From assembly GCA_002633005.1 (NCBI GenBank), contig NMRA01000771.1, positions 1-64,000 on the forward strand: DNA of 64,000 bases, given 5' to 3'. Positions 1-64,000 of this stretch are shown piece by piece. Positions within the stretch are counted from its first letter, which is position 1, and the number at the start of each line of letters is the position of its first letter. This DNA is from Phoronis australis (Eukaryota > Animalia > Phoronida). The position numbers and the translations under genes were made by a program. The notes beneath the pieces are model-generated. The model made no database searches, was not told where the DNA came from, and worked only from the letters and a program-made list of their open reading frames with translations.

Positions 1-3000
1 ATGGAGGCAAGTGCAAGCCATTGGAGGCCAGTGGAGGCCAGTGGAGGCTCGTGGAGGCCAGCGGTTGCCAGTGCAGGCCAGTGGAGGTCAGTAGAGGCCA
101 GTGGTGGCCAGTGGAGGCCAGTGAAGGCCAGTGGAGGCCAGTGGAAACCAGTGGAGGCAAGTGCAAGCCATTGGAGTTCAGTGGAGACCAGTGGTGGCCA
201 GCGGTGGCCAGTGGAGGCTAGTGGAGGCCCGTAGAGGCCAGTGGAGGTCATTGGAGGCCAGCGGAGGAGTGTGGAGGCCACTGGAAGCCTATAAAATCTC
301 GTGGAGGCCATTGGATGCCAAACGTTGCCAGGGGAGGACAGTGAAGGCCAGTGGAGGCCAGTGGACGCCTGTTAAAGCCAGTGGAGGCCAGTTGTGGCCA
401 GTACAGGCCCTTGGAGACCAGTGGAGGCCAGTAGATTGCAGTGGATGGCAGCAGTGGCCAGGGGAGGCCAGTGGAGACCTGTGAAAGCCCGTGGAGACCA
501 TTGGAGGCTAGCGGATGCCAGTGGAGGCCAGAGAAGGCCAGAGGACGCCAGTGAAGGCTAGTGGAAGCTTCTAGAAACCAGTGGAGGGCTGTGAAGGACA
601 GTGGAGGCCAGTGGATTCCAGTGGAGGCTAGTGGAGAACAGTGAAGGCAAGTAGAGGGTAGTGCATGCCAGTGGAGGCCAACGGAGGCCAGTGGATGCCA
701 GTAGAGGCCAGGGGAGGCCAGTGGAGACCTGCAAAATCCCGTGGAGGTAACTGGAGGCCAGAGGATGCCAGCGGAGGCCAGGGAAGGTCAGTGGAGGCCA
801 GTACAAGCCAGCAGATGCCAGTGGAGGCCAGTGGAGGCCAGTCGAACCCTGTGAAAGCCCGTGGAGGCCTTTGAAGGCCAGAGGAGGCCAGTGGAGGCCG
901 GTGAAAACCAGTGCAGGCCAGTCGAGGCGAGTGGAAGCCAGTGGAGGTCAGTGGAATCCAGTGGAGGCCTTTGAATGCCGGTGGAGGTCAGTGGAGGTCA
1001 GTGGAGGCCAGTGGAGGCCAGAAGAGGCCAGGGGAGGCCAGGTGAGGCCAGGGGAGGTTAGTGGAGGCCAGTGGAGGCCAGGAGAGGCCAAAGCAGGCCA
1101 GTGGAGCCCTGTGAAAACCCGTTCAGGCCTTTGAAGGCCAGAGGAGGCCAGTGGAGGCCGATGACAATTAGTGCTGGCCAGTCGAGGCGAGTGGAAGCCA
1201 GTGGAGGGCAGTGGAAGCCAGTGGATGCCTATGAAGGCTGGTGGAGGTCAGTGGAGGTCAGTGGAGGCCAGTGGAGGCCAGAAGAGGCCAGGGATGGCCA
1301 GGGGAGGTTAGTGGAGGCCAGTGCAGGCCAGGAGAGGCCAGAGGAGGCCAGTGCAGGCCGGTGAAGATCAGTGCAGGCCGGTGAAGATCAGTGCAGGCCT
1401 GTGGAGGCCAGTGGAAGCCAGTGGAGGCCAGTGGAAGCCAGTGGAGGCCAGCGGAAGACAGTGGAGGCCTTTGAAGCCCCATTGAGGCCACTGGAGGCCA
1501 GTGGAGGGCACTGGAGTCCAGTGGAGGCCAGTGGAAGGCAGTGGAGGCCTGGGAAGCACAGTGGAGGCCAGTGGAGACCAGTGGAGGCCAGTGGAGGACA
1601 GTAGATGCCAGTAGAACCAGTAGACGCCAGGAGAGATCAGGGGACACGAGTAGAGGCTTGTGAAAGCCCGTGGATGCCATGCAAGAGGCCAGTGGAGGCC
1701 AGAGGAGGCCACTGGAAGTCTGTGAAAGCTCGTGGAGGCCAGTGGAGGCAATTGGAGACCAGTGGAGGCCAGTAGATTCCAGTGTAGACCAGTGGATACT
1801 AGTGGAGTGCTGTGAAGGCCCGTGGAGGCCAGTTGAGGCAATTGGAGACCAGTGGAGGCCAGTAGATGCCAGTGGAGACCAGTCGAGACCAGTACAGGGT
1901 AATGGATACCAGTGGAGGCCAGTGGAGGCCTGGGAAAGCTCGTGGAGGCCAGAAGAGGCCAGTCGAGGCCAGTGAAGGCCAGTGTAGACCGGTGGTGGCC
2001 AGTGGAGGCCTGGGAAGGACGCTGGAGGCCAGTTAAGGCCACTGGAGACCAGTGGAGGCCAGTAGATGCCAGTGGAGGCCATTAGAGTCCAGGAAAGGCC
2101 AGGAGATGCCAGGAGAAGCCAGGCGAGGCCATTAGAGGCTTGTGAAAGCCCGTGGAGGAACTTGGAGGGCAGATAAGGCCAGTGGAGGCCAGCAGAGGCC
2201 ACTGGAAGTCTGTTAAAGCTCGTGGAGGCCAGTGGAGGAAAGAACAGGCCAGTCGAGGCCAGTAAAGGCCAGTGTAGACCAGTGGAGACCAGTGGAGTGC
2301 TGTGAAGGCCCGTGGAGGCCAGTTGAGGCAGTTGGAGAGCAGTGGAGACCAGTAGATGCCAGTGGAGACAAGTCGAGGCCAGTAGAGGGTATTGGATACC
2401 AGTGGAGGCCAGTGGAGGCCAGTAGAAGCCAGGGGAGGCCAGTGGAGACCTGCGAAATCCCGTGGAGGCCACTGGAGGCCAGAGGATGCCAGTGGAGGCC
2501 AGAAGGCGCCAGTGAAGGCCAGTGGAGGCCAGTACAGGCCAGGAGAGGCCAGGGGAGGCAAGTGGAACCCTCTGAAAGCCCCTGGAGGCCATTGGAGACC
2601 AGAGGAGGCCAGTTGCGGCCGGTGAAGACCAGTGCAGGAAAGTGGAGGCGAGTGGAAGTCAGTGGAGGTCAATGGAAGCCAGTGGAAGTCTGTGAAGGCC
2701 TGTGAAGGCCAGTGGAGGTCAGTGGAGGCCAGTGTAGGGCACATGAGACCAGTGGAGACCTGTTGTTTCTAGTTGAGGCCAGAGGATGCCAGTGGAGGCC
2801 CGAAAAGGCCAATGGGGGCCAGAGGAGGCAAGTGGAGGCCAGTGAAGTTCAGTGCAGACCAAAGGAGGCCGAAGAGGCCAGGGAAGGCCAGGGGAGGCAA
2901 GGGGAGGTTAGTGGAGGCCAGTGCAGGCCACGAGAGGCCAGGAGAGGCAGTGGAGGCCAGAGGAACCTTTTGAAAGCCCGTGTACGCTATTGTAGGCCAG

Positions 3001-6000
3001 AGGAAGCCAGTGGAGGGCTGTGAAGACCAGTGCAGGCCTGTGGAGGTCAGTGGAAGCCAGTGGAGGCAAATGAAAACCAGTGGAGGCCTGTGAAGGCCCG
3101 TGGAGGCCAGTAGAGACCAGTGGAGGACAATAGATGCCAGTGGAGGCCAGTAGAGGCCAAGAGACGCCAGTCGAGGCCAGTGAATTCCAGTGTAGACCGG
3201 TGGAGGCCAGAGAAGGCCTGGGAAGGCTAGTGGAGGCCAGAAGAGGACAGTCGAGGCCAGTGAAGGCCAGTGTAGACCGATGGAGACCAGTGGAGGCCTG
3301 GGAAGGACACTGGAGGCCAGTTAAGGCCATTGGAGACCAGTGGAGGCCAGTAGATGCCAGTGGAGGCCATTAGAGTCCAGGAGAGGCCAGGAGAGCCCAG
3401 GCGAGGCTATTAGAGGCTTGTGAAAGCCCGTGAAGGAATTTGGAGGCCAGATAAGAACAGTGGAGGCCAGTGAAGACCAGTGCAGGCCAGTGCAGGCGAG
3501 TGGAAGGCGGTAGAGGTCACTGGACGCCAGTGGAGGCCTGTGAAAGCCAGTGGACATCAGTGGGGACCAGTGTAGGGCACTGGTGACCAGTGGAGGCCTG
3601 TAGATGTCAGTGGAGGCCAAAGGATGCCAGTGGAGGCCCGAGAAAGCAAATGGGGGCAGAGGAGTCCAGCGGAGGCCAGTGAATTCCAGTGCAGACCAGT
3701 GGATGCCAGGAAAGGCCAGCTGAAGCCAGGGGAGGTTAGTGGAGGCCAGTAGAAGCCAGGGGAGGCCAGTGGAGACCTGCGAAATCCCGTGGAGGTCACT
3801 AGAGGCCAGAGGATGCCAGTGGACGCCAGAAGGTGCCAATGGAGGCGACAGGAGGCCAGCGGAGGCCAGTGAAGGCCAGTGGAGGCCAGTACAGGCCAGG
3901 AGAGGCCGGGGAGGCAGGCAAGTGGAACCCTGTGAAAGCCCGTGGACACCATTGGAGACCAGAGGAGGCCAGTGGAGGCCGGTGAAGACCAGTGCAGGCC
4001 AGTGGAGGCTGGAAGAGGCCAGGGGAGGCCAGGGTAGGCCACGGGAGGTTAGTGGAGGCCTGTGCCGGCCAGGAGAGGCCAGGGGAGGCCAATGGAGGCC
4101 AGTGGAACCCTTTGAAAGCCCGTGGACGCTATTGGAGGCCAGAGGAGGCCAGTGGAGGGCCGTGAAGACCAGTCCCAGGCCTGTGAATGTCAGTGGAAGC
4201 CAGTGGAGGCAAATGGAAGCCAGTGGAGACCTGTGAAGGCCCGTGTGGAGGCCAGTGGAGGCCAGTGGAGGCCAGTGGAGTCCAGTGGAGGCCACTGGAG
4301 ACCAGTGGAGGCCATTGGAAGCCAGTGGAATCCTGGGAAGCACAGTGGAGGCCAGTGGAGACCAGTGGAGGACAGTAGATGCCAGTGGAAGCCAGTAGAG
4401 GCCAAGAGAGGCCAGTCGAGGCCAGTGATGGCAAGTGTAGACCGGTGGAGGCCAGTGGAGGCCTGGGAAGGCTAGTGGAGGCCAGAAGAGGCCAGTCGAG
4501 GCCAGTGAAGGCCAGTGTAGACCGGTGGAGGCCAGTGGAGGCCTGGGAAATCCTGTGGAGGCCTGGGAAAGCCTGTGGATGCCTGTTAAGGCCAATGGAG
4601 ACCAGTGGAGGCCAGTAGATCACAGTGGAGGCCCTTAGAGTGCAGGAGAGGCCAGGGGAGGCCAGGCAAGGCCATTAGAGGCTTGTGAAAGCCTGTGGAG
4701 GACTTTGGAGGCCAGATAAGGCCAGTGGAAGCCGGTGAAGACCAGTGCAGGCCAGTGCAGGCGAGTGGAAGCCAGTAGAGGTCACTGGAAGCCAGTGGAG
4801 GCCTGTGAAGGCCAGTGGATGTCAGTGGGAACCAGTGTAGGGCACAGGTGACCAGCGGAGGCCTGTAGATGTCAGTGGAGGCCAGAGGATGCCAGTGGAG
4901 GCCCGAGAAAGCAAATGGGTGCAGTGGAGTCCAGCGGAGGCCAGTGAATTTCAGTGCAGACCAGTGGATGCCAGGAAAGGCCAGCTGAAGCCAGGGGAGG
5001 TTAGTGGAGGCCAGTGCACGCCAGGAGAGGCCAGGGGAAGCCAGTGGAGGCCAGTGGAGCCTTTTGAAAGCCCGTGGAGGCCATTGGAGGCCAGTGGAGG
5101 GCGGTGAAGACCAGTGCAGGGCAGGGGAGGCCAGTGAAACCCAGTGGGGGTCAGTGGAAGCCATTGGAGGCCTGTGAAGTCCCGTGGAGCTCAGTGGAGA
5201 CCAGTGGAGGCCAGTGGAATCCAGTGGATGCCTGGGAAAAACAGTGGAGGCCAGTGGAGACCAGTGGAGGCCAGTAGAGGCCCGGAAAGGCCAGGGGAGT
5301 CCAGTAGAGGCTTCTGAAAACCCGTGGAGGCCATTGGAGACAAGTGGAGGACAGCGGAGGCCACTGGAACCCTGTGAAAGCTCGTGGAGGCCACTGGAGC
5401 CCATAAGAGGCCAATCGAGGCCAGTGAAGACAGGTGTAGACCAGTGGAGCCCAGTGGAGGCCAGTGGAGAGCAGCAGAAGCCAGGGGAGGCCAGGGGAGA
5501 TCTGTGAAAGCCAGTGGAGGCCATTGGAGGCCAGAGAATGCCAGTGGAAGCCGGTGAAGACCAGTGCAGGCCAGTGGAGGCGAGTGGAAGCCAGTGGAGG
5601 TCAGTGGAAGCCAGTGGAGGCCTGTGAAAGCCAGTGGAGGTAAGTGGAGGCTAGTGTAGGGCACTGGAGACCAGTGGAGGCCTGTAGATGCCAGTGGAGG
5701 CCAGAGGATGCCAGTGGAGGCCCGAGACGGCTTATGGGGCCAGAGGAGGTAAGTGGAGGCCAGTGAAGTTCAGTGCAGACCAGTGGAGGCCAGAAGAACC
5801 CAGGGGACGCCAGGGGAGCTTAGTGGAGGCCAGTGCACGCCAGAAGAGGCCAGGGTTGGCCAGGCCAGGAGAGGCTATTGGAGCCAGTGGAACCTCTTGA
5901 ATGCCCGTGTAGGCCATTGGAGGCCAGAGGAGGCCAGTGGAGGCAAGTGGAGGCCAGTGAAGGCCAGTGGAGGTCAGTGGAAGCCTGTGGAGGCAATTGG

Positions 6001-6140
6001 AATCCAGTGGAGACCAGTGGAGGCCAGAGGAGGCCAGTAGGGGCCAGTGGAGGCCAGTGGAGGCCAGAGGAGGTCAGAGGAGGCCAGTGGATGCCAGTGA
6101 AAGCCAGCGTAGGCCTTTGGAGGCCATTGGAGTCCAGTTC
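1..6140. repeat. GC-rich tandem satellite, 10-bp monomer GTGGAGGCCA, with higher-order structure; continues beyond the window start
   Basis: Continuous degenerate 10-bp repeats. Diagnostic variant blocks recur, e.g. TTAGAGT near 2082, 3370 and 4635, a spacing of about 1.27-1.29 kb. The consensus has no stop codon in any frame, which explains the WRPVEASGGQ / WPPLASTGLH ORFs. Confidence 0.97.
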
Positions 6141-6364
6141 ACTGTGATATATATTTATTGAAGGATACACAGAACAAACAAAGAAATAATAACAAACCCA
6201 GAAACCGCGAAGCATTATATCTGGGTTGTAAACAATTCATAAATGAAACTTATATACATAGAGGTATATACAATTAAGTAGTATCTAAAATAAGTATTCC
6301 AATACTTAGACATGCTATTACAGATATATAAAAACAAAAATATGTACAGATTCACGTAGGGCAA

Positions 6365-9300
6365 TCAGATGCAACAATATTGATAAACGGTACATAAAAA
6401 TTTGCTAACGTTGCTTAGGAGGAATTCGTTGAGAACAAAGTCAAGGTTAGGACTACCATTCAGTAATAATGTAACTCTAGTAGGGATATTATTACAAGAA
6501 TTGAGAGCGTTAACAATTGATTGATTATCATTGAGTGCACGAAAGAGTGAGTCTCTCAGGGATTCGATGAGGGGACATTTGAAGAAAATATGAGGATAAG
6601 ATTGATGGTCACCACATTTACAGTTTGGAGAGACATTACTAAAGTTGTGCCTGAACTTGTCAGAGTTGAGGAAAAGGCCACATCTTGATCTGTACAATGC
6701 TATTTCGTTATCGCGGGTAAGGGAGAATTGAGTCAAGGGTGTTGAGTTATCAAAATTATGAAAAACAGTTCTAAAATTATTTTTTATACTCGTAAAAGAG
6801 TTGCTTTCCTTAACAGAGACTGGAAGAGAATTCCAGTTGTTGATGCACATCATGACTGTAGACCTTCTGAATGCCTGACTGAACGACGGAGGAATTGCAT
6901 ATGGGGTGGAGAATCTCAAATCACTACGATGGCCTTGTCTAATATATAGATCAAATATTTTTTTGACAGACACGTTGTTGACATTGTTTATTACCTTGAA
7001 CGTAAATGTGGTCATGTGAAGATTGCGTCGAGTAGACAGTTTGGGCCACTTGAGATTATTCAAAACCTTAACACTATTGGATCCCCTGTAAGCTCCAGTT
7101 ATGAGTAAGGCGGCTTGATATTGTAACTTCTCCAAATGTTGGAGTGCACCCGTATTGGCAGACTGATATATAATATCACAATAATCAATGTGTGGAAGTA
7201 CAAAGGACTTGAACAAAACTTCTAAATGTGTAGAATTCAGATGACGAGAGACAAGCTTAAGTGGGTTAATTAGTTCCTGAGTTTTTTGTACGAGCTCCCG
7301 AACGTGAGGGGTGAATGAGAGTTTTTCATCTAACAGTATACCCAGATGTCTGTGCGACTGTTTTCTAGGAATGATTTCATCATTAAGTTTAAGGTCATAA
7401 GACGGGTCAACAAGGAAGAGAGCATTAATAGATTTGGAGAAGGTAAGGTCAACGCTTTTTTCTGGTTTAAAATTCATTCTCCATTCTTGTGACCAATAGC
7501 TTAGTTTATTTAAGTCGTGTTGAAGCTGCAAAGAACATTCAGGGCTGCTCCCTGCGAAGGGGTAAAAAAGCGCCGTGTCATCTGCATAAAGGTATGTGCT
7601 ACATGACAGGTTATCAGGAAGGTCATTAATATAAACCAAGAAGAGAAGAGGGCCCAATACGCTACCCTGCGGTACACCTGCGTTTACAAATCCAGGATGG
7701 GATAAAATTGAAAGTACGCCATCGACACGAACACTGTATGTTCTTTCGGAGAGATATGAGGTGATCATGTTTAAAAGATTACCAGTAATGCCATAGGATC
7801 GAAGTTTGTGAAGTAGAAGGTCGTGAGGGACACAGTCGAAAGCAGAAGCTATATCTAGAAAAATGGACCTGACACTCTCTCCCTTCTCAAAATGTAAATG
7901 AATCTCATGTACTATTTCAACAAGTTGTGCCACGGTGCTGTTCCCACGCAAAAAACCAAATTGACGATGATAGATCAAGTTGTTTTGTTTGAGAAATGTA
8001 AGAATACTTTGAGCAATGATCTTCTCAAAGATTTTGGACAGGGTGTTAAGTAATGTTATTGGGCGATAATTTGAAATTTCAGTTTTGGAGCCTTTTTTGT
8101 GTATGGGGACCATAATTCCATGTTTCCAAGAAGACGGATAAATGCCTAGCTGAAGAAGTTTGTTAAACAGATTGGTCAGGGGCATGGTAATTTCGTTGGC
8201 AATCATTTTGATCATCTTGCTGGTTATTAAAGCTGTGCCATCATTCTTATTGGGGTCAATTTCATTGAGATACTTCCGGACATCAGTTTGATTAGCCGGG
8301 ATGTCAGACAGTTGATTGAGACAACGTTCACGAAGAAAGGGAAAGTTACTTACTTCAGTTGGTGTAATGTGGCTTTTGTTCGTGAAAAATTTGAGAAACA
8401 AATCACACTTGTCACTACTACGTGAGGCTAGGTTACCATTATAGTTGATGACAGGATAGGAGGATTGCTGTTGACTGCCGCGTATTTTATTGATGATGTT
8501 CCAGTATTCTTTGGAATTCTTGCTTGCGCTGTTAATTTGTTGAAAAAGCTTGTGTCGGTGATCAGCTTTGGCTTGATTTACTAAAGTTTCAACCAGACGT
8601 GACTGCTCCTTGTATCTGTTGTAGATTATAGTGTTGTTAGATCTTCTGAAAGAGCTGTAAAGTCTGTTTCTTGTGCGGATTGCCCGTTTAACATTACTGT
8701 TGAACCACGGTTTGCTGTTGTGTTTAATTATCTTTTCAGTTGATGGGATGTTGTTTTTTAAGATTTCATAGAGAGTACTAGTGAAGAGTGAAACAGTGTC
8801 ATCAATGTCGCCAGTGTTCAATATGGAATCCCAGTCAGTGTTGGTGATATCCTGACGCAGTTTATCGGTGTCGACCTGATCATATTTCCAGTTGGTTCGA
8901 GTGGTGTGTTGCTCTTTAACCGGTTTTTTAAGTGTTAGAGTGGTTTCGATAGTGTGGTGATCAGAATTGCCAACAGGAGGTAGTACAGAACATGAGTCAA
9001 TGATACTCAAATTGTTTGTTATACACAGGTCAATACATGAATGAGAAACGTCGGTGATACGGGTTGGCTCATTAATTAGTTGTATGCAGTCATTAGACAA
9101 TAAAATATCAAACAATTGTAGTCCGGCCGTATTGTCATGATCATCATTGTACCATGTAGAGTTTCGGGCATTGAAATCACCATTTATGATTATACTAACG
9201 CTATTGCGGTTAAGTTCCGCTAACTGATCCGCTAGGGCTTTGAAGTAGAGTTTTCTTTCAGTTGGAGATTGAGAAGGTGAGCGATAAAACAACCCATAGT

Positions 9301-10072
9301 AAATTTTTCTGTGATCGAAATAAATTTCGATCCAGCAGTTGCATAACTGAGGACAAGTTAAGCTAGGACATAATTTAAATGAGAGTGTGTTTTTAGTGAA
9401 TAAAATGATACCACGGCCACTGTTGCTGTGATACGAAACACTGTAACCAGGAATGATTAGTTCATTATCAAGGTCGTCTTTGGTAACATTACAAGTTTCA
9501 CAAAGAGCGACAATCATATAATCGTAAGACAGAACAAAGTTTTTTAGAAGTTGGAATCTGGAGAAATTGTTGGATTTAATACTGTTAATATTTGAAAATA
9601 AGATTTTAAAGGTAGTATTGTCTTCAGGCCCAGGATTTTCTTCAACATCGCCAGCTAAAAGGAGGCACATGCCAATGACGATTCCGTAATCCATACAGGT
9701 GTTACATAAACAATAGTAAGACACATCAGTAAGCTGAACCCGCATAGCGTGATATCTCATTCGATGCCGGTGAGAGGAATTGAACTGTGACCATGAGGGG
9801 GAAAACAATGTAAGACCAGAGAAACTCACACTACTCGAGGCACTCAAAGGATAGCCGTATTTAACAATTAATACACCAATGCTTGTTGAAAATTCAAGGG
9901 TTGTTAAATGAATAAGGTAGTCTGGACAACTAGGGTAGTCATTTTTAAAAAACAAAATTATATCATAGGCTCGCTTACAGGTACATAAATAGCAACTTAG
10001 TTGAAAAGCACAACATATAAATTCAATCTTGGGAAACCAGTTAGTTCTGTTGCAAGTGAATACAAAACACAT
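6365..10072 (-). CDS. LINE ORF2 (1235 aa from first ATG): hydrophobic leader, 2A-like peptide, APE endonuclease, reverse transcriptase, C-terminal CCHC-like region
   Basis: Uninterrupted frame. APE motifs NINS, GDFN and SDH; RT motifs YRPITLL, PQGSVLGP and YADD; C-terminal CKCGDHQSYPHIFFKC. The frame is open to 10117 and the first ATG is at 10072. Confidence 0.93.
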   Translation of the reverse strand: MCFVFTCNRTNWFPKIEFICCAFQLSCYLCTCKRAYDIILFFKNDYPSCPDYLIHLTTLEFSTSIGVLIVKYGYPLSASSSVSFSGLTLFSPSWSQFNSSHRHRMRYHAMRVQLTDVSYYCLCNTCMDYGIVIGMCLLLAGDVEENPGPEDNTTFKILFSNINSIKSNNFSRFQLLKNFVLSYDYMIVALCETCNVTKDDLDNELIIPGYSVSYHSNSGRGIILFTKNTLSFKLCPSLTCPQLCNCWIEIYFDHRKIYYGLFYRSPSQSPTERKLYFKALADQLAELNRNSVSIIINGDFNARNSTWYNDDHDNTAGLQLFDILLSNDCIQLINEPTRITDVSHSCIDLCITNNLSIIDSCSVLPPVGNSDHHTIETTLTLKKPVKEQHTTRTNWKYDQVDTDKLRQDITNTDWDSILNTGDIDDTVSLFTSTLYEILKNNIPSTEKIIKHNSKPWFNSNVKRAIRTRNRLYSSFRRSNNTIIYNRYKEQSRLVETLVNQAKADHRHKLFQQINSASKNSKEYWNIINKIRGSQQQSSYPVINYNGNLASRSSDKCDLFLKFFTNKSHITPTEVSNFPFLRERCLNQLSDIPANQTDVRKYLNEIDPNKNDGTALITSKMIKMIANEITMPLTNLFNKLLQLGIYPSSWKHGIMVPIHKKGSKTEISNYRPITLLNTLSKIFEKIIAQSILTFLKQNNLIYHRQFGFLRGNSTVAQLVEIVHEIHLHFEKGESVRSIFLDIASAFDCVPHDLLLHKLRSYGITGNLLNMITSYLSERTYSVRVDGVLSILSHPGFVNAGVPQGSVLGPLLFLVYINDLPDNLSCSTYLYADDTALFYPFAGSSPECSLQLQHDLNKLSYWSQEWRMNFKPEKSVDLTFSKSINALFLVDPSYDLKLNDEIIPRKQSHRHLGILLDEKLSFTPHVRELVQKTQELINPLKLVSRHLNSTHLEVLFKSFVLPHIDYCDIIYQSANTGALQHLEKLQYQAALLITGAYRGSNSVKVLNNLKWPKLSTRRNLHMTTFTFKVINNVNNVSVKKIFDLYIRQGHRSDLRFSTPYAIPPSFSQAFRRSTVMMCINNWNSLPVSVKESNSFTSIKNNFRTVFHNFDNSTPLTQFSLTRDNEIALYRSRCGLFLNSDKFRHNFSNVSPNCKCGDHQSYPHIFFKCPLIESLRDSLFRALNDNQSIVNALNSCNNIPTRVTLLLNGSPNLDFVLNEFLLSNVSKFLCTVYQYCCI
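9626..9685 (-). other. 2A-like ribosomal stop-go (skipping) sequence GIVIGMCLLLAGDVEENPG|P
   Basis: Exact match to the D(V/I)ExNPGP consensus, preceded by LLLAG, immediately upstream of the APE domain. The predicted skip falls between Gly (9631-9629) and Pro (9628-9626). Confidence 0.88.
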
Positions 10073-11266
10073 AGATAATGATTGACCTAAAGATATGTAC
10101 AGAGGAAATATGATCAAATAGTAACGGACAAAAGAAGGTTAAAAATAAGAGTTTGAAAACTCAAATTCGCTGAAGAAAACACAAAAAGATGTATTGAAGA
10201 TTTCTCACTTTGGATAAATTAGCTGTAACACGTTTTAGACTTGATAAAAGGCTATGAGTTCTTACCACTATAGGCCACCCAGTAATGACTGAACAGCTCA
10301 TGTGTTCGGTGGTGTCTTCTGAATTGAAGTAAACTTTCTCACAGATTGAAACACCAGTTTTCACTGGGATTATTTCAACTTGATACTCATTATAAACTAA
10401 ATTATGGTGACAGACAGTGCTCAATGTGATTTTTTCACGGGCAAGCTAAAACAGTAATAACTAATTAATGATATGGGGAATCATTCTGAAACCCACAACA
10501 AAAATCACATGTAGTTGTAGATTCTGCACCTGACTGACAGAGAACAGAACAAGTGCCTGGAAATTAAAATCAATATTATAGTGAGTGAGAGGTGTCAATA
10601 ACATGACCGAACAGAAATGCCACACAAAATCAGTGACGTGTAAATTTATCCTAACAGACAATTTGGTATGGAGTTGTCTACAAAATCAACGTTCTGAGAA
10701 ACACAAAGTCGGAAAAAAATAATTATTATATAAGGGACAGCCCCTAAGGCCCGAGCTCACATATAAGAATCATTGTCTTATGTGAATATCATGCAATGTA
10801 CAATTCCGTCACACATTCAATAAAAATGAGGGAAACATGTTTTAACGACAACCAAAAATACCTCATTAATACATACTGTAGGCAGTTGCAAAGATACTAC
10901 ACTGCATTTTTGGTAATGGTGCAACTGGGAAACAGTAAGAGGCAATAAGCAACAAAACCCATGCTCCAAACAAGAATGATTTAGATGCAGATTAAGAATT
11001 TGATGCATTACCATTGCCTGTGGTCAGTATAAGGTGTTGTGATCGCTACGGACCTGTATAGAGTGCACCACCACTGATAGAGAGGTAACTTGAGCGTGAT
11101 CTGGTATTACATAAGGGAGAAAACTGAATAAGTATCAGTGGACAGGACAATTACCTGATCCTGCCAAGACATGGGGGGTGGGGTGAGTGAACGCAAACAA
11201 AGTGAGGGATGTCACCAGTGAGTAATTGGATATGAACTACCATAGGACGAGAGAGCAGGATACAAT

Positions 11267-12074
11267 TTAAACTTCACAGTTTTCTAACACTAGAAGGACA
11301 CGTTCTGAGGAAACCTGCTTTATCCTGTTATCATGCAGCTGTATTGTTACGTTACCGTCATGCGTCCACGTTTTAGCGATGGTTTTAGATTGTACAAGGC
11401 GGCGACAGCGGGCGTAGAGAAGGGACCGTTGTTTCGTGAGATTTTCATTGATGTAGATCGGGGATGGTAAGTTCAGTTTGCGGAGTAGACTTCTATTGTG
11501 AAAGAAAGCAGCTCTGGTATTATATGACACAAACTTACAGATGATGGAGCGATCTTTTCGCGAATCTCCTAGCTCCATGTTTTCGTAGTTTGGGCCCGAG
11601 GGATCTGCTGATTTGTTGGGGGTTAATTTCAAGACCCAGTTTGCGTCCCAAGTCGATCACAATGTTGTCAGTAGCTCCAGGTTTTTCATTTACAGGCTCA
11701 TCGACTCCATATATAATTATATTATTGCGACGCGAGTATTGCTCTAGGTTAATTTGTCTAGATTTGCTGACAAATTGTGTTGACTTGCTCATTCAGCCGC
11801 TGTATTTCTTTGTCTTTCTGGTTAAGGATGGACTCGTAGTAGGCCTTTATATCATCCAGGGCAGGCTGAAATAGTTGCTCACGGAGTGTTTTAATAACTT
11901 GGGGCGAAGTCAGCGCTTTTTGGAGCTTTGCAATGTCCTCATTTGAGTCCGAATCACACAGGGACTGGTCAAGCTGACGGAAGTCAAGGGTTGTTTGAGT
12001 AAGTTTTTTGCTCTGTCGTTTAAGGATGCGCTATCTTTGCTTGCATACCTCTTTCTTGGTTCGTCAGCACTCAT
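11267..12074 (-). pseudogene. LINE ORF1 (coiled-coil plus RRM/Transposase_22-like), broken by at least three lesions
   Basis: Segments lie in different frames: KLQKALTSP...EIQRLNEQV; LEQYSRRNNIIIYGVDE; IICKFVSY...IYINENLTKQR...KTWTHDGNV. Frame changes occur near 12030, 11760 and 11600. Confidence 0.8.
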
Positions 12075-12196
12075 CGTGGGTGAAGTATAAGATAACGTAA
12101 GACTTAAATACAGAGAATTAATTGAGAAATCTTCAGCACAATTTCAAACGCACATCTGGCGGGAAACAGGTCACGTGTCGGGAGGGAGTCTGGTGT

Positions 12197-12425
12197 GGCC
12201 AGTGAAGGCCAGTGGAGGCCAGTGAAAGCCTGTGGAGGACATTGGAGGCCATTGGAGGGTATTGGAGGCCATTGGAGGCCAGCGGAGGCCAACGGAGGCC
12301 AACCAGCGGAGACCAGTGGAGGCCATTGGATGCCAGTGGGGGCCAGTAGAGGCCAGAGGTGGCCAGTAGAGGCCTGTGAAAGCCCGTGGAGGCCAGTGGA
12401 GGCCAGAGGATCGATGCCAGTGGAT
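12197..12425. repeat. Right-hand remnant of the 10-bp GTGGAGGCCA satellite
   Basis: The same monomer resumes right after the LINE 5' end and stops abruptly at GCCAGTGGATCACATCCTA. Confidence 0.93.
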
Positions 12426-12826
12426 CACATCCTATATGTATGTAATTGCGCGTTATATTGCAAGTTTTCTCTTGAAAAAGAAAGTTTTAAAAGTAACGAT
12501 TTATTTCTTGAAAAGAGGTAGCAAAGATGAAAACAACGGCGTCTGAGCAGTGAACATGTAACATCTCCTGGAAATAGTTAAAAAACATCAATTTTTGGTA
12601 TTTTAATTTCCTATGAATCGGCGTCTGAGTTGTAGACGATATAGTATTCAGAAATTGAAAACTGAGAGAAAGTGTCTTATAATTAACAGTTTTGTTCCAG
12701 ATTTTACGCTTAAGGCCTGGTTGCATGTCGAGTGTTAGTTAAACTGTTGCAACTGTATTACTTAAACTATATTCGGAAAGCTTGATGATCGAACCGGCTG
12801 AAGACGTCGAGTCGACATTGACTTAC

Positions 12827-12842
12827 CTTTTGAACTTTCCAT
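12827..12842 (-). CDS. Possible tiny first coding exon (MESSK + G) of an unidentified downstream gene
   Basis: ATG GAA AGT TCA AAA G|GTAAGT is a perfect donor in a locally CpG-rich patch (12700-12960). No homology recognised. Confidence 0.25.
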
Positions 12843-12979
12843 GTCAGAGGTCGCTATTGAAGTAGTTCGGGAGGTGAATACGGAAAACTTTATTACATGA
12901 CCGTATTCCCCTCGACAGATTCAGCGCGCGTGGGATAAAAACATTTACCACCGTTATAGCTGTACTAAGCTCCATTTTT

Positions 12980-13530
12980 TGTTGTGTTTTTCTAAAGTAC
13001 CATTGATTTTACTAATAGTAAATTCTCTATTTCTACAGTTTTTCAAAACTCCAGTGACATCAGTTAGGCTACTAACGAAATTTTGTTCTGCATTCTACAT
13101 TGATAATGACATACTTTGTTATTAAAACTACAGGATTTATACTGTTGTTACATTCGGTATTTCCAAACAGAATGTCAAGGCCGTTTAAAAAATCGACCCT
13201 TAGGAAATCATCACAAACTTTCCTCCACAACTCTCTTACATAGCTACATTCCACAAATAAATGTAATATAGTCTCTTTATTATCAGAGCAAAATGTGCAT
13301 AAGTCGTCCTCTTGATCTTTAATTAACGTTAAAAGGGCATTTGTTGTGATAATACGGAGTACAATTTTGTGCTGGAAATACATTAAATATGAATCTAACG
13401 TTAAAACATACAATAATCGATAAATTTTGTACCAATCAAAGTCATCAACAGATACAGTTAATCAATGAAAAGTAGCCAGCAGATAATTAGCAATTTAGCT
13501 ATTGTAGTTTGGTCTTTTGTAAATAATGTT
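12980..13530 (-). mobile_element. L1/Tx1-like LINE 3' fragment (zf-RVT region)
   Basis: Translation FQHKIVLRIITTN...CTFCSDNKETILHLFVECSYVRELW matches the C-terminal CCHC region typical of L1/Tx1 ORF2. Boundaries approximate. Confidence 0.75.
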
Positions 13531-13842
13531 GTGGACGATTTCTTTAACCACGAACACCAAATTGAAAACGTCAACACATCTATCAGTATCAATATTTTTA
13601 ACATTAGTGTACACTCAAACTTATCCAGCGAGTAATATTAAGGGGGTAAAATGTCCCATGACTTTTGCACATGTTAAATATATGTATTATGGGTCAACAC
13701 AAGTGTTTCTGCTCTTCGTTCACTCCTGATATTAACTAATTAGGCTAATTACTATCGTACAGCTTCACCAGGAACCCCATTTAGCACCGGAAAAAACTTT
13801 TCGGTATCCCCCATTTTGTTGTATATACGTAACTGGTTAACT

Positions 13843-14046
13843 CTAGCACCCAACCCACTGAGGTTGGACCCCAAATGCAATTTTTCTTGCCACAGGCCTC
13901 TTTCTGGTTTCAATAATAATTATCTGGTCTGACCTTTTACGTCTCAGTGCGGAAATCCTTGCCGTCACTCTTGTAGGGTATCCAGAACAAGAGTCTACAG
14001 TAGCTTGCAGTACGTATTCTTCAAAACAGCCTTCGTCGAAATTCAT
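13843..14046 (-). CDS. Possible first coding exon of an unidentified gene
   Basis: AAAATG start with an upstream in-frame stop, directly downstream of a CpG/CCAAT-rich region. No recognised domain and no strong donor site. Confidence 0.2.
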   Translation of the reverse strand: MNFDEGCFEEYVLQATVDSCSGYPTRVTARISALRRKRSDQIIIIETRKRPVARKIAFGVQPQWVGC

Positions 14047-14610
14047 TTTCCTTCACCAAACTGATGTCGGAAATCAGAAGAACCGGTCGACTTGCTGGCG
14101 TACTACTTAGTTTCTATGAGTATGTTGATCAATGTAGCCTAGCAGTTTATTGGTGGCGTGTAGCTGTTTTTAGATATGGCTCAAGAACCACACGATAATA
14201 TAAGCAAGACAGCGGACGACTTGCAAGGGAGACCGGGGCACATTTGCCCGCTTTTCATGAAAATTACCATTTTCAGAAATTTGTCGGCTCTAAGTCTGTT
14301 TTGATGATTTCAACCAATCCTCGTTCTGTCACTTGCCGCCAACGCATCAGCGTCGCCTGTCTTGAACGATGTAGGGATCAACCGAAATTCGTACTTCCTA
14401 CGTCATAGATTGGATATTATGGTTGCCGAGTAATTCGCTAAACGCGTAGGTCACGTTTGCCCGTTTAGCAGACTTTGAAGTAAAGGAGTTGTCCAATTTC
14501 ACTCCAACTTGAGGGTTGAAAAATGATTGGTTTGAAAACGCTTTCGACTACTGACGTTTTGCAATACCACAAAAACAAGACTTTAGGACAGTCCCAATCC
14601 AGCTCGCAAG
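14040..14610. promoter_or_regulatory. CpG-rich, promoter-like segment with several CCAAT boxes
   Basis: Locally high CpG density. CCAAT/ATTGG occurs near 14141, 14314, 14409, 14493, 14526 and 14595. Confidence 0.4.
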
Positions 14611-14648
14611 TTCATGAACAGAAAGACGACAATCTGATTATGAAAACA

Positions 14649-14654
14649 TTTATT
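14649..14654 (-). terminator. Candidate polyadenylation signal for the distal Src isoform
   Basis: AATAAA on the minus strand followed by GT/T-rich sequence, about 3 kb after the distal stop and just before the CpG-rich segment. Another AATAAA lies at 15404-15399. Confidence 0.4.
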
Positions 14655-17644
14655 GTCACAAAGTGACCTATTTGTAGAATTAGATATACGGCACATGTAC
14701 ATAGGCACAGAGACAATAAGACATGAATTATATCAGATAAAGGTTACAAAAAATTCACTTGTTTAAAATGTGCTTTTACTGACAAACGCATTGAAATACA
14801 AACGCGCAACTGCATTCAAAACAATCAAACAATTCAAGGAACCAAAAACAGAATAAGATTACAAAACTCCAAAATCAAAAAGCTGGAATAATGACAATAA
14901 TTAAACTCAGTGGCATAACACAAAGAAATGCTAAAGAAATTAAGATGATGCAAGATGGCGAATGCCTGCATAGTAAGGTTACTAAGTTATTTCAAATCCT
15001 GCACTTCAGTGAAACTGAGCAGTAAATTCAATGCCCAGAAAGGAAAGACCTGTGCAGTCAACTGTAATAATGCTGAGATAAAATGAAATCACCACCACGG
15101 CCCTGAACTAACATTATGTCAGCTGTCGGCTTTCCATCCAATCTCCAGAATTAAATATTCTTCAACTTGAATTCCAAAAAATGAAATGCCCTTCTTGAAA
15201 AAATCCCAACGTAGGTAATGGGCTTGAATAACCCAACCAATGAAGTAATACTGACAAATGTACGATAAAGTCTCACTAATTTGGGACAAAATTACCACAT
15301 TTGAACTTATTTGGAAATCTTAAAAACATGAATGCCCACAATTTGCCAAAACACGATCTGATGGCAGCTATAGCACAGAAATTGAAAATTATAAAGCATT
15401 TATTTAGTGCAACTACGTCAACATGTCCATCATATTATGTCCTAATTTGGTGAAATTTCACCCTACTCTTAAACACCACAAAAATTTGACTCAAAACCTG
15501 CTGCTAAATAAGGATATAAATATACCATCCCCCATTCTTGGCCCAAGAGGCCTGTCGAAAAAATGCCACACCACATTTCTTAACACATGAGAGTGAAATT
15601 CGAGAGTTATTTCCCAACTTTTTTAGTGGTCACTATCTTCACCCACGCTAACTTCTCCTCAGCTCTAGAATGCTCAGCTCTTACCATCCAAACGCTACTG
15701 AATCTTCATCCTTGGCGAGAAGTCATATTTTGTCACCCAAAACTTGTAACTCTCAGTCAAGCTCAACTTGACAGACAACACTGCACTGACTTCACTTGAA
15801 ATCAACACCAGCCTATCAGTGAAAGCATGGGCCACTATAAGGTCCTGTCTCCAGAAAAGTAAAACATGACAGTTGAAGTTTGAGTTTCATCACTGCTTGA
15901 CAGAAGAGTGAAACTTCATATGTATATCACAAAAACTAATTTACAAGATTTGTAATTATAAAAATACTAAACTTGAAATGTGCACCCTGCATGTCCAACA
16001 AGTCTCATAGATAATGCACTTTCCAATTCTAAAAATAACAGAAGATTTGAGAAAATGGAAGATTTCTGTTCAAAACTCAAATAAATCTTGCAATTTATAC
16101 AGATGCAAAAATTCACACAGCAACACTTTGACACTCTCAGAGAAGCCATTTTCTACTTTTAGATGACACCTTAAATGCTTGAAATTTCAAAAATTACATG
16201 AAACGAGAAGAGTAAGTTGAAAATTAATAATCAAATAGTCAATAATCAAACCAGATAATACTTAGTAATCACACCTTAACATGTAATACTGCATTATCTG
16301 GAAACTGTTATGCCAAATGTATTTCCCAGAATCAGTGAAGGCACTGGACACATTAATTCTCAAAGTGTATCAACCTGTACCGAATGAGGTCATCTGATCT
16401 ACTCAAGTGCTTGATTTAGATCACTATTATGGTAATCACTCACATTAGAATTGATTTCTGAGCTAGAGAAAACCTGACTAACAATTTTTGTTGTCGGACA
16501 CTTAGGTCTAGGGTCAAAATCAAACTCAAAATTATTTTTGACACTTTCTGTTTTAACTTCAATCTATGAGAACTGAAGACAAGTGTCTATTGTTGTATGC
16601 TCAAGTACATAATTGTTTATGTATACGAGTTTCTAATCCAAGTTCAAACTTCATGACTACTAGATTCCAGCTACAAACTCAAGTAAAAACTTGAGATTCA
16701 GAGTTCAAACTAGAGCTTTAATGCTAGGACCATCAAGTGCAAACTGACAGACATTCTGTTTGTTCCATGCAGCTATTCTCACAAAAGAAAACAATCTGGT
16801 GGCAATGCCTGATGTTATTACAAGAGAAACTTTAACAGCAATAAACCCGCCTTGTGCGACTTTTCAGGACCATTAAGTTGGCTCCCTTAGTCAAAATGTT
16901 TTCTGGGGTTTCTAAAGAACTGACAGTTTGATATTATTGGAGATAAGGCTGTGTATGTTGACTTGTCATATTATTCAGTGAGCAAGAAAATACACTCTCA
17001 GCTCTTTGCAAGAACAAAAATCTCTTTTCATCAAAGTATGGAACAAGTCGAGATAAATTTGGTAGCAGTAAGTGGTCCAAATCAAAAGTTAGTGTCCTCG
17101 ACAGATCGCATGTTTATAACTGCTCTAAGACAAGTAATCAGGTAATGTATTAGAGATATGTTCATAACATCAAGCAGTAAAGAAGCACACATAAGAAGAC
17201 ATCTGCATCAAACATTCTGTATATGTCAGTGTATACTTTGGTATGCTATCACGATGTGTGCATAAGTGATAGAAAATATTAAGTACTTGTACAAATCAAT
17301 ATTCAGAATAAAACACGTAGTCATACATCCAAGTAATCACATGAATACGAAAAAACCTTCCAGTGCTCTCTCATTTTGAGACATATTCAACTCAAACAGA
17401 GGTCATCAAACTGAACAGGAATAGCATTAAAAGAGAAAGCGACTAATGCATTAATAACAGGAAGCTCACTATATCTGAAATCTGATGTATGATCCCAAAA
17501 GGATGCAATACCACACACTGGAATAATGTTCCTGGAAATGTCAAAGGCAAACTAAAATAGTTTTGACATGGGTATTACGAAGCATGTCAGACTACGGCAC
17601 CAAAAGCAAAAATCGTTGAATGGGAAAAGGCCTTTTTAAGAAGC

Positions 17645-17847
17645 CTAAGAAGCCTCCTTGTAACTTTGTTCCGAAGAAACAAAATAGTCGTCAAAGAAGC
17701 TGTTGAGGAACTCGAACGTTGGTCTCTCGTCCGGGTTTTTATTCCAACATTTCATCATGACCTCATAAACAGGGTCAGGACAGTCGTATGGTTTAGGTTG
17801 ACGGTACCCACGGTCCACCTGCTCCAAAACTTCACGATTCCCCATTC
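17645..17847 (-). CDS. Src-family kinase alternative last exon 10b (distal): [16 protein letters not shown]...[17 protein letters not shown]
   Basis: Strong acceptor tccttttttcaccttttcag|GA. Phase 1 is compatible with exon 9. Kinase subdomain X-XI motifs (CW, RPTF) and a tail Tyr are present. Confidence 0.9.
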
Positions 17848-18429
17848 CTGAAAAGGTGAAAAAAGGATCAACTGATGTGAAATTATAGTGAATCCCAATT
17901 TCCGCTACATCTTTCTATCAAGAACAATAGTGCGCATCTATTTCAAAACTTAAAGCAGCATTTCATCCTGTTTAGCTAGCCAAAAATGAAAAATAAATTC
18001 AACTAGACCTTTTATTCTCATATAATCGGTCTCGCATTACTCTTTATTGCGATATAATTCTATTCTGTAACCAGCAAGAAAATTGAAACCATCGTGACTA
18101 CCAAAACCATGATTTCAGAATTTCTTGGTGTTGACCAACCCTAAACTTGCAAGTGCGTTGTGCCTGTGACTTAAGTTGGCAACATAAATGTAATCCTATA
18201 ACAGCAAGTACAGTTCTTTTACCCAACACCTAACGGCAGATGAAGGTGTTGAAATTAACCAATGATGTCAAAGGTTCGAATGCAGTCTCCTCAGCAGCTC
18301 ACAACACGCTTACTGGTGTCAGCTTATCGCTTGAATTCATCGTTTTACACCAATAAATCATCAAAATTCGATGTAAAACCCTTACAAATACATCAAGTTA
18401 TTGAACAAACATGATATTTTATTTCGCTG

Positions 18430-20800
18430 TTACGTATTTTAGGTATGAAAATTCATCAAGGAACTTCAGAAAAACAGAGGAAAGGGAAAATATGAAATTG
18501 CCACTAGGGGGCACAAAGTTCGTGGGATCCCTCTGAAAGTCGTCCTCTTCCGTCATTAACTTCATATAAATACACATGCTAAATTTAATAAAGATCCTGC
18601 TGAGGGCTTAGAAGATACAGGCATAGGTACAAAAAAACATAACTCCCACTAGGAGGCGCCACAGTCAAAATTGTCGGAAAATCGTCGTCAACTGTTCTTT
18701 TTATGATAAGAACATACATGCTAAATTTCACAATCATCCTTAGAGTGCTTTGGTTGACAGAGGGACGGAGGCCAAACAACAGACTTGAAAACAGCAAATA
18801 TGGCAACTACGTGGCGCAAAATACCTTGAATCAATGCGAAAATGAATGGCTGGCGTCACCTCACTAATACAATGTAGATGCCTGTCTGCAAAATTTAATA
18901 GAAATCCATTGAGGGCCTTTGAAAACACAGAGGTAAATGTAAAAAAACTAAAATTGCCACTAGGGGGCACACCGGTAGTTCGATCTGTTTGAAAGTTGTC
19001 GTCGTCCGTTGTCAACTTCATATAAATACAACTGCTCAATTTAATAAAGATCCTGTAAAGCGTTTAGGGGATACAGCCATGGGCACAAAAACAAACAAAA
19101 CTACCAATAGGAGGCACCACAGTAGTTAAAGTTGTTGGAAAATCAGTGTAAACGGTCCTCTTCATAGTAAAAACCTACGTGTCAATTTCACAATCATCCT
19201 TAGAGTAGTTTGGTTGATAGAGGACGGACGCCAAAAAACAGACTCAAAAATAATAAAAATGGCCGCTAGATGGTACAAAATGACTCGAATCCATCCTTCA
19301 ACGGGAGGATAGCATCACCTCATAAAAAAACTAATAAAATGTGCCAAATTTCATGAAAAATGCTCGAGGACCTGTGAAGACACAGAGGCAAATGTTAAAA
19401 ACTAAAATTGCCACAAGGGGACACAGTGGTAATCGGGTTGGTCAACTCCATAGGAACACACCTGCCAAATTTCAATAAGATCCTACAAGGGATTTAAGAG
19501 ATACAGCCGCGGACGCCAGACGCCCAGACAGAGATGACGGCAATATGCAAGCAAATATTAATATGTGGGTGCATAAAAGTGGTCACTAGATGGTGCAAAA
19601 CAAGTCGAAACTATCCCAAAAAGAAACATGTCATCGTTTCTTTAAGAGAAAGCTGTTTATCAAATTTCATAAAAATCTGTCTACAAACTACAGAGAAACA
19701 GAGGGAAACGGAAAAAATGAAATTGCCACAAGCGCTGGGGGCACAGTATTCGTTGGATCCGCCTGAAAGTCATCGTTGTCTGTTGTCAGCTTTGTATAAA
19801 TACATTTGCTAAATTTAATAACGAACCTGCATTGGGTTTAGGAGATACTACCGTAAGCGCAAAAAAAATGCCACTATGAGGCGCCACTTCAGTCAAGGGA
19901 AAATCATCGCCAACCATCCTCTTCACACTAACAACATATATGCCAATTTTCACAATCATACTTAGAGTGGTTTGGTTGATAGAGGGGCGGACTCGAGGGC
20001 AGTAAAATGGCCACTAGGTGGCACATAATACCTCGAATCCATCTGAAAACCACCGGATAGTGTCATCTCACTAACTGATGAATATGTGCCAAATTTCATG
20101 AAAACCTGTTGAGGACCTTTGAAGATACGGAGGTAAACGTAAAAAGCTAAAATTGCTAATAGGGGGCACACAGGTAGTCCGATCCGTCCAAAGGTCGTCG
20201 TCCTCTGTTGTTAACTTTATACAAAAAATACACTTGCTAAATTTAGTATAGATTCTGCAGAGCATCTAGGATATACAGCCATGGGCGCAAAAGCAAACAA
20301 AACTACCTCTAGGAGGCGCCACAGTATTGAAAGTCATCGGAAATCATCGTCAACCGCCCTCTTCACAGTAAAAACCTGTTGGCCAATTTTTACCATCATC
20401 CTTACTTAGAGTGGTTTGGTTGATAGAGGGGCGGATGCCAATAAACACACTAAAAAACAATAAAAATGGCCGCTAGGTGGCGCAAAATACCTCCAATCCA
20501 TCTGAAAACAAGAAAATAGCGTCACCTCATTAATAGGTGCCTATTTTCCAAATTTTATGAGAATCTGTAAAAGACCTCTGAAGATACAGAGGTAAGCACA
20601 AAAAACTAAAATTGCCACTCAGGGGCACACCGGTAGTCGGATAAGTCCGAAATTTGACGTCAGCTTCATAGGAACACATCTGCCACATCTCATCAAGAAC
20701 CTATGAGGGATTTAGGAGATACTGCTTTGGACGCCGCATGCCCAGACAGAGATGACGGCAATATGTACCTACATGTAAACATGTGCGCGCATAAAAATTG
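18430..20800. mobile_element. Two head-to-tail HINE/DINE-1-like (non-autonomous Helentron-type) units, family A, built of about 150-bp core repeats
   Basis: Units end at about 19578 and 20797 with GGACGCC-CAGACAGAGATGACGGC, then a hairpin and GCATAAAA. The roughly 150-bp subunits each contain CCACTAG(G/A)(G/T/A)GGC. Homologous to 21330-22645 and 54984-55980. Left boundary approximate. Confidence 0.7.
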
Positions 20801-21329
20801 CCACTAGGGTGCATGCCAGTAGTCTGACCTCTTCATACTGTCCTATCCACAATAAAAATAAGAGGAATATGTCTGCAAAATTTTACAAACATCCATTCAA
20901 GTGTTTTGAATATACAACAGTGGATGTAGGATAGATAGGCAAGATTACGGGATAAAAATAATCTGGAGGTTGGTGATTCTGATTACTGTATTCGCTCTCA
21001 TAAGCACCCAAGCTCCTAAAGGCGCATTCTACAGTAACGTCTTCAATTTATCAATAACATCTGACAGTCCTGAAAAAAATCATTGCGCGCAGAATTTCTA
21101 GACCACGAGCCTCGCTGCTGTATCGGTATTTAGCCGTTACTATACACTTCAAATTTCCGCGATGCTTCAAAAAGAACGGAGAAGTTTTGCAGATCTTGCA
21201 AGGAACATGTCCCACCATGATCAGGCCTTTCAGAACAGACGCAGCGTACATGCCAACGGGATTGAATTGTATTGTATCTTTCCCGTACAGGAATCCAGAT
21301 TTCTTAGTAAACGTGAAAACCGCGAATCA

Positions 21330-22645
21330 AAGACTAATGTGCCCACGAATGCATCGCAAATGGTGTGCTTTTAGGGTTGTTTATTTATGTCATTAAAATG
21401 GCCACTAAATGGCGCAAAATACATCGAAGCCATCTGAAAACCAAAAAACTGTCATTGTTTCTTTCTTTAAAAGAAAGCCATTTACAAACTTTAATTAAAA
21501 TTCACCGAGGATCTTCAGAGAAACAGAGAAAAATAAAAAAAAACGAAATTGCCACTAGGGGGTACAGTGTTCATCGGATCAGTCTAAAGGTCGTCATCTT
21601 CTCTTGTTAACCTCATATAAATACACATGCTAAATTTAATAAAGATCCTGCAGAGGCCTTAGGAGATACAGGTAGGGGTGCAAAAAAAAAATGCCACTAG
21701 GAGGTGCCACAGTAGTCAAAGCCATCAGAAAATCATTGGCAACTGTTCCCTTCATTGAAAGTACATACATGCCAACGTTCACAATCACCCTTAGAGTGGT
21801 TTGGTTGACAGAAGGACGAACGCTACAAACCAGACTCAAAAACAACAAAAAATGGCCACTAGGTGGCGTAAAAAACCTTGAATCAATCCGAAGATGAATG
21901 GCTAGCGTCAACTCACTAATGGATGTCTATGTACCAAATTTTGCGGAAATCTGTTGAGTACCTTTGAAGATACAGCGATAAACGTAAAAAACTAAAATTG
22001 CCACTAGGGGGCACACCGGTTGACCAATCTGTCCGAAAGTCGTCATCATCTGTTTTCAACTTTATATAAATACGTTTGCAAAATTTAATAAAGATACCGT
22101 AAAGCGTTTATGAGATACAGCCATGGGCGCAAAAACAAACAAAACTGCCAATAGGAGGCGCCACAGTAGTCGAAGTCCTCGAAAAATCATCGTCCACTGT
22201 ACTCTTCATAGTAAGACCATACATGCCAATTTTCACCATCATCCTTAGAGTGGTTTGGTTGTTAGAGGGGCGGATGCCAAAAAACGACTCGAAAATAATA
22301 AAAATGGCCACTAGATGGCGCAAAATCCATCGAAGCAATCTGAAAACGGAAGGATAGCGTCAACTCATTAATAGATGCCTATGTACCAAATTTCAAGAAA
22401 ATCGGTAGAAAACCTTTGAAGATACAGTAGCAAACGTAAAAAACTAAAATTACCACTAGGGGATACAGCGGTATTCGGGTCGGTCCGAAACTCGTTACCC
22501 TCTGTCGTAGACCCCATAGGAGCACAACTGCCAAATTTCAATAGGATCCTGCAAGAGGTTTAGGAGATACAGCTGCGGACGCCGGACGCCCAGACAGATA
22601 TGACGGCAAGATGCGACCACAATATGTGGGCGCATAATAAAAAAA
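21330..22645. mobile_element. HINE/DINE-1-like element, family A, nested in the pogo-like element
   Basis: Sub-terminal ATGTGCCCAC at 21337, eight core repeats of about 150 bp, a GGACGCCGGACG microsatellite remnant, and a terminal hairpin with GTGGGCGCAT. Confidence 0.72.
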
Positions 22646-22744
22646 CTTGACCAGAAAGCGCGTGCTACATGCATGTAGGCCTAGTACTCTGGCAAATGAA
22701 CTCTGATGACACGCACACGGTCGCTCACTTGGCACACGCACGCA

Positions 22745-22747
<3 letters not shown>

Positions 22748-22779
<32 letters not shown>
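22748..22779. repeat. (CA)n microsatellite
   Basis: Direct reading. Confidence 0.95.
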
Positions 22780-22781
<2 letters not shown>

Positions 22782-23569
22782 CTTTAAAACAAATGTCGCG
22801 TGACAACGTGTGTTCATTCAGATTTGTCTTGTGTTGCGAAGTGCGATCTTGCGCAGATTTGGATTTAACCCCGACTCCACAGGAACTTAAAAATCTTAGG
22901 GACGCTATTTGGAAAACTTAAGGATTTCAAATAATTTGTTGAGTCGAAACTGTATTTTTATTCAAGAATTCAATTTGCCCTATCGACGATTGTGAGTCAT
23001 TGACGCATCAGTTGGCAAGCTTTCGCTCTGGGATTTCTGCACAATTTTCTGAAAAAGGATCATAATTTAACAACGAAGTGTGATAGCAATGCACCACAAT
23101 TTTGTGGAAAGTCTGTTGTGAGTTATAGGCATGTCACTGACCGTAAATTTGATGAATCCTAGCACCCGTTTTGGAGGCCAGGTTTCAACCGCCTCAGGTT
23201 ATACTAAGGACTCCCCTTTCGAAACGAGTTTTTTAAGTGCCTTTGGGCGCTTATAAGGGCGCATACGGTATTGCAGTTTAAATAAGGATGGTACAACAGC
23301 TATTAAACAGAAGAAACTGAAGTATATGAGGAGATCAAAAAGTTAAGAAACTAAGTGATATTACCATAGCTTGTCACAAAAATTATCACATGTTAAAGAA
23401 ATCTTAAATACCTGTGTAATCATTAGAACCTCCCAGATGCCATTTTTGATAATTAATGGTTAAACAAATTAATATTTGTCGGAGAAGTTCATTATATAAC
23501 ATTGCACACTGCCATTCCTTGACATCATGCACATGGTACTAAAAGCACATTCCAACTTAATTTACTGCA

Positions 23570-23575
23570 TTTAAT
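23570..23575 (-). terminator. Candidate variant poly(A) signal (ATTAAA) for the proximal Src isoform
   Basis: ATTAAA preceded by a U-rich tract on the minus strand, about 2.3 kb after the exon 10a stop and just before the TE cluster. Confidence 0.25.
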
Positions 23576-23647
23576 AAACAAAATAAAACATTGGTTATAA
23601 ACTAAACACAATTTTTCCGGTTTTCATGATAAAGTTGGGTATAAGCT

Positions 23648-23649
<2 letters not shown>

Positions 23650-23678
<29 letters not shown>
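23650..23678. repeat. (CA)n microsatellite
   Basis: Direct reading. Confidence 0.95.
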
Positions 23679-23682
<4 letters not shown>

Positions 23683-25901
23683 TAGTGAGTAAAAGATGTA
23701 ATATTCTACTAGATAAGTGAAAATACTTCAGTGCACACTGAAGGCAACTACAACCAGAAAACAAGAAGGTATGGGACAATACAGGACGGGGTGGCGCTGG
23801 GTAATCCTGAGACCACCCTACAACTCTGAAAACAAAGTAGAGGATGGGATGGGATTGCTGTTCCACATTTTTGTGTCTAAAAGATTCCTGTGATGACAGA
23901 CTAGTAGCTTGATAAAGCCAGTCACAGCTTGATGAGGTGAATTTCCACATTAATGATTGGCCTACAACAGAACTGCAGAGTGACAGCTCGTAGCTAAGTG
24001 TGGACACCCTGCCAGAAGTGTTGCTGCAACTTCACAGGCCTGTCCACAGAATTGTCTGCAATGTAACTGCAGCTCTCTTCAACTATGCGTTGCAGACAAA
24101 TGGCTACATGTGAGCAGGCTTTTAGGAGTTTGTAATACATATTTACGCACAAAAATATTTACTGAATTCCGTAACAGATTAGGGGTAAGTCATGAATATC
24201 ATCTAAACCACTTGTACATCAAAAGAATCAAATGCGTACCAAATCTCAAACCTAAATGCATTCATAAATAAGACAACAAAAGGGGGACAAGAAGCAAGCT
24301 ACAACAGCTACAATGTCATATGACTTCATGGGCTTCTTTGATTCGCGAACCATTCTGATCCCACAGTAAGTCCCCGGAAATATACAGAATTCTTGATGAT
24401 GGTCTGCAACCATCTACCCTGAAACATCAAAATGTCCTCAAATCCCACAAACATATTCAGAGGACTGGATTTTCAGTTCCATACCGTCCTCTGTGTTTGC
24501 ACCCACTTTTACGCTTACAACACGCTAAACCCACGCCAGACAAAAAATAATGGAAATAAATTGTTTAAACACAAATACATGACAGACTGTATGTGCGCAA
24601 ATCAAAGTAAATTAAATACTGGAATTTCATCATGCCTTGAACACTTGAGAATTTTCCTTTAGAATAATCACCGTGCAGGTTAGATTATGAGTTGAATGAG
24701 TACATCTGGTGGATGGAAAACGTTTCTTCATATCAGAAATTCTTGGAATTAATATTTCAATCAAATTCAACATGAAGAACAAATAACAACTTTGCCTCTT
24801 TCAAAAGCTGGTCACTTTCAAATACAAGGTATAAATCATAAACATTAAATGTGTGTTAAATTAGCCGCCACAGAAAACTTTTCTTTGGGCCATTAATCAA
24901 AAAAGTGACCTCAATTCACTTGTTCCTGAGAGTAGATGATCCCTTGAACTTGGGAAGAACTGAAACTTTGTTATTGTTTGAGACTATGCTTAGCTGATAG
25001 AATGGACATTACAGTAGGTACAAGTCTCAATTGTTGAGCTTGGTCTTCCGGAATTACCAATTGTGAGTTCTTCTAATGCTCAGAAATCAATTCTCATCTG
25101 AGTAAAAAACATGTTGCACAACCATAAATAACCTAAAGCAAAAGGTATTTCTTATGACAGAAGGCAGGTTGATGTCATCTTTCAAATAATGGCATTGATA
25201 GAGAAGGCACTTCTTTGGAACAAACTAAAAAATGCAAGCATTAGTTAGAGAAAGCATTGTATATTTGTCGTGAGGCACAGTGTGCAAGAGACTAATACAT
25301 GTTCTCATTATGCTTTAGCCTTTGGTTAGTCGCCCAGAAATCCAGGAAATCATGCAGAGCAATTGTAGATAGCATTCGCAACAACAGCTTTACAAAACAT
25401 TCTTCAACTCACAGTGAGTTTATCACTGGTTAGTTCTATCTTTTGAAGCACCAAGTCAGCAGGAGCTAAACGTGTGGCATGCATGTTTTATAACTGTTGC
25501 GAGTGATAATCAGCTAGCATGGCCAAGAAAAATGCAGAGCTGGAAATGGATTTCAGACTGAACGTTCAGGTCAACAGTTGGAGGTTAAAGGCAAACAAAA
25601 TCTGAAAATGAAGTGAACAGCACCAACACTACAGCAAGCGGGAATCATGTGACCCAGAACACACAGTGACATCTCTAAAATGAATGATATGAAGTGCTCA
25701 TTCCACACACATAATACACTTTTTTAACTGGTGAGCATTTGTTCAGATTACACCTTGAAGCATTATTATAAAAAATATTGAAGCTAGGTGTAAAAACTAT
25801 ATTAACACAGATCACAAACATGGTTAACATTGCGGTAATTTTGACATAAGTCACATGATTCCTGACCTAGACGCCAAACATGTCTACATTGTAAATCTAC
25901 C

Positions 25902-26104
25902 CTAGTAATCTTCTTGGTAGTTGGGCTCTGTGGCTGTGAAGTACTCGTCAAAGAAATTGAATAAGTATTCGAAGGTGGGCCTGTTGTCTGCGGTCTTGTC
26001 CCAGCACTTGAGCATGATCTCATACATGGGTTCCGGGCAGCTACTGGACCGCTGCATACGATAACCACGGTCAATTTGAGCAAGCACTTCTTGATTTGTC
26101 ATTC
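25902..26104 (-). CDS. Src-family kinase alternative last exon 10a (proximal): GMTNQEVLAQIDRGYR...FFDEYFTATEPNYQEDY*
   Basis: Acceptor ctctgtgttttgaag|GA (AAG type, weaker). Phase 1. CW and RPTF motifs and a Src-like TATEPxY tail. Confidence 0.9.
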
Positions 26105-27258
26105 CTTCAAAACACAGAGTCCAGTCACATCAGTAACAAATCAACAGGAAGAAGCAATGGTGGCCAGTCATATGACAGTGATGACCCATGTGGCACACTA
26201 ATGCTAACTGCAAAGAATTCCAGTTGGATTTACCTTTTAACAGAAAGTCAAAACCAACGCATGCGCCTCCAAGGGGATTGACGACTTGAACCCAACATAA
26301 TTATCTAACTCAGCATCAAGGGATCATCATCAAGGCAATCGTCTGACCACTAAGCTAGCTGATAGCTGCTACCTGTTTACTCATACCTATGGTAAACTGA
26401 GCTTCTGACTGCTCAAAATGTTACACAAATAAAATGAAGCTATTTCTACAACTTGTAGGATATACGTCTACTAGCAACGCTGCAATGAATAACTGGCATC
26501 CCAAAAATCCAGTTTGCTGGACATAATTAGCTTACTTCAAGATTTTTACATTCAGGTAAGAAAGACATAAAGTCCCTCTAATTGCTTTTAAAATATGTTA
26601 TCGACAGTGCTACAGAAATGAATGAGATGATTAACTTCAAACACTACTTGGAATAGTCAGAAGTTTACATGGCCTCACTCATCACTATTTTTACAGCGCT
26701 TAAGCAAAAATGCATAATCAAAACATCTTCAAAAAGTACAAGGGAGGAACAAGATGACCACTTTTAACAGAAATTCAAACACAAGTGAACTCCTAGAAAA
26801 ATTGCGTATTCACCACTTTTAAAATGTTTTCAAGACAGTGCAAAGTATAAGTGTTTTGTTAAAGTGCACCAAGGACTTTCACAAAGCATATCATATGAAC
26901 AAGAGTTTCTGAACCTAAGAGCAAGAATCAAAGATACAAACAGAAACATATACCTAGGTTTAGCATTGCAGAAAGGTAGTGTAGCAGTCTCATGCAAACA
27001 TACAGCATTATTCGTGAGATAAGATCAGTAAATGCACAATTCAGGGCACTTTAATTCAGAGCACCTTAATTCCAATCGCCTAGGGTACTGAGACCTAGCT
27101 ACTTACTGGTCATGGAAGCATTTCGTTTCGTAATAAATAATGCCAAAGCAAACATTTTCTACTGAGGTCAGACAGTGAAAACTAGCCAAGAGCAGCATCA
27201 TTTTTAAATATCTTAAAATGCAATTGGGGTGACAATGTTGTAGTTAGACTCATGTTCA

Positions 27259-27408
<150 letters not shown>

Positions 27409-28031
27409 TCAAACAAGCAAATGTGAAATTTAATTCTCTTTGACTGTCACTGCCAACAGAAATTTAAAAAGCACTTTAAAAGTTCCATAAATTTAGTTGT
27501 GTTTTTTTTAGAACATTTGGTAATGTGTTGAAAACACCATTTGCTTTAAAAGTTCCTGAAATACAATAATATACATTTTTAATGTAATTTAATTTAAGAA
27601 TAAAGTCTATATCAGAAATCACATCTTTGTTATTCTTTCACATTTTTGTAAAAAAGAGTTTTTCCAAGGTTAATTCCTATTGGCTAATGCACGTCTGACA
27701 TCACTGAGGCTGTATCGTGGGTGAAAGAAATGAGATAAATTAAGCTTATTATGTGTGTAGCTCATTGGGTAAATGCCTCTCGGCTCAGAACTATGCTTAA
27801 TGTGTAAAACACGTTTGCGATCTGGACTCTCGTTGACTATTAGTGGAACGATGTCGTTCTTGGCATCAGGCCAGGAAAGGGCCCCGACTGCATAGCCTTG
27901 CCTTGGTGCAAGCTGTATACTAAATATACAGCCGTTGAACCGACATGGGTAAAAACTGATCAAATAAAACCTGACAGAAAATTAGTAGATGTAAAAAGTC
28001 ACTTACTTAGAGACATGGTTGGTTGTTGGCA

Positions 28032-28065
28032 GATGTTTCGACCTGGTCTGCCAGGTCTTTGTCAA
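28032..28065 (-). ncRNA. Minimal hammerhead-ribozyme-like motif (U3-A8 variant) in the pLTR
   Basis: UUGACAA-A-GACCUGG-CAGA-CCAGGUC-GAAAC-AUC: a perfect 7-bp stem II followed by GAAA. Stem I is weak. Confidence 0.5.
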
Positions 28066-28298
28066 TGAATGAGGGATTTCCTGCCTTTCGTTCGTTAAGA
28101 ATGCTGGAGTACATGGGGGTAAGTGGAGTCCTCTGTCCCGGTTCAGGAGGGGGCGCTGACTGTTGATGTTTATGGCCTCTTTGAGCTTACGAGTATGCCA
28201 ATTTTGTTCCTTGGCTAGGATCCTGGATGACCCAAGAGAGATGGTGTGCCCAGTCACAAAAATATGTTCCCCCACAAAGGCGGGAAATCCCTCATTCA

Positions 28299-28332
28299 TC
28301 GACAAAGATCTGGCGGACCAGGTCGAAACGTC
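28299..28332 (+). ncRNA. Second hammerhead-like motif in the inverted pLTR
   Basis: UCGACAA-A-GAUCUGG-CGGA-CCAGGUC-GAAACGUC. Palindromic ACGU at stem III and a U4C change in the core. Confidence 0.45.
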
Positions 28333-29633
28333 TGCTAACAACCAACCACGTCTCTAAGTAAGTGACTTTTTACATCTACAATGCCTCTAGAGACCAATGA
28401 CGAACCTATTCTCCAGAACAAAATTANGCGTGGTCGCGGTATAACTTGCGCGAAAAAACCTTCCAAAGGAAAAACACGTCTTCCTCCAGAAGATAAGTCC
28501 GTGGAATGGTTCGCTTTGCGCATGTCCGTATCTCATGGTAGTACTCGGGGGAATTCTGGGAGGAATAAAATTAGTGACATTAAAAACTACACTCTTCCTA
28601 GAGTAAACTAAATTATTTACCGCTATTGAAAAAATTGGCAATCTGGCATTCTGCCGTTCACTCTGCTGCTAAAATTTGGGTGAGCTCTTTCAGGTCGGCA
28701 TTCGGCGCAGTGACCTGTTGCCTTATTAGCCAGTTTCGTTCCCCGAGTTGTTTTTCTTCCAAGTATAAGAAGTGATCGAACTAGTCTTCCAAGTTGCGTA
28801 CATGTCACAACAAATTATTAGAGCTGACTTCACTTCAAGTTTTTAGTATTTTAATACCAGGAAACCAAATTTCAGAACAAATTTTGCTCCTGCGAAGCCG
28901 TCATCATCTCCCGACAGATGTCGCAAAATTTTAGGAAATAGCGCGTGTTGAGCGTACGGTTTTCTTTGTTACAAAAGTATGAGAATTATGAGATAAAATA
29001 ACGTTTACTAGATTGTTTTTCACTTAAACGGCTCCAGCAGGCAAAGTGAGTGTCGGTTGACACCCAGCTATTTGCACGCTTCCCTGCTCGCTTATAGCTC
29101 TACACTGATGTTGATATAAGTTTCGCGAAGAGATGACAAGCAGAACTACCCGGGCTAAGTGAAATTTTAGAGTCTAACAGAGCTTAACACACAGTGCTAC
29201 TGGTACCTAGCTGTATTTTGATGATAGTCTGCATACAGCTAGCTGGTTGGCTACTGTCACAGGAAAGAAAAACGAAAAAGGTTGTGAGTATGCACATGTT
29301 GATCTGTCGACTGGACTATGTACTCGCACGGCTAATGACCTATATCTCATTGTGCTGTACAGCCTCAGTGACACCACAAAAACAGCGCTTGCAGTGGGGC
29401 TTTACTGAACTAATAAATTTTTACTTTTCAAAGTAAAGAAGAAAAATACTGTGCACTATTTAAGAATAGTATGTGGATGCCAGTAACCAACCTTTATACT
29501 TTCAAAATTCATATTAAAATGCTGAAACATGCAGTTCAGGCCTCTGTTAAGGTTAAAATCTTTTTATGATTTTTTTAACAACATAAAAGAAGCAGAAAGA
29601 GTGTCTTTAAACAAAGTCAGTTAGTTCACACTA

Positions 29634-29804
<171 letters not shown>

Positions 29805-30006
29805 CTAAAGCAAAATAAAAAGGCAAACTTTGTTAAACAAACTAGATTTATTTTACAAAGCATACATTTCAAGCTGGTAAATGAGCATTTAGTCTTACTA
29901 ACTGAAATTAACTTTAAAAAACTTGTCTGAAAACATTGCTTTGATGATCCAAAAGGCAGAAAAGCTTCTAAGTAAATACAAAATGATGCAGCTGACAAAA
30001 AATAAA

Positions 30007-32075
30007 AACGAGAGCGCTCGGAGGAGCGACACTTGGCGAAATTAACCGAAAAGACGACGATGGGGAGGACGACGACGATTATGATGATGAAAGCGGCGAT
30101 TATGAACAACACGATAATGTTCATGTGAGTAGCGAAGAAAGCAGTAAGAAATAGGCTGCAATCTTGTTCACGCACCCGGTTGCTCGGACGGCAGACGAGA
30201 GAGGTTGATAGCAAATGACAGCCACCGGTTTGCATCAAAAGTAAATAAAAACTTGGCTTTTCTCATTCAAAACACAAGTAAATCAGTTTCCTGGCATCTG
30301 CTTTCAACAAATTCCTCGAACAACAAGTCAAACTTGAAATACGCCCTGTATATGAATTGTAGGCACTAGAAAATGCCCCGTGGCCGCGACCTTACTGTTT
30401 AGTGCTACCTACAATCTTGAGCGACACTAGGCGAAATTAACGACGATCATGATTGTGATGATGAAGATGGCGATTATGAGCACCACTATAACACTCATGT
30501 GACTAGAGAAGATGTGAGAAATCAGTAAATAGGGTACAGTCTTGAGCGACATTTGGCGAACAGCAAAATCGGTCAACAAAGGAACAGCGTTTTCAGAAAC
30601 TCGAATAATTCGAAAGTATACGTCCTAGCGACAAATTGAAAATATCTTCTGAAAGTCCGTTCAAAACTCTATGTAACATGGCAGTTTTGCAATATTCCAT
30701 GAATTTTTCGAAAAAAATGAAATTTTGCGTTTTTTTTAAATTCAAAGTCAAATAACTCGAAAACGATAAGTCTGACAAAAACGTTACCTCGCAACTTTTG
30801 AAAGAGCATACTTCAAGGAGTCCACATGCAAAAATTCACATCATTTGCTCTTCCCGTTCAAAATGCGACTGCAGAACAATCGAAAATGGGTGAAAATGCG
30901 CCAGGCCGCCATCTTGAAAGTGACTTCCGGTTTAACAAAGTTTTATAAAAGCTGATCAAAAGCAACAAACACATGACCAGTTTGAAAATGATTGGTTTGC
31001 CAATGCGCCCTATACAGGAGAAAACGTTTTCGGGCAGTTATCGAGGTGCGCATGCTCCATTGCCGATATTTCCGCAATCGTTGACCGGAAGTTAAAGATT
31101 TACGGCACACTTGTAGTGCTTGTGTGCTATAATAATCATACCAATTTTCAGCCCTGCACGTCACAAAATGCGGCCTCTATGAGCAATGTCTCCATGGTCT
31201 TGTTCAACAGAAGCTAAACCAACATCAGTGCAGCAAGAGCTGTCAACAAAGGAACAGCGCTATCAGAAAAACTCGAATAATTCAAAAAGAGACGTCGTAG
31301 TGAAAAATGGAAAATATTGTCCAAAACTCTTATCTAAATTGATAGATTCGCAACATTTCATAAATTTTTTGAAAAAATTGAAATTTTGCGTTTTTTGAAA
31401 TTCAAAGTCAAATAACTCGAAAACGGTAAGTCTAAAAAATGTTACCGCAGAACTTTTGAAAGAGCATACTTCAAGGAATCCATATGCAAAAATTCACGTC
31501 ATTTGCTCTTCCCGTTAAAAATGCAACAGCAGAACGATTGAAAATGGGTGAAAATGCGCCAGAGCCGCCATCTTGAAAGTTACTTCCGGTTAAACAAAAG
31601 CTTATAAAAGCTGATCAATAGCAACAAACACGTGACCAGTTTGAAAATGATTGGTTCGCCAATGCGCCCTCTACAGGAGAAAACGTTTTCGGCCAGATAT
31701 CGAGGTGCGTATGCGCCATTGTCAATATTTCCGCCATCTTTGACCGGAAGTCAACATTTTACCACACAGTTGTAGTACATGTATTCTAAAATAATCGTAC
31801 CAACTTTCAGCCTTGTACGTCAAAAAATGCGGCCTCTATGAGCATTTGAATCTGAAACCGGAAATGAAATGGCCACCACGTCCGCCATTTTGAATCCGAT
31901 CATGACTAAAAACAATAGGCTTCCAAGACTTTCTGAACTACACGTCATGTGCAAATGTCATGCGGATCGGACGAAAATTGCGACCTGTAGAGAGAGAAGA
32001 AACAAAACAAAAAACAAAAAAACTTGATGTCAGACTAACATACTTGGCGGAATTCCCAGAATTCCACCAAGTAAT
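30007..32075. mobile_element. HINE/DINE-1-like element, family B, with two tandem 670-bp internal units
   Basis: Starts AACGAGAGCGCTCGGAGGAGCG (stem-loop) with sub-TIR ACTTGGCGAA, repeated near 30420 and 30545. Units start at 30572 and 31242. Ends in the hairpin ACTTGGCGGAATT...AATTCCACCAAGT. Confidence 0.7.
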
Positions 32076-32454
32076 TAGGAGTGATGTCACAAACTGAACT
32101 CCACTGAACTGATCCCAAAAGTGTAATGTATACCATCCATTCCACCAAATTCATCCCCTAATGGAAGTGTGAACCAAAGATAACAACTGGGTAACAACCC
32201 AATCCTACAACTGTTTCCAGAGGAAGAAAACCATTTGGTAGTAAAACGTGATGAACATGCTGCAATGATCATTAGAAGACATTCACACGATCATGTGGTT
32301 TGATCCACTGCACTGCACAGGACTGAATGACATCAATCACAACAAAAGTCGAATGCTTTCATTTTTATTTTGTGAGTTTTATGAAGTTCATTGCTTATTG
32401 AGCGGATAAAAGATGCACGTCTCAGCAGTCATTTCCCTAGTCTAGACCCCCAAT

Positions 32455-35400
32455 AGTGAGATCTTCAATACTTCATTTTTTGTTTTCTTCAGTGCATTTG
32501 AGTGTTGAAACTCATATTTTTCACCTTCTATTGTCTGTTACTAATTGGTCATATTTCCTCTGTACATATCTTTAGGTCAATCATTATCACCTGACTACGT
32601 ATTACGTCTTCAAATACATATGTGTTTTGTATTCACTTGCAACAGAACTAACTGGTTTCCCAAGATTGAATTTATATGTTGCGCTTTTCAACTAAGTTGC
32701 TATTTATTTACCTGTAAGCGAGCCTATGATATAATTTTGTTGTTTAAAAATGACTCCCCTAATTGTCCAGACTACCTTATTCATTTAACAACTCTTGAAT
32801 TGTCAATAAGCATTGGTGTATTAATTGTTAAATACGGCTATCTTTTGAGTGCCTCGAGTAGAGTGAGTTTCTCTGCTCTTACAATGTTTTCCCCAGTATG
32901 GTCACAGTTCAATTCTTCTCATGGGCATCTAACGAGATATCACGCTATGCGGGTTCAGCTTACTGACGTGTCTTACTATTGTTTACATAACACCTGTATG
33001 GATAACGGAATTGTCATAGGCATGTACCTCCTTTTAGCTGGCGATGTTGAAGAAAAAACTGGGCCTGAAGACAACACTACCTTTAAAATCTTATTTTCAA
33101 ATATTAATAGCATTAAATTCAACAATTTCTCCAGATTCCAACTTCTAAAAAACTTTGTTCTGTCTTACAATTACATGATTGTCGCTCTTTGTGAAAATTA
33201 CAATCGTTACCAAAGACGACCTTGATAATGAACTAATCATTCCTGGTTACAGTGTAGCCTATCACAGTAACAGTGGCCGTGGCATAATCTTATTCACTAA
33301 AAACACACTCACATTTAAATTATGTCCTAGCTTAACTTGTCCTCAGTTATGCAACTGCTGGATCGAAATTTATTTCGGTCACAGAAAAATTTACTATGGG
33401 TTGTTTTATCGATCACCTTCTCAATCACCAACTTCCAAGCCCTAGCCAATCAGTTAGCGGAACTTAACCGCAATCGCGTTAGTATAATCATAAATGGTGA
33501 TTCCAATGCCCGAAACTCTACATGGTACAAGGATGATCATGACAATACGGCCAGACTAAAATTGTTTGATATCTTATTGTCTAATGACTGCATACAGCTA
33601 ATTAATGAGCCAACCCGCATCACCGACATTTCTCATTCATGTATTGATCTCTGCATAACAAACAATTTGAGTATCATTGACTCATGTTCTGTACTACCTC
33701 CTGTTGGCAATTCTGATCACCACACAATCGAAACCACTCTAACACCTAAAAACCGGTTAAAGAACAACACACCATACGAACCATTTGGAAACATGATCAA
33801 ACCGACACCGACAAATTATGTCAGGATATCACCTACACTGACTGGGATTCTATATTGGACACTGGCGACATTGATGACACTGTTTCACTCTTCACTAGTA
33901 CTCTCTACGAAATTTTAAAAAACAACATTCTATCAACTGAACAGATAATTAAACACAACAGAGCCAACCGTGGTTCAACAATAATGTTAAACGGGCAATC
34001 CGCACAAGAAATAGACTTTACAGCTCTTTCACAAGATCTAACAACTGTAATCTACAACAGATACAAGGAGCACTCACACCTGGTTGAAACTTTAGCAAAT
34101 CAAGCCAAATTAACAGTGCAAGCAAGAACTCCAAAGAATACTGGAACATCATCAATAAAATATGCGACAATCAACAACAATCCTCTTATCCAGTCATCAA
34201 CCACAATGGTAACGTAGCCTCAAGTATTAGTGACAAGTGTGACCTGTTTCTCAAAACTTTCACGAACAAAAGCCACATTACACCAACTGAAGTAAGTAAC
34301 TTTCCCTTTCTTCGTGAACGTTGTCTCAATCAACTGTCTGATATCCCAGCTAATCAAAGTGATGTCCGGAAGTATCTCAATGAAACTGACCCCAAAAAAA
34401 TGATGGCACAGCTTTAATCACCAGCAAGATGATCAAAATGATTGCCAACGAAATTACCATGCCCTTGACCAATCTGTTTAACAAACTTCTTCAGCTAGGT
34501 ATATATCCGTCTTATTGGAAACATGAAATTATGGTACATATACACAACAAATACTCCAAAACTGAAATTTCAAATTATCGCTGAGTAACTTTACTTAACA
34601 CCCTATCCATAATCTTCGAGAAGATCATTGCTCAAAGTATTCTAATTTATATCTCAAACAAAACAACTTGATCTACATAGGCGGATTTAGGGGGGGGGGC
34701 AGGAAGAGCGTGCGTTGAGAAATGTTGAGTTTATTAATTAACCCCGGTAATTAAAATTATATGGATGAAAGAAGATTTAAATGTGTGCAGTTTTAGTGTT
34801 GGGGGGGGGGGCTCAGATCCAATTTCAAGTGTCAAATCCGTAACATGGCGCAATCGTAACGGAACTATGGCTAAGTATAGGCTCTCTCGTTATATCCCAG
34901 GCAACCGGCAGTGACGCTGCACACTACGTCTGTTCCACTGTGCAATGAAGAAAATTAATTCATTTTTAAAGAAAATGGAACCTGAGTGACGATGAAAAAA
35001 CAGAAGCTGCTGGTAAGATGTGAATTTTAATCGAAGCTTTTAATTAGTGAATCACTCAGAAACTCATAATTCTCTCTATGACAAAGACTTTGTCAAACTG
35101 ACTTAAGACGATTTCCAAAGCAATCCCGTCATTATTGCCACCACGAAAAACGGATTTGGTCTTTTGGCCAATTGAAGATTATATAAAATACAACAAATTT
35201 GTTACGAACCGATTGCACAAAATATAAAACGTGTAATAAGCATTACAAAAAGAAGAAGGTTTCCGCGCAAACGCTGTGGACCATAAACAAGTAGGTCTCT
35301 TGGTATCATATTAGGAGTTAAATCGTGGTGGTGTAGTGGTAAAGCACGCGTGCTCTATCCGCCAGATCGAGGGTTTGAGTCTGTTGTATTTGCAGTTTTC

Positions 35401-37015
35401 CCTGTTTCACATGTTTTCCGTGTTTTTCTTCCTTTTTTTGGAGAATACTTCAGGAATCAAGGAGAATGCTTGATTTTTAGAGGAAAAAACAGAAAAATTT
35501 CCTGGGCGAGGAGGTCGGGAGGGGGTAAACCCCCATTCGGTGCTATGCACATCTACAACCGTGGTTTGCGGAAATGCTTACAGACAAAATGTTGGGCCCC
35601 CCTTGTGATATCCTAGATCCGCCACTGATCTATCGTCAATTTGTTTTTTGCCTGGAAACAGCACCGTGGCACAACTTGTTGAAATGGTATATGACATTCA
35701 TTTTAATGAATGTCATATACCACTTTAAGAAGGGTGAGAGTGTCAGGTCCATTTTTCTAGATATAGCTTCTGCTTTCGACTGTGTCCCTCACGACCTTCT
35801 ACTTCACAAATTTCGATCCTATGGCATTACTGGTAATCTTTTAACCATAATCACCTCATATCTAATGTTCAGGAGCTCGTGCAAAAAACTCAGAAACTAA
35901 TTAACCCACTTAAGCTTGTCTCTCGCCATCTGAATTCTACACAATCATTTAGAAGTTTTGTTCAAATCATTTATACTTCCACACATCGATTATTGTGATA
36001 TCATATATCAGTCGGCCAATACGGGTGCACTCCAACATTTGGAGAAATTACAGTATCAAGCTGCCTTACTCATAATCGGAGCTTACAGGGGATCCAATAG
36101 TGTTAAGGTTTTGAATAGTCTCAAGTGGCCCAACCTGTCTACTCGATGCAATCTTCACATGACCACATTTACTTTCAAAGTAATAAACAACGTCAACAAC
36201 GCCTCTGTCAAAAAAAATATTTGACCTATGCACTAGACAAGGCCATCGTAGTAATTTGAGATCCTCCACCCCATATGCAATTCCTCCGTCATTCAGTCAG
36301 GCATTCAGAAGGCCTACAGTCATGATGTGCATCAACAACTGGAATACTCTTCTAGTCTCTGTTAAGGAAAGCAACTCTTTTACGAGTATAAAAAATAATT
36401 TTAGAACTGTCTGTTTTTCACAGTTTTGATAACTCAGCACCCTTAACTCAATTCTCCCTTTCCCGCGATAACGAAATAGCATTGTACAGTTCAAGATGTG
36501 GTCTTTTCCTCAATTCTGACAAGTTTAGGCATAACTTTAGTAATGTTTCTCCAAACTGTAAATGTGGTGACCATCAATCTTATCCTCATATTTTCTTCAA
36601 ATGTCCACTCATCGAATACCTGAGAGACTCACTCTTTTGTGCACTCAATGAAAACCAATCAATTGTTAATGTTCTCAATTCTTGTAATAACATCCCTACT
36701 AAAGTTATATTATTATTGAATGGTAGTCCTAACTTTGACGTCGTTCTCAATGAATTCCTCCTAAGCAACGTTAGCAAATTTTTCTGTACCGTTTATCAAT
36801 ATTGCTGCTTCTGATTTCCATACATGAATCTGTACATATTTTTGTTTTCATATATTCACAATAGCATGCCTAAATATTGGGATACTTATATTAGATACTA
36901 CTTAAATGTACCTCTATGTATTTAGTTTCATTTATGAATTGTTTACAACCCAGACATAATGCTTCGCAACTTCTGTGTTTGTCATAATTTCTGTGTATGT
37001 CTTGTGTATTCTTCA
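32455..37015 (+). mobile_element. 5'-truncated, decayed second copy of the CR1/L2-group LINE, antisense in a Src intron
   Basis: Colinear with 10210-6160. Multiple frameshifts. The 2A motif is mutated to DVEEKTGP (33040-33066). An internal deletion near 35863 removes PQGSVLGP and YADD. Interrupted by a DNA transposon. Confidence 0.95.
34676..35627. mobile_element. 952-bp non-autonomous DNA transposon with hAT-like termini and a 5-bp TSD
   Basis: Left end CATAGGCGGATTTAGG; right end reverse-complements to CAGTGGCGGATCTAGG. ATCTA is duplicated at 34671-34675 and 35628-35632. The empty site is visible in LINE copy 1 near 7970. Confidence 0.85.
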
Positions 37016-37552
37016 CTTTAAAACATGGGGAATAACAACCTCGCTATGTAAACCTACATTCATCACTTGATAGCAAAATTGAGTCTACATATAGCTTTCA
37101 TCCATGTCCATAAAAATGTATTAAATTTGTAGCATGCAAAAGGCAGAAACAATTATTGATCAAAGAATTTTCTCTAAAATTGCAGTAAGCACATGCTAGA
37201 TACAGTGTACCAAAACTGTTTTTATATTCCAATGTGTGGAAATGGGTATGCAGAAACAGAACTGCAGAGCTGGAGAAAAAAAGAGTAATGAACTATCGTG
37301 ACAAAAGCAGAATAAGAACGCTTGTAAGGTCTGTCATGACTGCCACTGTAAAACATTCCAGTCAAGGTAGCTATACGAATTCGTTGAAATCAGCACCATG
37401 GCATGGATAAGGGTGCCCAGCCAGGCATACTTTTTTCGACTATAAAACATCGAAGAGTCAGGAGTCACCAAAGAACATGCGGAAATTTTTGAATTATAAA
37501 ATTTCCATCGTACACTGCAGCTGAAAAAAAATATTTCTGGTGCCCATTGTCA

Positions 37553-37865
<313 letters not shown>

Positions 37866-38159
37866 TATAATGGTAATCCCATTGTTTACATGGTCCAAAT
37901 CAAAGCCACCTCACTGCATTCTTATCTTTCAACTGAATGGCTACTGGAAACAATAAATTGTCTAAAATCCCCATGACAGCATTGTGGTTTTGGCAACTGA
38001 AATTGTCCCACTGTGACAAGCAACTTGATGTGCCAGGACTGAGGAAATAACGTAATGTTAGTTCTTTTCAACCCTAGTAATTATTTCTAATTTGGGTAAA
38101 GAACATGAGACCACTTTTCGTAAGAAGCCTAAATCAAAAGTTATTCTTACAGAAGATGG

Positions 38160-38700
38160 ATTTATTTATTTAAACTTCTTTAAAAAGACTGGGTGACCAC
38201 TTCCGTGAATACACTGATTTTCAAGCCGGCCCAGTCAGAAATTATAACGTGAAACAAAATACTGCTAGATATGTACAATTAGATTGAAAAGATTATTTAA
38301 ATAAATTAGTTATAAATCAGTTACGATGTACAATTAGATAACAAAATAGATTAAAATAATGATGAGCTGACTGAGGCTTACAGTCCAGATCCACGCACAA
38401 AGACCCAGTATTTCTGTATGAAGACATTGTGCACATTTGTGACGGCAGTCCCTAGCCCATTGTTAGCAATAGCACCTCTGCCGGCGAAAGTTCTTTTGCC
38501 GCAGTTCATTTTAGGTTTATCTGGCACCAGGCAGTCAGAAGCACTCGTTCTAGTACTGTAATTGTGAGAATCTCCGACCGCTTTGAGGTAACTTGGTGCA
38601 AGGTTATGTGTGGCTTTGTACACCATGAGGTTTAAAAGAAAGGTATGCTTGCTATCTAGACTGCACCAACAAGTGCATGGACGTCAGAAATGGGAAAATC
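38160..38700 (-). mobile_element. L2/Crack-like LINE 3' fragment
   Basis: VYKATHNLAPSYL...HNYSTR...GKRTFAGRG C-terminal motif. 3' UTR stem GACTGGG...CCCAGTC and an (AATA)n tail at 38160-38172. Confidence 0.7.
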
Positions 38701-38732
38701 GCTATTGCACATTTAAGCTATGCACTTACAAT

Positions 38733-39864
38733 AGTCCCTTTGCGAGTTTATAACACTAACGCAAGATTATGTGACACTTAACTGTGACGTCATCAGAAGT
38801 GGGGCAAAAGCTTGTCGTTTGGCCATTTGCCCGATACGGTAGCAGAGTGTATTCTGTTGTTTACTTCGTGTTTTTAATCTTTTAGTGTAAAAAATGCCAA
38901 ACAAGCATTGCTGTCATGGCAATATGTTCCACCGCCTTCTGTACTAATTTTGTCCCATGTATTTTAAACGTGAGGTAGGCGAAATCCGCTCACTCATTAA
39001 GTTTTCACCTCGTCAAAAATACATTCTACACCTAAAATTATCACCTGAAAGGCGCTTACTTTCTTCAGTGATCCTTTCTGCTTCTAAACATATCTTCGAT
39101 GAAGCATATCTACTGGAATTCAGGTGACTTTGGCAAAGAATTCTAACTCCACTTTTTGGTTACTGTTAACTTGACCGTGCATGGGATAATCACAAAGTAT
39201 TTTGACTGAGTCAGGTGAGTATGAGGCAAAGGCTAGCGCAAGACTGAGCGAAGTGCGTGACCTGGCGCGTGACACTTGCACAATAGCATGGAAAATATCA
39301 AGTGAAATTTGTAAGATTTGTGTCCCTTGGACTTTTAGTTCGTCAACAGGCGTGATTTGACGTAACTTCCTCAAAATGGTGCCCCGTGAGAGAAACTCGA
39401 GCAAACTGCGAGGTTTTCCTGGATATGTTAAAGTTATTTGTAAACTATTTTGTATCCAGAGTCAGCGTATGTGCTAATTATAACTCCATATGCACGTATG
39501 CACGTTTCAATTGCTTTTATTTGCTGTATTTTGAAATGTATTGAGTAACTTTTTATGAGGATATACTATCGCCCCAGTATGCCTGCGGCATTCAGGCCTA
39601 GACCGAGTCGAGTTCCAGTTTCAGTCCGTTCACAGCTTCACACAACAAAACAAGTTCACATTTTCTTCATTCATTCAGTTATTCCACGATCCATCTACCA
39701 TCCCTTAAATCGTGTTAAAGTTTTAAGCGTAAAATTCACCATAAGAACTCCAGAAAGATTTCGCGTGTGCAGCAAAGACACGGGGTAAAACAAGAACAAT
39801 ATGGCCGGTTTTGCCCTCCTTCCAGTGACATCACATTGACTAACTGGAAACTCACAAGTGAGCT
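38733..39864. mobile_element. ISL2EU/Harbinger-related non-autonomous DNA transposon
   Basis: Left end AT|AGTCCCTTTGCGAGTTT; right end reverse-complements to AT|AGCTCACTTGTGAGTTT. Inner inverted GTGACGTCA..GAAG..GGGCAAAA motif. THAP-like start MPNKHCCHG at 38894. Confidence 0.6.
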
Positions 39865-40049
39865 ATTATGCAGAGCAAGTATAGACTGACTACTTTATGA
39901 CATGGGTTTGCACAGCGGCCAGAATTAAAAATGATGGGCAAAATTTAAAAAATTGCTTGAAATGACAGCTACTTTTTTAGCGAGAATGTATATTTCTAAG
40001 TTCGATTTAAGTGATGTAAATATCAAATAAAGATTCCTTTTGGAGCCGA

Positions 40050-41140
40050 AAAGTTGTATCTTGAGTTTGTCGCTCTACAGCCATTTCGTCCATATCTCAC
40101 AGACTTGGTTCACTACCTGGTGCACCCTATTTGGTTGTAAAATTAAACAATAAAAACAAACACGGGGGATTCCCTAATGTCGGGAAGAATCCTGTAGCAG
40201 GTCAGAATACACCCCAGGGAGATCAAGTAAAGGATCTCTGTTCAAACTTGGTCAGTGGACTTGAATCTCAATAACTCCTTGTACCTTGCCCTTCCACTTA
40301 ACTTAATACACTGAAATCCTCACCAAAGACCTGGAGATGTAGATTCTTGGCATGTTTGTGAATACCATTGCAATGGCCCTTAACCCTGCTTGATAACTGG
40401 TGACCTGTCTCACCAATATAGTTATCAGTACACTCACCACACTTTCCTAGATCACACCACCCCTCTTGAGGGGGCGACATATCTTTCACTGATGCGAGGA
40501 TGGACTGGATAGTGTTAAATGGTTGGTGAAAGGATTTGATGTTGTGTTTCTGATAAATAGTCTGAATCCTTTCAGAGACACCTCTGATGTAAGGAATACA
40601 CACTGGAAGTTGATGATTGGAGGATCAGGGGGGTCACTCTGACGTGATCGTTCCTTGTAACACACATTAAACCTCCAGTCACGATATCCGTTGACACGTT
40701 ATATACACTTCACATGATGAACCTGAACTTCCCTTTCATTGTGATCTGAAACAAGTTTCTCTGCTCTGTTGAGTAGAGTTCGTACCACTGATCGTTTGTT
40801 AGACAGATGGTGATTTGATGCGAAGCTAAGATATCAATCATTGTTCTTAGGCTTGCAGTAAGTGGAAGTGGAGATGGAACCATCATAGTGTGCCATCTTG
40901 TTCGAGTTCCCAAGTTAATTGGATGGATGGATGGATCTAGACTGTTAAGAAGTGACCAAGTCTGAACAGAGATCCTGGACTTGATCTCCCTACGATATAC
41001 TCTGTTAAGGAATTCCCCCTGGCATTAGGGAATGCTCCATGTTTGTATTTATTGTTTCATTCCACAACGAAAGATGTTGTACCTGGTGGTGAACCAAGTC
41101 CGTGAGATATGGATGAAACGGTTGTACTCTGAAAATGTCA
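40050..41140 (-). mobile_element. Second Penelope-like fragment (different family) with inverted pLTRs of about 200 bp
   Basis: IPYIRGVSERI...CGECTDNYIGETG GIY-YIG region (40298-40603). 40070-40258 is the diverged reverse complement of 40951-41130. Confidence 0.8.
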
Positions 41141-43616
41141 AAGTACAGCTTTTCAGTTCCAAAAGTACCTTTATTTAATACTTTCTTAATATTATCGGCT
41201 GGTCGGCCATTTTTCAAATAAATATGCCATAAGTCATTTCAAAAATAAGAAATTTACTACACAAAAACTGCTTTCTTAGCATATTTTTCAGTATTCTGTG
41301 CGTCCCGCAACACTTGTTGAACTTAACGGCAATAGTGTTAGAAATATCAACATACCTTTGATTGGAAATGCTTTAGACGACTCTTATTGGTTACTGCTTG
41401 TGCATTTCTCACTTAGACGAATATTATTGATAAATTTTGGTGCATTTCTCATTGTCACTGGCCAATCAAAATTGAGCTCATCTCATTGCCTTATAAGGAC
41501 TTTTGTTGGCTGGTCCAGTATTTATGATTTCGGTACCCCCTATGAAAAACTGCCATGCTGTTCACAACACTTTACTTTAGCAGCAGTGCAAGACGATTGT
41601 GGTTTTGGGGAGAGTAATTCCAGGATTATGCAAAGCCAGTGTAGTCTCTGGTTTCTGTTATGGTTTACATGAGCATTCTAGATACTATTACTTAGTCATG
41701 TCTTCTGCTGCGTAAAAACCTAAAAAGACTTAAGAATATTTTACAAACTGACACAGATAATCCAGTTCCACATCCGAACAGTTGTGATAACGCGGCCCAG
41801 ACAATGAAATGTAAATACGCATACAAAGAACAGTGAACCTTTCACAGTATTGTATTTTTGCCGACAACACCAGACATCGACATTTTTACAATTAGCTCCA
41901 AACTTGAGAATAGATGGATCTTAACAGGAAAAACAGTGACAATCCTAAAAATATTGAAAACATACTTGCAAACATTTGACAATCCAGTCAATATCTTTTT
42001 AGAAATATTGCTCTCCCCTTCAAGTAAATGAAAGCGCAGCCACATGAATTGGTTTGTTTACTCTACCTAATTATATATTCAAGATGGTGGACGAAGCCAT
42101 GGACTCTTATACAGTGCAATTTCTGCAAGAATTCTGGTCATGTAGATTCGGGTGTACCAACTTTTTGACGTTGAATTCAACTAAGGGTATTTACTATGAA
42201 TGCAGTGCAAGACAGTCAAGACCACGTACGATAAAAATGCAACTGGATTTACCAAGACATTTTACTTGAACTGTCTGCATCATGGAAGAAAAAACATTGT
42301 TGCTGAAAGCTTTACCTCTGAACTAGACTTTGTTTACACTGACATCAGTAATATGAACATTGCATTTTTTAAGTAAAATGTTTCCGCACAGTGTTTCAAA
42401 AATGTGTGCATTGGCTTTCATTTTCTCAATGACACTTTTATTTTCACTTCACAGTACTAAATTATTACATGGGTGGATACACCACTACATGACACCGCAC
42501 CTACAGCAGTACTGGTAGATCGCCAGCTCTGGCATGTTGGGTCTAATTTATTTTTTGTTGAAAATGTGGACTTCTAGTTGAAATCTAGTTTAAACCCCTA
42601 CTTTAAGGTCTGTGAAAGCCTGGCTATGCATAAGAATAGAGCCAAAACTGATCAAAGATGGCATTTCCTTGTTGTCAAAAATTAATTTTAGACACAACTG
42701 CAAGGGGTAGAATTAGCTAGACAAATGTTTTAGAAACAATTTGAGTTCCAACAGGTTTGATTTCACCTCACAAATAAACTCAGAAAAATATTTAGTTTTA
42801 GCCACGCAGCAAATTTTACATCAAGGCTCGGGTTTAATCTGCTTACTTGAAATCAAATTCTAAGACATTTTTGACATTTTCTATTCTACTTTTGTGCAAA
42901 AACAAGATGAGTGTCTATCATTGTATGCTCTATCACAGAATGACTTACATAGATAACTGCATAATCCTGGTTCGCGCTTAAAGATCCCATCATTACGACT
43001 GAAAGTTCAAGTTTTACACGAAATGTTGAATTTTTACTAGTTTTTAGTTTAAATCTAAGGGTTATCAAGAGCGAGCTTTGACTAGAAACTCATTTGCATA
43101 AACCCTGAAATACTGAAGCACAGAATAATTGACACTTATATTGAGTTTGCACAGTAGCATGAAAAATGACAAAAATAATTTCAAGCTTGATTTTGAGTAA
43201 AAAGATTAGATATTGGCCCCAGGTCTTGAATGCTTAAAACTTTAAAACTGATCTGGACTGGATTGCATAAAACTTCAAAATTATCCACTGAATAACTTTG
43301 ATTGTTGCGTGACGTCCGGTTTATTGTTCAAAATTAACAATGTGACGCGCAACAATGACATCATTGTTGCTATGCGGTGTATAACTTTTATGCAACTGAG
43401 CCCTGTTGGATACGTTTGATTGTTTTAAGATGCTAAATGCACTATGCAACAATGGCAACCCGACATGTGATAAAATGACCTCATTGTTGCTATCCAGACT
43501 GCAACTTCGGTTCAACCTGGCCCAGAAGTGAATTAAACAGTTTCGCCAATAACGCTGTCTAATGTACCAACAACCATATGGTGAAGAATGACAGATATCT
43601 TGATGACCAAACAAAC

Positions 43617-43781
43617 CTTTCCAGACTTCGCCAAACTGTCCAGCCCCCAACTTTTCCATCATCTTGAGAGAACTGCGCGGAATCTCCCAGTTGTCCTTTG
43701 TCTCTCTGTTCAAGTCCCACATCTGAGGTTTCATCTTAGGGCAGGCCTGAGTCAACTTGTGACAGAGGCCATCAGACGATT
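43617..43781 (-). CDS. Src-family kinase coding exon 6 (SH2 end, linker, P-loop: [10 protein letters not shown]...[24 protein letters not shown])
   Basis: tag|AA...AAAG|gtttgt; 165 nt; WEI and GxGxFG motifs. Confidence 0.96.
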
Positions 43782-44096
43782 CTACAGACACAGTAGTGAA
43801 ATGAGTTTAATTTGCAGAATGTGATTTATGATGAGAAATATACTGACTTTGCCACCACAAGGCTTACCGAGGGGAGACAGTAAGTGTTCATGTAATAATT
43901 ATTGTAAATATGATGACAGCATGGAATGTCATGATTACGCATTAATCTATATGCACTTAATGATAATTGTACTATAAATGTAGCCACTTACAGGGGCTAT
44001 CCCATTTTGAGAACCAGTTTGATACCCATTATTCACTGCAGAAAACTGGATCTTAAAATGCAAAACCCCTGTAATGTCTATTACGAAGAACACTAA

Positions 44097-44603
44097 AAGG
44101 CTTTTCATACTAACGTCGAAGCGTCGATGGTTTGGGGAGTTGCAGTCAGTATGAATGCTTAACTCCGGTCCTGGATCGCAGTTAACAGCTCCAGTTAACT
44201 TCGCAGTTAACAGGTGGATTTAAGACCGCAGCGTCGACGCTGCTATGCAGTATGAATGCTTAACTACGGTCCAATCGAATTAATCGCCAGGTGCCACTAT
44301 TATCGTCAACAGTTACAAGGTAGTGCAGTCACTATTAGCTGCTTATATTTTGCTCTAATAATAACCTATCGATTTAAAAATAAGTTTAATGTCACTTAGC
44401 ACATTTAAATATTTCCAAATTAAAACACTGAAAAAAATCTTAGCGTGCAATGCTACCTTGCGATAACTTCGATGACGACAGCAGCACCAACCGCTTACTT
44501 CGATGTTTATTAACTACCGAAGCCAGTATGAACAGTCCAGTTAACTGCCCTGTTTACGTCGACGCTCCGCTTAGACCGAAGTAAAGTCAATATGAAAGGG
44601 CCT
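44097..44603. mobile_element. PIF/Harbinger-like MITE
   Basis: TAA TSD (44094-96 and 44604-06). TIRs AAGGCTTTTCATACT and, on the reverse strand, AGGCCCTTTCATATT. Internal palindromes GTCGAC and GTTAAC, and repeated AGTATGAA. Confidence 0.7.
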
Positions 44604-45377
44604 TAAAAAGCATTTACTGGTGATTAAAATGCTATGCATAAATACTACAAGAGCAACATACATAGCCATTTTGTTAATGATAAATTATAAACCACCTTTT
44701 CACTAATTGTACACTGTCTCAGTTTTGTCCATGTTAAGCTACGCAATTAAATGTTATGAAGGACCCTACAAAATGTCTAAATGGCAGCTAATTTGGAGCA
44801 TCATTACTCAGAAATAGCTGTCGAACTTGTGTGAAATTTGCAGATACAACGCTTTCCGCAATATTCTCCAATACACTTCTAAAGTTGGTTTTTGAAATGC
44901 TCCACTTTTGCATTATTGAATACTAAAAAAGAGACTTTTATTGTTTTTATAAAAAGTTAAAAGTTGCATGATACATAATGAAATATTTTTAAAAAACTGT
45001 ACAAGAACTTTTGAACTCTCATCTGACTTGAACATTGACAATCAACAAAATTTGAAGAACGTTATTGAAACCATTGTTTTGTACTTTTTCGCTACATTTT
45101 ACTAAAAAATCATAGTCACATGACCCAATTAATGACAGATTGGTAAAAAGTCTAAAATAAAATTCTTCAGGGTTTCTGCTTCCAGAAATATATTTTTAGT
45201 GAGTTAAATCTATATCTTAGTAGACTTCGGTTAAATACGCAGACTTGTCAATAGGTCCTACATAACTTTAAACAGTCTGGTACAAAATATTGTTTTGAAA
45301 AGCATCATGTAAGACTAAGAATGATGTTGAAGATATTTATTGAAAAGACGTGTCCAAAACACTTCAAACTTTCTTAC

Positions 45378-45527
45378 CTGCATAGTGAGCAACCAGGTCT
45401 GGCAATGTGTTGAAGCGTCTCCTAGTGGTAATGTAATAACCTCCATTGTCCAAATTGCGTATCTTGTAATGTTTCACATTGTCTTTCTTCTGTTCATCGT
45501 AATCCCGCACAGACAATGAATACATGC
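45378..45527 (-). CDS. Src-family kinase coding exon 5 (SH2: [50 protein letters not shown])
   Basis: cag|GC...GCAG|gtaaga; 150 nt. Confidence 0.97.
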
Positions 45528-46699
45528 CTGGAATGCACCAGAAATTTACAAGACATAGTAACAACTTTGTACGGCATGTTAGAGTTTAGACTAAAGTATT
45601 GTAGGCTCTAAAGTCTTGACATCATTTTCAACCACCTTGATAAATCAATCATAGGAGCACACATCAAACATGATTACAGCCACACTCACACAGTGTACAA
45701 GTAAATCAATAGGTGAAACAAAACAGAATATGAACAGACCAGGCTACAGGAATTGTCTGTCGCTGTCTGCCAGGTTATAAATGGTACAACAGGTCTCAGA
45801 AGGTTGCAAATTCATTTCACAGGATTTTTCCACCAAGCTTGAAGTACGCAGACATGGCTAGTGAAGATCCAAAAACATTAAGTACAAATTAAGAACTAAT
45901 GACATCACAACCCAGCCATCACTTTAATTGGCTGTAACTTAGTCTTATTTGGAATGAATCAATATTCAATGGAAGTGATAACCACAGATCTTACAGTATA
46001 GGCTAAAAGCAATCAAGACAAAAATACCATGTCCCTGTCTTAATGGGTCATTCTAGCACCTCTGAAGGTGAATTCCACTTGCACTTAGCTGTCAAAATAG
46101 GAAATTCCGCCTACGCTCATTTTGTCAGATTATTTTTGGTGTGCATTGTAACTTGTTTCTAACAGAATATGATGCTTCATTAAATTCCAGTACTTAGCCC
46201 AGACTATCACAATTAAACCTCCCGGGTCAACTACCATGATTGCATACCAGACAGATGTAAAGAATGGTAATACCATGAGTGACTGTTTTGACTCCACACC
46301 ATTACAATAAAGGCGAAATGGCTAGATTCAACTCCACAAACTAATTTATCGCTAGTTCGAAGCAGAAAAATTGGCACTAATTTCCGACAGTTTCTCATAC
46401 TATAAAAAATGCTTGCGTTATTTTTAAAATGAATTGTTTGATTAACCATAATTGGTGTTTTTAAGCCAAATATCCGATAAAATAACCACTGACAGTGAAT
46501 GCTTACACACCCTTACACTGAAAAATAACTGTCAGATAGTCACGTAGTCCAGCCACATGGCGACTAATATGGTTTTACCGAGACAAATGTTGAACGTTTT
46601 TAGCACATGAGACCGGCAAGTGCTGAATGAAACACTCTGATTTAGGCCTACTGCTTGCGCAAATTTCTTTAGATACAATGCACAATAGTTCATTAGATT

Positions 46700-47314
46700 G
46701 CGTGGCTCTGACCAAAAGACGGTCTCTGCTCTGGCAAATAAACTCTAGTGACACGCACGCGCTCGCTTACTCACAAACGCAGACAACTTCAAAACAAATG
46801 TCACGTGACAAAAACATGTGTGTTCGTCCAGACATTTTTCTGATGTTACCAATCATACATGTAGATGGCACGATATCAGCACAGATTTGTACTTAATCCT
46901 GCCGTGATCTTGACTCCACGGCAATTTAAAAATTTTAGGGATGCCAAATTTGGAAAACTTAAGGAGGATTTCAGGTAATTTGGTTGAGTCGAAACTGTAC
47001 TTTTATTCAAGCATTCAAGTCGCCATATCGACAATTGCGAGGCAGGGAGTCAGCCAGTTTTCGCCCAGGGATTTCAGCACAATTTTCTGTAAAATGATCA
47101 TAATTTAGCAGCAAAGTTTGATAGCAATGCACCACGGTTTTGTAAAAAGTCTTTCAAAGATGACAAATACATTACAGAGCGTAAATATAATAAATCTTAG
47201 CTTCCGATTTCACTCATTTCGGAGACCAGGTTTCAACGGCCTTGGGTTATAATAAGCTACCCCTCTGAAACAAACTTTTCTAAGCGCCCTGGGCGGTTAT
47301 TACGGCGAATACGG
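46700..47314. mobile_element. Right-hand part of a second copy of the pogo-like element at 20986-23268
   Basis: Colinear with 22650-23268. Ends GGGCGGTTATTACGGCGAATACGG|TA. Left boundary approximate. Confidence 0.75.
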
Positions 47315-47624
47315 TATGACCGACTCATTAAACAGAACTTGCACATTGAACTCTGAAGGCAAGCCCGAGATCTGAGACACGATCATGAGCCCTGGGGCCT
47401 GTTTTTTGAAGAGTCAAAAGCTAAAAGCTGTTTTTTTTGATTCTGGCTTTTAGCCTATTGCCGAGCAGGATACATATTTCTTTCTTTAGGCTTCGAGCTG
47501 TAGACAGATTTACTGACTATTAGCCCTAACCCCATTTCATGAAACTGGCTATGCCATTTGTAGATTGGTTTTAGCCAATAGAACCAGTACCCTGACCTCT
47601 TCACACCAATCATTCAGATCATCA

Positions 47625-47825
<201 letters not shown>

Positions 47826-48277
47826 TCAGTATAATATTTACAATAAAACAATGAGAGTAATAACAATAACTGTGATGATGAGAATGGCAATAACAATAAT
47901 AATAACAACAATAATAACAATGCTATTGTTAGATTGTTATGTAAGTGTAAACATGCTTTGAATAACTGACTGTTTGAAACTCTTGTCTTTAGATGTACAG
48001 CTATGTAAAATGACGGGGTAAGACGTTCAGTTAACAAACTTTTCTCGATTTTATCGCACTCATTTACTCAATTCATGTACCTAGCACTACAGAGAATACC
48101 CCCGATAGTTTGAAAGAAAAAGTCATTTACCAATTTACCAGAATCAAAAACCATAGACCCTTTAAACCTAACAGCCAACTTAGCCTCCTTCAAACTTGAT
48201 TCACAACATGATATAACTATAAAATACATTAATCACATGATAAACCATATTATTTTGGAAATTAACAGTTTACTCAC

Positions 48278-48376
48278 TCATAGCTATCTATGCTATCTTC
48301 CACAGCGACATAGTTCCTTGGAATGTAACCTTGTGTTTTGTTGGTCATGTGGAATGCTATCCACCAATCAGTGTCG
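48278..48376 (-). CDS. Src-family kinase coding exon 3 (SH3: SDTDWWIAFHMTNKTQGYIPRNYVAVEDSIDSY)
   Basis: cag|C...GA|gtgagt; 99 nt. WW and GYIPxNYV motifs. Not in the supplied ORF track. Confidence 0.95.
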
Positions 48377-49120
48377 CTGTAAGAAAAATGCAACTACCAT
48401 TATTGGTTGTGTTCTAAAGTATCAGATCGACATTGTAGGAAAGTTTAGAATTAAGACGTTTTGGACTCAGTGTGACAGCCTGTCTATTCTTATTTCCAGG
48501 TCCAAATTACGTCATCTACTGCCCTGACACGTCATCACTAAATATCCGAATACAAACAAACAATAGGTAACTATCAACAAACTATAAGACAAACACATTA
48601 CAGCTCCTTTACCTAAAATATTGTTATTACTGCAGCACTTTTCATAAAACTTGACATTTTTCTTCTCATAAACATCAGTGATATTTTGCAGCAAAAATTC
48701 TAGCACAAGGATTATTTTTTGTCCAGATTAATTCTGTGTTTTTGTCATAACTTTAAGCTAGATGAATTTTGACAAAATGAGCTAACCTTTTTGAAAACTA
48801 TTTATATAAGTGATACTCCATAAGAAGGCACAACAAATAGTTTGATCAGCCATCAAACGACCAATTTTGGTCATGAAAGTTTTGATAAACCACAATTTGA
48901 CAAAACAGTCTGTATCTAACAGTCATAACTCATATTTTTATAATATAGATTTCAGCTGCCTTTTGGTAATTACCACATTTTTGAGTTTTAAAAACACAAA
49001 ATAATGATCTTTGGGGAAAGTTGATAGTTACAACAGTCCAACCACAGCCGTTCCGACAACTCACTGCTCACCACCGCACTAAAGCTCATGAATTAACTCT
49101 ACATAGAGGTGATTTCTAAC

Positions 49121-49217
49121 CTTTCATCCACAATCTTCATCACATCACCCTTTTTGAAGGAAAGATCTTCGTCAGCTCTGGCATCGTAGTCATATATTGC
49201 ACGAACTGTCTTACCAT
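49121..49217 (-). CDS. Src-family kinase coding exon 2 (SH3: DGKTVRAIYDYDARADEDLSFKKGDVMKIVDE)
   Basis: tag|AT...AAG|gttaga; 97 nt. AxYDY and DLSFKKG motifs. Not in the supplied ORF track. Confidence 0.95.
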
Positions 49218-49662
49218 CTACGCAAAAGAAAAATATGCCGTTTGACAACATTTGCTAAAAAGACATCAAGATCAAGGTGGGCATTAGTGAAGAGGGAGCA
49301 AGTCATAAGGATTTCATAACATGATTTTTGATCTTAACCACGTTATCACTGGTAAGGTACTATAAAACCTGAATTAAAGTAGAGAACTTCTTCAATAACA
49401 GTCAAAATGTAGGCAATTAGACTTCATTAAGTGACATTTCCGAGCTAAAGTAATTTCTAAGAAAATTGATGTTGTTCAAAACCAAGTTTTGTATAGCAAA
49501 AAATTGCACCCAAATATTTGGCAAAATTTGAAGCACTTGCAGCACTGTAGTTAGCTCGTCAAAATTAAGAAAGGGACCATTTAGCAAATAAATTTGTTTC
49601 AATTTAGTACAACCTGGGCTGGTTAGTAGCTTTATCATTTCCCTCTAGACAACTTTCCTTAC

Positions 49663-49873
49663 CTGGTGGAATTGCAGGGTGCTCGGCAGAGATATTCGGT
49701 GATGGCGTTGCTGGGTCTTGGACACTCAATTCTACACCCGGCATATCAACAGGACCAGGAGATAGCTGTTGAGTGTAGCGGGCATCATGCCCATTGGAGA
49801 ATTCTTGTTTCCCCTTTTCATCTGCTGCGGTATTGGGGGTAAGGCCATCGCCTTTACGTAGACAGTTACCCAT
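49663..49873 (-). CDS. Src-family kinase coding exon 1 (SH4/unique domain, MGNCLRK...HPAIPP); exon begins about 49943, so a 5' UTR exon lies further upstream
   Basis: MGNC myristoylation/palmitoylation-type N-terminus. Donor CCAG|gtaagg in phase 1 matches exon 2. Acceptor ttgacag at 49950-49944. The ten exons sum to 1587 nt = 528 aa + stop. Confidence 0.92.
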
Positions 49874-50768
49874 GGATACAAGTGTCTGTGTATACCATTC
49901 AAGGTGTAGGTAACAAATCCCAACTTAACTAGAGTGAGAAAACCTGTCAACAGAGAAAACAAAATATTTATAATCTCAACAGCGCAGCTTAATTTTTTGC
50001 AAATCCTTTGAAGATTAAATTACTAAAAAACATGTGAATATCTTGACTGCCACAGGCTACGAAAATCGCCAGGTCACATTTTGTGACCTAGCCAAAACCC
50101 AGGTCACATTTTCAAAACCCAACTCGCATTCATAAATGCCAGGTCGCAAAATTTTCCCGCCACTTTTATGCACCAAAACTGATTTTTTAGATCATCGAGA
50201 AAATGTTTAGATTATGCTCTTACCTATGGCCTTAAATACTCACAAATTTCATGTCGCAAAATTGAGTTCTTACATGCAGGTACGGCGTTACTGCCATTGA
50301 AAGGCTCTAGAGCCCAAGGCTAGTTGATGACGTGAAAGTTGAATCAGTGCTCTCTAACCGACACTTGCTTTCGAGTAGCTAGGATTGCAATGTAAAAAGG
50401 GAGAAAATATTCGCTGAAAAAGTATCCATGATTTTGTTAGGCTTGACCTGCTGTATGACTGTAATCAGAGTCTTTAAACATCCAAACTAACTCTGAGTGC
50501 AAACTCCTTCCATTTTTTTTGTTCACAGCCCAAATTTTGCAACTCGACATTTGAAAAACATATTGTCGAAAAAAACGTGAAACATTGCCCTAGTCAAATG
50601 ACGTACTTGGATGCACTGGAACAATTCAGTGCAAAATTCACAACAAAAATGTGGGACTTATGCTGTTTACGTTCTCAACCCATGAAATAAAAAGCTTTGA
50701 CATAATTGTCGGGTTTCCATCGGGTAATTCGAGTTTGCTCAATACCTTCTATGTACGAGAAAAACAGG

Positions 50769-50934
50769 GGCCCGTTCCAAGAAACGGACTAAAGTTCATT
50801 TTTGACTTAAGTCTAAGATTGGTCTTAACTTTCATACTTTGAAACTTCCACATCCGGTATGATAGTTAAAATTAAGACAAAACTTTTATCAAAAACTTAA
50901 TTCAAACTTAAGATCTCTTTCTTCAAACGGTCTA
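50769..50934. mobile_element. Short MITE with CAG flanks (Harbinger/Nuwa-like)
   Basis: CAG|GGGCCCGTTCCAAGAAA...TTTCTTCAAACGGTCTA|CAG imperfect TIRs with repeated CTTAAG inside. Confidence 0.4.
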
Positions 50935-52030
50935 CAGACAAATTTAAGTTTTATCTTAAAATTTACAGGTCAGTCACAAAATGACACACATGCAATTACT
51001 TTCTTTCGGAGGTATGAAACAAAGCCGGGATTTGGTTTTAACGTATTGAGAAGACATTTTTTTTTGAAAACTGAAATTGTTGTGCAAAACGAGAGTGACT
51101 CAGTATATAAACTGCGTGGCAATTTCAAACCACACGCCGTCGTTTGTAGTAAGCTATGATGGGCGCTAGCCTGAACTGTGGGCGCTTAATTGGAAATTGT
51201 CAAAGTTGAGGGGGGAATGCTTAGTAGAGCAGTGAGCGCTTATTTTGAAACACTTCAAAGGTAGGGGATAAACGCATGTGTGAGCATAGTGTTAAATTGA
51301 GTGTTTGTGGTAATAAGATCTTGAAAGAAATGTTATTCAATACAATTTTGAGTGCTAAACTACATCTAGTAGGGGTGACTTTCTGGCTATCGTTACCACC
51401 TACAGATTGTCAAATAAGCCATTGGCGCCCAGGTGCTTAACAGAGCCAAGCTGGTATTACTCTTTCATTTATGACTGTCGCTGTTCTCTTTTGATATGCT
51501 GCTTTGAAGTGTTGCACACAAATGAGTTCGCGCACGTGAATCGCTAGAGTTAAGGCCTTCATTTTACGTTGGCAATACCATGTGACAGATGACTTGCATG
51601 TCGCGCATGTAGCCCCAGAAACATAAGTGTTTGAGAAATTCTTAGCAACTCAAAAACTGTGTGACCGTCATTTGGCAATTGTCTGCCAGGACCGCCTGCA
51701 CATTAACCAACAGGACCAACCAGTGCCGCTGTGCAATATCAGCGATATTGTCGTGGATTATACATGTTTGTATGTGAAAAATTTTCTTCAGTGCATTCAC
51801 AACTTTGCAAAAGTAGCTGAAAATGTTAGCCAATGAAATACGTCAAAGATCGATTCTGCACTATCCCATTTTCACACGACATGCTTATAAGTCATCAGGA
51901 GGGCTGTTCTTGATTAGTGTTCTATTGAACTTGATTTGCAAGTACCTAATAACAGTCGGATTCACATGAGTTGCTTTATATTTGCCAGGTATCTTTCGAG
52001 AAGAGTAAAAACTCAACTTGCATTTAGTGA

Positions 52031-52694
52031 CAAATAACTCGAAAACGGTAAGTCTGGGAAAAAGGTTATCACAGAAGTTTTGAAAGAGCATACTTCAAGG
52101 AATCCACATGCAAAAATTCATGTCATTTGCTTTTCCCGTTAAAAATACAACACCAGAACGATTGAAAATGGGTGAAAATGCACCAGAGCCACCATTCTTA
52201 AAAGTTACTTCCGGTTAAACAAAATTTTATAAAAGTCAATTAACAGCAACAAACACATGACCAGTTTGAAAGTGATTGGTTCGCCGATGTGCCCTCTACA
52301 GGAGAAAACGTTTTCGGCCAGATATCGAGGTGCACATGCGCCATTGTCAATATTTCCGCCATCTTTAACCAGAAGTCAATGTTTTTCGGCACAGTTGTAG
52401 CACATGTGTTCTATAATAATCGTACCACGTTTCAGCCCTGTACGTCGAAAAATGTGGCCTCTATGATCATTTGACTCTGAAATCGAAAACAAAATGGCCA
52501 TCATGTCCGCAATTTTGAATTCGATCATGACCAAAAACAATAGGCTTCCAGGACTTTACGATCTACACGTCGTGTGCAAATTTCGTGAGAATCGAACGAA
52601 AATTGCAACCTGTACAGTGCGAACAAAAAAAAAACTTGACGACAGAGCAACAAACTTGGCGAAATTTATTTCGCCAATAATTTCGCCAAGTAAT
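52031..52694. mobile_element. Partial second copy of HINE family B
   Basis: Colinear with 31410-32075. Terminal hairpin ACTTGGCGAAAT...ATTTCGCCAAGT. Confidence 0.85.
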
Positions 52695-54983
52695 AAAGAT
52701 GTTGCGGTATACATCTCAGGGCACATGTAGTATCATCATCTATACATTCAAAAGACCTTAAAAGCAGTTACGCACATGCCAACTTTATTGAGATTAAAAA
52801 ACACGGCATGAGGCTTAAACATCAACACATACATGAGACCATATTTTGTCAATCAATAAAACATGTATCAACCATCATACATAAGGAATTTCAATTAATA
52901 CTAGACTTTGGTAAATTTACCAACACACATAATATCCTTATCAACTTCCTTGTTACCAAAGCCCAGCCTAGCTGTGTCACTACTGGATTCAGGTCACACC
53001 CCAACTAGGTCATGCCATATCTGAGAGCTGAGATAAGGCCATAAATCTTTGTGACAGTACACACAGCTAGTACTGTACAGTGCATACATAATCCTCACAG
53101 ATACATAATCCTCACAGATCTGATGAAGGGGGCTGGCAATGGCAGTTTTAGTAATTTTCTTATACTGGATTTGATGAATAATTCTGGATATTGTGACATA
53201 TGACAATACTTGTATTGTTAAAATGCACAAGTCTTCTCTCAACGTTTGAGGCCCAACAATGAGTGCATATATTACAAATAATTACATACCAAATAGTTTT
53301 ATGAGATATTTTACAGTATTTCTTGCAACAAATGTAAGGACAAGGTTTAATCAAGATGATAAATTATCAGCAATAAAGCACCAGTTCATAAAAGTGCAGT
53401 AAAATTTCAGACAACAATCACATTTATGTATTGGTTGGGTACGATGAACCATAAAACAAGTAAACCTATCTATTGATTTGAATTGTTCGAACACCAAAAT
53501 CCCTTTACTTCTTTCAATGAGTTTTTAAACATTTTTGCAAGAGTTAGACTATCTCTAATTAACAGCTTTGCAAGTTTTTGGTGAATGTAAGCAAGTCTGG
53601 ACATAGCTATTTATTCAGTCAACAATACATGGCATTACACAATAAAAATAACCCATTAATAGTCAAAGTAGCTTTTCAAACAATGCCAGATTGACATAAA
53701 AATAGAGCAGAGAAAACAAAGCGAGCAAAGGCTGATTAGACATTCACCACGAGCAAGAATTTTGTCTTCGGCTACTCCTTGATTGTCTTCTTCAAATTAT
53801 TTCTCAGAGTTACGCAAAGATGCAGCTTGGCGCCATCAACCATCTATGATCTGTTGAGCACTGAATTACGGATACCTCTGAGCACTTCTTTTCAAGTTCC
53901 TTTCAAATGAACCAGGTTCTCTTTGCAGTCGTGACTGTTTACAATATGCAACGACTTGTTCCTGCTACTTGACATGCAAGTTTCAGCAACTCTACGTACC
54001 AACGGACGAACGCATGGCAGCTCTTACAACTCCGACTGTGATGTCAACAGCTACATTGCAGATAAATTCTTAAGTGTGGACAGACCTTAAAAATCTTTTA
54101 AGTTGAAGATAGTGATTTTGACTCATCTTCAAACAAGTAGTTAAAACAAGCTAGTGGAACCAACCCTCACTGCTGGTGTAATGAATGAAAACATTCCAGT
54201 CTAGACATCATGTATGGTTGTGAAAAAATTATGAAATCAATATTGCTACCAAAAAATTCTAAATGTGTGACAAAAATAAGGTTTTTCAACATAGCCTTTT
54301 AACTGTGAGGCTTAGCAATTATAACCAATTCACAGCCTTTGGCTCAATAATGGACTTCTTTGTTAGTCATGACCCTTTCTCAGCAGAGCAAATTGCCAAG
54401 AGCATTATTTCCTTAAGATGGTCTGAAAGCATAACCTATTCATTTGATTTGAAAGCTTTTTTGAGAACTACCCCTGACCTTAACACTGCTGCCTCTAAAC
54501 AGGGTGATGTTTTCTACATCAACTTAATTTTCCATGGTTCTCAAGTTACTTTTACCAGATCTTCGTCATTAAGGTTCATCCCTAACCTAGGGTTAGCAGG
54601 TTGTCTTCCAGACAAATACTACTTTTTAAGTTGTGACTGGGTTTTGACAATTATACATTTGAATCGATTGAATACAGAAAAATAACATGATGTGTTCAGT
54701 CACTTCAGTCTAATGTTTGTGACTGTGAGTTAAAGGTTTTCGCTCAAATGACAAGGAAACTTTTAGCAGCATCTTCCAGCCTTCTTAGCTGATGGGCATG
54801 ATGCATCTAGCCCATCTCACAATATCTGGTGTAAAGTCTAAGAACACAGAAAGACATGTGAAATGTGGTGTAACAATTGGTTCACTGTAATGGGCAGAAA
54901 CTAGCACAGTTGCCAATTAAACTGCTTCAATCAACTACCACCACCACTGACAATAGTTTAGGGCAAACATTTCTGGGAAGAGT

Positions 54984-55980
54984 AACAAGAGCAACAGAGA
55001 TCGTTAAATGCACCTACGAATGCATCGCAAATGATGTGCTTTTAGGGTTGTGTATTGGTCATAAAAATGGCCACTAGGAGGTGCAAAATTTATGAAAATT
55101 CGTTGAGGACCATTGAAGATACAGAGGTAAACTTAAAATCTAAAATTGCCACCAGGGGGCACACCAGTACGTCACATTTTTTGAAAATACGTTGAGAACG
55201 TTTGAAGATACAGAATTTAACGTAAAAAATAAAATTGCCACCAGGGAGCACACCAGCTCTCAAATCTGTCCAAAAGTCGTCGTCGTCCTTTGTCAACATC
55301 ATATAAATGTACTTACTAAATTTAGTAAAGATCCTGCAGACGGTTTAGGAGATACAGCCATAGGCGCAAAAAAAACTGCCCCTAGGAGGCGCCACAGTCG
55401 TCAAAATCGTCGGAAAATCATCGTCAGCCATCCTCTTCATAGTAAGAACATACATGCCAATTTCCATAATCATCCTTAGAGCGGTTTGGTTGGTAGAGGG
55501 GTGAACGACTAAAAACATACTCGAAAACAGTAAAAATGGCCACTAGGTGGCGTAAATTACGTCGAATCTATCCGAAAATGGGTGGATAGCGTCATCTCAC
55601 TACTAGATGCCTACATGCCAAATTTTATGACAATACACTGAAGACCTTTGAAGATATACAGGTAAGCGTAAAAAACTAAAATTGCAACTAGGGGGCAGAC
55701 CAGTAGTCAAATCCGTCCGAAAGTTCGCTCATGCTGTCCCATCGATCACAGGAACACGTGTAAAATTTCATGAACATACGACAACGTCAAACGGTTTTGG
55801 GTTAGAGCAGCGGATGCCGGACTGACGCCGGACTGACGCCGGACTGACGCCGGACGGACGCCGGACAGATGCCGGACGGACCCCGGATGGACGCTGCCTG
55901 GATGGACACTGCCTGGACAGACGGATGGACGGAGATGACGGCATAATGCGTTCACATATAAATATGTGGGCACATAAAAA
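54984..55980. mobile_element. Apparently complete HINE/DINE-1-like element, family A
   Basis: Starts AACAAGAGC with sub-TIR ATGCACCTAC. Core repeats carry CCACTAGG motifs. A GGAC/ACGCC-rich microsatellite spans 55810-55935. Terminal hairpin ATGCGTTCACATAT-AA-ATATGTGGGCACAT followed by AAAAA. Confidence 0.78.
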
Positions 55981-58900
55981 TGGAGAAGATAAAGAGTTTT
56001 TCATACATTGTGACATATCTCTCATCTATAGCATTCTCCATAGAAAAAATATGTTGCAATTCGCATGAAATGCCACAAATATTTCAAGAAATACATGGGA
56101 TTAATTCCACAAACGGTCGTGTCCCCAAAGGCTTCATGAATACGAAAAGTTATGTTGTCTCTGTTGACATACATTGACACAACAGTCAGTGCAGTTCAAT
56201 GCATTACGCCACCAGACTGAGGTTTAACCATGTACAGATAATGACAATTTTTAGGTGAATCCAAAAACCGAGCACAATGGATAATATTTTCCTAGTATTA
56301 ATGCAGCAAACTTTTGTAAAACCCAGAATCCTTGCAATTATGTGTCCAATGCAAAACTTTTTGTATTAACACTTTGTGTGAAAAATAAGCTGGATTATTT
56401 CCACCAATTTTCACATGGGAATGGCACATGTCTTGCTACTGTTGTTTTTCATGGGATACTTATACTTTATCCAGTATGATTACATGACTGATACTTGTGT
56501 CATATGATTGGCTGAAATGCAGTTTGACAAGTTTGGATATAATGCAATAATGACCAAAATTAGTGTAGAATATTCATTCAGGCCACCCAGACATCAGATG
56601 TCAAGTGCTACTCCCAACCTGACCAATCAAAAGCTACAGAAACACTAAACCCTGACAACAAAGTAACCAAATGATATCAGTACACCAAAACAGTTGAGAA
56701 CATGGTAATCTAAAGATAGGAATAAATCAGAGGAAAGAAGCATCAGTGGCCATGTAATAAAACAAATGGTAATGAACATATGAGCATATCAGGTCATGAA
56801 ACTCAGGAGAGCAACGTTGCACGAAGCCAAACATTGGTCCATATGATCCAATATCAACCTCTAGATTGGTCCCTATTTATTCAATTCACAGCCATGTCCA
56901 GTTTTTCATGTTAATCATGGTCAGTGCCAGTTTGAAGTAAAATTTCTCTGGAATTGTGAGCAGCAAAGTCTGTAGTCTTTCATGTAGTTTATCATCATTT
57001 GTTTTTTTCTGTATGTGGTATTGGTATTGAACGAAAAATGGAGTAAAATTGGTAGAGTTTTAGCATCTGTATCAATGGGTACATCAACCGTATATGGCAC
57101 TAATTAATTATATATTTTACTTACCATATGTAGAATATTGCAACAGGTCAAATTTCAAAGCATGTTTTAAAAAAACAAAAATGAGAAAACAACAAATTCC
57201 AAAACATTCCCAAACTAAAATATCACACTAAATAAGTATTTTACAGGCTGAAACGTCTGTGAAGGGGATCACTGCTACACAACAAAACTACCATGAACAC
57301 ACAATAAGCAATTTTCAAAATCAAAGGCATCTTGAGACTTCACTCATACCTTCAAACATATAATTTCCAAACAGCCACATTGTCTTTTTGGCCAACATGT
57401 TTTTGGTGCATAGAACTGTAGAAACACTAAAGCCAGTCTGAGTAATCTATGAATTCATACTAGGTTCAAAAGCAACAGGGAAATCTATCCAATAAAAGAT
57501 CATATGTCACAATCCCTTGTTAAAATCAAAAAGACCTTGGCTCTTACCAGACAAACACAGTCATGAAGGGCTATGCATATTGTAAGTGTAAGGTTTACCA
57601 TATCTATGTTTTTGTGAGTTATACTAAGAACTTAGGAAGAGGTTTCTACGTAATAGAACCAAGGTATCCAATCTAGAATTCCTATGTTATATCAAAGATC
57701 CAATAAACGAGAGGCCTCCAATATAAAGTGAGTCTCCAATAGCGGCAGGGTACCATGCAGGCAATCAAGTTGACCCTGAAGCTGGAGACTGGTAATCACA
57801 TGGTGTGTAACGTACACACCAAAGCGGTTATAATTTTAAAGCGATTTAGAAATCATAACTCTCTGAACACCTTAAAATGGCTTTATAAGTTGTAACAGTA
57901 GCATGGTTAAAACCCTCTGTGATGGTGGTTTAGCAAGAGGTTACAACCAGTTATAACTCTAGTGTCAAATCTCTTTGGAGATAAAGGTGCACCAAGGCAC
58001 TAACTGGGCTGGGGTGAATAGGAAAGTGATACCACTGATGCCTAGCGACTAAAACAACACACTATGGTGTTTTTAAAACACAAGACATGTGTATCCAGGA
58101 ATCGCACAGACAGCCATATATTGAAAATAACATAATATCAAGACAATTGACCAAAATTTAATACAGTACATTTTTATCTTTAAAGCAAGATTAATTTTGT
58201 GAAAAATGCTTCAACTGGTGTGAGATTACACAATGCAAGTAGTAATCCACAGTGCTGTTACGGAGCTGCCCTACAGCCATCTTTTGGCTGGCCAACTTGC
58301 TGCCACCAAGAGCCCTAAAGACGTTCATTTGTTAGTAGTAAGTACACCACCTTGATGAAGCCCCTTCCACAAATGATTCACGTACTTGTCTAATATCTGA
58401 GCACAGTACCTACTATAATAGCCGTCATGTTACTTACCCTAATAACTAACAGCACATGTGGGGACCCTGCACAGGCAAACCTTCTACAGAGTCAACATCT
58501 CAGTTCTTCCAAAAACTTTCATAAACAGTGTTCTCCAAAACAGAAAATTCAAACTCGACAGGAATTACAAAATCTATGTACATGTTTGAAAGCTCATGTT
58601 CATACTGCGAGAAGTTTGTGTGCTAAAACTTGGAACAAATGCATTGAACTGGTACCACAATGTTCTAATTTGCTAAGAAAGGACTAATCTCTCAATACTT
58701 TAAACTCAATGCAAGGGTTTTGAAACTCGACGCAATTAAGCCAATCTTGTCACGACAAAGTTCAAACTCAACACAGTGACTAGTCAAATCAGGTTGTGGA
58801 GAAAACTGATAAAGAACAAGCCGAAATTAATTTCAAATCATGTTTTAATTCAAAGATTGATGCCAACGAGTGTAGCCAAGATGTTGTTTTGGTACCTTGA

Positions 58901-59904
58901 ACATAACAGAATCCCCAACTGGAAAACTGTGCAAGTTTGTACAGAAAATATACATTGTTTACAGTTTTGACATCTAAGTTTTTTTAAAAAAAATGAATCA
59001 TGCTTTCTTTATCAGTTGAGTACCAGACAAGGAAGTTGAGCCATGGTTCCTTATTCTGAAACTGAATGAAGTGGGTGTTCTCGCCCATTGTCTTGATCAT
59101 CAAGACATTTGAACTATGAACTGGGTATATGACATGGCGAACTAGTAACATTGAGTCACTCACAACAACAGACCTTGAAGTATGCCTCAAGTTCCCTCTC
59201 AAGACCACCACACACAAATGCAACCGAAACAAGCCTTGTATCACCTCATAACATTTACAGAAATATTGAAAAACTACTTTTCTCAGGGTTTGGGGGATAT
59301 GGTAGTATCAGTCTAATGAGCAAATTGCATACTGCAGTTATTATATCAAAGGAGAAAGAATAATTACAAAATTGGTGAGTTGACAACTGGTTTATCAAGC
59401 AGTTTTCTAGCAATGCTAGATGCTACTATGAAAGATATACCAGTAAGCTACAGTAAAAGTAAAAAAGAATATATGTATGCTCAGAGTCTCTGGAATAGAT
59501 GAGAAGCTGAATTTTATGCTTACAAGGAAACAATTAACAAATGATAATGGCCCAAATAACAACTTCAGGCTAAAACACAGAAATATTAACACAGCAAAAT
59601 AGAACAGATCTACTTTAGGGTAAAATACCAAGTTGTTTTAAAAAGTCCTACAAGGAAGTATTGTTTTAAAGAAGAATCAATTTCAAGTCACACCTCAGAT
59701 AAAAATGATGGCCTGGGTTGTACTTTATCACTGGTCAAACGTGTTTTCATATTACATTGACATGCGTTTTATATATAAAGCATTTTGCTATGGATTATGT
59801 TTCTGTTTCGATATCACACAGTCGCAGGTCATCTCCACCACTTCATATAAGATTAAATAAATAAACATTGTTTACACCTGCTTGCGAACACAGGTCTCTG
59901 TGCG

Positions 59905-60151
59905 TTCCCACCATCATTAGCTGTGCTCCCACCACTATCATTAGCTGTATTCCCACCACTATCGTTAGCTGTGTTCCCACCACTATCATTAGCTGTATTC
60001 CCACCACTATCATTAGCTGTATTCCCACCACTATCATTAGCTGTGNGCTGTGTTCCCACCACTATCATTCGCTGTGTTCCCACCACTATCATTAGCTGTG
60101 CTCCCACCACTATCATTAGCTGTGCTCCCACCACTATCATTAGCTGTGTTC
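59905..60151. repeat. 24-bp minisatellite (ACCACTATCATTAGCTGTGTTCCC), about 10 copies, with an N at 60046
   Basis: Direct reading. The N suggests the assembled length is uncertain. Confidence 0.95.
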
Positions 60152-60329
60152 CGGTCTTTCCCAGGACCCCCTGTAAAAGGTGGAGTGCCAGAGGTGAACA
60201 GTCTCTGCCTGGCAATAAGTTCTTCCGCAGGTGTTGCAGTTCCAGTTGGCATTTCAGTTATATCCATCCACTCGTCTCTGCCTTGCCTTTGGTACTACCC
60301 TGACTCCGAACTCCTGCGTCACACCAACT

Positions 60330-61740
60330 ACTGAACAAGATGAAAACCATCTAAAGCTGATCCCAATTGAAGACTCTACATTTCCGTCCTCGTGACAGAC
60401 ATATGCCACTTGAGGTCATACACTCCTGCATTGATGAGCTTCTTCTGTTACTATCTCCTGAGGTACATCTATGTTGCCTCATGTCTTTAAGTTAGTAAAA
60501 GATGTTATTTGACCGAGTGTTCGCTGCACTACTAGAATGTGCTTGGAAACGATGGTTATCTAAAATAACCCTGACAAACAACCCAATTCCTAGTTTTTAG
60601 CGCTGATATAGTCTCTTTATCTCCAGTTCAGTAAATGAAGTCTTCTTTGAACCTCACAGTCACTATTCACTCACAACATTTAGTTGTGCTGCCAGGTGAA
60701 CATCCCGACTGTTTACAAGTAATGAATTGCAGGTCAATCAAATGTCCATGAAATTTCTCCAGTTTCCACATTGAAGGTCCGTACTTAGGAAAACTCAGTC
60801 GCCCTGGTTCTAATCTCATAATACCTCTCCACTTGACCTCCATCCAGACTGCTTTTGTAAATTTTCAATCTGAATTCCTCAACACCTGAAATATGTGATC
60901 TCTTCTGTCTCTTTTTCATGAATTTCTTTTCTCTGGCTCTGCTGCCCGAAGTACATAATAAGCTTTCCGTCACTAACTCTACCTAAAATCTGCTGGTGTC
61001 TTGTCCTGCTCTCGCCTTCTTCAATCACTGATGTTGCCAACTAGCTTCTTCCTGTTCGTAATTCAGTGCTTCTGAGTTTAATAACATGGTCACATAGGGT
61101 CCCACAGCTGAAAGATTCGTCACCTTATAGCATTGGCAACAACAGTCTAGATAACAATCCAAGTTGGTAGCACCACAGTTTTGTGTTGTTTGGTAATCCC
61201 CTGTGGTCAACCTTCATTAGCCAGACTCTCTGGTCTAGGACTCCTCTAACCCTGGTATCACCATTCAATGCTCCATAACAGACATTCTCAAAACACTTGA
61301 CTGGACTCTTTGAAATAGTGGAATCCTTGCTCCTGTCAGCTTGCATGTCTTCTGTCTTTGAAGAAAGTGTTTTTGGATAACAAATTTCTTGATACGTCTG
61401 CCTTGAACCTCATCATCCCCAAGTCGCAAACCTGCTCAAGAATGACACTTAATGCAACCTGTCCCCACAAAGCACTGTCATTACTGAACAAGGCTGTCTG
61501 ATGTACCCCCGCATTGAACCACTCCACTGTTTCGTTGCTCTGGATATCAATGACATGATAGAAGAATCCACTTCTCCAGCTTCGGCCACTCTGTCACAAC
61601 TATGCCAATACTGAACCACAAAGTAGATCTTTAATACGACTATCACCACCTAGGGACCATCTGGGGTATGATATGCAGTCATAGCCTCTTTGATGATTGC
61701 ATGGAGAACTGATATTTGCACGTCGACACAATAAAGTCAA
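60330..61740 (-). mobile_element. Heavily decayed RLE-type (HERO/NeSL-like) non-LTR retrotransposon
   Basis: Fragments SPVKCF...WLMKVDHRGLPNNTKLWCYQLGLLSRLLLPML and FTWQHN (cf. RYTWRHN) occur in the expected order. Many stops and frameshifts. Family call is from motif recollection. Confidence 0.55.
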
Positions 61741-61899
61741 AGTATGCACTATGTAGATATTCATTTGTTCAATAACGGTGATGTGCTACAGGCAACATAA
61801 TAGGGCAGTCCCGGATTAAACGATGACAGAACTCTCGTTTGTCCCAGAGATAAGAAAGCATGTGACCTCGTTGTGGAAATCAAGTACGTTTTCATGTCT

Positions 61900-62013
61900 C
61901 TCATAGATGACGAAGAATTTTAGATCACGCATCCACGGGTTTTTGTCCAGTTTATCAAACTTTCTCACATCGGAGTTGCAGTCTACAGTACAGCAGTAAT
62001 ACTTCATTGGCAT
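61900..62013 (-). mobile_element. THAP-like N-terminal fragment of a DNA transposon
   Basis: MPMKYYCCTVDCNSDVRK...LKFF resembles the start of a THAP zinc finger. Truncated. Confidence 0.35.
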
Positions 62014-62082
62014 TAGAAGGATGAACAGAGTAATGCAACCGAGAAAAACTTGCAAAGAATCAAGACAATAACAAATAACATG

Positions 62083-62300
62083 TCATGTGAAGCTCCAATG
62101 GCATGAAAATGAGTCAGCAAATGCGCCTGACAAATTCGGGTGTCGCTGTATATTCCGGGACGGTCCTATTGGCCTTGCAAGCACCTGTACATGAGAAATT
62201 GCTCTACGGTAGTCTTCACCATATACTATTAGCTGGTTTATCCTGCTTGAGAGGATCTTGGCCAGCACCCTTACCAAGCAAATAGGCAGAAACTCTTCCT
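62083..62300 (-). mobile_element. Possible RTE-like reverse-transcriptase relic
   Basis: VRVLAKILSSRINQLI resembles the KILAKILxxRL RT motif. Otherwise degenerate. Confidence 0.3.
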
Positions 62301-64000
62301 CATTTGGCTTGCAACATCCTTCTACTAGACCTCCATTCCACAGTTAACACTGTTGCCTCCCACATAACTCTAAGGAGTCTCCATAATCTTAACCACAATT
62401 AAGAAGTTAATTAGTAACTCTTGTACACCATATATGAAATCCCCGCTTGGTTCGGTACTGATTTTAAACATGCTGAGAACAGCATCCACTTACAGCTCTT
62501 ACAGATTCTTACAGCCAAAACTCTTCAACAGGTGGTACTAGCTTATCCCCAGTCAAACTGACCCAAGGTTTTGCTTCCTTGTTTATTGTAGTGTTTCCAG
62601 TAAAAGAACATCCACATCAATGTTTAGAAGGGGAGTGTGCTGCACTAAAGTTTCCACTAAAACAAACTACTGATTCCCAATACCAGCTTTCCTGTTATTA
62701 AGGCACAAGAAAAACATAACACTGTTATACTATTTTTTAGAATTTTTGTCACATGGCTCCAGTGATGGATTATGCCAACATAGTGAAATAGAAGTCAACC
62801 TCTACGCAGGCTTTGGAGTTTCAATCAAATCTTAACTCAGTGAGTTTTAACATTCATTTCCAATAATAAACTTGTTACCTCTCAGTGTTCCTACCAGGAT
62901 TAAAGTAAAGTGCAGAGGAAATGATGAAATACAGTCAAATGTACTGTTGAAGGTAAGTCCCAGAGGAGACCACTATGTTTTTTGATAATTATTTGTGAAT
63001 AACTAAAAGCATAGGAAACAATTTTTATAAAAATGCCAGCTTAGACTGAAGTTTGCCTTAGACTGAAGAATGTGTCTATAGTGATTCAATATTTTACAGG
63101 TTAAGACTTAAAAGCACTGTAGTCTTAATTAACATGATGATCAATCAAACATTAAACATGGTGCCTCAAACTTTGAGCTGGGTGATCAAATTCAAGCATG
63201 ACTATTACTTTGAGCGTAGAGGCCCACTACACTCAAAAAGCCTGATGAGGACAAATTGTTACTTACCCCAGAGTTCATAAACATAAAATGGCCTCTGTCT
63301 TAAATATGAATTACTGCTACAAAGTCAAAACCTTGCACAACAATTTATGAAAAATTCAATTGTAAATGAAAAAACTTCAGAAAGTAATTGCGTCAGAACC
63401 ATTATCCAAAAGTAAAAGTGCTATTGGGCAAAGATTTATTCAACAAGATGACTTGGAAACAAAGAATTTCAGTTTCTCTACAATTTGGCCAATGAGATGA
63501 GAAATCAATTCTGTTGAATCACTACAAGCAATTGTTATGTAACAGAAAACAGAATAGAATGAGTTTCTAAGGCACTGCCCTTTTGGCCAATAATTTAACA
63601 TTAAAACACTGTACTGTTGTGATTCGCCGATTATTTCGAACCAATGTCCAACTACAGCCTCTATCCTGGCTGCGGCCGTGACCCATAACTATTTGGGTGA
63701 CATCTAAATCCCATTTTCTACTATTGTGCATTGACATATATGTGGATAGCATACATTCCCACAAAATCTTGAACAAGAGTAGACTGATGGAAACTTTCTG
63801 CAATCACATTCAGTATCTCAGTCACAATTTGATGGTGAGGCTCATACTCAATATGTGCCTGACAACTACGTTCTTAGCAATGGCATACACAATACAATTT
63901 TTCTCCATCAAAACACTTACACTTTAGAGAAACCTTCATTAAATCTCCATTTCTGCAATGGAATGAAGCACGATTCCTCAAAATGGGATGAGCACATCGC

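What the first reader, a model, noticed from the sequence alone, without database searches (positions are those of the whole stretch)
17645..26104. Src-family kinase with two duplicated, mutually exclusive last exons that swap the C-lobe end and the inhibitory tail
Seen: after exon 9 (phase 1) there are two intact exons of identical coding length (203 nt), 8 kb apart, and I find no other kinase exon between them. They share only 37 of 67 residues, yet both keep GYR, CP, CW, RPTF and the tail Tyr. The tails are TATEPNYQEDY* and [11 protein letters not shown]. Established: the equivalent tail Tyr (chicken Src Y527) is phosphorylated by Csk and binds the kinase's own SH2 domain, and this exon encodes the alphaG-alphaI surface used for substrate and Csk docking. 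Inference: one locus makes two kinases with identical targeting and catalytic core but different autoinhibition strength and docking (pY-QED versus pY-KEA, plus an extra terminal Tyr in 10a), each with its own 3' UTR. The divergence pattern implies an old duplication under purifying selection. I know of mutually exclusive internal exons in Fyn (7A/7B) but not of duplicated terminal exons in an SFK.
Basis: partly seen in the sequence, partly recalled or inferred. Interest (0 to 1): 0.88.

Follow-up and report, generated by a model that had tools for sequence, protein, structure and literature searches.

The report
Src kinase with swappable regulatory tail
An invertebrate Src kinase gene carries two long-diverged copies of its last coding exon, and RNA reads show both in use (the first is included or skipped), so one gene is predicted to make two kinases with different shut-off tails that likely differ in regulation; database gene models of a ribbon worm, a brachiopod, clams and oysters show the same kind of pair.

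Summary
In detail: two intact 203-nt coding exons (10a, 10b; 37/67 residues identical) follow exon 9 of one Src gene, and every other SH3, SH2 and kinase exon is single-copy. So 10a is not a mutually exclusive last exon with its own 3' UTR. It is a stop-carrying cassette exon with a donor 1 nt after its stop codon; 10b is in both mRNAs, coding in one and untranslated in the other, as in KRAS4A/4B. Inclusion is about 33-50%. Synonymous sites are saturated (pN/pS 0.25). Gene models of 10 other lophotrochozoan species (nemertean, brachiopod, three clams, five oysters) hold isoform pairs differing only in this exon; one origin versus several is unresolved. Both tails keep the regulatory tyrosine and, with one conservative change each, the Csk docking residues; only 10a ends like the vertebrate Src PDZ ligand. 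Functional difference is inferred, not shown. No paper describing this was found in the open library. A new Src-family case of a known splicing design.

The parts
49663..49873 (-). Exon 1 coding part (ATG to phase-1 donor): N-terminus MGNC..., predicted myristoylation/palmitoylation site, unique domain
   Evidence: ORF and CAG|gtaagg donor, joins in frame; not covered by the RNA lays
49121..49217 (-). Exon 2, SH3 first half (97 nt)
   Evidence: tblastn and AG/GT flanks; not covered by the RNA lays
48278..48376 (-). Exon 3, SH3 second half (99 nt)
   Evidence: tblastn and AG/GT flanks; not covered by the RNA lays
47669..47772 (-). Exon 4, SH2 first part (104 nt)
   Evidence: tblastn; loose ends of 167 reads at exon 5 carry exon 4 letters (compared)
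45378..45527 (-). Exon 5, SH2 second part (150 nt)
   Evidence: joint 5>6 in 27/36/110 reads
43617..43781 (-). Exon 6, SH2 end, linker, Gly-rich loop (165 nt)
   Evidence: 6>7 join seen only in the contig (raw reads are cut at a short repeat beside exon 7)
37571..37830 (-). Exon 7, kinase N-lobe (260 nt)
   Evidence: joint 7>8 in 28/28/113 reads
29639..29804 (-). Exon 8, HRD, DFG and activation-loop tyrosine (166 nt), single copy
   Evidence: joint 8>9 in 13/17/104 reads; Pfam kinase
27264..27395 (-). Exon 9, last shared coding exon (132 nt), its donor chooses 10a or 10b
25901..26104 (-). Exon 10a: 204-nt cassette exon, encodes C-lobe end and tail ...EPNYQEDY*, stop codon at 25904-25902, donor 1 nt later
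   Evidence: joints 9>10a 14/4/52 reads and 10a>10b 17/14/48 reads, plus one contig
17848..25900 (-). Intron 10a-10b (8053 nt), holds a cluster of a ~450-bp repeat family at about 18.4-22.6 kb; low sense-strand depth at 23.3-25.8 kb (unspliced RNA or minor own UTR)
17645..17847 (-). Exon 10b coding part: tail ...EQSYKEAS*; translated when 10a is skipped, 3' UTR when 10a is included
   Evidence: joint 9>10b 32/14/51 reads, 10a>10b 17/14/48
14640..17644 (-). Shared 3' UTR, about 3.0 kb; AATAAA at 14654; end approximate
   Evidence: sense-strand depth 13-200 down to about 14.7 kb, contig ends at 14693; signal position

Best explanation
One lophotrochozoan Src gene includes or skips a duplicated, stop-carrying exon (10a) ahead of its last exon (10b), which is predicted to give two 528-residue kinases that share their first 461 residues, both likely still switched off by Csk, and that likely differ in tail binding and C-terminal partners. 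Shown: when 10a is included the mRNA runs 9-10a-10b-UTR and the frame stops 1 nt before the last joint; when it is skipped the mRNA runs 9-10b-UTR. Inferred: a stop this close to the last joint escapes junction-dependent decay; the weak splice sites of 10a set the 33-50% inclusion; the kept core and tail tyrosine mean both fold and are Csk substrates; the swap tunes surface properties, most plausibly the extreme C-terminus (10a ends E-D-Y, like the vertebrate Src PDZ ligand GENL; 10b ends E-A-S) and the residues after the tail tyrosine (QED versus KEA).
For: Three canonical joints, all on one strand, in 3 of 3 raw RNA runs; 9>10a plus 9>10b (103 reads) equals 8>9 (104) in the deepest run; one 4322-nt contig from a second study runs exons 5-6-7-8-9-10a-10b-UTR. 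10a donor matches the U1 consensus (recalled) at 5/9, joint lowest of the gene's 10 donors; its acceptor is AAG with 11/16 pyrimidines against 15/16 for 10b. pS 1.06 (saturated), pN 0.27, pN/pS 0.25 (bootstrap 0.18-0.35); flanks no more alike than shuffles. Of 23 columns at least 90% conserved in 21 reference tails, 10a keeps 22 and 10b 23; differences fall in variable columns (mean conservation 0.59 vs 0.88, p 1e-7). Csk docking residues Glu510/Tyr511/Asp518 (PMC10016382, passages) read E/Y/E in 10a and E/F/D in 10b. Ten other species have pairs identical up to this exon and 33-55 of 66-69 alike within it. One isoform ends in a hydrophobic residue and the other not in the window, Lingula and Lineus pairs; c-Src GENL as PDZ ligand: table row in PMC7662862.
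Against: No protein-level or biochemical data. Tyr/Phe at 511 and the tail variants also occur among relatives with one tail seen, so the differences may be mild. None of the 8 bivalve pairs shows the hydrophobic-end split (7 scored, M. angulata read). Regulated inclusion is not established: share of 9>10a differs between runs (0.30, 0.22, 0.50; p 0.015) but share of 10a>10b does not (0.35, 0.50, 0.48; p 0.24), and the samples are not described. Only 18-19% of each raw run was read. Whether the relatives also splice the first copy on to the second could not be seen (proteins only).
Confidence: 0.8

Rival explanations
1. Mutually exclusive terminal exons, each with its own poly(A) site and 3' UTR.
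For: Low sense-strand depth continues for about 2 kb behind 10a (8-17% of 10a depth) and falls near an ATTAAA at 23575.
Against: 10a>10b joint in 79 reads against 70 for 9>10a (binomial p 0.51); contig 9-10a-10b; depth behind 10a is of the same order as in intron 9.
Confidence: 0.05
2. Both isoforms are made but are functionally near-equivalent; the duplicate persists by drift or mild dosage benefit, or 10a inclusion mainly tunes mRNA level.
For: Core and docking residues kept in both; many lophotrochozoan models show one tail only (24 of 34 named species in the cluster look-ups); no motif difference is shared by all pairs.
Against: Two copies held intact through synonymous saturation; in oysters the two exon classes are each conserved across four species in the tree (99/97 and 99/92 support) while staying 13-16 residues apart.
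Confidence: 0.12
3. Artefact: assembly join of two loci, or 10b belongs to a paralogue.
For: None found; no whole genome was held to look for paralogues.
Against: Reads and a contig join both exons to this locus's exon 9 and to each other; junction counts balance; same arrangement implied in 10 other species.
Confidence: 0.01

Closest known systems
KRAS exons 4A/4B
   Same: Upstream exon carries the stop codon at its 3' end and is included or skipped; the downstream exon is in both mRNAs and untranslated when the first is included; the authors state the two are not mutually exclusive at mRNA level (PMC5945503, passages). The swap changes the regulatory C-terminus of a signalling protein.
   Different: KRAS swaps a short membrane-targeting region (recalled); here 67 residues of the folded kinase C-lobe plus the inhibitory tail are swapped.
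Tandem duplicated exon substitution, C-terminal class
   Same: Homologous tandem exons giving isoforms identical but for one region; 77 of 236 human events are C-terminal swaps (PMC9741552, passages).
   Different: The only Src-family event named in the passages seen is FYN's internal pair; a last-exon event in a Src kinase is not among them.
FYN exons 7A/7B (FynB/FynT)
   Same: Src-family kinase with duplicated alternative exons; paralogues kept one copy each (PMC9741552, PMC4494069, passages). The oyster paralogue here likewise carries only one exon class.
   Different: FYN's pair is internal, truly mutually exclusive, and covers the SH2-kinase linker and N-lobe start, not the C-lobe end and tail.
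RefSeq isoform pairs of the Src64B/SRK2-like gene in Lingula anatina, Lineus longissimus, Mercenaria, Mya, Dreissena and five oysters
   Same: Same gene group, same breakpoint right after PYP-G, both copies keep the tail tyrosine.
   Different: Automated models only; exon order and splicing route there were not visible; shared origin with the window's pair unresolved.

Membership tests
Src-family kinase (Src64B/vertebrate Src group) | N-terminal Met-Gly, SH3, SH2, tyrosine kinase domain in order | tested here: met
   MGNC start, all domains in order, open 528-aa frames; exon 1-3 joins by sequence only
Src-family kinase (Src64B/vertebrate Src group) | Activation-loop tyrosine and C-terminal regulatory tyrosine | tested here: met
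   DDEYTARQG in exon 8; tail Tyr aligned with Fyn's in both exons
Src-family kinase (Src64B/vertebrate Src group) | Groups with Src/Fyn and Src64B, apart from Src42A/Frk | tested here: met
   Inside the protostome clade (99*) sister to vertebrate Src/Fyn (95*), nearest row Lingula (85, not starred), 45 rows, quick tree
Src-family kinase (Src64B/vertebrate Src group) | Csk docking residues Glu510, Tyr511, Asp518 | tested here: inconclusive
   E/Y/E in 10a, E/F/D in 10b: one conservative change each (residues from PMC10016382; numbering by offset from the tail Tyr)
Src-family kinase (Src64B/vertebrate Src group) | Tail phosphorylated by Csk and bound by own SH2 | not testable with these tools
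   Needs biochemistry
Tandem duplicated exon substitution | Two homologous exons in tandem in one gene | tested here: met
Tandem duplicated exon substitution | Each supplies the homologous region in a different spliced isoform | tested here: met
   9>10a and 9>10b joints in 3 of 3 raw runs
Tandem duplicated exon substitution | Both proteins detected | not testable with these tools
   No proteomics available
Mutually exclusive / alternative last exons | The two exons never stand in one mRNA | tested here: not met
   10a>10b joint in 17/14/48 reads and one contig
Mutually exclusive / alternative last exons | Each has its own poly(A) site and 3' UTR | tested here: not met
   Main form shares the 10b UTR; a minor own-UTR form up to about 8-17% of 10a depth not excluded
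KRAS4A/4B-type stop-cassette design | Upstream exon holds the stop near its 3' end and is included or skipped | tested here: met
   Stop ends 1 nt before the donor; inclusion 0.33, 0.39, 0.50
KRAS4A/4B-type stop-cassette design | Downstream exon present in both mRNAs | tested here: met

The most novel reading that the evidence does not exclude
A single duplication early in lophotrochozoan history gave Src a splicing switch, kept for over half a billion years in nemerteans, brachiopods and some bivalves, that toggles the kinase's PDZ-type C-terminal ligand and the strength of its tail latch in a tissue-regulated way: a mode of Src control absent from vertebrates and flies. Imparident clams would have added a second switch on the activation-loop exon, making a combinatorial Src.
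Probability: 0.22. Interest if true: 0.75.

Novelty: new member of a known kind. Interest (0 to 1): 0.52.

Why it matters
The Src tail and the surface beside it are the textbook off-switch of the family. Here nature supplies pairs of kinases identical except for that module, in at least three lophotrochozoan phyla, which makes it directly testable how much tail sequence, Csk docking surface and C-terminal ligand each contribute to Src regulation, and whether splicing is used to tune it. It also matters for annotation: tail-specific antibodies, knock-downs aimed at 10b or the UTR (which hit both isoforms) and single-isoform kinome lists would mislead. The design itself is known, and the relatives' pairs already sit in automated gene models, which limits the surprise.

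Tried and rejected
No whole genome was held, so paralogues outside the window were not searched. The run search listed no indexed RNA holder on record ('no RNA holder listed'); the evidence comes from laying the added raw-read runs. Search with exon 10a alone gave 1 hit among 4 candidates. Alignments A1 and A2 of exon fragments were poor and not used. The representative-protein search never ran. One origin versus several: the 52-row tail tree has 69 columns and an unresolved backbone; seven AU tests rejected nothing (p 0.15-0.79) and in five the free search had missed the better tree, so they are uninformative; the quartet AU run failed on a tree-file error; fixed-topology quartets never favoured the window's two exons as sisters (5 of 5, by only 1.3-4.6 log units) but paired 10a with opposite exon classes in Mercenaria and Dreissena, so the signal is weak. 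A Gln versus Lys/Arg contrast right after the tail tyrosine appears in the window, Lineus, Mercenaria, Mya and Dreissena pairs but not in Lingula or oysters; not taken as a rule. 10a is 204 nt, so 10b lies in frame behind its stop; read-through was considered and left as a curiosity. No structure was predicted: the tool returns no coordinates for mapping surfaces. Levinson 2008 (Csk-Src complex) is not held.
Full report
Observation. On the minus strand exon 9 (27395-27264) is followed by two 203-nt coding stretches, 26104-25902 (10a) and 17847-17645 (10b), each behind an AG and open to a stop. They share 37 of 67 residues and 122 of 203 bases. Both match the end of the Pfam tyrosine kinase model at E about 1e-12 and align best to Fyn and Src among solved structures. 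tblastn of the window with one nematode Src and 11 lophotrochozoan Src proteins found one copy of each other SH3, SH2 and kinase exon and two of the last. Exons 1-9 joined to either copy give open frames of 528 residues starting MGNC.

Splicing. Three stranded raw RNA runs (18-19% of each read, one study) and one contig set (second study) were laid on 13000-28400 and 25700-45650. Joints with canonical ends, all on one strand: 9>10a in 14, 4 and 52 reads; 9>10b in 32, 14 and 51; and 10a>10b (25901 to 17847) in 17, 14 and 48. Upstream joints: 8>9 13/17/104, 7>8 28/28/113, 5>6 27/36/110. In the deepest run the two uses of the exon 9 donor sum to 103 against 104 for 8>9; in the two shallower runs the match is looser (46 vs 13, 18 vs 17). 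One 4322-nt contig runs exons 5-6-7-8-9-10a-10b and 3 kb of UTR to 14693, with no differing letter in exons 9 and 10a. So 10a is a 204-nt cassette whose donor lies 1 nt after its TAG, and 10b is in both mRNAs. Totals for 9>10a (70) and 10a>10b (79) do not differ (p 0.51), inclusion is 0.33, 0.39 and 0.50. Sense-strand depth behind 10a is 8-17% of 10a's depth and of the same order as intron 9, so a minor own-UTR form is possible but not the main one. Between-run differences are significant at one joint (p 0.015) and not at the other (p 0.24); regulation is not shown. The 10a donor (5/9 to a recalled U1 consensus) and acceptor (AAG, 11/16 pyrimidines) are weaker than exon 9's donor (9/9) and 10b's acceptor (15/16), which fits partial inclusion (inference). 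A stop 1 nt before the last joint should escape junction-dependent decay (50-55 nt rule recalled; PMC13247117, passages, places the junction complex 25 nt upstream of the joint); the near-equal read counts fit this.

Age and selection. Over 66 codons pS is 1.06 (saturated), pN 0.27, pN/pS 0.25 (bootstrap 0.18-0.35); third positions agree in 22 of 66; 300 nt upstream and 600 nt downstream of the copies align no better than shuffles. Against 21 reference tails, 10a keeps 22 and 10b 23 of the 23 columns that are at least 90% conserved, and the 28 differing columns among the first 64 are the variable ones (p 1e-7).

Relatives. The closest proteins are lophotrochozoan. A 45-row quick tree of the shared core puts the gene in the Src64B/vertebrate Src group, nearest Lingula (support 85, not starred). 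Thirty clusters were looked up (at most 15 members listed per cluster). By my count from those tables, 10 of 34 named lophotrochozoan species have isoforms that are identical up to PYP and differ only in the last exon: Lineus longissimus (33/69 alike), Lingula anatina (42/69), Mercenaria mercenaria (46/67), Mya arenaria (48/67), Dreissena polymorpha (43/66), Magallana gigas and M. angulata (55/68), Crassostrea virginica (53/68), Ostrea edulis (54/68), Saccostrea cucullata (53/68). One tail only was seen in five Mytilus species, four scallops, two unionids, eleven gastropods (Pomacea, four Haliotis, Gigantopelta, two Patella, Lottia, Littorina, Batillaria), Saccostrea echinata and Owenia, and in the chelicerate and coral clusters; five further named species were single-member clusters. 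These blanks depend on gene models and are not evidence of absence. In the 52-row tail tree exon classes group across species within oysters (99/97, 99/92), within imparident clams (92/93, 98/91) and within nemerteans, but the backbone is open. AU tests were uninformative and quartets weak and partly contradictory. One ancient duplication and several independent ones both remain.

What the swap may change. The tail tyrosine binds the SH2 domain once phosphorylated by Csk (PMC3492796, passages). Csk recognises Src through Glu510, Tyr511 and Asp518 rather than the residues around the tyrosine (PMC10016382, passages); all three lie in the swapped exon and read E/Y/E in 10a and E/F/D in 10b, and Phe at 511 is common in relatives. 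So both isoforms are likely Csk substrates and a large docking difference is not indicated. After the tyrosine the copies read QED and KEA. The extreme end differs more sharply: 10a ends E-D-Y, matching the acidic-x-hydrophobic end of the three vertebrate, three chelicerate and several single-tail lophotrochozoan rows, while 10b ends E-A-S. c-Src's GENL is listed as a PDZ-binding motif (PMC7662862, table row). The same one-with, one-without split is seen in Lingula (DDY/DND) and Lineus (VGF/TIT) but in none of the bivalve pairs. I take partner binding at the C-terminus and tail-latch strength as the likeliest differences; both are untested.

Comparison with what is known. The splicing route is that of KRAS4A/4B, where the included exon holds the stop and the next exon stays untranslated (PMC5945503, passages). 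C-terminal swaps are 77 of 236 human tandem duplicated exon events, and the Src-family case named is FYN's internal pair (PMC9741552, passages; PMC4494069, passages). Five searches aimed at this feature listed no paper describing a duplicated last exon in a Src kinase; the oyster kinome paper has no occurrence of 'alternative splicing' (PMC4883820, passages). The library lacks most subscription papers, no supplement was read, and supplementary event lists of PMC9741552 could bear on this claim. Earlier notes of this scan held no look-alike and one analogous aPKC case (unchecked).

Verdict. Real, expressed and shared with other lophotrochozoans; mechanism corrected from mutually exclusive last exons to a stop-carrying cassette with a shared 3' UTR. 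Known design, new family instance, already implicit in automated annotations, function unproven. Interest 0.52.

Noticed in passing
Proteins P0039/P0148 (Mercenaria), P0164/P0241/P0243/P0244 (Mya), P0167/P0251/P0253 (Dreissena); equivalent of window 29639-29804: In these clams the exon that carries HRD, DFG and the activation-loop tyrosine also comes in alternative homologous versions (2, 4 and 3 seen), combined with the two tails; the window has one copy. Possibly more striking than the finding itself.
   Followed up: partly
Proteins P0291, P0065 (oyster paralogue) and P0020, P0269, P0004: The second oyster Src gene carries a tail nested in one exon class (99/97), while Mytilus, Pecten and Pinctada models group with the other class (88/93): looks like separation or loss of isoforms.
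   Followed up: partly
window 2-6138 and 12197-12410: 6.1-kb satellite of a 10-bp unit (613 copies) with a short second array.
   Followed up: no
window about 6160-10210 and 32450-37015: Two inverted copies, about 92% alike, of a degraded LINE-like element; endonuclease domain PF14529 at 33331-33915.
   Followed up: partly
window about 11500-14100, minus strand: Fragments of another retroelement downstream of the gene; zf-RVT PF13966 at 13075-13461.
   Followed up: partly
window 18400-22600 and 55060-55800: Dispersed and tandem copies of a ~450-bp repeat family, most of them in the 10a-10b intron; reads laid there mostly run on unlike the window, so they likely come from other copies.
   Followed up: no
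window 59908-60152: 24-bp minisatellite, about 10 copies.
   Followed up: no
window 25901-25904 joined to 17847: 10a is 204 nt, so in the 10a mRNA the 10b frame continues in phase directly behind the stop codon; read-through would give a doubled C-terminus. No evidence that it happens.
   Followed up: no
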